Source: Okamejei kenojei
Lineage: Eukaryota
NCBI GenBank assembly: GCA_035221665.1
Contig: CM069146.1
Coordinates: 23,064,001 to 23,128,000 of the forward strand
Direction: 5' to 3'
Length of the DNA: 64,000 nt
The first letter of the stretch is position 1, and every line of letters starts with the position of its first letter. The notes under the pieces are model-generated. The model was not told the origin of the DNA, did not search any database, and saw only the letters and a list, made by a program, of their open reading frames with translations. Positions 1 to 64,000 of this stretch are shown here, piece by piece. Both the position numbers and the translations under genes were made by a program.

Positions 1-854
1 GATGCTAGTTTATACCAAAGATAGATATGAAAGGTTGGAGTAACTCAATGGGTCAGGCAGCATCTCTGGAGAAAATGGATAGGTGACGGTTCGGGTGGGT
101 GCCCTTCTTAGGGGGGAGAGGGGGTTATGTGTTCCTTTCAGGTACGGATCCAGCTCTATTTTGAATGCTACAGTGGGATCTGCCTCTACTATTCCCCACG
201 GTAAAGCAATCCAGTTCCTAACCACTTGTGTGAACAAAAGACGTTCCGCATGTTACATTTTAAAGTGTGAATGAAAATTGGGTAGCAGTCAAGGCAATAG
301 TTTTAGTTAGGGAGATAAATCAATTTGGTTCAACAAGTGACAGGGGATTTGATTGAATGGATAAAAGATGTTCGAATTAACTTAGGGCAACACCAAGTTT
401 TATTAGCAGCGTAAACAAACATGGGCAGGGATATGATGTGCCGACATTAACCTGCGTGTCTAGAATTTCTCAGGGAAATCATAAAACCTCAAAGCCAAAC
501 ATTCAGAAGGACAAAACTAGTCAAATTTGCATGCTATTGGCAGGCGAGCTAGAGGCAGTTGGATTATTTCCAGATTCTTGCTGGTTCTATAAATAGTTCA
601 TTTGTCTGTGTTTAGAACACAAATGAATCTGGCTTTTCTTCAGCAATTTAAAAAAATATTTCCCACTGAACACCAGAGATCTAAGTAAGATCTAGGAATG
701 TCCGAGGTCTCTAGTAGTTAAAGAGGCCTGGGTTTGCATTCGTTTTTATTGTTCCTTCCAATGTTCTCCCTCTTTCAAAGACTCCAACTCACGCGAAGGG
801 CAAAAGTTCTTCTGTTAATTGAAAGACAGTTAGCTTCTTCCATGACATCAGACA

Positions 855-1190
855 AAACTGATTCCAGGATAAATGCGTCTTTTGCGAGCTGGCAAGCTGT
901 AACTAAAGGGGTACCACAGGGATCAAAGCTGAGGCCTCAGATATTTACAATCTACTTTAACATTTCAGATGAATGGAACAAGTGTACTGTAGCCAAATGT
1001 ACTGACAATACTCAGATGGTGGGATAGCAACGTGAGGATGATCAAGAAGAATGCAAAGATTAAGCAAAAGTGCAAAACATTGGAAAGAGGAAGTTTAATT
1101 TGTAGAATGATAAGGTTATCCATTTTTGCAGGAAGAAGTGAAAAGCATTTTATATTGTTTAAATGAAGAGATAATGCAAAATAATGGTGT
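855..1190 (+). mobile_element. Old CR1 LINE RT fragment
   Basis: SWQAVTKGVPQGSKLRPQIFTIY, a degenerate RT motif B. Confidence 0.7.
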
Positions 1191-1719
1191 CGGTGATGGT
1201 AAGGTTAGTTTCAGAATTTGGCTTCAGAATAATATCAATCATGTGGTCAAGAGAGAGAAATAAATGAGTTGTGCTTAATTGTCATATGTACCATAAATGG
1301 AACAATGAAATTCTTACTACAGCAGCTTAACAGGTTTGTAAACATCGTAATCATGGATAACATTATAAACTAAAAAGATTCAATAAATTAAAAACGCCAA
1401 TATTGGTGCTTAAAAGCATAAGTCCATAGAGCAACCAAGACAGTTTGTAGTTCGTAGCTAAGTTGGTGTTAGTCATGTTCAAGAGCATGATGATTGTTGA
1501 TAGGCAAATGAACGATGGATGGTATTGATTCTTGAAAACTATGAGGTGATGTGTTTTAGGAAGATTAATAAGGTTAAGATAAACGTAATGAATGGTAGGG
1601 CATACGGGAGAATGAAAGAGCAGAGGGAACTCGGTGTGCGAGGAAGGATTACATAGACTTGGCTTCTGGAGTTTAGAAGAATTAAAGGTGATCTTATTGA
1701 AACATATAATTCTGAAGAG

Positions 1720-1926
1720 AACACAAAGTGCTGGAGTAACTCAACAGTCAGGCAGCATTCCTGAAGAACATAGATGGGTGATGCTTTGAGTCGGGACCCT
1801 TATTCAGACTGAACAAGGTCCTTACCCGAAACGTCACCCATCCATGCTCTTCAGAGATGCTGCCTGACTCGCTGAGTTACTCTAGCACTTTGTATCTTCC
1901 TTTGTAAACCAGCATCTGTAGTTCCT
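1720..1926. repeat. Palindromic Penelope-terminus-derived repeat (representative of a dispersed family)
   Basis: acaaagtgctggagtaactca...cagactg...tgagttactctagcactttgt forms an imperfect fold-back of about 170 bp. Related full or half copies lie near 1, 2290, 4410, 8100, 9890, 15985, 17210, 29660, 30600, 31550, 37970, 40895, 54930 and 60045. Confidence 0.8.
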
Positions 1927-2954
1927 TGGTTCCACACTCTAATTCTCAAGAGGGTTTGATAATGTGTATGCTGAGGGACCGTGGAACTAGGGTCCGTAGT
2001 TTATTAATAAAAAGACGGAGATGGAATTTCCCTCTTCAGAGGATCATGAACAATAATAATTCTCTAACCCGGAGACTTATGGAGGTGGAATCATTGAATC
2101 TGTTCAAGGCTGAAACAGATAAGCTTTGGAACATAAGCATGTTGAGGGTTATGGTCAATGGCAAGAAAGTGGAGCTGAGGCCAAGGTCAAATCTGCCTTT
2201 GAATGGAGGAGCAAGGACTAGTGCCTGAATGGCCCATTCCTGCTCACATCTCTTCAGCTCAGGACATCCCAAAATATATCACAACCCGACTGAAGGCGGT
2301 TTTTGACCTGAAATGTCACCTATCCATGTGATCCAGAGTAACTCAGTTAAGTTAAGATCCAGAGTAAGTGCTGGAGTATCTCAGCAGGTCAGGTAGCATC
2401 TCTGGAGAACATGGGTAGGTGACATTTTGGGTTGAGACCTTTCTTCGTCCATGTTCTCCAGAGATGCTGACTGGCCTGCTGAGTTACTCCAGCACTTTGT
2501 ATCCTATTGTGTATTAACCAGCATCTGCAATTCTTTGTTTCTACATGTTCTCCAGAGATGCTGCCTGACCTTCTGTGAAGAAAGTTTGTCACCAGTCATC
2601 AGCATCTTCACGTGTGGGCCCAGCTGAGAAGAGCAGTATCACAGCTTATACCAGGTTGGAGCATTCATTGGTTAATGGCGCTTGAACTTTATGGTATGGT
2701 GACTGGAAACGGCTAGTTTTAAGTTTCACTGTCTTTAATGTTTGTGCCAGTACACCAAGATCAGTTGGTCTCTTCACCTGAAATGAGTGGGGTTCAGACC
2801 TTGAAGAGAAGGCATCATTCTACTTTTAGCTCTTGATGTACCTGGCACAAAAGAGTTAGGAAGAGTTTTATTACTCATTTATTGGAGGTGGCATTTCTTG
2901 CACGTTTCCAATTGCCCTTGAGAAGGTGGTTTGGAGATGAGGTGTACCATGCCA

Positions 2955-3350
2955 CTCTTTCCAGTTCAGTTGAGTTTGGTTTATTGTCACGTGTACCGAG
3001 GTACAGTGAAAAGCTTTTTTGACTTGTGTGCTATCCAGTCAACAGAAAGACTATACATGGTTACAATAAAGCCACCCATAGTGTACAGATACAAGATAAA
3101 AGGCACATCGTTTAGTGCAAGATAAAGTCCAGAAACGTCTGATTAAAAATAGTCTGAGGATCTCCAATGAGGTAGATGGGAGGTCAGGACCGCTCTCTAG
3201 TTGGTGATAGGATGGTTACCTGATAACAGCTGGGGAAAAAAAACTGTCCCTGAATCTGGAGGTGTGCATTTTCAACACATCTGTACCGCTTGCCTGATGG
3301 AAGAGGGGAGAAGAGGGAATGATCGGGGTGAGACTTGTCCTTGAATATGC
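2955..3350 (-). mobile_element. Rex1/Babar-like LINE 3' fragment (representative)
   Basis: The minus strand encodes LFSPLPSGKRYR...TSRFRDSF-like C-terminus and ends gtgacaataaa plus short repeats. Similar pieces lie near 12490, 18180, 36610, 39460 and 55090. Confidence 0.65.
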
Positions 3351-5099
3351 TTATGACTGATTATTCAATAATCATTGAGCATGTTTAAGAATGTCTGTGT
3401 TTCATGCACTCATGTTTAGTTTGTTCTCCTGTTGAAAAGTGATTTAAACTCTTGCTTACTGGGCTGAGGGGCTGAATCAAACAGAGTCAACCATATTGCT
3501 GTGGGATTGGTTAAATGCACGCTGGAATGGGCAAGGACTTCTAACAGGACATTAGGGAAGCAGATGGGTATTTACAACAACCCAGCGGTTTTGTGGTCAA
3601 AACGATTAATTCTAGCCTTTGATTCCAGATTTATTTAATTGAATTTGAATTCCTCAGCATCAGTGGTGGAACTTGAACTCATGTCTCAAATAAGAGCACT
3701 CGGGCATAAGGGACTGAAGAAAGAGATGTGCGTGCTCTACCATTCAATAAATCATGGCCATTCATGGCTGCAGAGTGGTGCAGTGGTTGATTTGCTACCT
3801 TAGAGCAGCAGAAACCCTGGTTCGATCCTGACAATGGGCACTGTCTGTATGGAGTTTGTACGTTCTCCCTATGACCGCCAGGGTTTTTTTCTGGGCGCTC
3901 CAGTTTCCTCCCACGTTCAAAAGACATACAAGTCTGTAGGTTAATTGGTTTCTGTAAATTGTTCCCATTGTGTTGGATATCACCTCTATATCCGCTGATT
4001 CCCTTTTAATCTCAGGTATGATTATCTGCGGGGCCTGGCCCAACCTTTTTGTCTATGTATGCTGTTCCCATTTGCCCGTGTTAGGACTATATCTTTCTAT
4101 GCCATGCCTATTCATGTGTCTATTGTAGGTGCCTCTTAACCACCGTAATTGGATCTGATTCCACCACTTCCTTTAGCAGTGTTACTGATCTCAATCACTG
4201 AGTAAAAACCTTGCCGCTCTGATCCCTTTTACATCTCCACCTGGTCACATTAAAACAACGCCTGCTTGATTTTGATACCACTACCACGGGGAAAGGATTC
4301 TGATTATCCGTCCTATTTGTGCATCTCATAATCTTATATTATCCAGTCACCCCTCAATCACCTTCACTTCAGGGAAAAGAAGCCTACTCTATCCAACCCC
4401 TTGTAGAAACGCGACACAAAGTGCTGGAGTATCTCATCAGGTCAGGCATCATCCCTGGAGAAGATGTTTTTGGTTAGATCCTTCTTCAGACTGCAACAGG
4501 AGACGTTTCGGGTTGGACCGTTCTTTAGAATGAAGATGTGTCCTGACCGGAAACGTCATCTATCCATGTTCTCCAGAGATACTGCCTGACTCCAGCACTT
4601 TGGGTCCGTCCCATCTCTCCCTCCAACCAAAGTCCTCCAATCCATGCAACGGATAGTTGTGGGTATATGGATCGAACTGCCAGAGGAGGTGTTGAATGTG
4701 GATACTATAATGACATTTAAAAGGCATTTGGACAGGTATATGGATAGGAAAGGTTTAGAGAGATATGGGGCAATCGCGGCCAGGTGGGACAAGCTTGGAT
4801 GGGGGCATCTTGATCGGCATGGGCACGTTGGGCCGAAGGGCCTGTTTTTGTTCTGTGTAACTCTATTACATCCAGACAAATCGAGAGGTAAACTAGAGCA
4901 CCTGAGGTCATGATCGAACCAGGATCTCTCAAGACACCTGCTCCACCAAATGCACCGTATGTGACTGCCCGCATACATTTTTCCCATTACGTAAAAAGCT
5001 TGCAAACTTTATAAAGTTCATCACAGAACTATCTCTTTGTTACAACACATAACCATATCCTATTATACTTTGTAATATGTGATATGTGAAGAGAAAGAG

Positions 5100-6881
5100 A
5101 TTAGTTAAAACAAATGTAGGTCCCTTGCAGTCAGAAACAGGTGAATTGATCATGGGGAACAAGGACATGGCAGACCAATTGAATAACTACTTTGGTTCTG
5201 TCTTCACTAAGGAAGACATAAATAACCTGCCGGAAATAGCAGGGGACCGGGGGAGGAACTGAGGTGGAGGAACTGAGTGAAATCCAGGTTAGCCGGGAAG
5301 TGGTGTTGGGTAAATTGAATGGAATAAAGGCCGATAAATCCCCAGGGCCAGATAGTCTGCATCCCAGAGTACTCAAGGAAGTAGCCACAGAAATAGTGGA
5401 TGCATTAGTGATAAATTTTCAAAACTCCTTAGATTCTGGAGTAGTTCCTGAGGATTGGAGGGTAACCCCACTTTTTAAAAAAGAGGGAGAGAGAAAACGG
5501 GGAATTACAGACCAGTCAGTCTAACATCGGTAGTGGGGAAACTGCTAGAGTTAGTTATTAAAGATGGGATAGAAGTACATTTGGAAAGTGGTGAAATCAT
5601 TGGACAAAGTCAGCATGGATTTACGAAAGGTAAGTTTTCGAGGATGTAACTAGTAGAGTGGATAAGGGAGTACCAGTGGATGTGTTATATCTAGACTTTC
5701 AGAAGGCTTTCGACAAGGTCCCACATAAGAGATTAGTATACAAACTTAAAGCACACGGTATTGGGGATTCAATATTGATGTGGATAGAGAACTGGCTGGC
5801 AAACAGGAAGCAAAGGGTAGGAGTAAACGGGTCATTTTCAGAATGGCAGGCAGTGACTAGTGGGGTACCGCAAGGCTCAGTGCTGGGACCCCAGCTATTT
5901 ACAATATATATTAATGATTTGGACGAGGGAATTGAATGCAACATCTCCAAGTTTACGGATGACGCTAAGCTGGGGGGTAGTGTTAGGTGTGAAGAGGATG
6001 CTAGGAGGCTGCAAGGTGACGTGGATAGGCTGGGTGAATGGGCAAATACATGGCAGATGCAGTATAATGTGGATAAATGTGAGGTTATCCACTTTGGTGG
6101 CAAAAACAGGAGGGTAGACTATTATCTGAATGGTGGCAAATTAGGAAAAGGGGAGATGCAACGAGACCTGGGTGTCATGGTACACTAATCATTGCATGTA
6201 GGCATGCAGGTGCAGCAGGCAGTGAAGAAAGCAAATGGTATGTTTGCATTCATAGCGAATGGATTTGAGTATAGGAGCAGGGAGGTTCTACTGCAGTTGT
6301 ACAGGGTTTTGGTGAGACCACACCTGGAGTATTGCGTACAGTTTTGGTCTCCAAATCTGAGGAAATACATTATTTTCATAGAGGGGGTACAGAGAAGGTT
6401 CACCAGACTGATTCCTGGGATGTCAGGACTTTCATATGAGGAAAGACTGGATAGACTTGGCTTGTACTCGCTAGAATTTAGAAGACTGAGGGGGGATCTT
6501 ATAGAAACTTACCAAATTCTTAAGGAATTGGATAGGCTAGATGCAGGAAGATTGTTCCCGATGTTGGGGAGGTCCAGAACAAGGGGTCACAGTCTAAGGA
6601 TAAGGGGGAATTCCTTTAGGAACAGATGAGGAAAACATTTTTCACACAGAGACTGGTGAGTCTGTGGAATTCTCTGCCACAGAAGGTAGTTGAGGCCAGT
6701 TCATTGGCTATATTTAAGAGGGAGTTAGATGTGGTCCTTGTGGCTAAAGGGACCAGGGGGTATGGAGAGAAGGCAGGTACGGGATACTGAGTTGGATGAT
6801 CAGCCATGATCATATTGAATGGCGGTGCAGTCTCGAGGGGCAGAATGGCCTACTCCCGCACCTATTTTCTATGTTTCTATG
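5100..6881 (+). mobile_element. CR1-clade LINE, 5'-truncated, with RT domain and 3' tail
   Basis: KSPGPD.LHPRVLKE, YLDFQKAFDKVPH, GVPQGSVLGP, KFTDDAKL, LVRPHLEYCVQFWSP; ends with a CTATGTTT-type tandem tail; several stops and frameshifts. Confidence 0.95.
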
Positions 6882-6949
6882 TAATTGCTGTGCGCTTTAA
6901 AAGTACGCAGGTCAAGAGAAAGGCATGATTAAGAACTGAGTGTGGTTAT

Positions 6950-7338
6950 TCGCTGAGGAGTGATCTATGCTACCGTTTGGATGTAAACTATATAAATCCC
7001 ACCTGAAAGAAAGGGGGCAACACTGCAGTGTATTTCTTAGACTATTATTGGTTGCATTTCATAAGGCAGGACTCTTAGCAAGGAAAAAAAACGCCGCCTG
7101 TCCGAGTAGGATGAGTTGGAACAACATAATATGCAATCACAGTTAAAAAAAAATCTCCACAGGGTGATAGAGTTTGTGGGGCGGTCGGAGGGGTTACGCT
7201 GCTCGGAAGTTTCATCTCGCCAAAGTAACTCGTGTGAACCCTTTGTACGTTTGGCTACTTTACTTGTTGGACGATCATGGATTTGAACCGAAGTCGTTAG
7301 TTTTGTAACCTCGGGAGTTATTGCAAAAGCAGGTAATG
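6950..7338 (+). promoter_or_regulatory. Candidate promoter / non-coding first exon
   Basis: Non-repetitive and relatively CpG-retaining. TATATAAA at 6989-6996, GGGGCGG near 7177 and a donor-like CAG/GTAATG at 7330-7338. Motif-level evidence only. Confidence 0.25.
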
Positions 7339-8744
7339 TGAGCCGCGGATTTTGATTTAAGTTGTTTCGGGTGCATTTTGAACATCCATTTGCAAGTAAC
7401 GTGGAACTTTTAAAGTTCATTTGCAACGCTTTATTTTCGTTCTGCACATTTGGAAAGGATGGAGCTGACATTTAGATTTTCGCAGTCCCTTCTCCCACCC
7501 ACGTCCAACGTTGTGACTTGAATCATTTGGTGCAACTTCATAGTTTGAATAATGTTTTTAACCTTTTGTTTCACGGACACTTCATGCTTTAGACGGCTGG
7601 ATTCTAGATAGAGCGTGCAGATAAGGAGAACGTTTTAATTAATAAAACTGCGAGAAACAAACTGCTGGAGGAACTCTGGATCGAGCAGCAACTGTGGAAG
7701 GTGTGGACAGATGCTCCTCGACCCTCTGAGTTCCTGTTCCCACCTCCCCCCTATGCCATACTGTAGCGTTTCTTGTGTCACCTCTTTAAAACATCAAAGC
7801 GTTGTTGTTTTATTAAAGAGAGAGAACACCAAATCCTAGGTTTAGGAAAGGGCTGGTAGAACGACTACATCAGGTTCAGGGCCACTCCGCCGCGGTGTAA
7901 GCGAGTGTTCCAAGTGCGTTCAGCCACTGAGGGAGGCGTGGAAACTGGGAGAGAGCTGCACTGTCGGATGAACCGTGAAACCCACGTCCTCTCTTACCCC
8001 ATCAACGGTACCGTTACACAAAACAACCCTGTATTGTTTAATCGGTCACTATTTATAAAAAAAAAACCCAACACACTCTGTCTGACGTGTAGGAAGGAAC
8101 CGCAGATGCTAGTTTACACCGAAGATAGACACAAAGTGCTGGAGTAACTCAGCGGGTCAGGCAGCGAGTCGAAACCCTTCTTTTCGACTCGAAACGTTAC
8201 CTGTTCCTTTCCCCCCAGAGATGCTACCTGACCTGACACGCCATCTAATTGTTGCCTTATTTTGTACTGTTGTTTAATAGTAAGGATGGAGCTGACACTG
8301 TTTTGCACTTGAATTCCAACAACCGCTTGAATCGGATTGTATTCAATTAATACTTAATTGATTAAAACACTTTATGGCCCCCGCCCACCGCAGTGTCTTG
8401 GAAGGCTCTTCATAAATGCAGATGAAACTTTTGTGTAGCGCCTGACCCGCTCAGTTCATCCAGCAACTTGTTTGTATTTTTGCATGTATTTGCTGAGTTG
8501 CTAGAGCATCTCAGGGGGGTCAGTCTAGCTCCATCTGCATTTGCATAGCGCCTTTCATGACATTGGGAATGCATAAAGTGGGTTCAACTAAATAAAAAAT
8601 GATTTAATTATATCCTGATTAAGAATGTGTTTAAGATGTTTAGTTTTGAGGCTTGATGCAATGAGGATTTGACCGTGGTAATCATAGATTGCAATTAATC
8701 CTTTTTTCCCCATTCTCTGCCTTAGTTACAAATCAGTTCTAGTT

Positions 8745-9200
8745 TAGAAGTCAATAGACAATAAACAATAGGTGCAGGGGTAGGCCATTTGGCCCTTCGA
8801 GCCAGCACCGCCATTCAATGTGATCATGGCTGATTGTCCCAAATCAGTACCCCGTTCCTGCCTTCTCCCCATATCCCCTTCTTCTTCTTTCGTGTGGCGT
8901 GCACAGCCTAAAGTTGTTGGACAACTTGTTTTATTTGGTCTTCTGTGTGTGCACGTCGAGTTGATTGCAGTAGTGGAAACAGGGCGGACCACGTGAAGGT
9001 TGCAATCTTCCACCCCACCCATATCCCCTGACTCCGCTATTTTTAAGAACCCTATATAGCTCTCTCTTGAAAGCATCCAGAGAACCTGCCTCCATCCAGA
9101 GAACCTGCCTCCACTGAGACAGAGAATTCCACAGACTCACCACTCTCTGTGAGAAAAAGTGTTTCCTCGTCTCCGTTCTAAATGGCTTACTCCTTATTAG
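8745..9200 (-). mobile_element. CR1 LINE 3' end carrying a nested 138-bp insertion
   Basis: Reverse complement of the CR1 3' region (VSLWNSL, AFKREL, ggctcgaagggccaaatggcctac), interrupted at 8880-9017. Confidence 0.85.
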
Positions 9201-10234
9201 TCTTGGGTTGTTTAAAGGATGTATCCCTCACAAGAGTATGTGAGAGATTTCAACTCCACAGCATTACCCCACCATCACACCCCCCCACCCCGCCCAACTA
9301 CACCTCCCCCCTCCCTGCCTGACCCTATCCCACACCAAGGGCAAGCTGAAGAGAGTGAGGGATTTTTAAATATCCTTTATGCAAGAAAGTGCTGCTCAAT
9401 TAGAGTATTGGGGATTCACGGTTATGCAGCATGAAAACAAGCTCTTCAGCCCAACTTATCCAAGTTGCCCAATCAAGCCGACAACCTGGTCTATATTCCT
9501 CCAGGCCTTTCCCATCCATGTACAGTATCTTGCCAAGTGTATTTTACTGGCACTCAAGAAAGCAGAGATGATGATCTACATCATTCCCAACCCAGGGAGA
9601 GCTTAAGGCAGGGGTGGGCTGAGCTGCCTTCCTGAATTATACAGAAGCTTCTTGCCTGAACACCCACATAAGAAATTGAAGCAAAACATTGTATTCTGCT
9701 TCTTTATCAGGCAGTAAGATCAGAGCTGATATTTTACCTCAGCACCACACTCTTGTCTATCCCTGGAGTATCTTAATATCCAGAACACCTCTCACTTCAA
9801 TACAGTGAGGATATAAAGATTGGCATTAGTAGTGCCCTGGTGGTCTTTCAATGCTCTGAACACAGTGGTCTCTATGGTTACATAAGGAACTGCAGAGACC
9901 ACAAAGCACTGGAGTAACTCAGCAGGTCAGGCAACATATCTGGAGGACATGTCCTTCACAGATGCTGCCTGACCCACTGAGTTACTGCAACACCTTGTGG
10001 TCTCTATGGGTACCCCACTGTGAAGTTAGTTCACAAAAACCTTGGCTTGCGGGTTGGGCAGCATCTATGGAGGGAATGGGCAGACGACGTTTCGGGTCGG
10101 GAAACTTCTTCAGATTCAAAATGGATCCTGGCCCAAAAAGTAAAGTTTAGAAATACAGTAAGGAAACAGGCTTTTCAGCCCACCATATCAATGCTGTCCA
10201 TTGATCTCCCATTCACACTAGTTTTATGTTACCC

Positions 10235-11015
10235 CAGATGGAACGTAGTGTAGCAAAGTGCGGAGTCATGCATTTTGGTTGTAGAAATAAAGGCGCAGAT
10301 TATTTTCTAAATGGGGAGCGAATCCAGAAATCGGAGGTGCAAAGGGACTTGGGAATGCTGGTGCAGGAGTCCCAAAAAGTTAATCTGCAAGTTGAATTGG
10401 TAGTTAAGAAAGCAAACGCAATGCTGCCATTTATTTCAAGAGGGCTAGAATACAAAAACAAGGCGCTGATCAGGCCGCATTTGGAGTATTATTATCAGGA
10501 CGCCATATCTGAGGAAGGGTGTGCTGGCTCTTGAGAGGGTCCAGACGAGGTTTACAAGAATGATCCCCGGTATAAGTGGGTTAACATATGTTGTGTGTTT
10601 GATGGTACTGGGCCTGTTCTCGCTGTAGTTTAGAAGGATGAGGGGGGGGGGGGTCCTGATTGAAATGTACAGAATAGTGAATGGCTTGGATAGAACAGAT
10701 GTGGAGAGGATGTTTCCCCTAGTGGGAGAGTCTAGGTCTAGAGGTTATAGCCTCTGAATTAAAGGACATTCCTTGAGGAAGGAGATGAGGAGGAATTTCT
10801 TTAGACAGAGGGTGGTGAATCTGTAAAATGAAGGCTAAGTCAATGAATATTTTTAAGGTAGAGATAGATAGATTCTTGATTAGTATGGGTGTCAGGGGTT
10901 ATGGGGAGCAGGCAGGAGAATGGGGTTAGGAGGGAGTGATAGATCAGCCATGATTGAATGGCGGAGTAGACTTGATAGGCCGAAAGGTCTAATTCTGCTC
11001 CTATCACTTATGAGC
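10235..11015 (+). mobile_element. CR1 LINE 3' fragment
   Basis: KCGVMHFG, QRDLG, KKANAML, IRPHLEY, followed by a CR1 3' UTR. Confidence 0.88.
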
Positions 11016-11961
11016 TTCTGACCTTATTCCTTCCACAGATGATGCCTGACCCATTGAGTTACTCCAAGACTTTGTGTGTAGATCAAGATTTCTGAATCTG
11101 CAGTTCCTTTTGTCTCTGTGATTATGACCTCCTGATTCTAGAAACTGCAGCCAAGAAAACATCATCCCTGTGTTTACCGTATATAAAAGTATCTTAGGAA
11201 GTGTGTTCAAGATCCATGCAGAGAAGAGTTAGTTTAGCCCTGTACTGTGATCAAATGCAACACCTGCAATACGACACTGTCCACACCGCAATGTTCCTGA
11301 TATTGAACATAGGGTAGCAGAGGGGACTGTTTCTTTCGACCCTATGTGCGATTGTGGTGGCTGTGTAACTCAGCCAAGAGTTCAAAATAATTAGGCTTGC
11401 AATTTTCAGATGTATTAGTTTAGTTTATTTTTTTTTGTAAAATATTTTTATTAGAAGTAATTACATATTAAGAAGAAATATAAAATCAATGCAATACAAA
11501 AAGAAAATATTATCGTCACATTCAGTCTTAATATATTTAAAATTTACAGTCTATCTTATTTGTACTTCTATATATTTTTTATTTTATAACAGTAGGAAAT
11601 AAAGATAGATAACAAAAAGATAAAGAGAAAAAAAAAAGAGATAAATTAATTGAGTGGAATAATAAACAAGATATTCTTCATAGGAGATATATTCATGATC
11701 TTTAGTTTAGTTTAGAGACAAAGCACGGAAGCGGGTCTTTCGGCCCACCGAGTCCGCACCAACCAGCTATCCCCATACACTAACACTATCCTACAGACTA
11801 GGGATAATTTACAATTACCAAAGCCATATTAACGTACCAACTGGCAAGTCTTTGGAGTGTTGGAGGAAACCCACGCAGGTCACAGGGAGAAGTACAAACT
11901 CCGTGCAGACAGCTTAGTGAGTCATTCAATCAGGATTAAACCCGGATCTCTGGCACTGTAA

Positions 11962-12292
11962 TAGCCCTGTCCCACGGTACGAGTTCATTCAAGTGCTCTC
12001 CCGCGTTAAAAAAAAAAATCAAACTCATGGTAAGCACGGAGAATGAACGTAGCGGATAGGTTGGAGCTCGGGGATGTCTCTTACCGGCTCGTAACGCGAA
12101 TGGCAGGTACCCAGGAAGACTCGCTAACGGCAGGTAAGCACGGGAAAACTCGTGAAGATTTTTCAACATGTTGAAAAATGTCCACGAGAGCCCCGAGTAC
12201 CGATGAGTGGCCATTACCATAAATCTCCGAGTTCGAATCAGGGCAAACTTGGGGAAGCTCTTGGAATGAACTCGTACCGTGGGACAGGGGTT
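11962..12292. mobile_element. PIF/Harbinger-type MITE nested in a SINE
   Basis: TIR ccctgtcccacggtacgagttcattc / gaatgaactcgtaccgtgggacaggg. TAA is duplicated (11959-61, 12293-95), and the flanks rejoin to the SINE sequence ggcactgTAAggcagc. Confidence 0.88.
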
Positions 12293-12744
12293 TAAGGCAG
12301 CAACTCTACTGCTGTGCCTCTGTGCTGCCCCAAACATTTGCTTGGTATGTTATACATAATAAATTATACAAATATTACATAAACCGATCACATTCATCGG
12401 TGGTGGTTTAATAAGGATTGAAACGTGCAGTGTTGAGGGGCGAGAAAGGATTGGCCAGATACAGTGTGATCCGAAAGAGGGATACATTGTTACATGTACT
12501 GAGTTACAGTGAAAAGCTTTTGTTTGCATGCTCTCCAGTCAAAGAAAAGACGATGTATGAACCGTGCAGATACAGGGTAATCGGTACAACATTTAGTGCA
12601 AAGATATATCATTTGTCCAATAAAGTCCAATTAATGTCCAACAAATGTCTCAAATTAGGTAGACGGGAGGTCAGGACGGCCCTCTAGCTGATGAGAGGAC
12701 TGTTCAGTTGCCTGATGAAGAAACTGTTCCTAAATCTGGAGGTA

Positions 12745-14354
12745 CAGTGGCTTGCAAAAGTATTCATACCCCTTGAACTTTTCCACATTTTGTCACGTTA
12801 CAACCACAAACGTAAATGTATTTTATTGGGATTTTATGTGATGGACCAACACAAAGTGGCGCATAATTGTGAAGTGGAAGGGAAATGATACATGGTTTTC
12901 AAATCTTTTTACAAATAAAAAACTGAAAAGTGTGGCGTGCAAAAGTATTCAGCCCCCTTTACTCTGATACCCCTAAATAAAATCCAGTGCAACCAATTGC
13001 CTTCAGAAGTCACCTAATTAGTAAATAAAGTCCACTTGTGTGTAATCTAATCTCAGTATAAATACAGCTGTTCTGTGAAGGCCTCAGAGGTTTGTTAGAG
13101 AACTTAAGTGAACAAACAGCATCATGAAGCCCGAGGAACACACCAGACAGGTCAGGGATAAAGTTGTGGAGAAGTTTAAAGCAGGGTTAGGATATAAAAA
13201 AAATATCCCAAGCTTTGAACATCTCATGGAGCACTATTCAATCCATCATCCGAAAATGGAAAGAGTATGGCACAACTGCAAACCTACCAAGACATGGCCG
13301 TCCACCTAAACTGACAGGCTTTTGAGAGCAGACAAGGAGAGCATTGATCAGAGAAGCGGCCAAGAGGCCCATGGTAACTCTGGAGGAGCTGCAGAGATCC
13401 ACAGCTCAGGTGGGAGAATCTGTCCACAGGACAACTATTAGTCGTGCACTCCACAAATCGGTCCTTTATGGAAGAGTGGCAAGAAGAAAGCCATAAGAGC
13501 TCCCGTTTGCAGTTTGCCACAAGCCATGTGGGCGACACAGCAAACATGTGGAGGAAGGTGCTCTGGTCTGATGAGACCAACATTGAAGTTTTTGGCCTAA
13601 ATGCAAAACACTATGTGTGGCGTAAAACTAACACTGCACATCACCCTGAACACACCATCCCCACTGTGAAACATGGTGGTGGCAGCATCATGCTGTGGGG
13701 ATGCTTTTCTTCAGCAGGGATAGTGAAGCTGGTCAGAGTTGATGGGAAGATGGATGGAGCCAAATACAGAGCAATCTTGGATGAAAACCTGTTAGAGTCT
13801 GCAAAAGACTTGAGACTGGGGCGGAGGCTCACCTTCCAGCAGGTCAACGACCCTAAACATACAGCCAGAGCTACAATGGAATGGTTCAGATCAAAGCATA
13901 TTCATGTGTTAGAATGGCCCAGTCAAAGTTCAGACCTCAATCCAATTGAGGATCTCTGGCAAGACTTGAAAATTGCTGTTCACAGACACGCTCCATCCAA
14001 TCTGACTGAGCTTGAGCTATTTTGCAAAGAAGAATGGGCAAAAATTTCAGTCTCTAGATCTGCAAAGCTGGTAGAGACATACCCCAAAGGACTTGCAGCT
14101 GTAATTGCAGCGAAAGGTGGTTCTACAAAGTATTGACTCAGGGGGCTGAATACGTTTGCACGCCACACTTTTCAGTTTTTTTATTTGTAATAAAATTTGG
14201 AATCCATGTATAATTTTCCTTCCGCTTCACAATTATGCACCACTTTGTGTTCGTCTATCACATAAAATCCCAATAAAATACATTTACGTTTGTGGTTGTA
14301 ACGTGACAAAACGTGGAAAAGTTCAAGGGGTATGAATACTTTTGCAAGCCACTG
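12745..14354 (+). mobile_element. Tc1/mariner DNA transposon, Passport-like IR/DR type, full length, inactive
   Basis: TA target duplication (12743-44, 14355-56). Long TIRs of about 213 bp (12745-12957, 14141-14354) begin CAGTGGCTTGCAAAAGTATTCA and contain an inner repeat of TGCAAAAGTATTCA. Transposase remnant lies between them. Confidence 0.95.
13124..14136 (+). pseudogene. Tc1 (DD34E) transposase pseudogene
   Basis: MKPEEHTRQVRDKVVEKFKAGLGYKK, frameshifts, then VLWSDET, TVKHGGGSIMLWGCFS, FQQVNDPKH, WPSQSSDLNPIE, AAKGGSTKY. The second catalytic D of QQDN reads V. Confidence 0.92.
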
Positions 14355-14669
14355 TATGCCTTTTCAAAAGGAAGAGGTTATTCTGCCAGAGAATGGTTTG
14401 AATTTGAAATGCATCACATCAATGGGTGGTGGAGGTAGGGATTCTTACAACATCTAAAAAAAAACTAGTCGGGCACTTGATCCGTTAGAAGGCAATGGGC
14501 CAAGTGCTGGAAAATTAGATCAAAATAAAATGATATTTGATATTGTGCCACAGGGCCTGTTTCTGTGCTGTATAACTAATTTTACTACTGAAAATCTGCA
14601 AGTTGGTGGCATAACTGAATAATGTGGGTAGGGGGATGAATGCAGGTGGAGAAAGGTTGTGGGTGACTC

Positions 14670-15510
14670 AAAGGTTCAAAGGTTCATTTATTGTCACATA
14701 CACCAATTGGTGTAGTGAAGTTCGAGTTGCCATTGCAGCACATTAATAAGAATACAACATAACATTATAAAGGAATTTAACATTAAACATAAAAAAACAT
14801 CCCCCCACAACGGTTCCCACTGTGAGGGAAGGCACAAAGTCAAGTCCCCAACCCCTTGTCCACCCATAGTCGGGCCTATTGAGGTCTCCGCAATCGCCAC
14901 CACGGCGGCCCGATGTTTCAGGCCCTTCTCGCCGGGAGATGGTGCTCCGGCGTCGGGAGAACCCTCTCAGCAGCTTGGGATAGCAGGAATGGCCACTTCC
15001 TTACCAGAGACCGCGGCTTCCGAAGCGAACAGGCCGCACTGGACGGAGCTCCACCGCTGGCCATCTCGGCGAGAGATCCCAGGCTCCGCGGTGTTGAAGT
15101 CAGCGCCGCCGCCCGCGGCTGGCCCCTCCACAGACCCGCAGCTCCGCGATGTTCTATCGGCGGACTCAGCATTCCGGAGCTCCAGCGCGGTGACCCGGGA
15201 AAGGCATCGCCCGCTCTGGGATAGAGCTCCAGTGCAGTACTGCCACCGAAGCCATGGTTCTGGCCAGTTCCCTCAGGAAAAGCCGCTCCAGACCCGATGG
15301 TAGGCCGCGAGGACGGGTCGAAGATGCTGCTCGGAGGAAAGCTGACTCTCTGACCAGGTAGGAACTAGGAAAAGCAGTTTCCCCCTTCCCCACCCCACCC
15401 CCCACATAAAAAGACTAGACCTCCAAAACAAAACACTATTTTAACAGATTAAAATTAAAAAAAGAAGTGAAAAGATGGACAGCTGCAGGCGGGGCAGCCA
15501 TACCCAACTG
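14670..15510 (-). mobile_element. GC/CpG-rich non-coding retroposon-like insertion with gtgacaataaa(tgaacctt)n tail
   Basis: Minus-strand end gtgacaataaatgaacctttgaacctttga. The 3' part resembles 49245-49405. No credible ORF. Confidence 0.55.
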
Positions 15511-16369
15511 GATGGTGTCCCCTTAACTCTGACTGTAAATACATTATTTACTGTCACAATCAGTTTGGTTGCAATTTTCTCTCTAAATTAAACATGGTTA
15601 TACATTGGCTAGAAGCCTTTTTTTCAATGACTAAAATTGCCAATTGCACCAAAATTTCCAAATGACCAACAAAATGGCTTGACCTGAACCAAAAATTAAA
15701 AATGTAAAAAGGTCCTTAAATAAGCAAGGAGCTGAACCATCAAATGATCCTTCACATAAAACCATCTGCAGCAATGAAAGCAGTGCTCAACATTATTCTC
15801 CTGGGCCAATATTCATGTTTTGACCAACATCACAAAGAAGACATGTGTCTGGTTAGATGTGTGCAAGAGGTTTATGGGACTTTGCAATGTCCAAATTCCT
15901 TCATCTTAGTCATTAGTTACAAAGTACTTTGAGAAGTCGTGGGGTTGCAAGCAACATATGTTATTACAAAATGTAGACTCAAGAAACTGCGGATGCTGGT
16001 TTATAAAAATCGCAAAGTGCTAGAGTAACTCAGTGGGACAGGCAACATCTCTTCAGTTTGAAGAGAGGTCCTGACTTGAAACGCCACCTGTCCATATTGT
16101 GACCTGAACTGCTGAGTTACTCCAGCACTTTTTGTCGTACAAGGTTTTACACATTTTGAATTGAAGACTCGTCTAGTTACGGGGAAATGCCAATAAATAT
16201 ATTTTATATGGACATGCAGAAAGCATTTGATAATGTCCCTCAGTAGGGCTGTGTAGTACAAAGTCTGTAGCTAATAAGTTAAAACTCATGGAATGCACCG
16301 TGGGAAAGAAAGATGGATGCAGAGTGGCAGACAGCATTTAAGAAGTGTATAGAAAAGCAGTTGAATCAT

Positions 16370-17175
16370 AGAACATAGAAAATAGGTGCAGGAGGAGGCC
16401 ATTCGGCCCTTCGAGCCAGCACCGCCATCCAATATGATCATGGCTGTCAATAACCTGTGCCTGCCTGCTCCCCGTATCTCTTAATTCCACTAGCCCCTAG
16501 AGCTCTATCTCGCCCTTAAATCCATCCAGTGATTTGGCCTCCACTGCCCTCTGTGGCAGGGAATTCCATAAATTCACAACTCTCTGGGTAAAAAAGTTTT
16601 TTCTCAGCTCAGTCTTAAATGACCTCCCCTTTATTCTAAGACTGTGGCCCCTGGTTCTGGACTCACCCAACATTGGGAACATTTTTCCTGCATCTAGCTT
16701 GTCCAGTCCTTTTATAAATTTATATCTTTCTATAAGATTCCCCCTCATCCTTCTAAACTCCAGTGAATACAAGCCTGGTCTTTTCAATCTTTCCTCATAT
16801 GACAGTCCCGCCATCCCAGGGATCAATCTCGTGAACCTACGCTGCACTGCCTTAATCACAAGGATGTCCTTCCACAAATTAGTAGACCAAAACGGTACAC
16901 AATACTCCAGATGTGGTCTCACCAGACCCCTTTACAACTGCAGAAGAACCTCTTTACTCCTGTACTGAAATCCTCTTGTTATGAAGGTCAACATTCCAAT
17001 AGCTTTCTTCACTGCCTGCTGTACCTGCACGCCAACTTTCAATGACTGGTGTACAAGGACACCCAGGTCTCGCTGTACCTCCCCCTTACCTAACCTAACC
17101 CCATTGAGATAATAATCTGCCCCGTTGTTTTTGCCGCCAAAGTGGATAACCTCACATTTATCTATATTATACTGC
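16370..17175 (-). mobile_element. CR1 LINE 3' fragment
   Basis: [46 protein letters not shown] on the minus strand, with tail. Confidence 0.92.
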
Positions 17176-20100
17176 GGGGACGGTGAAGCAAATGGCTTGT
17201 TTCTATAAAAAAGACACAAAATGCTGGAGTAACTCACCGGGTTAGGCAGCATCCCTGGAGAACATGGATAGTGACGTTTTGGGTTGGCACCCTTCTCCAC
17301 GCCACACGACTCTGAGTTGAGCAGCATCTGTGTGGCATGTAGAATAATTAGACTTTTGAGAGAGTGTGGAAACAGGCCCTTTGGCCGAGCGAGGCTGTGC
17401 CGACCAGCAATCACACTGAACACTAGCACTATCCCACATGCTAGGGACAATTTACAATTTTTACTGAAACCAATTAACCTGCAAACCTGTATGTGTCTTT
17501 GGCGTTTGGGAGGAAACCTAGAACACACAGAGAAAGCCTATGCTGTCACAGGGAGAATGTACAAACTCCTTACAGGCAGCACCTATAATCAGCATCGAAC
17601 CCGGGACTCTGGCACTGTAAAGCAGCAACTCTACTGCTGTGCCACTGTGCTGCCCCAAACATTGCCAAGGTATGTCCTATCACAGAAAGTCATGTGTAAT
17701 CCAATCTGACCAGATATCCCCATCAGCTGATAAAAGCCAGTGACAGCAAGGTGCTAGGCAATGGCCATCTAGTCTTGACATTCAAACGACTTGGAGGACA
17801 CCATTCATCCCAAGACGTAAGGAAGTTACGACAATAGGTTATATGTTAGGTGGCTAAAGATCTACCAAATGGAGTACAGCATTGGGAATTGTGAAGTGGT
17901 CCATTTTATCATGAAAATTATTTTTTTAATTGTTAAATCTAAATGGTGAGGGATTGCAAATGGATGCGCAAGTAGGGCAAGTAATGAGGAAAGCTAACAG
18001 AACATTTCCATTGATTGCTAGGAATATTGATTACCAGAATATGGGGTTAATGCTTCGTAGGACATCGGTGAGACCACGTTGGAGCACTGCTTACATTATG
18101 GGTCATCTTATTTAAGAAGGCTAATGTATTAGAAGTTGTTCAGATAAAGTTCGCTGTACAAATAATTGGAATGATTTAGATCCACCATCTATCTCGTTGA
18201 TGACCCTTGGTCTATCTTTTATCGGACTTTACTGGACTTTATCTTACACTAAATGTTATTCCCTTTATCTTGCATCTGTGCACTGTGGATGGCTTGATTG
18301 TAATCATGTACAGTCTTTTTGCTGACTGGGTTGCAAAGATGGTAGTTCAGGACCTTCCTCTAGTTGGTGACAGGATCAGTTCCAGAGACAAGATCCAATG
18401 CTGGTTCTCTTGCTGGAGAACAATGCAATTCAGTGCGTGGCAGACCCCCAAATATGACTGGAGTGCTTGGACTTTCTACGTAATAGGTGTTTGGTACGCA
18501 GCCAGTCATCAGCTGCTTCTGGAACCCCTTCTGACTTTACTGACCCTGGAGGAACAAAGATGTTTTGTCCTGAATGCTTTCCATCTGAGGAAGATCTGCT
18601 TTTAGTTTGCAAACAGCATAATTTTGTACAAATAAGAAAGTCCTGTTTGTTCAACTGAACACAACGATTAGTCTGTGTATTTTGAAGTGCATGCCAACTT
18701 CCGCAGTCAATAGTATTTACAGCGGCATCTCCTCTTGTTTCTTGGCATGAAAACATCAAAGCTTACTTGTACAGTACTGGTTGCCCTGTCATTGGAAGGA
18801 TGTCATTAAACTGGAAAGGGTGCAAAAAAGATTTAATAGGATGTTATTGGCTATGTAAACTTTGGCTTGTTCGGAGAGGCTGGAAAGGCTGTCTTTGGAG
18901 CTGAGGAAATCATGAGGGGCATAGCTAAGATATAAAATCATGAGGGGCATAGCTAAGGTGAATCGATAGTCTTTTCCCTAGGGTAAGGGAGTCAAAACCG
19001 GAGGGCATTGGTTTAAGGTGAGAGGGGAAAGGTTTAAAAGGGTCTAACTAAGGGGTTGCTTTTTCAACACAGAAGCTGGTGCGAATATGGAGGATGTGGT
19101 AGAGTGGGTACAATTATGACATTTAAGCGATCCTTGAACAGGTACATGGATGGGAAAGATTTGGAGGGATATAGGGCAGACAGAAGTAAGTGGGACTAGT
19201 TTGGTTGGACAACTTGTTGGCATGGATAAGTTGGATTGGAGGACCTGTTTCCAGATGGTTTAGCTCTTTGACACTATAACGCCATGACATTGCTTCCACG
19301 TTAGAGTTCAAATTTGAATACTTTGGTGGCCTCGTTTTACCCCCTCCTAAACTCGCCCTGTCCATTGCTGCTCTAAAAGAGAGGGACTTTTGTTGTCTGA
19401 TGAGTTGTAGACTGAGGCTCACGGTGTGTCTATTTTCCGCTGGGTCATGTAAGTAGGCAGAAAGTGGTAGAGGGAATAGGGGAGGGAATTATTCTACAGT
19501 GAGGAGCTTGGCAACCATAGGCATGGCCTCCACTGGTAGGGAGATTTAACTTGTGGAGGCCAGAATTGGAAGAGTTGCAGATCTCAGATAGTTTTGGGCT
19601 GGAGGAGATTCGAGAGAGGGTGGAAGGGGCTAGACCATAGAAGGATTTGAAAACAATGGTATAACTTTCAAAATGGGCTATGTTGCTTACTCGGCAGACT
19701 AAGAGGAAAGTGGTTCAGGGAGGTCGTTGTCTTCAAGAGAAAGTGGTTGAAAATACATTCCAGAGACTGTTAGACTCAGCCCAGTCCATCACAGGCACAG
19801 CCCTCCCCACTGCCTCCCATTGAAAGCATCTAATAAGGTGATGCCTCAAGAAGGCGGCATCTATCTTTAAGGATCCCCACCGTCTAGGGCATGCCATCTT
19901 CTCATTACTACAGAAGGTCCAGAGGCATGAAGCCCCACATCCCCAGACTCAGGAACAACTGCTTTCCTCATTGTTTAGCTTTCTAATTACGTTCTTGCAC
20001 TACTCCCTTGTTTTTTGTCCAGTTTTAAAAAAATGTGTGTAATTTATGTCTAATTTATTTTTGTCTGTTTATTTTAATCCGTGTTCCTTTGTTACTATAA

Positions 20101-21869
20101 AAATATGTTTCATTGTTTCTTATACCTTCCTGCCCTTATGCATACCACAATAAACTTGAACTTTTTAAATTCCGATCAAGAAAGAAAATCAAACCGCATC
20201 ATCAAACATTTCCTCAACCCCTCTTAGCAGAAACAGATCTAGCGTCAAACTTCTGTTGGTGGTTTATTCATCAAAGGATGAATGAGACTCTCTTCCTCCT
20301 TATGAATTGGCCTTCTTTGTTGCATGTCCCAACCAATAGCCCCCAACAACTGATGTGGCTTAATGTGAAACAGCAACAAACTAATCCTGCCAAACTCCCG
20401 CAGGGTTGCAGCTGGGAAGATCCATTTAAAAATCTTCCCCATGACACTCCATCATTACAGCACAGTGACGCATCAGGCTGCCTCACCACTCCAGCGACTC
20501 AAGTTCAATCTCTGTCTTCTGGAGCTGACTGTGTGGAGTTTGCACATTCTTGTTGACTGCCTGGATTTCTCCCCCTCAGCAGTCGGTGCTCCTGCTTCCT
20601 CTGATGACCCAGAGAATTTAGACTACAGAGATGCAAAGTGGTAACAGGCCCTTCGGCCCACCAAGTCCGCGCCTATCAGCGATCACTGTATGCTAGCACT
20701 ATCTACGCACTAGTGACAATTTATAATTTACAAAAGCCAATTAACCTACAGACCTGTACGTCTTCGGATTGTGGGAGGATACCGGCACATCTGGAGAAAG
20801 CCCCCACAGTTACACGGAGAACGCACAAATTCCCTACAGGCAACATCTGTAGTCGGGATCGAACCCGGGTCTCTGACGCTGTGAGGGAGCAACACTACCA
20901 CTGTGCCACTATGTTGTCGATTGTAAATGGGGTGGCTGCCATCAGTTGCCCTCGGTGTAAAGGAGCAGTGAGAAAATAAAGGTGGAGTTGATGGTCAGAT
21001 GAACGAGGAGGAAATTACCAGGAAATAAGTTGGCAAATGGGATTGCTCTGATAGCCAGCATAGGCTGATCTGCCTAATGGCCTATATCAGAAGAAAACAT
21101 GAAAAATACATACTTTGGACTATTGAATTATTAACTCCAAACACCATTTGATGTCACTTTTTTTACACATTACATACTTCTGATATAGGACGCCATTTGT
21201 GACATGTGACAATAAACTAAACACCAATAAATTAAACATTAAGTGTGCATAACTGCAGCAGTCCAGGGACTTTTGTCTGCAGTTGGCACCAGAGAGGTTA
21301 CCATTCTCCCTTCCCCTCAAACCATATCCTCTACCCCACATCTTCCAAAGATGCCTACTGATGGCCAGTGTGAGTCAGACCAGTAGGGACATACTCCATG
21401 CTGGAATGTAACATTGAGGAAATGGTGGCAGGGTTCTGAAAGGATTGGGCAATGTGGATCTATGAAAGGGAAATTATGTTTGACAAGTATGTTTTGAAGT
21501 TGTAACTAGCACTATAAGGGCAAACCAGTGGCTGTTGTGTATTTAAGGGGGCCTTTTATAATGTGCCAGATAAGAGACTAGAGTCAAGAATCAAGTGTTT
21601 AATTGTCATGTATTCTAACTTGCTGCAGCTTCACAGACATATTAACACAATAACCCAAATAAATAGAATAATCAATGAAACAAATTAATAATCAGTAATA
21701 TTACAGCAAAATTAGCATGCATGGTTGGTATAGGCAAGTTTGGTTGGAGGGCCTGGTTCCATGCTGTATGACTCTAAAACTCTATAGTATTAGGCATTAT
21801 ACCAATGTGGATTAGTTAATAAATGCAAAGGAAAGAAAAAGTATAAATGGGTCATTTGCAGAGAGTCAT

Positions 21870-22340
21870 AGATTCATACAGAGTGGCAACAGGCCCTTTG
21901 GGCCAACTTGCCCACCCCGACCAACATGCTCCATCTACACACTCCACCTACCTGCATTTGGCCCATATCCTTCTAAACCCATCATCCATGCACCTGTCCA
22001 AATGTTTTTTTAACATTATGATAGTACCTGCATCTACTACCTCCTCTGGCAGCTCGTACCATATACTTACCACCCTTTGCGTAAAAAAATTGCCCCTCAG
22101 GTTCCTATTAGATCTTTGATCCTTTCTGCGCCCCACCTGTAAACATGTATCCTCTGGATCATGATTCCCCTACACTGGGTAAAAGACTGTGCATTTACCT
22201 ATCAGTTCCTCTCATGATCCTATACACCTAAAAAGATCACCTATCATCTCCTGCGCTCCAAGGAATAATGTCCTGGCCTGCTCAATCTCTTCTTATAGCT
22301 CAGGCAACATTTCGTAAATCTTCCTTGCACCCTTTCCAGC
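21870..22340 (-). mobile_element. CR1 LINE 3' fragment
   Basis: NFFTQRVVSIWYELPEEVVDAGTI...KKHLD. Confidence 0.8.
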
Positions 22341-22959
22341 TTAAAATCAATGCAGGAATCAATGCTGGGGATCCAGCTATTCATAGTCTATAGTAACGAT
22401 GTAGATGAGGAAATTAATTGTAATGTATCCACATAGAGTGTCCACACTCTGGCTGGGCTGTGGAAAGAAGCAGAAAGGCTTCGGGGAGGTAAGGATATGC
22501 TAAGTGAAAAGGCAGGGAGGTGACAGATGAAACATAATGCCATCTACTTTGTTGGAAAAAAATTGAAAAATTGAGTAGGTTTTTAAATGGCAAGAAATTT
22601 AAAGGTATTTGGCATTCAAAGGGATCTGAATAACTATGTACATGAACCATTGAAAGTTAAAAAAAAACTTTTTGAGATACAGTGCGGAAACAAGCCCTTT
22701 GGCCCACCAAGTCCATGCTGACCAGCGATCACCCTGTACGCTAACACTATCCCACACACTTGGGACAACTTTTACAATTTACAGAAGCCATTTAACCTAC
22801 AAACCTGCATGTCTTTGGAGTACGGGAGGAAACCGGAGCACCCGGTAAAAGAACTGCCAATGTCATTCTTGTAACAGCAAGTTTGCCACCTGAGAAGTGG
22901 AAAAAAAAGACCAGGTATCGAGCTTCAAAGAACACGGGGTGATCTCATTGAATTTTGGG

Positions 22960-23340
22960 GGAGACCTAATAGAAGTGTATACAATTATGAGAGACATTGA
23001 TACTATATACAGACAGAACCTTTTTTCCCAGGATGGAAAAATCAAATACTAGAGGATATAGCTTTAAGGTAAGAGGGACAAAGTTTAAAGGAGATGTGTG
23101 ATGCAGTTTTTTACACAGAGGGTGGTGGGTGCCTGGAGTGCTTTGCCAGAGGTGATGGTGGAAGCAGATATGATAGTGACATTTAAGAGACTTTTGGATA
23201 GGCGCATGGATATGCAGGAGAATGGAGGGATATGGATTGTGTTGGCAGATAAAGGTTGGTCTTGGCATCATATTCGGTATAGGTCATGTGGGTAGAAACA
23301 TCTGTTCTTGTGCTCTTCTGTTCAATGTTCTTTGTTCTAT
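22960..23340 (+). mobile_element. CR1 LINE 3' fragment
   Basis: [21 protein letters not shown]...FKRLLD and a TGTTC-type tail. Confidence 0.8.
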
Positions 23341-24917
23341 GAAAGGAACACAATTCTTTCAGGGCTTGAGATGGTAGATGAGGAGTTGATGTTTCCTCTG
23401 AATGGGGTTTCTAGAACCAATTTGTAGACGCAATAAGAGGTTGACAATTAGGATAGAGGTTGGAAGAAATGTCTTCGTCCATCAGATGACATCTTCAATT
23501 GTTCATCTAAGAGGGCCGTGGAGCCTCAGTCACTGACCAGATTCAAGGTGGAGTTTAGAGATACACTGCGGAAACAGGCCCACCGAGACTGCGCTGACCA
23601 GCGATCCCCGTGCAGTAACACTATCTACACACTAGGGACTATTTACAATTTACAGAAGTCAATTAACCTACTAACCTACAGAGAGTGAGAGGAAACCAAA
23701 GATCTTGAAAAAATCGACGCCCTCGCGGGGAGAACGAAAAACTCCGTACAGGCAGCACCCGTAGTCGGGATCGGACCCGGGTCTCTGTCGCTGCAAGTGC
23801 TGTAAGCCACTGTGCCACCAGGTAGAGATTTGACAATATTAAGGGAAACAAGGGTTGAGCAGTTTTGAACAAAATTGGTGGTGAGGTTAAAAACCTTTTG
23901 AATGATGGAGCAGTCAAGAGGGATTAAAAGCCTTCCCCTGCTTCTATTTCCCATGTTCGCTCATGTTTCTACCAACGGTTCTCAACCTTTCACAATTGAT
24001 GGTAATTGTAACCAGGATAGCTGATCAGCCAATTGGCATGCTGCATGATCTAAAACATAACATTGAGCTAATGAGCAGATCATCTGCCCATCGGTGCTAA
24101 ATCTCTCCCCTTGCACTTCTTTCCTCTTTTAAGATGCTTTTTAAAATTTGACTCTTTGACAAAGCTGTGCGTCGCCCTTTTTAGTCTCCCCATTTGGCTC
24201 ACGTCTGGTAGTTAAAAGCGCAGTAGACGGCTGTGTTGATTAATTGCTACTGTTGGAAGCTGAGTGGGACCTGTTATCCATAATCCTTAATGGTGTTGGG
24301 TAGTTCATCTGCCTCTTTCCCACTGTTCCCAATATCCCCAGCCCTTAGATGTAGTATGGTAATACTGCACAGGCCTGTGTTCAATATGTCCATCACTTAA
24401 ATACACCTACCTTAATCATGTTCACTTAGCTATCCGAACATCTCAAACCCAATTGAGGCCAGATGTGATGATGATGTGAACTGCACAGAAGTGGCCCTGG
24501 AGCTGTAGCTTTTACCTCGATTGAACATAAATATTAAGTTTATGATCTCTGGGAGTGTGTTTGGAGGAGGAATCATTGTCATGAGGTTTCCCTTTCTAAA
24601 AGTAATCTTCAACAATGGTTCATGCAGGTACATAGCAACATTTAAAAGACATTTGACCAGATACATGGATAGGAAAGGTTTAGAGGGATATGGGTCAAAT
24701 GCATGAAAATAGTAAGATTAAACGAGAACTTACCTTGTTCGAAGTTTGATCTTTATTTTATGATGAGTTACGATGAGGGATTACGTGAATCATCTCGTAA
24801 TGCTCAGCATACTTCATAGCAGTGGCGTGAAAACACAGAACCAATATCCGAAGTAAGATAGTAAGGCTCACACAAGACAAGATGATCGTTTAGATTATGA
24901 GGGTCGGGAGCGGAGGG

Positions 24918-25030
24918 CACGTAATCCCTCAATGTAACTCCTCACAAAATAAAGATCAAACTTCGAACAGGTAAGTTCTCATTTAATCTTACTATTTTAC
25001 TTTGGAGTCACATGAGTGACTACATGAAGA
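24918..25030. repeat. DIRS internal complementary region (ICR)
   Basis: 24918-24998 is the near reverse complement of 24706-24787. 24994-25030 is the near reverse complement of about 28644-28680. The two halves overlap at ATTTT. Confidence 0.92.
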
Positions 25031-25244
25031 TTTTGAAGCTCTGTGATTTTCATGTCGTAGATTCATTCCATACGACACACTGCTTCAGTTGACACAGTAG
25101 TGAGTAAATAATATTATTGAACATTGCTTGAATTATGCAATAAGTATTTTAATAATAATAAAAGAAAGAAAAGTAATAACCCCTCTATCCTAGGGGAAGA
25201 TTACAACAAAAGATATGAATCATTACATAAAAGAAAGCAAATAA

Positions 25245-26205
25245 TCAAACAGAACCCAACCCAGCATGTCCAAACTCTGGCACCATGAGAACAGTTTTAT
25301 TGTAAAACTTGGAAAAAATTTCTTCTTTACACCATCCTGCGGCCTCTAAAATTTGGTCGAGCGGCACGTCCTGTGCCTTCACCGCGGATGTGGACGCTGC
25401 CCTGGTGGAGTGAGATTTAAACACATCAGTGTCTACTCCAACTAAATCCAAAACCTGTTATAACCATCTAGAAATAGTTTTTACTGACACTTTTTTGTAT
25501 GTTTTTTTACGGGTAATAAGCATTGCTGTCTCACAACCTTGGAGACTCTTGGTTACTCCAATATATTGAGTCAGATGCTTAACCACACACAATGTTTGGT
25601 CGACAGGGTATGCTCTAAAGATTACCTTGGGTCCAGACTTCCCTGGTCTGCTTTGTTTGATTAGATCATAAACATAAAAAGTAATGTTATCTGCAGACAA
25701 ATGCATACAATCTAAACGTAACATTTGCAATGTTTGTACTCTTTCTGCTGACACTAATGCCATGAGCATTACTACTTTAAATGTTAATTTCTGAAAAGAC
25801 AATGACGTAATTGGAGCCTATTGCCGAAGCAATGTTAGAACTATACTAACATCCCTCATTTCTGTATATCTGGGTTTGGGAGGATTTTGAATTAAAAATC
25901 CCTCTCATAAATCGGGATATTAATGGATGAGACCCGATAGATAGATGTTCTGAAAATTGTTGTAAATAGGAAGATAAAGCCCCACGAGCACTATTAATGG
26001 CACTATAACTAAGGTGCTGATCAAAATGCAACATAGCAAGGAACTCGAATACATCCAATATGTTTGTAGTATGATAAGATATATCTGACTGAATACAAAA
26101 AGCTTCCCATTTCTTTATATGAGACATATATTGTTTCTTAGTGCTATCTCTCCAAGCTGCAGTTATGACATCCATGGTCCTATCCGACAGTCCAAGCCCT
26201 AGCAA
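25245..26205 (-). pseudogene. DIRS tyrosine recombinase, fragmented into three ORFs
   Basis: STKKQY...W..FC, LSYSAINSARGALS, LMALVSAERV (R), IKQSRPG (K), HSTRAASTS (HxxR), AAGW, FSKFY (Y). Confidence 0.9.
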
Positions 26206-26213
26206 TGGTCTGG

Positions 26214-27200
26214 TCAGAACCAGCAGATTAACAAATTAATATGATCATGCAATGGATGAACTTGTTCTGTCATTGGTTGTACCAACAAATCCCTGGAGCT
26301 GGGAATCATCATAAATGGTTCAATTATCATTCTAAGCATCAATGGGAACCATGGCTGTGTAGGCCAGTTTGGAACCACCAAAACACCCGTGGCAGAGTCT
26401 TGCTCTATTTTACTGAGACATTGCCTAATCAGGCAAAATGGGGGAAAAGCATAGAAAAACATATTTCCCCAATGTAGCGAGAATGCATCCAACGCTACTG
26501 CTCCTGGGTCAGGCGCCCATGAGATGTATTTAGGCAACTGGTGATTTAATCTGGACGAAAACAGATCAATGTCTGGTACACCATACCGACTGACAATATT
26601 TTGGAAAATTTGTGGATTTAACATCCATTCTGTATTGTCTTTGAACTTCTGTGATCTGTTGTCTGCCACAACATTGTCTTTCCCTGGGAGATAGATAGCT
26701 GAAAGCCAGATATTCATAGATACACACCAATGCCACATCAGGTTGACCAGATGATCACATGATACTGATCTTACTCCTTGATTGTCTACAGCTGTGGTAG
26801 CCATGTAACGGCCTATGGACAACAACTCCTTTGCAGTGTTGAAGGTGTCCATTTTGAAATGTCTATACTAGACATATGAATTCAATTTTGTGAGATCCAG
26901 AATGACTCTACAACCCCCATCGTTCTTTGGCCTGGGGAAAATATTTGAAACAAATTGTTGCGGATGATTCCCCGTACTTTCAATTACCCCTTTTTAAAAT
27001 AAACTTTTTAGTTCTTTTACTTGAAAGATTTCAGGTGCAGAAAACATCAATACCCGATTAGGTTTATCCTGTACAGGTGGATCAACTCCTTCCATAAATT
27101 CTACAATAGCACCTGACACAGTATCTAATATAAATCGATCAGATGTTATACAGTACCATACATCATAAAACAATTGCAATCTACCACCAACCGGAGGTTC
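26214..27200 (-). pseudogene. DIRS pol remnant: RT N-terminus, deleted core, RNase H C-part and adenine-methyltransferase-like domain
   Basis: VGGRLQLF...W; MDTFNTAKELL...YMA joined directly to TTAV, so the RT core is missing; IYLPGKDNVVADNRS (RNase H); IDLFSSRLN...DAFSLHW...YAFPPF...VVPNWPTQPWFP (DIRS MT-like domain). Confidence 0.85.
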
Positions 27201-27299
27201 CCCAATAGTTTCCTCTGTGATAGAATAACGTTTTTGTACCTCAGCAAATGACCGTGACGGTCTCCTCCTTGCAACATATGGATTGACTTTGGGCTGTGA

Positions 27300-28507
27300 T
27301 GGGTAATAATACCTTCTCACCATACCCCTGCCTCTGCTTGTTCCTGCTCCTGAATCAAACCCCCTTCTCATCCAGCCAGATTGTCTCCTTTGGCCAACTA
27401 TGAAAGGTTTCATGAGGCTGATAGTCTTTGCCTCCTCATCGATTTCTTTAATTTGTTTAGGCAGGTTTTCTCCGAATAAATAATCTGGAGCTTGAACATT
27501 GCTTGATTTACACAGACCTGCAAATCTTGGGTGCAGGATGGCCGAATGGTGATTTTTCTCATACAATTAATCTCAAAATAAGAGTTACAAAACAATGCCA
27601 ACATGTCTTTTTGGATTTTGGACATAGCATGCCCTTCCACCTGCCTCCCAAAAGCAGTAATGCCAGCTGCAATGAGCTTGAGGACCCTCTGGAACCGTAT
27701 CTCCTGTCCTCGCAATGTTGAAGTCATGGGTGTCCAAATTGCCGGATTCACCGTCGGCACCCTCAGTGATGCACAATTAACAGGCGTTTTATAGAGGTCT
27801 GCTGTCTCAATCATGACAGTCTCTTGAAGCTGGTGAGAAAACAAATAATTAATGTTGGCCGGCAGGTTTTCTTCCATGACCTCACCGCTCCCCTCTGGTA
27901 TAGCAAAGGATTGTGCTACATCTGGTACACCTGTGGTTTGACTCTTGTGCTGTGGTGGGTATTCATGACCAGAAACACCACCTTCAGGGTCAGTCTCCTG
28001 CCGCCCTGGTACTCCTGAGACTTGCTCAAAGGAGACTTCTTCCAGACCTAAACAAGGCTCTGGAGGTTCACATTCCCATGTTGTAAAGGCACCATGTTCA
28101 TGATATGGAACCCCCTCAGGGGCTGCCTGGGAATACTCTGGGTCTTTGGACCCTTGGTTGATAATTGTTTGGAGCATTTTCTCCATTTGGTCCATCCTGA
28201 GCCACATGGCTCGTCTGTCTGGCCCTGCCTCTTCTTCATCAGACTCATCTGATATTACAGGCCTAGCAGACTTCCTTTTATTTTTCCTCTCCACTGGAGT
28301 AACCTCAGTGGCCTGCGGCTGTGGAGCGTCTAAAGGCTGAACTACGGCTGGGTCAACAGCTGCCGGTATCGGAACCGGCTCCGTACTAATCTGTGGTCCG
28401 ATCTTAATTGTGCTTCCACCCGGGACGTGCGCTTTCCCCGCGCCGATTTTTTCCCAGTATCCATTTTTACTTCCCAAACTCCTCCTGGCTATTCCAGCCA
28501 GCATCAT
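27300..28507 (-). pseudogene. DIRS ORF1 (gag-like), frameshifted
   Basis: ORFs 27410-28507 and 26994-27566 overlap with a frameshift. Motifs YKTPVNC..LRVPTVNPAIW and YLFGENL...IKEI resemble DIRS ORF1 proteins. The 3' end is approximate. Confidence 0.75.
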
Positions 28508-28864
28508 GGAGTTTACACCCAGGAAGTAGTTTCAAACCCACTTACCTGCGGGCCTGTTACTCACCGCTGGTGGAGCTGCGATCTGCAGCCCGTTCCTTAC
28601 CGACATGCGTCGACGTAATGCCGAGCATGCGCCTGGAGGGGCTTCTTCACGTAGTCACTCACGTGACTCCGAAGTAAAATAGGACTAGCTTAGATGGGCA
28701 TTTTAGTTGGTTGCGGGAGACTGGTTACTGGGAAATGGGATCACAGGTTACTGGGAAATGGGATCAATTGGATTGTTCCGAGATTTGGCACAGGCATGAT
28801 AGCGCTGTCGGGCTCCCTGTGTGCTGCGAGAAATATGAAGTGGAAGATATCTCCGAAGCACGGA

Positions 28865-29100
28865 CAACACAGTGGCGCAGCGGTAGAGTTGCTGCCTTAC
28901 TGCGCCAGCGACCTGGGTTCGATCCTGACGCCGAGTGCTGTCTGTACAGAGTTTCTACGTTCTCGCTGTGACCGTGCAGGTTTTCTCCCGAGTGCTCCGG
29001 TTTCCTCCCACACTCCAAAGATGTACTGGTTTGTAGGTTAATTGCCTTTGGTTAAATTGTCCCTAAGGTGCAGGGTAGTGCTAGTGTACTGGGTGATTGT
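28865..29100 (+). mobile_element. tRNA-derived SINE with V-like central domain (HE1-like), representative copy
   Basis: A box (agtggcgcagcggtag), B box (gggttcgatcc) and core ctccggtttcctcccacactccaaag. Other copies lie near 3770(+), 11701(-), 17350(-), 20615(-), 22670(-), 23555(-), 32475(-), 42295(+), 49420(-), 49755(-), 52180(+), 52765(-), 59330(-) and 63270(-). Confidence 0.85.
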
Positions 29101-29824
29101 TCCAAAGGTGTAGGGTAGTGCTGGTGTACTACCCTACACCGGGTGATTCACCAGGTCCTCAGGTAGCACCATCACCCCTTGTGTCATTCCGTTTCTTCTG
29201 CAACCAGCGTCCCTTTTATCCTCTCAACCCTTTTCACATTTAAACCATTTAACTGAAGGAACACTCTCAAAGTGATACTCATTACATGAATTTAATTCAA
29301 AGCAAGGGAGAGGGTAATTTAAAGGCTTGGTTTATAATGTTAAAAATGATTGAGGTTCAAGTGAGGACTTTACTAAGAATGAGATCTGTGACTGTAAAGG
29401 GTTAACGGCGTGAGGCAGAAATAATTCAAGCTTGCATTCCTTCCACTCAAGGTATGCTAAACCAACCCCTTTCCATGTGTCAGGTTTTCCAAATTATACA
29501 AAGCATGTTATGTCAGAGGGACGTGTTATCTGGAGGTTTTATGTCTCCTTTCAATTACACGTTATATGTAAACTCAGGAATGAGATATGCCACAGGGAGT
29601 TTATGACGTGATTTCAGACCAATCACTAAGCCAGCAAGGTAACTGTGGCTCAAAAGGATACTAAGTGCTGGAGTAACTCAGCGGGTCGGGCAACATCACT
29701 GGAGAATATGAATAGGTGACGTTTTGGTTTGGGCCTTATTCAGACGATAAATGTGTAGAAGGGTCCCGACCTGAAACGACACCTATCCATGTTCTCTGGG
29801 GATGCTGCCTGACCCGCAGAGTGA

Positions 29825-30027
29825 AGGGCATCATTGACTGACGTATAAAGGTCACCAAAACAATCGCGGCATGACACGGCGGTGACGCGGTGTGATGACG
29901 TATGACTCGTGGTGATTTTTCAAGTGGCGCAACATTTTATTTGTCGCCGCTGGATGTTGAAATATTCAAAATCTTTTGGCGACACTGATATGACGCCGAA
30001 ATAAAATCGCCAAGTGGGACAGGCCCT
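29825..30027. mobile_element. Harbinger-type MITE nested in a Penelope-derived palindrome
   Basis: Right TIR agtgggacaggccct followed by TTA; left end agggc (partly deleted). The flanks rejoin to gagTTActccagcac. Confidence 0.72.
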
Positions 30028-31781
30028 TTACTCCAGCACTTTGAATCCTTTTGTATAAACCAGCATCAGGAGTTCCTTGTTTCCATAGTTAGCTTCTTCC
30101 TCCATTTCTGGCCACTGATTTTAATGCCTATGCCAATGTCTGCCCTGCTTTTAACTTTCAAAGACCTAAGGGATTCTCAGCCTAAACCATTCTATCCTTT
30201 TCCTCATAATTCGCTGCTACCTGTGTTTAGGCTGTCCATTTTGCAGCCAGCTATATTATCACTGACATGGTTACAAATAGCGTGCACTTTTGGTGGTGGT
30301 CCCGATGGAAGCACCATGAGAATTCTCAGTTTAGGTGCACTATTGTCACGTGCACCGGGGTACAGTGACAAGCTTAGTTTTGCATGCTCTCCTATCAGAT
30401 TCGATAATACTATGCATCTATAAAATCAAGTCAAACTCAAGTACAATCGTTTAGAGATACAGAGCAAAAACAGGCTCTTTGGCCGAACGAGTCCGTACCG
30501 ACCAGCGATCACCCGTACACTAGTTCTATCCCACACACTACGGACATGTCACAGACACCAATTAACCTACAAACCTGCACTTCTTTGGAATGAACTGATT
30601 GTCTGAAGAAAGGTTCCGACTTGAAGCGTCACCTATTTATGTTCTCCAGAGATGCTCCCTGACCCGCTGAGTGACTCCAACACTTTGTGTCCTTTTGAGC
30701 CCAGTGACCTTGCAGGTTTGAAATCACGTTATAAACACCCTGCAGCATATTTCATACCTAAGTTTACATATAACATGCACTGTTGTATGTAGGTAGACCA
30801 ACTGGGAAGATACAGAGTACAGTATATGGTTCTCAGCTTTGTAGCGCACCAGCTCTATAGACTGCAATGGGGGTAGAGGTGAATTGGACAGTACCCTAGC
30901 TTATGGACCGTTCAGAAACCTGATAATATAGGGGGAAAAGCTGGTCCTGAGTCTAATGGTGCATGCCTTCAAGATTCTGTATCTTCAGGATCTGTGTCAA
31001 TAGAAGTGGGAAAAGAAGGACTGACAAGGGTGGGACAAGTCTTTGATTTAATTGGCCACTTTTACGAGGCAGCCTATAATGCCGTATATCGTATGAAACT
31101 AAACTAGTTCCACAAATATAACGAGGAAAATAAAACTAGACAGCTACTTTAGTTGTGCACCAGGCTCAGCTAGAACTGGTATTCCTAAATATTTTAAAAC
31201 CACTCTTGACTATTCCTCAAACTCAATGAGTTTAAAAACCAAAGAATATTAATTGCCAAGATCACTGTAAAGCTCCTTAACTTCCAGGAATCATTCCTCC
31301 CACCCACTTGTTAAATCCCAGCAAGGCCACATCTTGTTTCTCAATTAAGATACCTCTGTCTCTTCTCCAGTCCGAGGGCTCTCCCATCCGCTTGGCTATT
31401 GTGGGTGTGTGGTGGGGGGGGTTGGGGGAAACGGTGCCCCATCGAACGCAAAGAACTCTTCTGTTCTCCAGATGTGCAAAAATTAAACTTGCAATTCTGA
31501 CATTCAGTTGCTATGGGGAGCCAGCAAGAACTGAAGATACAAGAAGAAACACTAAGTGCGGAAGTAACTGAAGACAGGTAAAATCTCTGATGAACATGTT
31601 AGGTGACCTTTTTGGTCGGGCTCCTTCCTCAGACTGACATTTCAGGTTGGGACCCTTCTTCAGATTGGAGAAAGGTCCCAGTCCGAAACATCAGTCTGAA
31701 AAGGTTCCCGACCCGAGACATCACCTGTCTGTATTTTCCTGAGATGCTGCCTAACCTGCACCAGTTACTCCAGCACCATTA

Positions 31782-31880
31782 AGCCCCTGTCCCACTGTAC
31801 GAGGTAATTCACACGTTCTCCCAAGTTTTCCCCTGATTCAAACTCGGAGAATGTCCGCAGCGGGTCTGTAGGAGTTTGTG
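31782..31880. mobile_element. Truncated MITE, left end only
   Basis: agcccctgtcccactgtacgagg matches the TIR of the 11962 element and follows TTA. Confidence 0.55.
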
Positions 31881-33272
31881 CATACTTTTCAAAATCCATC
31901 CTTTAACTGTGAAGCGATCAAGACCTTTCCTAAGATAGTCTTGATACTTTGTTTTTCCCATCTCTTTGACTAAGCAATGGGTTGATTTAACTCTGGGGAG
32001 AACATTTCTGCTTCTGGCAACAAAGGTCTACAGGATTGTCAATCCTCAAGGAATGTCCTGGAAAAGTTCAGGAATTACTGAATACTATTGCCAGGCTCCC
32101 AGGAGAAAGATTATAGGGGCATTAAAACAATCTATGTGTTTTTTCAGCTGCTTTGAGCACATATTTATTTGTTATAATTTTTATCAGTGAAAGGGGAAAA
32201 ATGACAGTGCTGTGAAGTTAGGGTTAGAAGTGAAGGTTAGAGGTGGTGGTAAGCTTTGTTTATTTGCTCTTGGTAATTATTATTATGATAGCCTCTGTGA
32301 ACATTGTTGCCCATTGCAAATCGGTTTGTGTGCCCTTGGGGCCTGAGACGATCCTCCTGCAGTGACTCCGGTCCTGTCCTTCAAGAAGCTCTTGATAGCA
32401 TACTCTTGGGACAATGTAGCCTGCTGTCTCCTTCTGTGTCTGAGTGTGAAAGTATATCTCGATGGTTCTTTACTTTAGATTTTAGAGATACAGCGAGGAA
32501 ACAGGACAATTGGCCTACAGAGTCCGCACCGACCAGCGATCACCACGTACACCAGCACTATCCTACACACCAGGGACAATTTACAATTTTTACCAAATCT
32601 AATTAACCGACAAATATGTACGCATTTGGAGAATCCGGAAAAAAACCACGGGGTCTTGGGGCAAATGCTCAAGGTCTGTATGGACAAGAAGAACATATAA
32701 ACTCCATACAGACAACACCCATAGTCAGGATTGAACCTGGGTCTCTGGCACTGTAAGGCAGCAACTCTACCGTTGCGCAGCTGAGCTACACATATGTTCA
32801 ATGGTACTTTTTTGTCACATGTACCTAGGTAAAGAGAAATTCCTTTTTTTTTCATACAGTTCAGTAAAAATCTTACAACACCCAATCACAATCATACTTA
32901 AGTACAAGAGTGTAAGAATAGTAGATTACACTGTGGCAGTACACAAGACTCGCCACCTTTCAGTTATCATTCCTGTGAAGTTCTTTGGTACTGCTTACTA
33001 TATTAAAGAAGCTTTATAAATACTCTGTGGTCTGGGAACCATTTCCGAAGTTACCGTAAGGAGTGATTTTTGTGTACCAAAGTATTCGTCAACACCACAA
33101 ATCAGCCACGATCAGATCAGGTGCAAGAGGCTAGCGGGGGCTGTTTCTCTGTTCCCAATATCCATACTGCAGTTTGTGCTAAGGAAGTGTGTTTGCTAAG
33201 ATATTGGTTTGCCCTGTGGTTGGGAAGCCTCCATTAATGCCACTCTGTTCTCTACTTTTTCCAACACAGACA

Positions 33273-33348
33273 ATGGAAACATCTCTCTTGTTGCTTGGAA
33301 CCATCCAGGCTTTGTTCCTCACCAGCTCACTGGGACAAGCACAGAAAG
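33273..33348 (+). CDS. COL7A1: First coding exon: signal peptide [25 protein letters not shown]
   Basis: ACAATGG Kozak-like context, hydrophobic leader, donor AAAG/gtaacg. Its phase-1 end joins in frame with the next exon (G+CA = Ala). A pyrimidine tract and cag at 33267-33269 precede it. Confidence 0.8.
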
Positions 33349-36300
33349 GTAACGTGGGTTGCCACATCATTGGTAAAAGATTTGTGACGAGGATAAAGCC
33401 AGACTCGGTGGAGCAGTTTGACTATTGACATGGCTGGTAGATGGAGGGTTGTATTGTCAGTGGGAACAGATACTGAAGCTGAAAGCTTAGCCCAGGCTAA
33501 TCGAACATAGAACATGGAACAGTACAGCACACGAAGAGGCTCTTCAGCCCACAATGTTTGTGCTGAACATGATACCAAGTTAAACTGATCTCATCTGCCT
33601 ATTAATGATCCATATCACTCTATTCCTTGCATTTCCATGTGTCTATCTAAAAGCCTCCTAAATGCCACTGTTGTATCTGCCTCCACCACCACCTCTGTCA
33701 ATGCGTTTCAGGCTCCCACCACTCTCTGTGTAAAAAGACTTGCCCCACACATCTCCCTTAAACTTTGCCCCTCTCACCTTATAGCTATGTCCACTACTGC
33801 TGGATATTTCCACCCTGGGAAAAAAGGTTCTGACTGAATAACCCAATCTATGCCTCTCATAATTTTATATACTTCGATCAAGTCTCCCCTCAACCTCCAA
33901 TGATCCGACAAACAATCCACATTTACCTAACGTCTCCTTGCAGCTGAAATCCTCAAATTCAGGCAGCATTCTGGTAAATCTATACCCATGATGGGGCAAG
34001 TCTCCTGTAAAACTGCATCCAGTGTGCATGTCACAAAACATTCTGGATCTGTACATGTAATGCACAAGCACACACTTAGGCACAGACACAAACAGACGCA
34101 GTCACAGGTCTGTGGGAATGTGGGACAGTTGTAGGTGTTATCTGGAACGGAGAATCATAGCATTGTAACAGGCCCTTCATTGGTACATAGCCCTTGTCCA
34201 TGCCAACTTGGCCATTCTGGGCTAGTCCCATGTGCCTGCATTTGGCCCACTTCCCTCAAAACCCTTCCTATCCCTATATCAGTCCAAATGTCTTTTGAAA
34301 ATTGTAATTGTATCCACTTCTATAGCATCTGTTCTGTAGTCATGCCTTCTATTTTCTGTTGTGCTGAAGCAAAGCAAGAATTTCATTGTCCTATCAGGGA
34401 CACATGACAATAAACTCTCTTGAATCTTGAATCTTGAATTTCCCTCTGGTATTAAGACGTACAGCATGGAAACTGGGCCATTTGACCCACCACATCCATG
34501 CTGACCATTGGGCACTTAATCACATTAAAGGATTTAAAAATCTCAGTTAAGGCTCCAGCAACCTGTTCCTTTGCTTTCCACAGTAGTCAAGGATTAATCT
34601 TATCTGGCCCTGGGGAATTCATCCATCCTTAAGCATGCTGAGGCATCAACTACCTCCTTTTACTTTATTGAGACGTACCTTAGAAGTTACTCTTCCCCTT
34701 TACTAACAAACAACAAAGTCCATTTCCTCAGTGAGTGCTTTGGACCACTCTACCTTTTGGCTCCATATACACCTAAAAAAATCCGCCCCTTCTGAGCCTT
34801 TTATGCTAGCAATCCCAGTTAATCTTCAGGAAATTAAAATCTCTGTAATATAACCCTATTTTTATTGCATTTTTAATGTATCTGCCTACATATCAGTTCT
34901 ATCTCTAGTTTAAACTTTCCCCAACAGCACCAGCAAATCATCCGGAATGATATTGATCCAATTTTGGTTAAGAAGTAACATGTTCTGCTTGTACAGATTC
35001 CGTCTACTACTGAAAAGGTTCCAGAGATCCAGGAACCTAAATCCCATCTCCTTGCACCATACCTGAGTCACACATTCTTCTATTTCTATACCCACTAGCT
35101 CATGGCACTGGTAACAATCCAACAACCTTTGCATACCGCTCTTCATACAGCTCCCAAAACTATTCTTGCAGTACCTCATGCCTTCTCTTAGCTATGTTAT
35201 TGGCACCAATACACCCCACAACTGTTGGTTCTTCACTCTTCCCCTTCAGAATAACCTGTAGCCACTCTGAAACATCACTGACCCAAATGGCAGAAAGGTA
35301 ACTTACTAAACAGGCATCTTTATGGTGGCCATCGTGGTTCAAGAAGAAGTTCGAAGGGATTTACAGGAGTCGCTGCCTCAAAAAGATATCCAGCATCATC
35401 AGAGTGTGTCTTGCCACCCTTGCCACATCCTCATTTCCCCCCTGCTGTTGTGAAGAGGGTAGAGGAGCCTAAAAACTGTGACGTCCAGGGCCAGGAGCAG
35501 ATTCTTCCCTCCAACCATCAAGCTATTAAACACTACAACCTCCAAATACACTGCATACTACATAGTAACATAGAAAATAGGTGCAGGAGGAGGCCATTTG
35601 GCCCTTCGATCCAGCACCGTCATTCATTGTGATCATGGCTGATCATCCACAATCAGTAACCCGTGCCTGCCTTCTACCCATATTCCTTGATTCCACTAGC
35701 CCCAAGAGCTCTATCTAACTCACTTTTAAATTCATCCAGTGAATTGGCCTCCACTGCCTTCCATGGCAGAGAATTCCGCAAATTCACAACTCTCTGGGTG
35801 AAAAGGTTTTTTCTCATCGCAGTTTTAAATGGCCTCCCCTTTATTCTTAGACTGTGGTCCCTGTTTCTGGACTCCTCCAACACTGGGAACATTTTTCCTG
35901 CATTTAGCTTGTCCAGACCTTTTATAATTTTATTTGTTCTTAGATCCCCACTCATCCTTCTAAATTCAAGTGAATACAATATCTTGGGAGCATTGTTTTT
36001 GTTTTTGCACTAATATTGTCTGATAATATATATATATATATAGTTTGTATATCATGATGTTTTACAGAGTACTATGTTTACATATTTGTTGTGTTTCATT
36101 GTAAGAATTTCAAGTAAGAATTTCATTGTTCCGTTTTGGGACATATGACAATAAAACACTCTTGACTCTTAAAACGAACTGAAGTAAAAACCTGTCTGCA
36201 CTAGGGAAAACAAACACCAATCCAGTCTCTCGCTTTAATGCATGTCTCCTTGCATTTCAGCAATTTGCAAAAACGTCCACGCAGCTGATATTGTCTACCT

Positions 36301-39300
36301 CGTAGATGGCTCCTCAAGCATCGGGAGGGTCAAGTTTGAACAAGTCAAGAGCTTTATCGAAGCAACCATTCAACCTTTTGCAAATGTGATTGGTCCAAGT
36401 GCAGTAAGAATCGGGCTTATCCAGTACAGCGATGATCCCAGGTAAGGTGCTGCTCACTACTTGTAATGTCAGGGACAAAGGCTGGAAACCAAGTTGTCAG
36501 CAGCCAGCTGTGCATGAAGGGAACGCGGTCTGAGGATTTGGTGACACCGGAGTGTATTCCTTGGATGGGAATACATGCATAAATGGAATTAAATAATTTG
36601 CATGTGCAGTATAGTTTAGTGTCACGTGTACTGAGGTATGGTGAAAAGCTTTATTGTGGCATGCTATCCAGTCAGCGAAAAGACTATACATGATTACAAT
36701 TGAGCCATAAACAGTGTACAGATACAGGATAAAGAGAATAACGTTTAGTGCACGGTAAAGTGTGATTAAAGATAGTTCGAAGGTCTCCAATGAGGTATGT
36801 GGGAGCTCTAGATGGTGAGAGGATGGTTCAGTTGCCTGATAACAGCTGGGAAGAAGCTGTCTCTGAATCAGGTGGTATGCATTTTCAAGCTACCCTTGAC
36901 AATAAAACACTCTTGACTCTTAAAACGAACTGAAGTAAAAATCTGTCTGCACTAGGGAAAGCAAACACCAATCCAGTCTATTGACAAAGCCTGGATGGTT
37001 CCAAGCAACAAGAGAGATGTTTCCATTGTCTGTGTTGGAAAAAGTAGAGAACAGAGTGGCATTAATGGTGGCTTCCCAACCACAGGACAAACCACAGGAC
37101 AAACCAGTATCTTAGCGAACACACTTCCTTAGCACAAACTGCATGTTCACCACAGTATGGATATTTGGAACAGAGAAACAGCCCCCGCTAGCCTCTTGCA
37201 CCTGATCTGTAGTGGCTGATTTGTGGTGTTGACGAATACTTTGGTACACAAAAATCACTCCTTACGGTAACTTCGGAACTGGTTCCCAGACCACAGAGTA
37301 TTTATAAAGCTTCTTTAATATAGTAAGCAGTTCAATAGAACTTCACAGGAATGCTAACAGAAAGGTGGCGAGTCTTGTGTACTGCCACAGCATAATCTAC
37401 TATTCTTACACTCTTGTACTTAAGTATGATTGTGATTGGGTGTAGTAAGATTTTTACTGAACTGTATGAAAAAAAATGGAATTTCAATTTACCTAGGTAC
37501 ATGTGACCATTGATCATGCATGGACTTGATGGATTAAGAGGCCTCTTTCGCCTTAGCAAGTACATTAAGTGATCCGTGAAAGTTTTTGCTAGCGGTGGAC
37601 TATGAAACCACAAAAGAAACTAATGGGTTGGATGACTATAAGCTTGCTCAAATAACCTCTTAAAGGAGGAATAGAGAGGCTTAAGGAATGGTTGCCAGTC
37701 ACGGCCACCAATGATGGAACGATTAAGATTGGAGTTACTCAACAGGTCAGACCGGAAAAACACGAAGACGTGAAAATATCATAGAGCTGGAGTTTGGAAT
37801 GGGGTGGGATGACTTGGGAATCGAAAAGGAAATATCAAAATGATTAAGATGTTGCTTAATTGGCAGTCAGACTTGGCCAGCAAGCGGATTGGTGACTGGT
37901 GACTGGTGGACAAAGGAAGCCGATTACATCAGGAATCAAGAGTATTTTATTTCATTTTAAAAAGGACTCAAATTGTTAGAGTAACTCAGCAGGTCAGGCA
38001 GCATGCAGTACAAGGAAAGGCACAATGTGCCTGACCCACTGAGTTACTCCGATGTTTTTTGTCTTTTTTTGTAAACCAGCATCCACAGTTCCTTGTGTTT
38101 GTATTTTACTTAATATTTCTACTCCTTCACTTTTCAGATTCTTTGTGCATGCTATTCCCTGAAAGGAAAACATTTTATATCCGTTATTCCTGTTTCATCA
38201 CGAGGATATCCCAATGACCTTCAAAGTCAGTTCATCCCGTTTAAAATATAGCCAGTGTTAGAAGTTCAGCTATCATCAGCCAACATGGATAGTTTGCTCC
38301 CAGAAGTGGCAGACAAATTAATTTGGTAAAGGGCCCGTCTCACTTTCCCGACCTAATTCACGACCTCTGCCGAGTTTGCCTTTGACTCGTACCCACAGCA
38401 TGGTTATCACAAGGTCGTAGGTAGGTTGTGATGCTAGTCGTAGGTACTCGGGGCATCAAGTAGGTCGGGGCGTTTTTTCAACATGATGAAAAATGTCCAC
38501 GAGTAAAAAAGGTCATGAATTCTGTCGTGAAAGTGGGACAGGCCCTTAAGTTGGATGATCAGCCATGATCATATTGAATGGCGGTGCAGGCTCGAAGGGC
38601 CAAATGCCCTACTCCTGCACCCATTTTCTATGATTCTATGATTCTAAAGGATTTTAGTTAAAACACAGAGAGAACAGCCCTTTCACTGCTCCATGTTTTA
38701 AAATTTGCCTCAAAGTGAAACATGGTTTAATAATTACCTGACATTGCAGATGTTTTTGCAATTCAGATATTTGCAAATCTCTCACCCACTTGTTACTGCA
38801 TCAATCCATTCCACATATCTGGTCCAACACCGGTCAAAGTTGCCATAATGATCTTTGCATCTGTCCAGACACTGCTTTGGCTGTCTGTATCAGGGACATT
38901 CACACATGAGTGTACAAGTTAGAATGCAAGCCAATTTAACTAAATGAAATGGCAGTTCACACACTCAGTCCCACTGAGATCTGAAAAAGCTGAGTCAGCA
39001 TAAATAAGAAACCAGCCGCTCTCAGCTTTTGGGCTTTGGGGGATTGCACAGTTACTGAATGATAATAAATGATTTCCTTTTGAAACTGCGATATTGTTCA
39101 GGCTAGTATGAGCCTGAATGTGTCATTTTAACCCCCAAGGATAGTTTGACTAGGAAGTTATAATATTTACTGCCGAGAAATTGGGTTTCGTTTAGTTTAG
39201 ATGTGTGGAAAGGAACTGCAGATGCTGGTTTATACCAAAGATAGACACAAAATGCTGGAGGAACTCAGAGTACTCCAGCATTTTTGTGTTTATCTTTAGA

Positions 39301-42300
39301 TTTGTATGTATGTATGTACTTTATGTATGTACTTAATCTATGAACCACTGTTGTATAACGTTAGTACCTCCACCAATGTAAAGCACTTTGGTCAACGAGA
39401 GTTGTTTTATAAATGTGCTATAGAAATAAATGTGACTTGACTTGACTAGATTAGTTTAATTTAGTTTAGTTTAGTTTCACTGAGGTACAGTGAAAAGTTT
39501 TTGGTACTGTGAAAAAGTTTTTTGTTGCCTACTATCCAGTCAGCGGAAAGATAATCCAGGATTACAATCGAGCCGTCCACAGTGTACAGATACAGGAAAA
39601 AGGGAATAACTTTATCCTGTTATTCTTTTTAATAAAGGAGATAAAGTCCAGTAAAGTCCGATTAAAAATAGTCTGAGGGTCTCCAATGAGGTAGATGAGA
39701 TCAGATCTCTAGTTATTGATAGGTTTGTTCAGTTGCCTGATGACAGCTGGGAAGAAACTATCCCTGAATCTGGACGTATGTTTTTCACACTTTTTCACTC
39801 ATAAGTGGTGCATATACGGCTAATGCTGAATCTGAGGATCGCCCCCTAAAGTTACATCAGTTTCTTCCCCCTTGTTGATGCATTGATGTGTAAGCTGCAT
39901 GATTTCCCCTTAGCAGCTGCATCAAAATAATGTGAGGGATCATGGGAAGAATGTTAAAGTATATTCACCATGGGAATGATTGCACAAAAGGCAGCCATGG
40001 AGAGAAGGGAAAATGTGGGGGAAAGTGTGCAGGGGAATGGGAATAAATATCTGGTTGCACCCTATTTACCCACACCCGCCGCGATTACGTCCAAGCATCT
40101 AATCTTTGATGTCTCTCGGCATTAAGCCTTTCCCAACCTGGCTCAGTGTTATGTTTCTCTTCAAAGGATTGAGTTCTCATTTCAAGATCACAGCACAGGA
40201 TTCCAAACACTGAATGCCGTCCGCAAACTGAGTTACAAAAGCGGCAACACAAGGACAGGGGCTGGGCTGAAGTACGTCACTGACAACTTCTTTGGATCTC
40301 CCAAACTGAGGCGCAATGTTCCCAAGGTAGGTGAGAGAAGCATCTTCATCGCAAGGCTGTCTTCCATTAAATATCTCTCATGTTTTAATGTGGCTCTAGG
40401 AAGGGTGTTCGGACATGTGAATGAGAGGTTAATCTTCAGTCGTTCTGGCGTATAGTGCCCCAAACTCTTCATTCTTTGCTCAGTGAATGCAATGGATATG
40501 TTTGATGAATATTATTGGAATGGAAGAGGTAAACAGAGTAATAATGAAGAAATGGCCTCACTTGTTTTCTGGTCATACAAGTAAATCTATTGCACCTTTC
40601 ATCTGCTTTATGATGGGCGTAATCGTGCAGGGTCCAGACAATCGCGCGGAATAACATTTGGCATATTCCATTCACCCACCTCCCTCCCCTGCAGGGACAA
40701 TATATAGATTGGTCTGGTCCAGTCTTATGATTATAGCCAATCTATCCAGCAGTGAGAATGGGAGACACTTCACATGCATAGGGGAGAGATATGGAACCTC
40801 AAACATAAACATAGGTCTTGGATCAATCAATAATATTAATCTGAAATCGCTGGACATGTTGCTGGCCTAAGGGATTTGCAGCCAAACTAGTTGGAGACAC
40901 AAAGTGCTGGAGTAACTCAACAGGTCAGGCAGCATCCCCGGAGAACATGGAAAGGTGACATTTCAGGTCTGGACCCTTCTTCAGACTGAAGGGTGCCAAC
41001 CTGAAACATCTATCCACTGTAGGTCTGCAATTCATGTTCTCCATCCACCTATCCATCTTTTCCAGAATGCTGCCTGATCCACTGTGTTACTCCAGCACTC
41101 AGTGTATTATTGGAAACCAGCATCTGCAGTTCCTTGTGCCTCCAAGCCAGTTAGAGTTGGGTACAGATCATTAAAAGGGTGAACAAATCTGAAGGGGCAC
41201 AATGGCAACCAGGTGCCCTTGTTTTGGATGTTAGATCCTTCTTGTCCCATACTTGGGCAGCCATCGAGGCAAGAGAAGTTGCTGTTGGTTTGGGCATATG
41301 TCCTTTGCCAGGGAACACACTAAGCGAACGGCGATCTCACTGGAAAGCTCAGAGTTGAGTCCCAGTGGAAAAGGCCCCATTGTCACTCAGTCTGTTAGAT
41401 GGTAATGGAGCCGGATGAAGTAGCCTCTGTTAGTAGTATACAAAATCTAATTAGGTGTGGGAACAAACCTTGAGATACCAAGCACTAAACTAGACCAAAC
41501 AATGGAGCAAAGGTGAAAAGTGTTTTTAAACATGACCTTTTTTGATTTCATTCTTCGTTTAGATCACTATCCTAATAACCGATGGAAAGTCTCAAGATAA
41601 CGTGAACCAACCAGCCTTGAAGTTACGGAACCAAGATGTGAAGTTGTTTGCAGTCGGTACGTCCTCTGTCCATTTGCTTGTGTGATGTTCGTGCATTGGA
41701 AATGAGGAGCAATTTTTGGTACTGTTTCTGGTGATGAGGCTAACGGTTCAATGTTCACTTCTCCAGGGATCAAGAATGCAGATAAGCAGGAACTCGATGA
41801 TATCACCTCAACACCTGCCGAGGATTATTCGTTCTTTGTGAATGACTTCAAAATCCTACGGACTCTGACACCGCTGATTTCCAAGAGGGTTTGCTCCACC
41901 ACTGGCGGTACCCTGGAAGAACTGAGGAGTAAGGAAGACAATATGTTCTGGGCCTTTTGGATATGTTTTAGCTACTTGCAATAGGACATTCTTACCATAA
42001 AATTGGCTAGGATTCTTATTGCTTAATGGCAGTTAGATAGAGATGGGCTTTATCAAATCAAGCTAAGTCAAGTTATGGTTTGTTCTCACTTGCACAAGTA
42101 CAGTAAGGTACAACTCCAATGAAAATCTCACTTACCATGGCATCACAGGCACATAGACAACACATAACTTGCACATATATAGTTATTGAACAACTTTCAC
42201 GGATAAAGGTTGGAGGCATTGGCGCAGATAGTCGTCATCATTGACGTTGATCATGGTCAACATCGCCCACCATCTTTCTTTGTTAATGAAGGGGTGCACA

Positions 42301-45300
42301 GTGTCACAGCTGGTAGACCTGCTGTCTCACAACGCCAGAGACCTAGGTTTGATTCTGACCTCGAACTTGCTGTCTGTGTGGAGTTTGCAAGTTCTCCCTA
42401 TGACCGCACAGGTTTACTCTGGGTGCTCTGGTTTCCTCCCACATCCTAAAGACGTGCAGGTTTGTAGGTTAATTGGCTAATATACTGATTATTTCTTTGC
42501 TATTGCTTTTAGCTAGCCAAGTACCTGGTGGTCCCACAAATTTAATCTTCAGCGAAAAGGGTTTTGAGTCGATGCGGATTCGCTGGACTGCGGCAGTGGG
42601 GCCTGTGACTGGCTACAAAGTTCAGTACACTCCTCTCAACGCATTGGGCTTTCCAATCTCAGCTGAATTCCAAGAGGTGAGTGGTCTACATTAACAATAT
42701 CTAAGGTATCCTAGCCGGATGCATCACAGCTTGGTTTGGCAGCAGCTTTGCCAAAGACTGCAAGGAATTGCACGGGTGCGAATGCGGTTCTTCATGATGT
42801 TACACAGATGAGATCATTCTTCAGCCTCCTATACTCCAAGGAATAAAGTCCTGACCAACATCTGAAGGTTATTTTTTCCTTTTTAATTACTGTTGTGTTC
42901 ATTGCCACTTTTCATTCAGGAGTGCCGATCTTGAAGAACCTCTGTACGTCTTTGCTATGGGATTTTTATTTGTTTCTTTACTCTCATCTCAATGCTTTAT
43001 GCTTCACAAGTTATAGGAGTAGAATTAGGCCATTCAGCCCACCGAGTCTACTCCGCCATTCAATCATGGCTGATCTCTGCCTCCTAATCCCATGTTCCTG
43101 CCTTCTCCCCATAACCCTTGCCACCAGTTCTAATCAAGAATGTGTTTAGCTCTGCCTTACAAATATCCACTGATGGCCTCCACAGGCCTCTGTGGCAATG
43201 AATTCCCTCTGACTAAAGACGTTCCTCCTCACCTCCTTTCTAAAAGAGCTCCCTTTAATTCTGAGGCTATCACTTCTGGTCCTAGCCTCCCCCACCAGCG
43301 GAAACATCCTTTCCACATCCACTCTATCTATGCCTTTCATTATTCTGTAAGTTTCAATGAGGTCCCCCCTCAACCTTCCAAACTCCATCGAATACAGGCC
43401 GAGTGCTGTCAAGCGCTCATCATTTGCTAACCCACTCATTCCTGGAATCATTCTTGTAAACCTCCTCTGGACCCTCTCCTGAGCCAGCACATCCTTCCTC
43501 AGATATGGGGCCCAAATTTGCTCACGGTACTCCATATGCGGCCTGACCAGTGCCTTACAGAGCCTCAGCAATACATCTCTGTTTTTCTATTCCAGTGCTC
43601 TTGATATAAATGCTAGCGTTGAATTTGCCTTCATTACAACGGATTTGACTTGCAAATTAACTTTTTGGGAGTCCTGCACCAACACTCCCAAGGCCCTTTG
43701 CACCTCCGATTTCTGGCTTCTCTCCCCATTTAGAAAATAAATAAAATGCTTCCTTAGTTGTTTTTGATAAGGTCTGGACTGAAACTCACTTCTACAGCCT
43801 AATCTCTTTCTTTAACAAACCAACTCTAACTCCAGCTCCAACGTAGTCACATGATTTCTACCTGAAATGTCACTCTCCTCGATTCAGTTCCATTTATGAT
43901 CACAACTCAATTCAAACTATCCAGTGTTTTTCCAATCATGGCTCTTCTCACATCCCAGGATCTAGATCTAACATCAGCATATACATAATCTCAACCTCTC
44001 ACTGAAACAGCAACACACGAGTCGCTATATCTCAAAGCCGTTGCGGTCCACAGGTTCACTTTATTCTTTACTACCGTGTTGCTCCAACAAAGGATCTTCT
44101 TTTGCCGCCTTCAAACCTCAAAGATTGCAAACTCTTTTTGGATCATTTCCTCTCCCCTTTCACTTTACTCCCACCTCATCTCTTTCCCAGTTCCACCTTT
44201 TGCCATGTTTTCTCCATTCCCTCTGATATTCCCTGATGTTCTTCCAAGTCAGGATGGTGTGTGACTTGGAGAGGAACCTCTAAGTGGTAACGTTGTCATA
44301 TACCAAAACACATTATTCTTCTAGGTGGTGGGAACTACTGGTTTAGATCGATGAGTTAACCAGGTCCATGGAACATAGAACATACAACAATACAGCACAG
44401 GAACGGGCCCTTCAACCTACAGTGCTTGTGCTGAACATGACACCAAGTTAAATTGACTTCATCTGTCCTGTACATGATCCATCTCCCTCTATTCCTCGCA
44501 CTTCCATATGCATATCTGAAAGCCTCTTAAATCACTCCATCGTATCTGCCTCCATCACCAACCCTGGCAATTCGTTCCAGGCCACCCTACTCTCTGTGTG
44601 AAAAAAACTTGCCCACCCATCTCCATTAAACTTCCCCCCTCTTACCTTATAGCTATGCCCTCTAGTGCTGGACATTTCCACCCTGCAAAAACGGTTCTGA
44701 CCCGTCTATCCTAGGCTTCTCATAATTTTATGTACTTCTATCATGTCCTGTCAACCTCCAATGACCCAGAGAATGCAATCCAAAGTTTGTCCAACCTCTC
44801 CTTGTAGCTGAAACCCTCTAATCTAGACAGCATTTTGGTAAGCCTCTTCTGTTGATGTCTTTGTTTTTGAGCAGGTTACCGTTGGAGCAGACGCAACCAG
44901 GGCGGTTTTGCAAGAGCTGAAACCTGCAACGGAATACCTGGTGACCGTGATTGCTCAGTACGCCAACAGCATTGGGGAGTCTACCTCGGGTAACGGGAGG
45001 ACGAGTGAGTATCGTGAAATGATTTAATGTAAAATCTTTGCCCCCAAACTTACTCGGCTTTCTCCTCACTCCACCTCTCGGATTAGTGTACCAGAGATAA
45101 TTTGATCAAATCCTGTGTCCGCAGATTATGTCCCAACACCGTCTTGGGTAGCCTGAGGCTCCTGCAGTGAGTAATTCACCTCCCGGTGCACAATAGATTT
45201 TCCACCATCCACGAGGCACGGTTCAGGAGTGTGATGGAGTAATCTTTTGCTGGTAAAATGATGAGTGCAGTATTCAAGGCGTTTGACACGAGCCCAGACA

Positions 45301-48300
45301 AACCAGCCTATTTAATTAGCAACACAGGACTGCAGATGTTGGAATCCCAGCAGATTCCTTTTACCCAGAGTAGGGGAATCGAGAACCAGGGGACATAGGT
45401 TTAAGGTGAAGGGGGGAAAGATTTAGTAGTAAACCGAGGGGCAAGTTTTTTACATAAAGGGTGAGAAGTATATGGTGCAAGTTGCCGGAGGAGGTAGTTG
45501 GGGCAGGTACTATCAAACATTTAAGAAACATTTAGACAGGTACTTGCCCACACCAATCAACATGCCCCTTCTGCACCAGTCTCTCCTGCCCGCGATTGGT
45601 CCATATCCCTCTAAACCGATAGCAATCGCACGCAGGAGAGTCTGGTGCAGAAGGGGCATGTTGATTGGTGTGTGCAAATTGGGCTGAAGTGCCTATTTCC
45701 ATGCTGTATGACTCTATGACAGTGACTCTTTGCTGAAAGCTGAACCTGCTGTTTATGAAGGAAATTGGGGACCAGGTGCATTTAAAGGGAGTGTTGGTCT
45801 GATGCTGGACTATCAGGATTTCCATCCAATGGGATACCGGATTATTGGAATTTTACCAGAATATGGGAGACTATCGGATTGTCATTAAAATCCATTAAAA
45901 TCCATGTGGTTCAATAAGAGGGAAGTCTTGATCACACCCAGCTGACCTTGTGTGCACTAGACACATGCAGCATTTAGAGTCAGTTGCAAAAATCAGGGTG
46001 TTTTGAGATGTGCAGTGAATAGTCCCCATCCTGTAATTGAACAACTAAATGAAAAAAATGATACTCAATTTTTACACAACCAAGTCCAAAATAAGGGCAA
46101 TGAGGTAAATCAATAAATGTTTCCCTGAAGTGAAAGATCATTAAATTTAGTTTAAGTTTAAAGACACAGCATGGAAACAGGCTTTTTGGCCCATCAAGTC
46201 CACACCAATCATCGATCACCCGTTCACACTGGTTTTATGTTACCCACTTTTGCATCCACTCTCTACACATTAGGAGCAATTTTACATAGACCAAATAACC
46301 TACAAACCCCACATGTCTTTGGAAATTTTGGAGGAAATGGAGCACCCGGAAGAGGGTGGTGAATCTGTGGAATTCTTTGCCCCAGAAGGCTGTGGAGGCA
46401 AGGTCAATGGATATATTTAAGGCAGAGATAGATAGATTCTTGATTAGTACAGGTGTCGGAGGTTATGGGGAGAAGGCAGAATGGGGTTATGAGGGAGAGA
46501 TAGATCAGCCATGATTGAATGTCGGGGTAGACTTGATGGGCTGAATGGCCTAATTCTTTTCCTATCACACATGATTTTATGAAACTATGTGGTCACGGGG
46601 TAGAACTTGCAACTCCACACGCAGACAGCACCCGAGGTCAGGAACGAACCTGGGTTTTTGGTGCTGTGAGGTGGCATTCCACCATAAATCTTATTGTAGA
46701 TGTTGCGCAGGTTCCCCAGCTGATCTTCCAAGTAGAACCTTGAAAGTGATCTTCCAAGGCATCTGTCACATGTAACCTGTAATCATCGCCACAGTTTGAT
46801 GTCTACACTTGGCGATATGTGCTTTGAAAGAGCCTCTCTGGTTTTAGGCCCCACATTTGAGGAGGGATGCATGGTGTTGGATAGGGTCTGGAGGAGGTTT
46901 ACGAGACTGATTCCGGAGATGATTGGGTTATGACAGCTCTGGACCTGTATTCGCTGGAATTTAGAAGGATGACGAGGGAACCTCACCTAAACATACCGAA
47001 TAGTGAAAGGCATGGTTAGAGTAGATGTTTCCACTAGTGGAAGAGTCTAGGACCAGACGGCACAGCCTCAGAATAAAACGATGTACCTTTAGAAAGGAGA
47101 TGAGGAATTTCTTTAGTCAGAGGGTGGTGAATCAGTGGAATTCATTGCCACAGTGGGCTGTGGAGGCTGTCATTGGGTACGTTTAAAGTGGAGATTGACA
47201 GATGCATGATTAGTAAGGATGTCAAGGGTTATGGAGAGAAAGCAGGAGAATAGGGTTGAGAGGGAAAGATAGATCAGCCTTGATTGAATGGCAGAATAGA
47301 TTTGATGGGCCAAATGTCCTAATTCTGCTTCCTATGACTTATGAACTTATGATCTTTAACCATACGTCTCTTTCAGAGCCCCTGCCAGGATCATTTAACT
47401 TCCGTGTGGTCACAGCTGGGCCCTTCACACTGCGTCTGGCGTGGAAACCACCGACCTTCGCTCTGCAAGGATACCGACTGACCTTCAAGCAGAGAGGTTT
47501 GAGAAAGCTTGTTATTTTGCATATCCAGCCGCGCACAATGCATGCTTATTTTTCCTTTGCTTCCTTTGGGGAGGAAGAAGGCAGAATTGCAGCTGAACAT
47601 TCAGACTTACAGCAACATTTGTGTTAGAGAGAAGAAAGTGTTGTAGAAATGCTCTGCTTCTTCTTCAAGTGTTTGCACTAAAGTTGAGTGGAGCATGACT
47701 TCACTCTGCCATCAATGCGCATCCTTCATTCCTCTTGGCTGGAAGGCTAAAGGATTTCAGGGTTGAGGAGTTGTACTGTGATGTTGTACTGAGAACTTAT
47801 CTTATTACCCAATAAAGTGTATTGGGCTTACAGAGACTGCAATTCTGGGGATGTTCTGGGGTTAGGACAGAGAGTGCCTTTTCTAGGGTATGGGGCAGAG
47901 CGCTTATTGAGGAGATGGGACAGAGAGTGTTTATTATGGGGTGCAGGACAAGGAGTTATGCTGGGGAATGGACAGAGAGTGCCTATACTGGGATACACGG
48001 CATGGAGTGCTTATTCTGGGATATCGGACGGAGTGCTTTTATTTTGGGGTACGGAATAAGGAGTGTTTATTCCAGGATTTGAGTCAAGAATGTTTAAATA
48101 GAGTTTCTTACCTGGGATACAGGGCTGGGAGTATTTTTACTGGGATAATTCCATGTGAAGTTCCTGAGCGTGAGGAGATGCTACCAACACCACATGCGGA
48201 CGAGGGAAAGTTGATTACACCCCAACATGACCCCATCACTGAACCCTCTCCCTCTGGTATCTACTCTCATTCTGCTTGGTTTACTTTATGCCACTGCTCG

Positions 48301-51300
48301 TTTTTTTTCCTCCAGGGGGTAAATGAGACGACAGATTGATTTGTATCATCTTTCACTCACCGCCCATGCTACCGACAGAGCGAGCCTGTTCGCTGCTTTT
48401 AGTGCCGTAGCTTCAGGCTATTGGTTCTGAACCATCAGAGGGAAGATAGGAAGGGCTTGTGACCGTAATGTCTTCTTTTGTGCTCTGTGGAATGATGGCC
48501 TGGAGCTTCTGCCTGTCCCGAGAGGCTGGCGCTTTGTTTGGTGTGCGGGTGGAGGCTGGGTGTGCCTCACACTGACGTGAGTCAAGGGAGATGTGAGGTG
48601 AATAAAACAACAGACAATACAACATCTGGCACTGCATGCACCTGTGCCAGGTGTGCCAGTGCAGGAGAGAGGTATATACTTCAAATGAACGCCTGTACTG
48701 CCTTTTATGTTCCAAGTCTTACACAGTTGCAGATCAACTCGAGGTGATGTTGTAATGTTCTCTTGTGAAACAAGAACCCACTGTGACAAGTCTGAGCAGC
48801 GTGAAAATAGTCTGTTGCTCCCTACACTAAATATGCGATTTATTGATGTACGTTTGTTGGCTTCAACTTAATCAAATATCAAAAGGGGAGTTCAGTGTAG
48901 AAACAGTACTGTATAACAGCTGTGCATAAACGATTGAATTCCTACTTCAGGATGTTGTTGCTCAGTTTAAACAGAGGGCACTGATATATAAATATAAAGT
49001 GGTTGTAGAAAGCATTGGCTTAACAGTTACAATACAGCATTGCAGGTGTGACAGAGTCTTAAAGAGACACAGCACAGAGTCTGTGCCAACCACCAAACCT
49101 CCATTTTTTTCACTGAACCTACAGTGATCCCTTTATAATCTTCCCATATCCCCAACGTTTAGCCCTCCCCTCAGACTCTGTCATTCACTGACACACCAAG
49201 GCTAAATAACCTGCCAACCATGACCACGGGGGGAAAATGGAAAATGGAGGAGGACTGGCCAAATTTTGTGCCTTCCACCACAGTGATGAATGCTGTGGTG
49301 GATGTTTGTGTTGAATTTTTGTTGTTTTTGTGTGTTCTTTTTTCATTGTGCCGCTGCTGGCAAATTCATTTCGCTTGCACTTTATGTGCAAGTGACGAAT
49401 AAAACTGATATTAATTAATATTGAACCTGCATGTCGCAGGGATGTGAGAGGAAACCGGACCACACGGAAGAAACGTATGCAGTCATAGGGAGAACGTACA
49501 AACTCCACACAGGGTCAGCATTGAACCCGGGTTGCTGGAGTGGTGTGGCAACAGGTCTACTAGCTGTGCCACCGTGCTGCCCCTGTATTGCTGAATGGCT
49601 ATTTTAGTCTTGGGTCCCTGATGCAAACATTCCTCTTGAATAAATGCCAAGACCACTTGGGAGAGTTCAACATCTGGTACCACCATTTCCCATTTCTGTT
49701 TGCATGTGAAGGCTATGGCCTGCTGCCCATCAACAGTAAGAGCGTTGAGTAGTTTAATTTAGAGATACAGCATGGAAACAGGCCCTCCTACCCACTGAGA
49801 CAACGCCAAACCTGCGATTCCCGCACACAAAACACTATCCTGCACACACCATGGATAATTTTACAATTTTACCAAGCCAATTAGCCTACAAACCTGTACG
49901 TCTTTGGAGTGTGGGAGGAAACCAGAGCCCCCGGAGAAAACACACGCAGGTCGCGGGGTGTACGTACAAAAGTCTGTACAGGCAGCAACCGTGGTCAGGA
50001 TTGAACCCGGGTCTCTGGTGCCCTAAGGCAGCAAATCTACCTCTGCGCCATATAAAGGTTGCCTCGGTGTGCCACCGAATGTGCCAGGCGTACGGTGTGC
50101 AACCGTATAGAGGTTACAGCTGTTCAAGATGTACTTGGAGTATTGTATTCAGTTTATGACTTGTTCACATCTGCACCTGACATTGGAGAATTATTTCAGT
50201 TATGAATTTTGATCGCTTTTAGTTCAGCTCAAAGCTTGTTGCCTCCATCTAGTTGCAAGTTCAGATGCGATCAACACAAGTAATCACCAGTTCTGATGGA
50301 AATATAATTAACTTCCCACTTTTTATGTGCATTTTCTCTTGAAATGTTTTATGGCGGAGAGACATAAAATTCAGACGATAAAGAGGGAGGTGTTTCCTTT
50401 GTATAGTTGTCATTTAATTACCTTTGAAGAACGGTTCTAGAGATCGAAGTGCCGAGGGAATAGAAAAGTTAATGGGGCTCAGTGTACACCAGCAATAACA
50501 TCAGTGAAACATAGACTAGTCACAAGTTGCTGGATTGCCTTCTGCTCTGACCTTGAAAAATCATTGCTGCCCATTCACAAGTTAGGACCATGATGGAATA
50601 CTCCCTTAGACTTTAGAGATACAGCACAGAAACCCACCGACAATTTACAATTTTTACTGAACCTTATTAACCTACAAACCTACATGTCTTTGGAGTAATG
50701 GAGACATAGAGTGATACAGCGTGGAAACAACTTTGTCCCAACATGCCCACAACGGCCAACATCATCCAGTCACATTAGTCCCACCTTCTCGCTTTTCACC
50801 CGTATCCCTCCAAACCTGTCCTATCCATGTACCTGTCTAATTGTTTCTTAAATGTTGAGATAGTCCCTTCCTCAACAACCTCCTCTGGCAACTAGCTCCA
50901 GACTTCCGCCACCATTTGTGTGAAAAAGGTACCCCTCAGATTCCTATTAAATCTATTTCCCTTCACCTATGTCCTCTTGTCCTCGATTCACCTATTCTGG
51001 GTAAGAGACTATGCATCTACCCGATCTATTCCTTATTCTTTTATACACCTCTGTAAGATCACCCTTCATCCTCCTGCACTCCAAGGAATAGAGTCCCAGT
51101 CTAAACCTCCCTATGGATCGGACCCTCTAGTCCCGGCAAAATCCTTGTAAATTTTTTCTGTACCCTTTCCAGCTTGCAACGTTTTTTCCATAACATGGTG
51201 CCCAGAACTGAATACAATACTCTAAATGCGGTCTTGCCAACGTTTTACACAACTGCAACATGACCTCCCAACTCCTATACTCAATACTCTGACTGATGAA

Positions 51301-54300
51301 GTCCAATGTCCTAAATGCCTTTTTGACACCCTATCTACTAGCAACTCCTCCTTCAAGGAACCATGTACCTGTACTCCTAGATCCTCTGCTCTACAGCACT
51401 CCTCGAAGCCCTACCATTCAATGTGTAGGTCCTGCCCATGTTAAACTTCCCAAAATGCAACACCTCACATTTCTCTGTATTAAATTCCATCAACCATTCC
51501 TCAGCCCACTTAGTGTGGGAGGAAACTGGAGCTCCAGGAGAAAATACATGCGGTTACTGGGATAATGTAGCATGCAATAAAAAGGTCTTTGCCACAACTC
51601 CGCACACATGACAATAAACAAAACGAAACGAAAAGAACGTTAAAAAAACGTACAGCCAGCATCCGGGGTCAGGATCGAATTCGGGTCTCTGGCGCTGGAA
51701 GGCAGTAACTGTGTCACCCTCTGGGCTTTCAAACAGTGATATTAATTTGCTTCCTGGTGTTCAGATGCTTTCCCTGAGCTCGGAAGATGAATCAATTCAG
51801 GATTAAGAGTATTGTGTTGTTGGAAGCCAATCATAGACTTGAGGTGAGGTTTATTGTGGTTCACAGAAACCTGTAATTTAGTGGGACAGATTTCCAAATT
51901 AACAAAGGAAACAAACCGTAAACATGAATGTAAGTTTGCCTGCAATTAAAGCTTTATTGTGGATTAGCAGTTGTGAAACATAAGGGGGTAGAAATGTTTC
52001 TTTGATCGTAAAAGTTGTGCATATCATTATTGTACTCCCTTCTGTTACTTGATTCCTTAGAAGATAATTATGGCTTCGAAGGAACCAAATTTTGGAACTG
52101 GGTTAAAATGTGCGTCCACTAATATATTTGCATGTTCAGTGTGAATGATTAAGGAACGTGTTAAAGGATATAACCTTATGCGCCAGAGACTCGGGTTCGA
52201 TCCTCACTGCGGGTGCAGTCTGTACAAAGTTTGCATGTTCTCCCTGTGACTGTGTGGGTTTCCTCCTTCACTCCAAAGATGTGCAGGTTTGTAGGTTAAT
52301 TGGCTTCTGTAACTTGTAAATTGTCCCTAGTGTGGAGGATAGTTCTATGGTATGGGCGATCGCTGGTCAGCGAGGATTTGGTGGGCCAAAGGGCCTGTTT
52401 CCACGCTGTATCTCTAAACTAAACAACAATTTTTATCTCTGATTATTCTCTGATGAGATGTGGGCGTCTTTGCCAAGGCCATGAGATGCTGCCCATCCCT
52501 AACCACCCGTGAGAAACCATCTTGATGCCCTCATTTTGCTATTGGGGAGGGAGTTCCAGGATTTGGAGATAGTGAAATGAAGGAATGGCGATATATTAGT
52601 TTGTCTGCATCTTAGAGGGGAATCTACAACTGGTTGTGTACTCAAACATGCCAAGTGCTTCTTTGGTAAAGAGAAATTCCATGTTCATTGAGACAAGAGT
52701 GTGCAAGGATTTTGAATAGACTATTTTCCATAACTTTTCTTTCATTTCCTCCACCGATCTCCTCATTTTAGTTTAGTTTTGCTTAGAGATAGAGCGCAGA
52801 AACAGGCCCTTCAGCCCACCGGGTCCACTCTGACCAGGAATCCCCGTACACTAACACTATCCTACACACTAGGGATAATTTACAGTTTTTACAGAATCCA
52901 ATTAACCTACAAACCTGTAGTGTGGGAGGATACCGGAGCACCAGGAGAAAAGCCACGTGGCCACAGGGAGAAACATAGAAACATAGAAACATAGAAATTA
53001 GGTGCAGGAGCAGGCCATTTGGCCCTTCGAGCCTGCACCGCCATTCAATATGATCATGGCTGATCATCCAACTCAGTATCCTGTACCTGCCTTCTCTCCA
53101 TACCCCCTGATCCCTTCAGCCACAAGGGCCACATCCAACTCCCTCTTAAATATGGCCAACAAACTATCTTCTGTGGCAGAGAATTCCACAGATTTACCAC
53201 TCTCTGTGTGAAAAACGATTTTCTCATCTCGGTCCTAAAAGACTTCCCCCTTATCCTTAAACTGTGACCCCTTGTCCTGGACTTCCCCAACATCGGCAAC
53301 AATATGGACAGGAAAGTACAAACTTCATACAGACAGCCCCTTTACTCAAGATCGAACCTGGGTCTGGCCCTGTAAGGCAGCAGCTCCTCCGCTGCTCCAC
53401 CATGCCACCCCTCCTGGGGAAAATTTCAATGAGACTTTTTGGGAGTGATCGCTCCCTGGCATGCACTGCTATGGATGTGGTGGAAGTCTACATGATGGTA
53501 ACATTTAAGAGGCTTTTAGACAAGATCGTAAACAGCAAGGGATGGACGGCTATGGATAAAGTGCAGGTAGATGGCATTAAATTAGTTCAACTTGGCAGCA
53601 TGACGGGCACAGACATCGAGGGCTGAATGGGCCTTTCCTGCATTATGGGCTGCATTGTTGCTGATCTACACGATGTATCTCAATAGATCGAATGGTTTCC
53701 TATGTCATGAAATTATAGGAGACTAGACACTGGCATATACCATTTTCATTTGCACATGTTGCACGTGCTAACAGTAATTATTGTTGGTTTCATAAATATA
53801 ACTCACCAAAAATGGATATATTTTCATTGTGATTGTTATATAAACATTTAAATCAGTTGAACAACAGCTTTAAGCTGGTGTTCGTTTTTGTTGTCAGTGC
53901 AGAGGCAACAGTACCTAATAAATACAGCAAGACCTCTGTTAATGCAGGAGGATTTGATTTCAATACTAGCGTAGAGATTTTTTGGAAGCGGATTTGAATG
54001 GCAATGTCTTCCTCCATTAGTATAACATTTAAAAGATATTTGTATAGGTATATGGACAGGAAAGGTTTAAAGAGATATGGGCCAAATATGGGCAGGTGGG
54101 ACTAGTGTAGTTGGGGAGCCTTGCTCATCATGGGAAGTTGGGCCGAAGGGCCTGTTTCTGTGCTGTATGACCATGACTACCATAGAGTAGATGAAACTGC
54201 TTCTGGAACATTATCCCCATGTTCCCCCCTCATGAAGGGTGGACTTGCAATAGAGGGGCTGCAGTGAAGGTTCATTGGATTGGATTCTCAGGTGACAGGC

Positions 54301-57193
54301 ATATTGTTGAGGAGAGGAGAAGCAGATGACTTGTTCACTTTAGTAGAGTGGAAGGCGATTGTATTGAAATGGACTAAATTCTTAAGGGCCGGTCAGCAAA
54401 GGAGATTACCTACAGCTATCTCGTCTACCTACAACAACATGGCGACCCCACTACCACTGCACAACGAGTTCAAAAGTATTGATTTTCTCCATGCCGCCCA
54501 ATTTTTGCTCGCAGAAATTTTTTTAACAAGTTGAAAATTTTTCCGCGACCAAACTGAGGCTGCAAGTATGAACCACTATGCGGGAACTCCTCTCGACCAT
54601 GAAGGAGACTTACCAGAGACCACCTACGACCATGTGTCGACCATGCTGCAAGCTTGTGGCGAGCGCAGACTCTCCTAAACTTGCCAATAAGGTCACCATA
54701 GTGGGACAGACCCTTTATGGGACTTGACAGGATAAATGAAAAGTAAATGCCTTTCTCTGGTTTGGGAGTTCAGAACCAGGAGTTGCTGTCTCACAATAAC
54801 AAGTCAAAATCATTCAGGACAGGAATGAGATGAAATTTATTTCCATGTACAATAATTAACGTTTGGAGTTCTCTTCCCAAGAGGGCTGCTGAGGCTCAGT
54901 GGCTGGGTATATTCAAGGTGGAGAGACAAAGAACTGCAAATGCTGGTTGATACACAAAATGACACAAAGTGCTGGCGTAACTCAGCAGGTCAGGCGTGGA
55001 TTTTATATGGATAGGTCATATCCAGTTGAGAGACCCTTCTTTAGATTGCTAAAAAGGTCTGTTTGGCCCAGTCTGAAGAGAAAGATCCTGACCTACCATC
55101 CACCTCTTTGGAGACCTTTGAACTATTTTTAATCAGACTTTACTGGACTTTATCTTGCATAAACATTATTCCATTTATCCTCTATCTGCACACTGCGGAC
55201 GGCTTGATTGTATTCATGTATAGTCTTGTCACTGGCTGGATAGTACTCAACACAAAGCTTTTCTCCATATCTCAATACACGTGCCTATAATAATAAATTA
55301 AACTAGACAAAAATAGTTTTTCAAGGAAATACAGCGACCAACGTACAAGGAAAGCACCCACCAACTGGCAAAAGATCTAATTATCTGTTCACGTGATGTT
55401 GATCAATGGGTTAGAAAAAAAACTTAATTGGCTGTAGTATGGTTTTGTACCTTGTGAAAGGTGTCACATGTGTGGAAGTCTATGTTTAGGACGAATGCTA
55501 GCCCTCGCTTGCTACCCCGTAATAATCCTCATCACGATGTTATCATTAGATCTAAGGATTTACTTCAACAGTAAACAAACTGCCAGTGGAACCCTTGGGG
55601 TGGAAAAGAATTGTCAATGTTCAGCCCTAATGCAGTGCCTCCACCCAAAACATTAGCGATTCCTTTCCCCACAGAAGCTGGCCTACCTGCTGAGTTCCTC
55701 CAGCATGTTGCCTTTTGCTCCAGATTCATAAGTCTGCATTGGGATTTACTTCAAAAGAAAAGCTTGTTTGTATGTATCGGTGATGATGCTGTTAAATTTG
55801 GTGGAGAGGGAATCAGATTCTAGAATGGTGCTGACACAGGAAACTGCAGATGCCGAGAATCTTGAGCAAAACACCAAGTGCTGGTGCAATTCAACAGTTC
55901 TGGACCATTACTCTAGAGGCATGCGTTCAAATCTGGGGAATTTTAATTCAGTGATTATATTTTTTAAACTCTGGCACATCATGTAAAAGCTAGTCTCATG
56001 GATAGTAATCATGTAACTACCAGACTATCATCAAAACCTAAAATGAAAATCAATGTTAGCAATTTGTTACACAAAGCAACTTACTTTCCCACTGCTATGC
56101 CATTTCACCCGACATAGAAGTTCCCATTTTCCACACATTGCCTTCTTCCCCCATAATCTCTACTGCCGAGGATAACTTGTTTTCTCCCTTTCTCTGTTCT
56201 CTGTTCCAATGAAAGGTCTTCAACCGTAAATGCTAACTGCTTCTCTTAACTGCTGCTCCTTCCACAGAAGCTGCCTGACCTGCTGAGTTTTTCCAGCATG
56301 TTATGTTCTCTTGTGTTGTCAAAGCCCTCATGGTTCGCTAATGCTCCCGTAGAAAAGAAATCTGCTGTCCTTCCCCTATTTGTCTGCACGTGACTCCAGA
56401 CCCACTATTTTGGTTGGCACTTAACCGCAGTGGGGCAACGATGTACAAGCACCGATGTGCTGGTGTCCACGGTGATGTTCACATCTTTTGAGCAAATCAA
56501 AGAAAGTGCTCCTGCTCTGATGTTCTTGTGTAGCCCTCAGGCATTTGCTTTTCAATTAGATTTTATTTCAAAGGGGACAACAGGTGTGGTGATAAAAGCA
56601 AAGATTTGGATCCTCTGTTTAAAACTTGAGAAGGTAAACCTCGTGCAAGACATTGAATCTTTGCTGATGGAGGATGGCTGAATATTTGCCGGCAAGCTTG
56701 CTGAGTTTAGTCTGGGAGAAATTAATGATTTTTTAAGGTAGAGGTTAGGTCGGTAAGGTGGATAAAAGACTGGGCAAAGCTCTCAAAATTTAGAATAAAG
56801 GGAACAGCAGATGGTGGTTTAATAACCAAAAGATCAGTTCACAGTGCAGCGTAGGCATGTTGGCAGATTAATGGGGCAAAGTTCTCTTTTGCAGTAAAGC
56901 CAATCAGGAGGAACATGGCTTTAATTTGCATCTGATCTGCGCTTTATCTGATCCGCCCAGCAACATTGAAAGATGGCATTGTGTGCAAAATTACACAAGT
57001 GTTCCTTTCCGAGCACTTAAGTTCATTACGTTGACTGTGGTAACTCAAGGCTGGGTTTGCAGGCAGTGATTCAACATCAACAGCTGCCATTTATAAAGCA
57101 TTGAACATTCATCTCCCAAGGCACTTCCCGGCAACGTTGGCCAACAACCCTCAATTCCAAAGAAGACTTAGGATTTAAGAAGCATCTTGCAGT

Positions 57194-57238
<45 letters not shown>

Positions 57239-60200
57239 GGGGGGGTGACTGCAGAGCTTAGAGCTCAGGCAGCTGAAGGCATGGTTGCCAGTGGTGGAGT
57301 GATTGGAAACAGGAAACAAAGGCCGGATATGGTGTAATGCAGAGACCTCAAAGGATGACATGGCTGGAAGAGATCATGGAGGACAGAGACTACGGAGAGT
57401 CAGAAAACATGGAAGATAGATATCAGGATGCAATTTTACTTCACTGGGAGCCAGAGTGCACAGTGTGACCCGGGCGTATAGTAGGAGAGAAAGGTTAAGA
57501 GAGTATTGAAATGATCAGATTTAAATGTAACAGAAGCATAACCTAAAGAAGAGCCACAAGAGTGCTGATGGTCACCCTGCTATAGGAAAGATGCCCTTTA
57601 AGCTGGAAAGGTTTACCAAGATGGTGACAGGTCTCAAAGTCCTGAACTATCAGGAGAGATTGGGAAGGCTTTATTCATAGAACATAGAACCTAGAAAGGT
57701 ACACCATGGGAACAGGTCCTTCGGCCCACAATGTCTGTGCCAAACATATGATGCAAGACCATCACGTATCTACCTGCGCATAATCCATATCCCTCCGCTC
57801 CCTGCATATCCACGTGCCTATCCAAAAGTCTCTCAAACACACTATTGTAACTGCCTCCACAACCACCCCAGGCAGCACCTTCCAGGCACTCATCACCCTC
57901 TGTAAAATAAACACAATCTCCACACATCTCCTTTAAAGTTTGCCCTCTCACCGTAAAGCTATACCCTCGTATATTTGATATTTCCACGCTGGGAAACAGG
58001 CTCTAACGGTCTACCCTATCTATGCCTTTCATAATTTTACATACTTCTTTCAAGTCTCCCTCAACCTCTAGTGTTCCAGAGAAAACAATCCTTGTCTGTC
58101 CAACCTCTCCGTGTAGCTAATAACACCTCCTAACCAGGCATCATTCTGGCAATCCCCGATGTGCCCTCTCTGAAGCCATAATGGGGCGGTTGGATCAGGA
58201 GCAGATGAGGCTGATAGTTGATCTTATAGAGGTGTATAAAATCATGAGAGGAATACGTAGGGTGAGAGCAGAGTTTTTTTTCCTGGAGTAGGGGAATAAC
58301 GAACTAGCGGGCATAGGTTTAAGTTGAGAGGGCAAAGGTAGAAACCTGAGGGAAAACGTTTTCACACAGTGACTAAATGGAATGAGCTGGCAGAGGAAGT
58401 AGTTGACTGAACAATTACGAAGTTAATGAACTGGGGTCAGGGTCCCGAGAAGAGGGAATGTCCAGGGTGAGACTCGGTGGGGGGTGGGGGCTCTGGTGTT
58501 CGGTGGGAAGATGTGTAACTGTGCTGAGATTAATGCATAAACAGAGACCTGTGGGGTTGGGCTGGTCTGCTTTGGTGCTGTCAATGTGTGAGGGTCATTT
58601 TCAATGGGGCACGTGGTGAGCCTGAGGAGAGGTAATTCATCCGTGTGAAAGGAATGTTTTGTTTTAAATTCCTAAACTTCTTCGGCAGCTAGTTCTTCCT
58701 CCACTAAATTCACGGATCGTCGAAAGCACCAGGAGCAACGAAGTTGACATGTCAATTAGGCATACCATGTTTTTAGTCATCCTTTACTTAACCCTGCCTT
58801 ACTTGTAAAATTCTGTGTACTTTGGAATCAAACCTGGTCCCAGGATTGCGACAGGTTTGGTCACGAAGTTAAGTCTGAACTTCGAAATACCTTTTCCCAT
58901 TAGACTTTTTGCTCCCCTTATTATCCAGACAAGACATGCCATCTCCTGTTGTGCCGAGCTATAGAATTCTTTGTCTTCCACCCATTCTCCAGGCTTCCTA
59001 GGATCCAAGCTTACTGTCTCCTCTTACTTGCTGAGTTCAACAGTGCCCTCCCATTTGGCCCATCGCCAACTTCACTCAAACAAGGGCAATGTGATGTTAA
59101 ACCCGGGCGTATAACTCAAGCATTCGGATGTGGCCGAGAACTGCTTTCCAACACAACAGAAGATGTCTGCAGCAGCCAGCGAGTCCATCTCGCCGGTCTC
59201 CCAACCACTCATTCTTATGTCCAGGCTTAAGGCATTAATAACCTGGAGAAGACCTGCGATTAAGCTTTAACTCCATTTACCTGTTTTGGCTCCATGTGCA
59301 TTGACAACTTAACAAAATCTTTTAATCCTGATTTAGTTTAGAGATACAGCATTGAACTGAATCCATGCCGATCATTAATCACCCATTCACACTAGTTCTA
59401 TGTCTTACACACTCAGTGCTCAGCACTATTCTACGCATTAGGAACAGTTTAAAATTTTACCAAAGCCATTTAACCTATAAACCTATACATCTTTGGAGTG
59501 TGGGAGGACACCGGAGCACCCGGAGAAAACCCCACGGTCACAGGGAGAACGTACAAACTCCGTACAGACAGCACCCATGGTCAGAATCGAATCTGGGTCT
59601 CTGGCTCCACAAGGCACCAACTCTACCACTGCACCACCATGCCGCCCTGTGTATTAAGAGATTTAGGGGAATCTGAGATTAGATTGAAAAGTGGACAATC
59701 TCACTTCACATTATTCCCTACGGAGTGGTAGTGATTATATTGTTGTCTTTATTAAAAAAGCAGATGTAAAATTGCATTAACTCAACCCAATTTGAAATGT
59801 GATTTTTCTTGTCGATTCCTCCTCTGTTGCTCTCAGGAGATTCAGATAACCGGCTGGGAGAGAAGATCCTGAGTGCGAACACAGCCTCCTTCACCCTGGA
59901 GAACCTGGTGCCAGACACCGAGTACATCGTCACCCTTCAGCCCCTGCACACAGGCAACACAACACTGCCGTCTTTGGTCTCTGGAAAGACATGTAAGTAC
60001 CTCTGAGCTTCTGAGAGATGGCCAGCATGACCTGGACAGAAGAGACAGAGTGCTGGAGTAACTCAGCGGGTCAGGCAGCATCTCAGGAGAACATGAGCAG
60101 ATGACATTTCAAGATAATAGTTCGATGGTTCTCTCATTATCACATGTTCCAAGGCACAATTAAATTATTTTTTTGCTCACAGATCAGAAAGATTATTGCA

Positions 60201-63137
60201 ATACAGAAGTACAATCCCCAATTAAGTACCGAATGTATAGAAACAGCTGATGCGCCCATATGCAAGAGTAGACAGGTTTAGTTTTAGTTTAGTTTATAGA
60301 TACAATGAGGAAACGAGCCCTTAAGCCCACCAAGTCCGTGCTGACCAATGATCCCCATACACCAGCACTATCCTACCCACGAGGGGAAATTACAATTTTT
60401 ACCAAAGCCAATTAACCTACAAACGTGTACTTCGTTGGGTACCTCCCTCAGCCAACCTTGGGGACACGGAAGGTATGCCTCAGGTCTCCTTGACAGCCCC
60501 TTTGTCCAGCGTTCACCACCGTCGCCAACTCCCACCACCCTTTGGCTCCTGGTCTACGGGGACGAGCAGAGGACAATCTGCAGACAAGTCTCTCACTCCA
60601 GGCGGGTCCCTCGGTTCGGGGGCAAGTGAGCCATGCCTGCTGCCTGCCATGATATGGCAGCAGCTTGGGGCCTTTCAGGAGCGTTTGCCTCGTGAGTCCC
60701 TTCTGGAGTTGAGAACCTTCTTGGGAGCCTTTCTGGGAAGCCTTTAGCAAGCATTGAGTGTGCTGGTAGAGAAGGGACTTGAACCCTGTGAAGGGATATC
60801 AATGGGACTTTGCGTTCCTTTAAGCGATTCAAAATGCCTGTGCTCTCATTCATTGAAATTGCTTCTTTTCATCCTATAATCATTGAGCCACACAGTACAG
60901 GAGATGGGCATTTGGCCCACCCTGTTTGCGTCGGGCTTTGAGTATCTATAGTGGTGTGAAGAAGAGTCCCGAATTGAAATGTCACTTGTCCATTCCCTCC
61001 ACAGCTGCCGCCTGACCCACTGTTCATTCTGTGTTTTGTTGCAGTTCCTTGTGTTTCCAGTGAACCTTTCACTTGGTCTTTTCACACCACTTATCCAAAT
61101 TATCTTTTGAGTATTACTACTGAATAACCTTCCATCAATCATTTTTCACACTGCGTTTCAGATCACATTAAGTACAAGAATATTTCTCAACAGCCTGCTG
61201 AGGTTTTTTTGGCAATTATCTGAATTCTATGCCCTCCCACATTATCCCAATACACANNNNNNNNNNNNNNNNNNNNNNNNNNNNNNNNNNNNNNNNNNNN
61301 NNNNNNNNNNNNNNNNNNNNNNNNNNNNNNNNNNNNNNNNNNNNNNNNNNNNNNNNNNNNNNNNNNNNNNNNNNNNNNNNNNNNNNNNNNNNNNNNNNNN
61401 NNNNNNNNNNNNNNNNNNNNNNNNNNNNNNNNNNNNNNNNNNNNNNNNNNNNNNNNNNNNNNNNNNNNNNNNNNNNNNNNNNNNNNNNNNNNNNNNNNNN
61501 NNNNNNNNNNNNNNNACACTCAAAAGCACACAGATACATAAATACATACTCAGACACACAGAAACAAACAGATACACACACAGGCACAGACAACCAACAA
61601 CAGTATCCCTTTAGTTCTATCAAAGCCTGGACATTCCTAGAACAGTTAGGATCCAATATTGAATTCCGTAATTTCAGACAAAAAACATTTCCTGTTTGTA
61701 TCAGATTTGGCCAGATCTGATGTATTCACCTGCAACATTATCAATGGTAGACACAAAATGCTGGAGTAACTCAGCGGGACAGGCAGCATCTCTGGAGAGA
61801 AGGAATGGGTGGTGTTTTGGGTCAAGACCCTTCTTCAGACTGATGCCAAGGGAGTTGGCGGGACAGAGATAGAATGTAGTCGGAGACAATAAGACTGGTG
61901 GGAGAACTGGGAAAGGGGAAGGGATGGAGAGAGAGGGAAAGCAAGGGTTATATGAAGTTAGAGAAGTCAATGTTCATACCGCTGGGATGTAAGCTACCCA
62001 AGCAAAATATGAGGTGCTGTTCCTCCAAGTTGCACTCGGCCTAACTCTGACAATGGAGGAGACCCAGGACAGAAAGATCAGATTAGGAATGGGAGGGGAA
62101 GTTAAAGTGCTGAGCACAGTGGAGTGGAGATCAGCTAGGTTAAGGCAGACTGAGTGGAGGTGTTCAGCGAAACGATCGCCCAGCCTTTGCGTGTCTCGCC
62201 GATGTACAGGAGTTGACACCTGGAACAGCAGATACAGTAGATGAGGTTGAAGGAGGTGCAAGTGAACCTCTCCCTCGCCTGAAAAAAACTGTCAGGGTCC
62301 TTGGATTGAGTCAAGGGGGGAGGAAAAGGGACAGGTGTTGCATCTCCTGCAGTTGCAGGGGAAAGTACCTGGGGAGTGGGTGATTTGGATGGGAAGGGAC
62401 GAGTTGACCAGGGAGTTGCGGAGGGAACGGTCTTTAAGTGTCTCTCTTACTCTCTCCACATTTCCAACATTGTCTTTACATTGGATTTCAAACACTCTTG
62501 TGTTTTACATCTCAGTCGAGTTGCATTGCTTTTTTTCTCCCCTGCTCTCAATCATCTATTACGCCTACTCTAAACAGATTAACTGTGATTACTGAGCATC
62601 CATTACTCTCTCTCAGATGGCACCAATGGCACCGTTTGACCTGTACTATTCGAGTCTCCCACTATCACACACATTCCCCTTCTCTCCATCTATTTCTCTA
62701 CAACTTGAGACATTTTTTTCCAATTTTTCTAGTTTCTGATGAAGCAACTTTGACCTTGATTTTTAACTCTGTTTCTCTCGCCACGGATGCCGCCCGACCT
62801 GCTGAATGTCTTCGGCAGTTTCTGTTTTAGCTCCAAACCAGTGCTAGAGCATTGATGACCTTAATCATTTGTGTGTCTTCACAAGTCTATCAAGCTTGGA
62901 CAGTTCCAATTCTACAGGCAAATGTTGCCAGATGGATTCTCCTCCCGGAGGTTGTGGAGAGAAGATCCACAGGGGACTGGAGATTAAAATAAAATGGAAC
63001 TTGTTTTGTGCTTTCAGTGGCTCTGAAACCGGTGCAACAACTGACCGTTCGGAATGTGACCCCCCAGAGCGCGGAGGTCAGGTGGACAGGAGCGAGTGGA
63101 GCTACAGGCTACCGATTAAAGTGGGGCCCATCTGCAG
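33273..63137 (+). CDS. COL7A1: Collagen type VII alpha-1-like gene, 5' part: 10 coding exons (signal peptide, vWA, FN3 repeats); continues beyond window
   Basis: Exons 33273-33348, 36261-36441, 40167-40326, 41563-41656, 41767-41928, 42513-42676, 44875-45004, 47377-47496, 59837-59992 and 63018-63137 all have GT-AG borders and join in frame (1363 nt). Motifs match collagen VII NC1 as I recall it: [81 protein letters not shown]. Paralogue identity (col7a1 vs a col7a1-like gene) is not resolved. Confidence 0.9.
33500..33985 (-). mobile_element. CR1 LINE 3' fragment (after the first coding exon)
   Basis: [15 protein letters not shown] on the minus strand; catagaacat tail. Confidence 0.8.
34540..35340 (-). 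mobile_element. Degenerate CR1 fragment including ORF1 esterase (SGNH-like) remnant
   Basis: [10 protein letters not shown] (compare HIGTND) and [16 protein letters not shown]...[10 protein letters not shown] (compare DGLHLN). Confidence 0.65.
35560..35980 (-). mobile_element. CR1 LINE 3' fragment
   Basis: [19 protein letters not shown], and tail. Confidence 0.88.
36261..36441 (+). CDS. COL7A1: Coding exon 2, vWA domain start (MIDAS DGSSS)
   Basis: tttcag/ ... CCCAG/gtaagg; 181 nt; [60 protein letters not shown]. Confidence 0.95.
36897..36979 (+). repeat. Direct duplicate of 36146-36228
   Basis: tgacaataaaacactcttgactcttaaaacgaactgaagtaaaaa.ctgtctgcactagggaaa.caaacaccaatccagtct in both places, with 2 mismatches seen. 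Confidence 0.93.
36984..37507 (-). repeat. Inverted duplicate of 32814-33315, which includes the acceptor, ATG and 43 coding nt of the first coding exon
   Basis: Reverse-complement match over about 500 bp with scattered differences. 36984-37068 is identical to the reverse complement of 33231-33315. Confidence 0.95.
38330..38546. mobile_element. Harbinger-type MITE
   Basis: TAA-agggcccgtctcactttc ... gaaagtgggacaggccct-TAA. Confidence 0.85.
40167..40326 (+). CDS. COL7A1: Coding exon 3, vWA domain
   Basis: tcaaag/ ... CCCAAG/gtaggt; 160 nt; [53 protein letters not shown]. Not in the ORF track. Confidence 0.95.
40895..41135. repeat. Palindromic Penelope-terminus-derived repeat with hammerhead-like core
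   Basis: Fold-back copy. The minus strand of about 40957-40988 reads CAGT-CTGAAGA-AGGGTCCAGACCT-GAAA-TGTC. Confidence 0.75.
41563..41656 (+). CDS. COL7A1: Coding exon 4, vWA domain
   Basis: tttag/ ... GTCG/gtacgt; 94 nt; [32 protein letters not shown]. Confidence 0.95.
41767..41928 (+). CDS. COL7A1: Coding exon 5, vWA domain end
   Basis: ctccag/ ... GAGGA/gtaagg; 162 nt; [53 protein letters not shown]. Confidence 0.95.
42513..42676 (+). CDS. COL7A1: Coding exon 6, FN3 repeat 1 first half
   Basis: ttttag/ ... CAAGAG/gtgagt; 164 nt; [54 protein letters not shown]. Confidence 0.93.
43000..43745 (-). mobile_element. CR1 LINE 3' fragment
   Basis: [31 protein letters not shown]. Confidence 0.9.
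44370..44845 (-). mobile_element. CR1 LINE 3' fragment
   Basis: Similar to the 33500-33985 and 57680-58190 copies; catagaacat tail. Confidence 0.75.
44875..45004 (+). CDS. COL7A1: Coding exon 7, FN3 repeat 1 second half
   Basis: gagcag/ ... GACGA/gtgagt; 130 nt; [43 protein letters not shown]. Confidence 0.95.
46810..47350 (+). mobile_element. CR1 LINE 3' fragment ending just upstream of exon 8
   Basis: Same family as 10235-11015; ttatga tandem tail at about 47334-47352. Confidence 0.82.
47377..47496 (+). CDS. COL7A1: Coding exon 8, FN3 repeat 2 first half
   Basis: tttcag/ ... AGAG/gtttga; 120 nt, phase 1-1; [39 protein letters not shown], with the FN3 W and Y in place. Confidence 0.88.
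47850..48148. repeat. Diverged minisatellite, unit about 26-28 bp
   Basis: About 10-12 degenerate copies of GGGRTACGGGACAGAGAGTGYTTATTCT. Confidence 0.75.
50705..51510 (-). mobile_element. CR1 LINE 3' fragment
   Basis: Reverse complement of the CR1 ORF2 C-terminal region and 3' UTR. Confidence 0.78.
52972..53296 (-). mobile_element. CR1 3' end nested inside a SINE
   Basis: (aaacatag)3 tail and [12 protein letters not shown]. It interrupts a minus-strand SINE at about 52765-53412. Confidence 0.85.
54385..54714. mobile_element. Harbinger-type MITE nested in a CR1 fragment
   Basis: TTA-agggccggtc ... agtgggacagaccct-TTA. The flanks rejoin to CR1-like aaattcTTAtgggacttgacagg. Confidence 0.75.
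57197..57245. repeat. (AG)n microsatellite followed by poly-G
   Basis: Directly visible. Confidence 0.95.
57680..58400. mobile_element. Minus-strand CR1 3' end (about 57680-58190) inserted in an older plus-strand CR1 fragment
   Basis: The catagaac tail and CR1 3' UTR lie on the minus strand. The flanks read as plus-strand CR1 (gatcttatagaggtgtataaaatcatgag). Confidence 0.7.
59837..59992 (+). CDS. COL7A1: Coding exon 9, FN3 repeat 2 second half
   Basis: tctcag/ ... GACAT/gtaagt; 156 nt, phase 1-1; [51 protein letters not shown] (L.P.TEY.V FN3 motif). Confidence 0.9.
61257..61515. other. Assembly gap (259 N), flanked by AC-rich simple repeat
   Basis: Run of N; acac-rich sequence follows at 61516-61600. 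Confidence 0.99.
61740..62430 (-). mobile_element. Penelope-like retroelement fragment (GIY-YIG endonuclease region plus terminal repeat)
   Basis: Minus-strand [13 protein letters not shown] and [10 protein letters not shown], typical of the PLE linker/GIY-YIG region. It is contiguous with the gctggagtaactcagcggg terminal sequence at 61750-61845. Confidence 0.8.
63018..63137 (+). CDS. COL7A1: Coding exon 10, FN3 repeat 3 first half
   Basis: tttcag/ ... TGCAG/gtgaga; 120 nt; [39 protein letters not shown]. Confidence 0.9.
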
Positions 63138-63269
63138 GTGAGAATACCTGACCACTCCAGACATCTAAAGAGAGTGGGCCATGTGGGCACAGTGACCATC
63201 TCACTGGGCTTGTGATCCCAAGACCTGGACCACTGATTGTGAGACATTCAGACCCTACCAGTACACCTT

Positions 63270-63566
63270 AGACCCTGTAGAGATACAGCGCGGAAGCAGG
63301 CCCTTCAGCCCACCTGGTCCACGCCGCCCAGCGATTCTATACACTAGTTCTATCCCACACACCAGGGACAATTTACAGAGGCCAATTAACCTGCAAACCT
63401 GTACGTCTCTGGAGTGTGGGAGGAATCGGGAGCATGGGGAGGAAACCCCAACGGTCACAGGGAGACCGTACAAACTCTGTACAGACAGCACCCTTAGCCA
63501 GGATCGAACCCGGGTCTCCGGCGCTGTGAGGCAGCAACTCTACCGCTGCACCACCATGCCGCCCTA
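63270..63566 (-). mobile_element. Near-complete tRNA/V-domain SINE with CR1-like tail
   Basis: The minus strand runs gggcggcatggtggtgcagcggtagag ... gggttcgatcc ... gggctgaagggcctgcttccgcgctgtatctcta. Confidence 0.88.
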
Positions 63567-64000
63567 CTTGGGGAATTTAAGTTAAACTAACGATAAATCT
63601 GATTTTTAAAAATCTAATCTCAATTATAGTGGGCATAAAACTATAATCTATCTACAGTATATATTCTAACCAGCGTACGGGTGAACAATGGTCACCGTGA
63701 ACTCGGTGGGCCGAAGGGTCTGTTTCTACGCCGTATCTCTAAGCTGATCGAAACTAAACTAAAAATTGAGAGAAAGTGCAGAAGTAATTTTTAAGCCAGT
63801 TTTATTATATTCTCACCAATGTTTCGTTTTGCAAATACTGTAAAAACAAATCAAACAAAAAAATAGGGTACACAAGAAATTGCAGATGGTAGAATCCTCA
63901 ACTAAACACAAAGTGCTGGAGGAATGCAGCAGGTTGATGCACTCTGACTGGTTTACCAGTAATAGTTTAATATAAACTTGTTTTCCTGACTTTCTCTGGG

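What the first reader, a model, noticed from the sequence alone, without database searches (positions are those of the whole stretch)
32814..37507. Intronic inverted duplicate that could base-pair over the collagen VII splice acceptor and start codon
Seen: 36984-37507, in the intron after the first vWA exon, is an inverted copy of 32814-33315. An 85-nt block (33231-33315 vs 36984-37068) is perfectly complementary and covers the pyrimidine tract, the AG, the ATG and the first 43 coding nt. The rest of the copy has substitutions and indels. Much of the copied sequence is not a recognisable repeat. Inference: if transcription starts upstream, the pre-mRNA could form a stem of about 500 bp with a 3.7-kb loop. 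That could mask the signal-peptide exon, attract ADAR editing or favour back-splicing of the looped vWA exon. It may equally be a neutral rearrangement scar.
Basis: partly seen in the sequence, partly recalled or inferred. Interest (0 to 1): 0.7.

Follow-up and report, generated by a model that had tools for sequence, protein, structure and literature searches.

The report
Mirrored start exon in collagen intron
A cartilaginous-fish collagen VII gene carries a backwards copy of its own start exon region inside a later intron, shared with one sister species, and it is likely a harmless DNA-copying accident because the main mRNA still splices normally.

Summary
The inverted copy is real: 32814-33315 mirrored at 36984-37507, 18 substitutions and 3 indels. 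The same junction stands in a contig of a second species (B), so mis-assembly is out; three further species show no junction. An RNA contig puts a non-coding first exon at ..7332, so both arms are transcribed. That contig includes the start exon, uses the 'masked' acceptor and shows no A-to-G change. The 85-nt perfect block is within chance (P 0.31-0.41) and is broken in B. Arm divergence (3.6%) matches neutral A-B divergence (3.1%), with only 2 of 18 mismatches G-U wobbles. New: two B-specific substitutions sit in both arms, which needs arm-to-arm gene conversion and mimics compensatory base pairing. Verdict: likely a neutral template-switch scar with patchy conversion; minor skipping, editing or circles are untested. 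The scan noted a similar ~520-bp inverted duplication elsewhere in this genome (e1-9862240).

The parts
7300..7332 (+). 3' end of the upstream non-coding first exon (about 7084-7332 if the 246 loose letters are one exon); donor GT at 7333; intron 1 is 25.9 kb
   Evidence: RNA contig loose end matches 7300-7329 exactly, 1 match in the window; all 3 ATGs in 7080-7332 meet a stop inside the exon
32814..33315 (+). Left arm = source sequence (end of intron 1 plus first 46 nt of the start exon); weak similarity extends to 32794
32796..32961 (.). Dispersed repeat inside the arm; the arm's distal end falls at the family's shared end (retroposon-tail-like; that label is my recalled reading)
33231..33315 (+). 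85-nt block perfectly complementary to 36984-37068 in this species; at least 2 mismatches in species B
33243..33269 (+). Pyrimidine tract (18 of 20) and AG acceptor, used in mRNA
33270..33348 (+). Start exon of a COL7A1-like gene: ATG 33273 in strong context (A at -3, G at +4), hydrophobic signal-peptide-like 25 aa
36146..36228 (+). Source of the direct copy, just upstream of the vWA exon acceptor
36261..36441 (+). First vWA exon, inside the 3.7-kb loop
36897..36979 (+). Direct 83-nt templated copy (2 differences)
36980..36983 (.). 4-nt linker; 36981-36987 repeats the 7-mer at 36896-36902, the first junction
36984..37507 (-). Right arm = inverted copy (possibly to 37517)
   Evidence: contigs
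37083..37106 (.). 12-nt tandem duplication private to the right arm; also in B, there apparently with a third copy

Best explanation
The feature is a compound insertion (83-nt direct copy, 4-nt linker, ~520-nt inverted copy) in the intron after the first vWA exon of a COL7A1-like gene, likely made once by serial template switching during replication or break repair and likely neutral since. Inferred path: synthesis stalled at 36896, jumped 750 bp back and copied 36146-36228, re-used 7 nt of its own first junction, switched to the opposite strand at 33315, copied leftwards to the end of a dispersed repeat, and rejoined near 37518, replacing at least 200 nt of older sequence. Shown: it predates the split of species A and B (same junction), and at least one patch has since been transferred between the arms (gene conversion inferred). 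The pre-mRNA can in principle pair, but the acceptor emerges 3.7 kb of transcription before its partner and is likely committed first; the dominant mRNA keeps the exon. Any dsRNA, editing or circle would be a by-product.
For: Two local donors within 4.1 kb, one direct and one inverted, joined by a short linker that repeats the first junction's 7-mer: the pattern described for MMBIR (PMC2621351, abstract). Real and old: an X2 contig matches the right arm with 0 differences over 438 nt and another bridges the distal junction; a B contig runs from 33315 into letters identical to the reverse complement of 36954-36983. No such loose end in D or E; C and D contigs carry 241 and 206 unlike letters upstream of 37520. 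Neutral clock: arms 18/502 = 3.6% (CI 2.1-5.6), A-B flanks 90/2892 = 3.1%, A-D 128/3052 = 4.2%; arms vs A-B Fisher P=0.58. No RNA-stem signature: 2 of 18 mismatches are G-U; block within chance and broken at 33255 and 33266 in B. Conversion: 33242 and 33248 differ from A in both B contigs (20.3 of 20.3 depth, 2 contigs) while both A arms, D and E agree; chance parallel change P about 1e-4 to 7e-4. mRNA: one 7528-nt contig, depth 76, spliced on both sides, 0 other letters in 33267-33348.
Against: The duplex is long and stable and overlaps a used acceptor; long-range pairings up to 30 kb do steer splicing (PMC7797038, abstract). The RNA evidence is a single contig from one run of unknown tissue; contigs drop minor isoforms and partial editing. 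Substitutions shared by both arms are formally also what compensatory selection gives. Persisting through one speciation is compatible with weak selection. Absence in C, D, E rests on one run each (D 74% read) and contigs cannot prove absence; B's left-arm contig is also unbroken at 33315. B's distal junction differs from A's (30 unlike letters) and the letters there were not shown, so the rejoining step is not resolved. Junction microhomologies are short and partly inferred.
Confidence: 0.75

Rival explanations
1. The arms pair in the nascent RNA often enough to hide the acceptor and start exon in part of the transcripts. Skipping would remove the ATG and signal peptide, giving an unproductive mRNA, so the stem would tune collagen VII output by elongation rate, tissue or temperature.
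For: Both arms are transcribed; duplex -885 kcal/mol against -126 and -119 for the arms folded alone; all 3 ATGs of the next exon are out of frame, so skipping would be a clean off-switch; kept in two species; shared changes at 33242 and 33248 preserve pairing in B. Precedents: ATE1 30-kb pairing (PMC7797038, abstract), inverted Alu loop-out (PMC13019027, passages).
Against: Dominant mRNA includes the exon; block not conserved in B; arm divergence neutral-like and wobble-poor; acceptor looks strong whereas loop-out favours weak acceptors (PMC13019027 passages); conserved complementary regions are depleted over active splice sites (PMC8052449 passages).
Confidence: 0.13
2. The stem forms after acceptor commitment and matters through its products: ADAR editing of the arms or a back-spliced circle of 36261-36441.
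For: Long imperfect duplex with mixed mismatches; cross-intron edited Alu pairs exist, mean distance 1993 bp in 61 cases (PMC2533698 passages).
Against: No A-to-G in the exonic part of the mRNA contig. The loop (3669 nt) is far longer than the 682-bp mean for edited Alus in that paper. All 10 exons examined are flanked by 3-28 inverted pairs, and a closer 89-nt pair flanks this exon, so the geometry is common. No function is suggested by any result.
Confidence: 0.07
3. The right arm is a retroposed copy of an antisense transcript that ran through the exon and ended at the repeat's tail, 5'-truncated at 33315, with the 83-nt piece added during repair.
For: The arm's distal end coincides with the repeat family's shared end in 8 of 8 other copies examined (matches start 32796-32806).
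Against: Insertion 3.7 kb from the source in a 2.76-Gb genome with no other copy; no poly(A) or target-site duplication seen; older sequence appears replaced.
Confidence: 0.04
4. Assembly artefact.
For: No long reads were laid.
Against: Arms differ at 21 events; distal junction bridged in X2, proximal junction in another species' contig.
Confidence: 0.01

Closest known systems
FoSTeS/MMBIR-type complex templated insertions (PMC2621351, abstract seen; PMC8421209 and PMC7954356, search listing only)
   Same: Several nearby templates, one inverted, short junction homologies, accompanying loss of sequence
   Different: Small (about 610 nt), germline-fixed or shared across two species, and one template is a live splice acceptor with the start codon
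Arm-to-arm gene conversion in inverted repeats (Y palindromes; nematode repeats in PMC1803023, abstract and Discussion read)
   Same: Lineage-specific substitutions present in both arms
   Different: Arms only 0.5 kb with a 3.7-kb spacer; conversion is patchy and arm divergence is not held below species divergence, unlike the near-perfect nematode cases
Inverted Alu pairs causing loop-out exon skipping, editing and back-splicing (PMC13019027, PMC2533698; passages)
   Same: Long intronic inverted pair around an exon in one pre-mRNA
   Different: Arms are mostly unique host DNA, the pair overlaps the acceptor and ATG rather than flanking the exon, and no skipping or editing was seen
Conserved long-range RNA pairings that regulate splicing, e.g. 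ATE1 (PMC7797038 abstract; PMC8052449 passages)
   Same: Kilobase-range complementarity touching a splice site
   Different: Those are short and deeply conserved; this one is long, young, absent from three close relatives' contigs and drifting

Membership tests
Template-switch (MMBIR/FoSTeS) insertion | Discontinuous copies of nearby templates, including an inverted one | tested here: met
   83-nt direct and ~520-nt inverted copies, donors 0.75 and 3.7 kb away
Template-switch (MMBIR/FoSTeS) insertion | 2-5 bp microhomology or templated linker at junctions | tested here: inconclusive
   7-mer shared by junctions 1 and 2 (7 copies in the 64-kb window); pre-insertion letters at junctions 1 and 3 not available
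Template-switch (MMBIR/FoSTeS) insertion | Single origin, non-recurrent junctions | tested here: met
   Same 30 junction letters in species B
Inverted repeat under gene conversion | Lineage-specific changes shared by both arms | tested here: met
   33242 and 33248 in both B contigs; 33088 and 33096 in both A arms are suggestive only, since B's single contig there may hide one arm
Inverted repeat under gene conversion | Arm divergence lower than orthologue divergence | tested here: not met
   3.6% vs 3.1%, P=0.58
Regulatory long-range pre-mRNA pairing | Both arms in one transcript | tested here: met
Regulatory long-range pre-mRNA pairing | Pairing conserved over the splice site across species | tested here: not met
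   B mismatches at 33255 and 33266; no junction seen in C, D, E
Regulatory long-range pre-mRNA pairing | Alternative splicing of the affected exon | tested here: inconclusive
   1 of 1 RNA contig laid includes the exon; minor isoforms are invisible in contigs
Regulatory long-range pre-mRNA pairing | Splicing changes on disruption and is rescued by compensatory change | not testable with these tools
   needs a minigene
ADAR-edited inverted pair | A-to-G clusters in the arms | tested here: inconclusive
   0 other letters in the 46 exonic nt; intronic parts not covered by RNA
Retroposed copy | Poly(A) or tail, target-site duplication, distant insertion | tested here: not met
   local insertion, no poly(A) or duplication at the junctions

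The most novel reading that the evidence does not exclude
A single replication accident gave a constitutive, essential skin-collagen gene its own cis antisense copy of the acceptor and start codon, creating in two sister species a new kinetic off-switch (skip the start exon, lose the protein) whose pairing is renewed by DNA-level arm-to-arm conversion rather than by compensatory selection: a splicing-regulatory RNA structure caught at birth.
Probability: 0.1. Interest if true: 0.7.

Novelty: new member of a known kind. Interest (0 to 1): 0.3.

Why it matters
As a neutral scar it is a tidy natural test: a 500-bp, 96%-matched antisense copy placed 3.7 kb behind a used acceptor is tolerated, with carrier and non-carrier sister species as ready controls for how far co-transcriptional commitment protects a splice site. 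It is also a caution: gene conversion between arms produces apparent compensatory base changes without RNA-level selection. Conversion could also carry mutations from the free arm into the live acceptor and start codon, and a crossover between arms would invert two coding exon parts (inference). If regulated skipping were found, it would show how long-range splicing structures originate.

Tried and rejected
85-nt block as a selected element: rejected (P 0.31 and 0.41; broken in B). Arm as duplicated promoter giving an antisense promoter: a TATA-like 8-mer lies at 33015, but the transcript starts about 26 kb upstream and D differs at 33017; dropped. An upstream in-frame ATG, suggested by shark proteins with 1-3 extra N-terminal residues: none reads through in 7080-7332. 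Truncation of the repeat ending near 36890 by the event: sibling copies stop matching each other at the same point, so not shown. Pre-existing inverted repeat copy at the distal junction as primer: 37511-37900 matched none of 8 repeat loci; ancestral letters unseen, so open. at 85% likeness was swamped by repeats (494 variant rows, 7102 joints and 13378 loose ends not shown), so only tables 1-3 and the longest pieces were used. No listed run holder was on record as RNA; X15 was flagged 'probably DNA' but its contig is spliced. Of 24 listed runs, 6 were laid (X2, X6, X9, X13, X14, X15); X16, X17 and other possible RNA runs were not. D's short contigs at 33111-33169 remain unexplained. Literature: 'col7a1 + skate' gave 5 papers, none on this locus by title or abstract start; a 5-of-6-term search for an intronic antisense copy over a start codon gave 0. 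No supplements were read. Earlier-findings look-ups near this place and by words gave nothing.

Full report
Observation. The window's best self-match is 32814-33315 against 37507-36984: 92% over 525 columns with 24 gap columns (pieces). The alignment shows 17 substitutions inside those limits, an 18th at 33204 that I re-read from the gap placement, and indels of 1, 11 and 12 nt; the longest perfect run is 85 nt, 33231-33315. Bases 32965-33348 occur only at these two places in the genome. The first 150-165 nt are a dispersed repeat. The 85-nt run is what random placement of the differences gives in 31% or 41% of simulations.

Gene. The 59-aa exon 36263-36439 finds 5 proteins among 9 candidates; 4 are named collagen alpha-1(VII)-like from cartilaginous fishes, 76-83% identical. 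Two of them map exon by exon from 36260 to 63214. Exon 33270-33348 encodes a hydrophobic 25-residue leader with a strong start context and an 18-of-20 pyrimidine tract. One RNA contig of organism A (X15; 7528 nt, depth 76) lies on 33267-33348 with no other letter, continues into 36261 and is preceded by 246 letters whose last 30 match 7300-7329; the donor follows at 7333. So the ATG exon is exon 2 behind a non-coding exon and a 25.9-kb intron, its acceptor is used, and both arms lie in the pre-mRNA.

Anatomy. The arm is not alone. 36897-36979 is a direct copy of 36146-36228 (81 of 83 nt), joined to the arm by 4 nt. Positions 36981-36987 repeat the 7-mer at the first junction, 36896-36902. In C and D, contigs that match from 37520 onward carry 241 and 206 further letters unlike the window on the upstream side, so older sequence was probably replaced. 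Two local templates, opposite orientations, a short templated-looking linker and a deletion are the pattern of serial template switching (PMC2621351, abstract). The order of steps is my inference.

Reality and age. In run X2 (organism A, 23 differences in 3170 flanking nt from the window) one contig equals 36984-37421 letter for letter and another spans 37453-37997 across the distal junction. In organism B a 158-nt contig leaves the arm at 33315 into letters identical to the reverse complement of 36954-36983 and carries the right arm's 12-nt tandem unit. D and E show no such loose end, and C has background depth (1.3 against about 8-10) on 36991-37207; contigs cannot prove absence, and each species is one run. 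Flank divergence from the window is 3.1% for B, 4.2% for D and 5.0% for C (longest listed contigs only). The arms differ by 3.6% (CI 2.1-5.6), not different from A-B (P=0.58): what an unconstrained copy made shortly before the A-B split should show.

Arms across species. At 33242 and 33248 both B contigs, the one running on into the exon and the one with the junction, carry the same letters, which differ from both A arms, D and E. With one origin, this needs a transfer between arms in B or in A whichever way it is polarised; parallel mutation has P about 1e-4 to 7e-4. 33212 is also shared by both B arms and A's right arm. At 33088 and 33096 both A arms differ from B, D and E, but B has one contig there (depth 17.5 against about 9.7), which may hide an arm, so this is suggestive only. 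B's right arm differs from its left at 33255 and 33266, inside A's perfect block, and has 2 further unlisted differences. A's left arm alone is derived at 33042, 33204 and by the 11-nt deletion at 33167. Clustered shared changes with otherwise neutral divergence fit short gene-conversion tracts (compare PMC1803023, Discussion). Selection for an RNA stem should favour G-U wobbles, but only 2 of 18 mismatches are wobbles.

RNA consequences. The predicted duplex is -885 kcal/mol, the most stable of the 25 shortest-loop pairs scored among 53 inverted pairs of 80 nt or more in the transcribed part; each of 10 exons examined is flanked by 3-28 such pairs. The partner of the acceptor appears 3715-3760 nt after it, which from general knowledge is a minute or more of transcription, time for exon definition; the exon's donor is outside the stem. 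Skipping would remove the ATG, and all 3 ATGs of the next exon are out of frame, so strong masking would amount to loss of collagen VII; its survival in two species argues the effect is small (inference). Edited Alu pairs average 682 bp apart, 1993 bp across introns (PMC2533698, passages); loop-out skipping favours weak acceptors (PMC13019027, passages); conserved complementary regions are depleted over active splice sites (PMC8052449, passages). Against my reading, a 30-kb pairing does act in ATE1 (PMC7797038, abstract), and one contig cannot exclude a minor skipped isoform, partial editing or a circle.

Verdict. A real, lineage-restricted compound templated insertion with shown arm-to-arm sequence transfer and no shown effect on the mRNA. 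It is a new member of a known kind. I found no paper on this locus. Interest 0.3; a regulated-skipping reading keeps about 0.1 probability.

Noticed in passing
window 32814-33315 vs 36984-37507: Only 5 of 18 arm differences are transitions, against 11 of 17 (E) and 13 of 22 (D) between species in the same region (Fisher P 0.04 and 0.06). Error-prone copying or mismatch-repair bias during conversion could explain it; unexplained.
   Followed up: partly
window 7084-7332: The COL7A1-like gene has a non-coding first exon 26 kb upstream of the start exon, with three upstream ATGs that all stop inside the exon, and a TATA-like motif near 6990.
   Followed up: partly
window 12743-12958 / 14140-14356: 217-nt inverted pair, 94% identical, 1182 nt apart in intron 1: looks like the ends of a DNA transposon.
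   Followed up: no
window 24706-24787 / 24918-24998: 82-nt inverted pair, 93%, 131 nt apart, next to a multi-kb element-like stretch reaching about 28680.
   Followed up: no
window 33111-33169, run X13: Four short extra contigs (34-67 nt, depth 40-85) in organism D over part of the arm; alleles or another copy.
   Followed up: no
window 37083-37106: The right arm's 12-nt tandem unit appears to have a third copy in organism B (loose ends at 33205 and 33221).
   Followed up: partly
window 47499-59835: 12-kb gap between matched exons (query residues 366/367); no shark-protein exon is missing there by tblastn.
   Followed up: no
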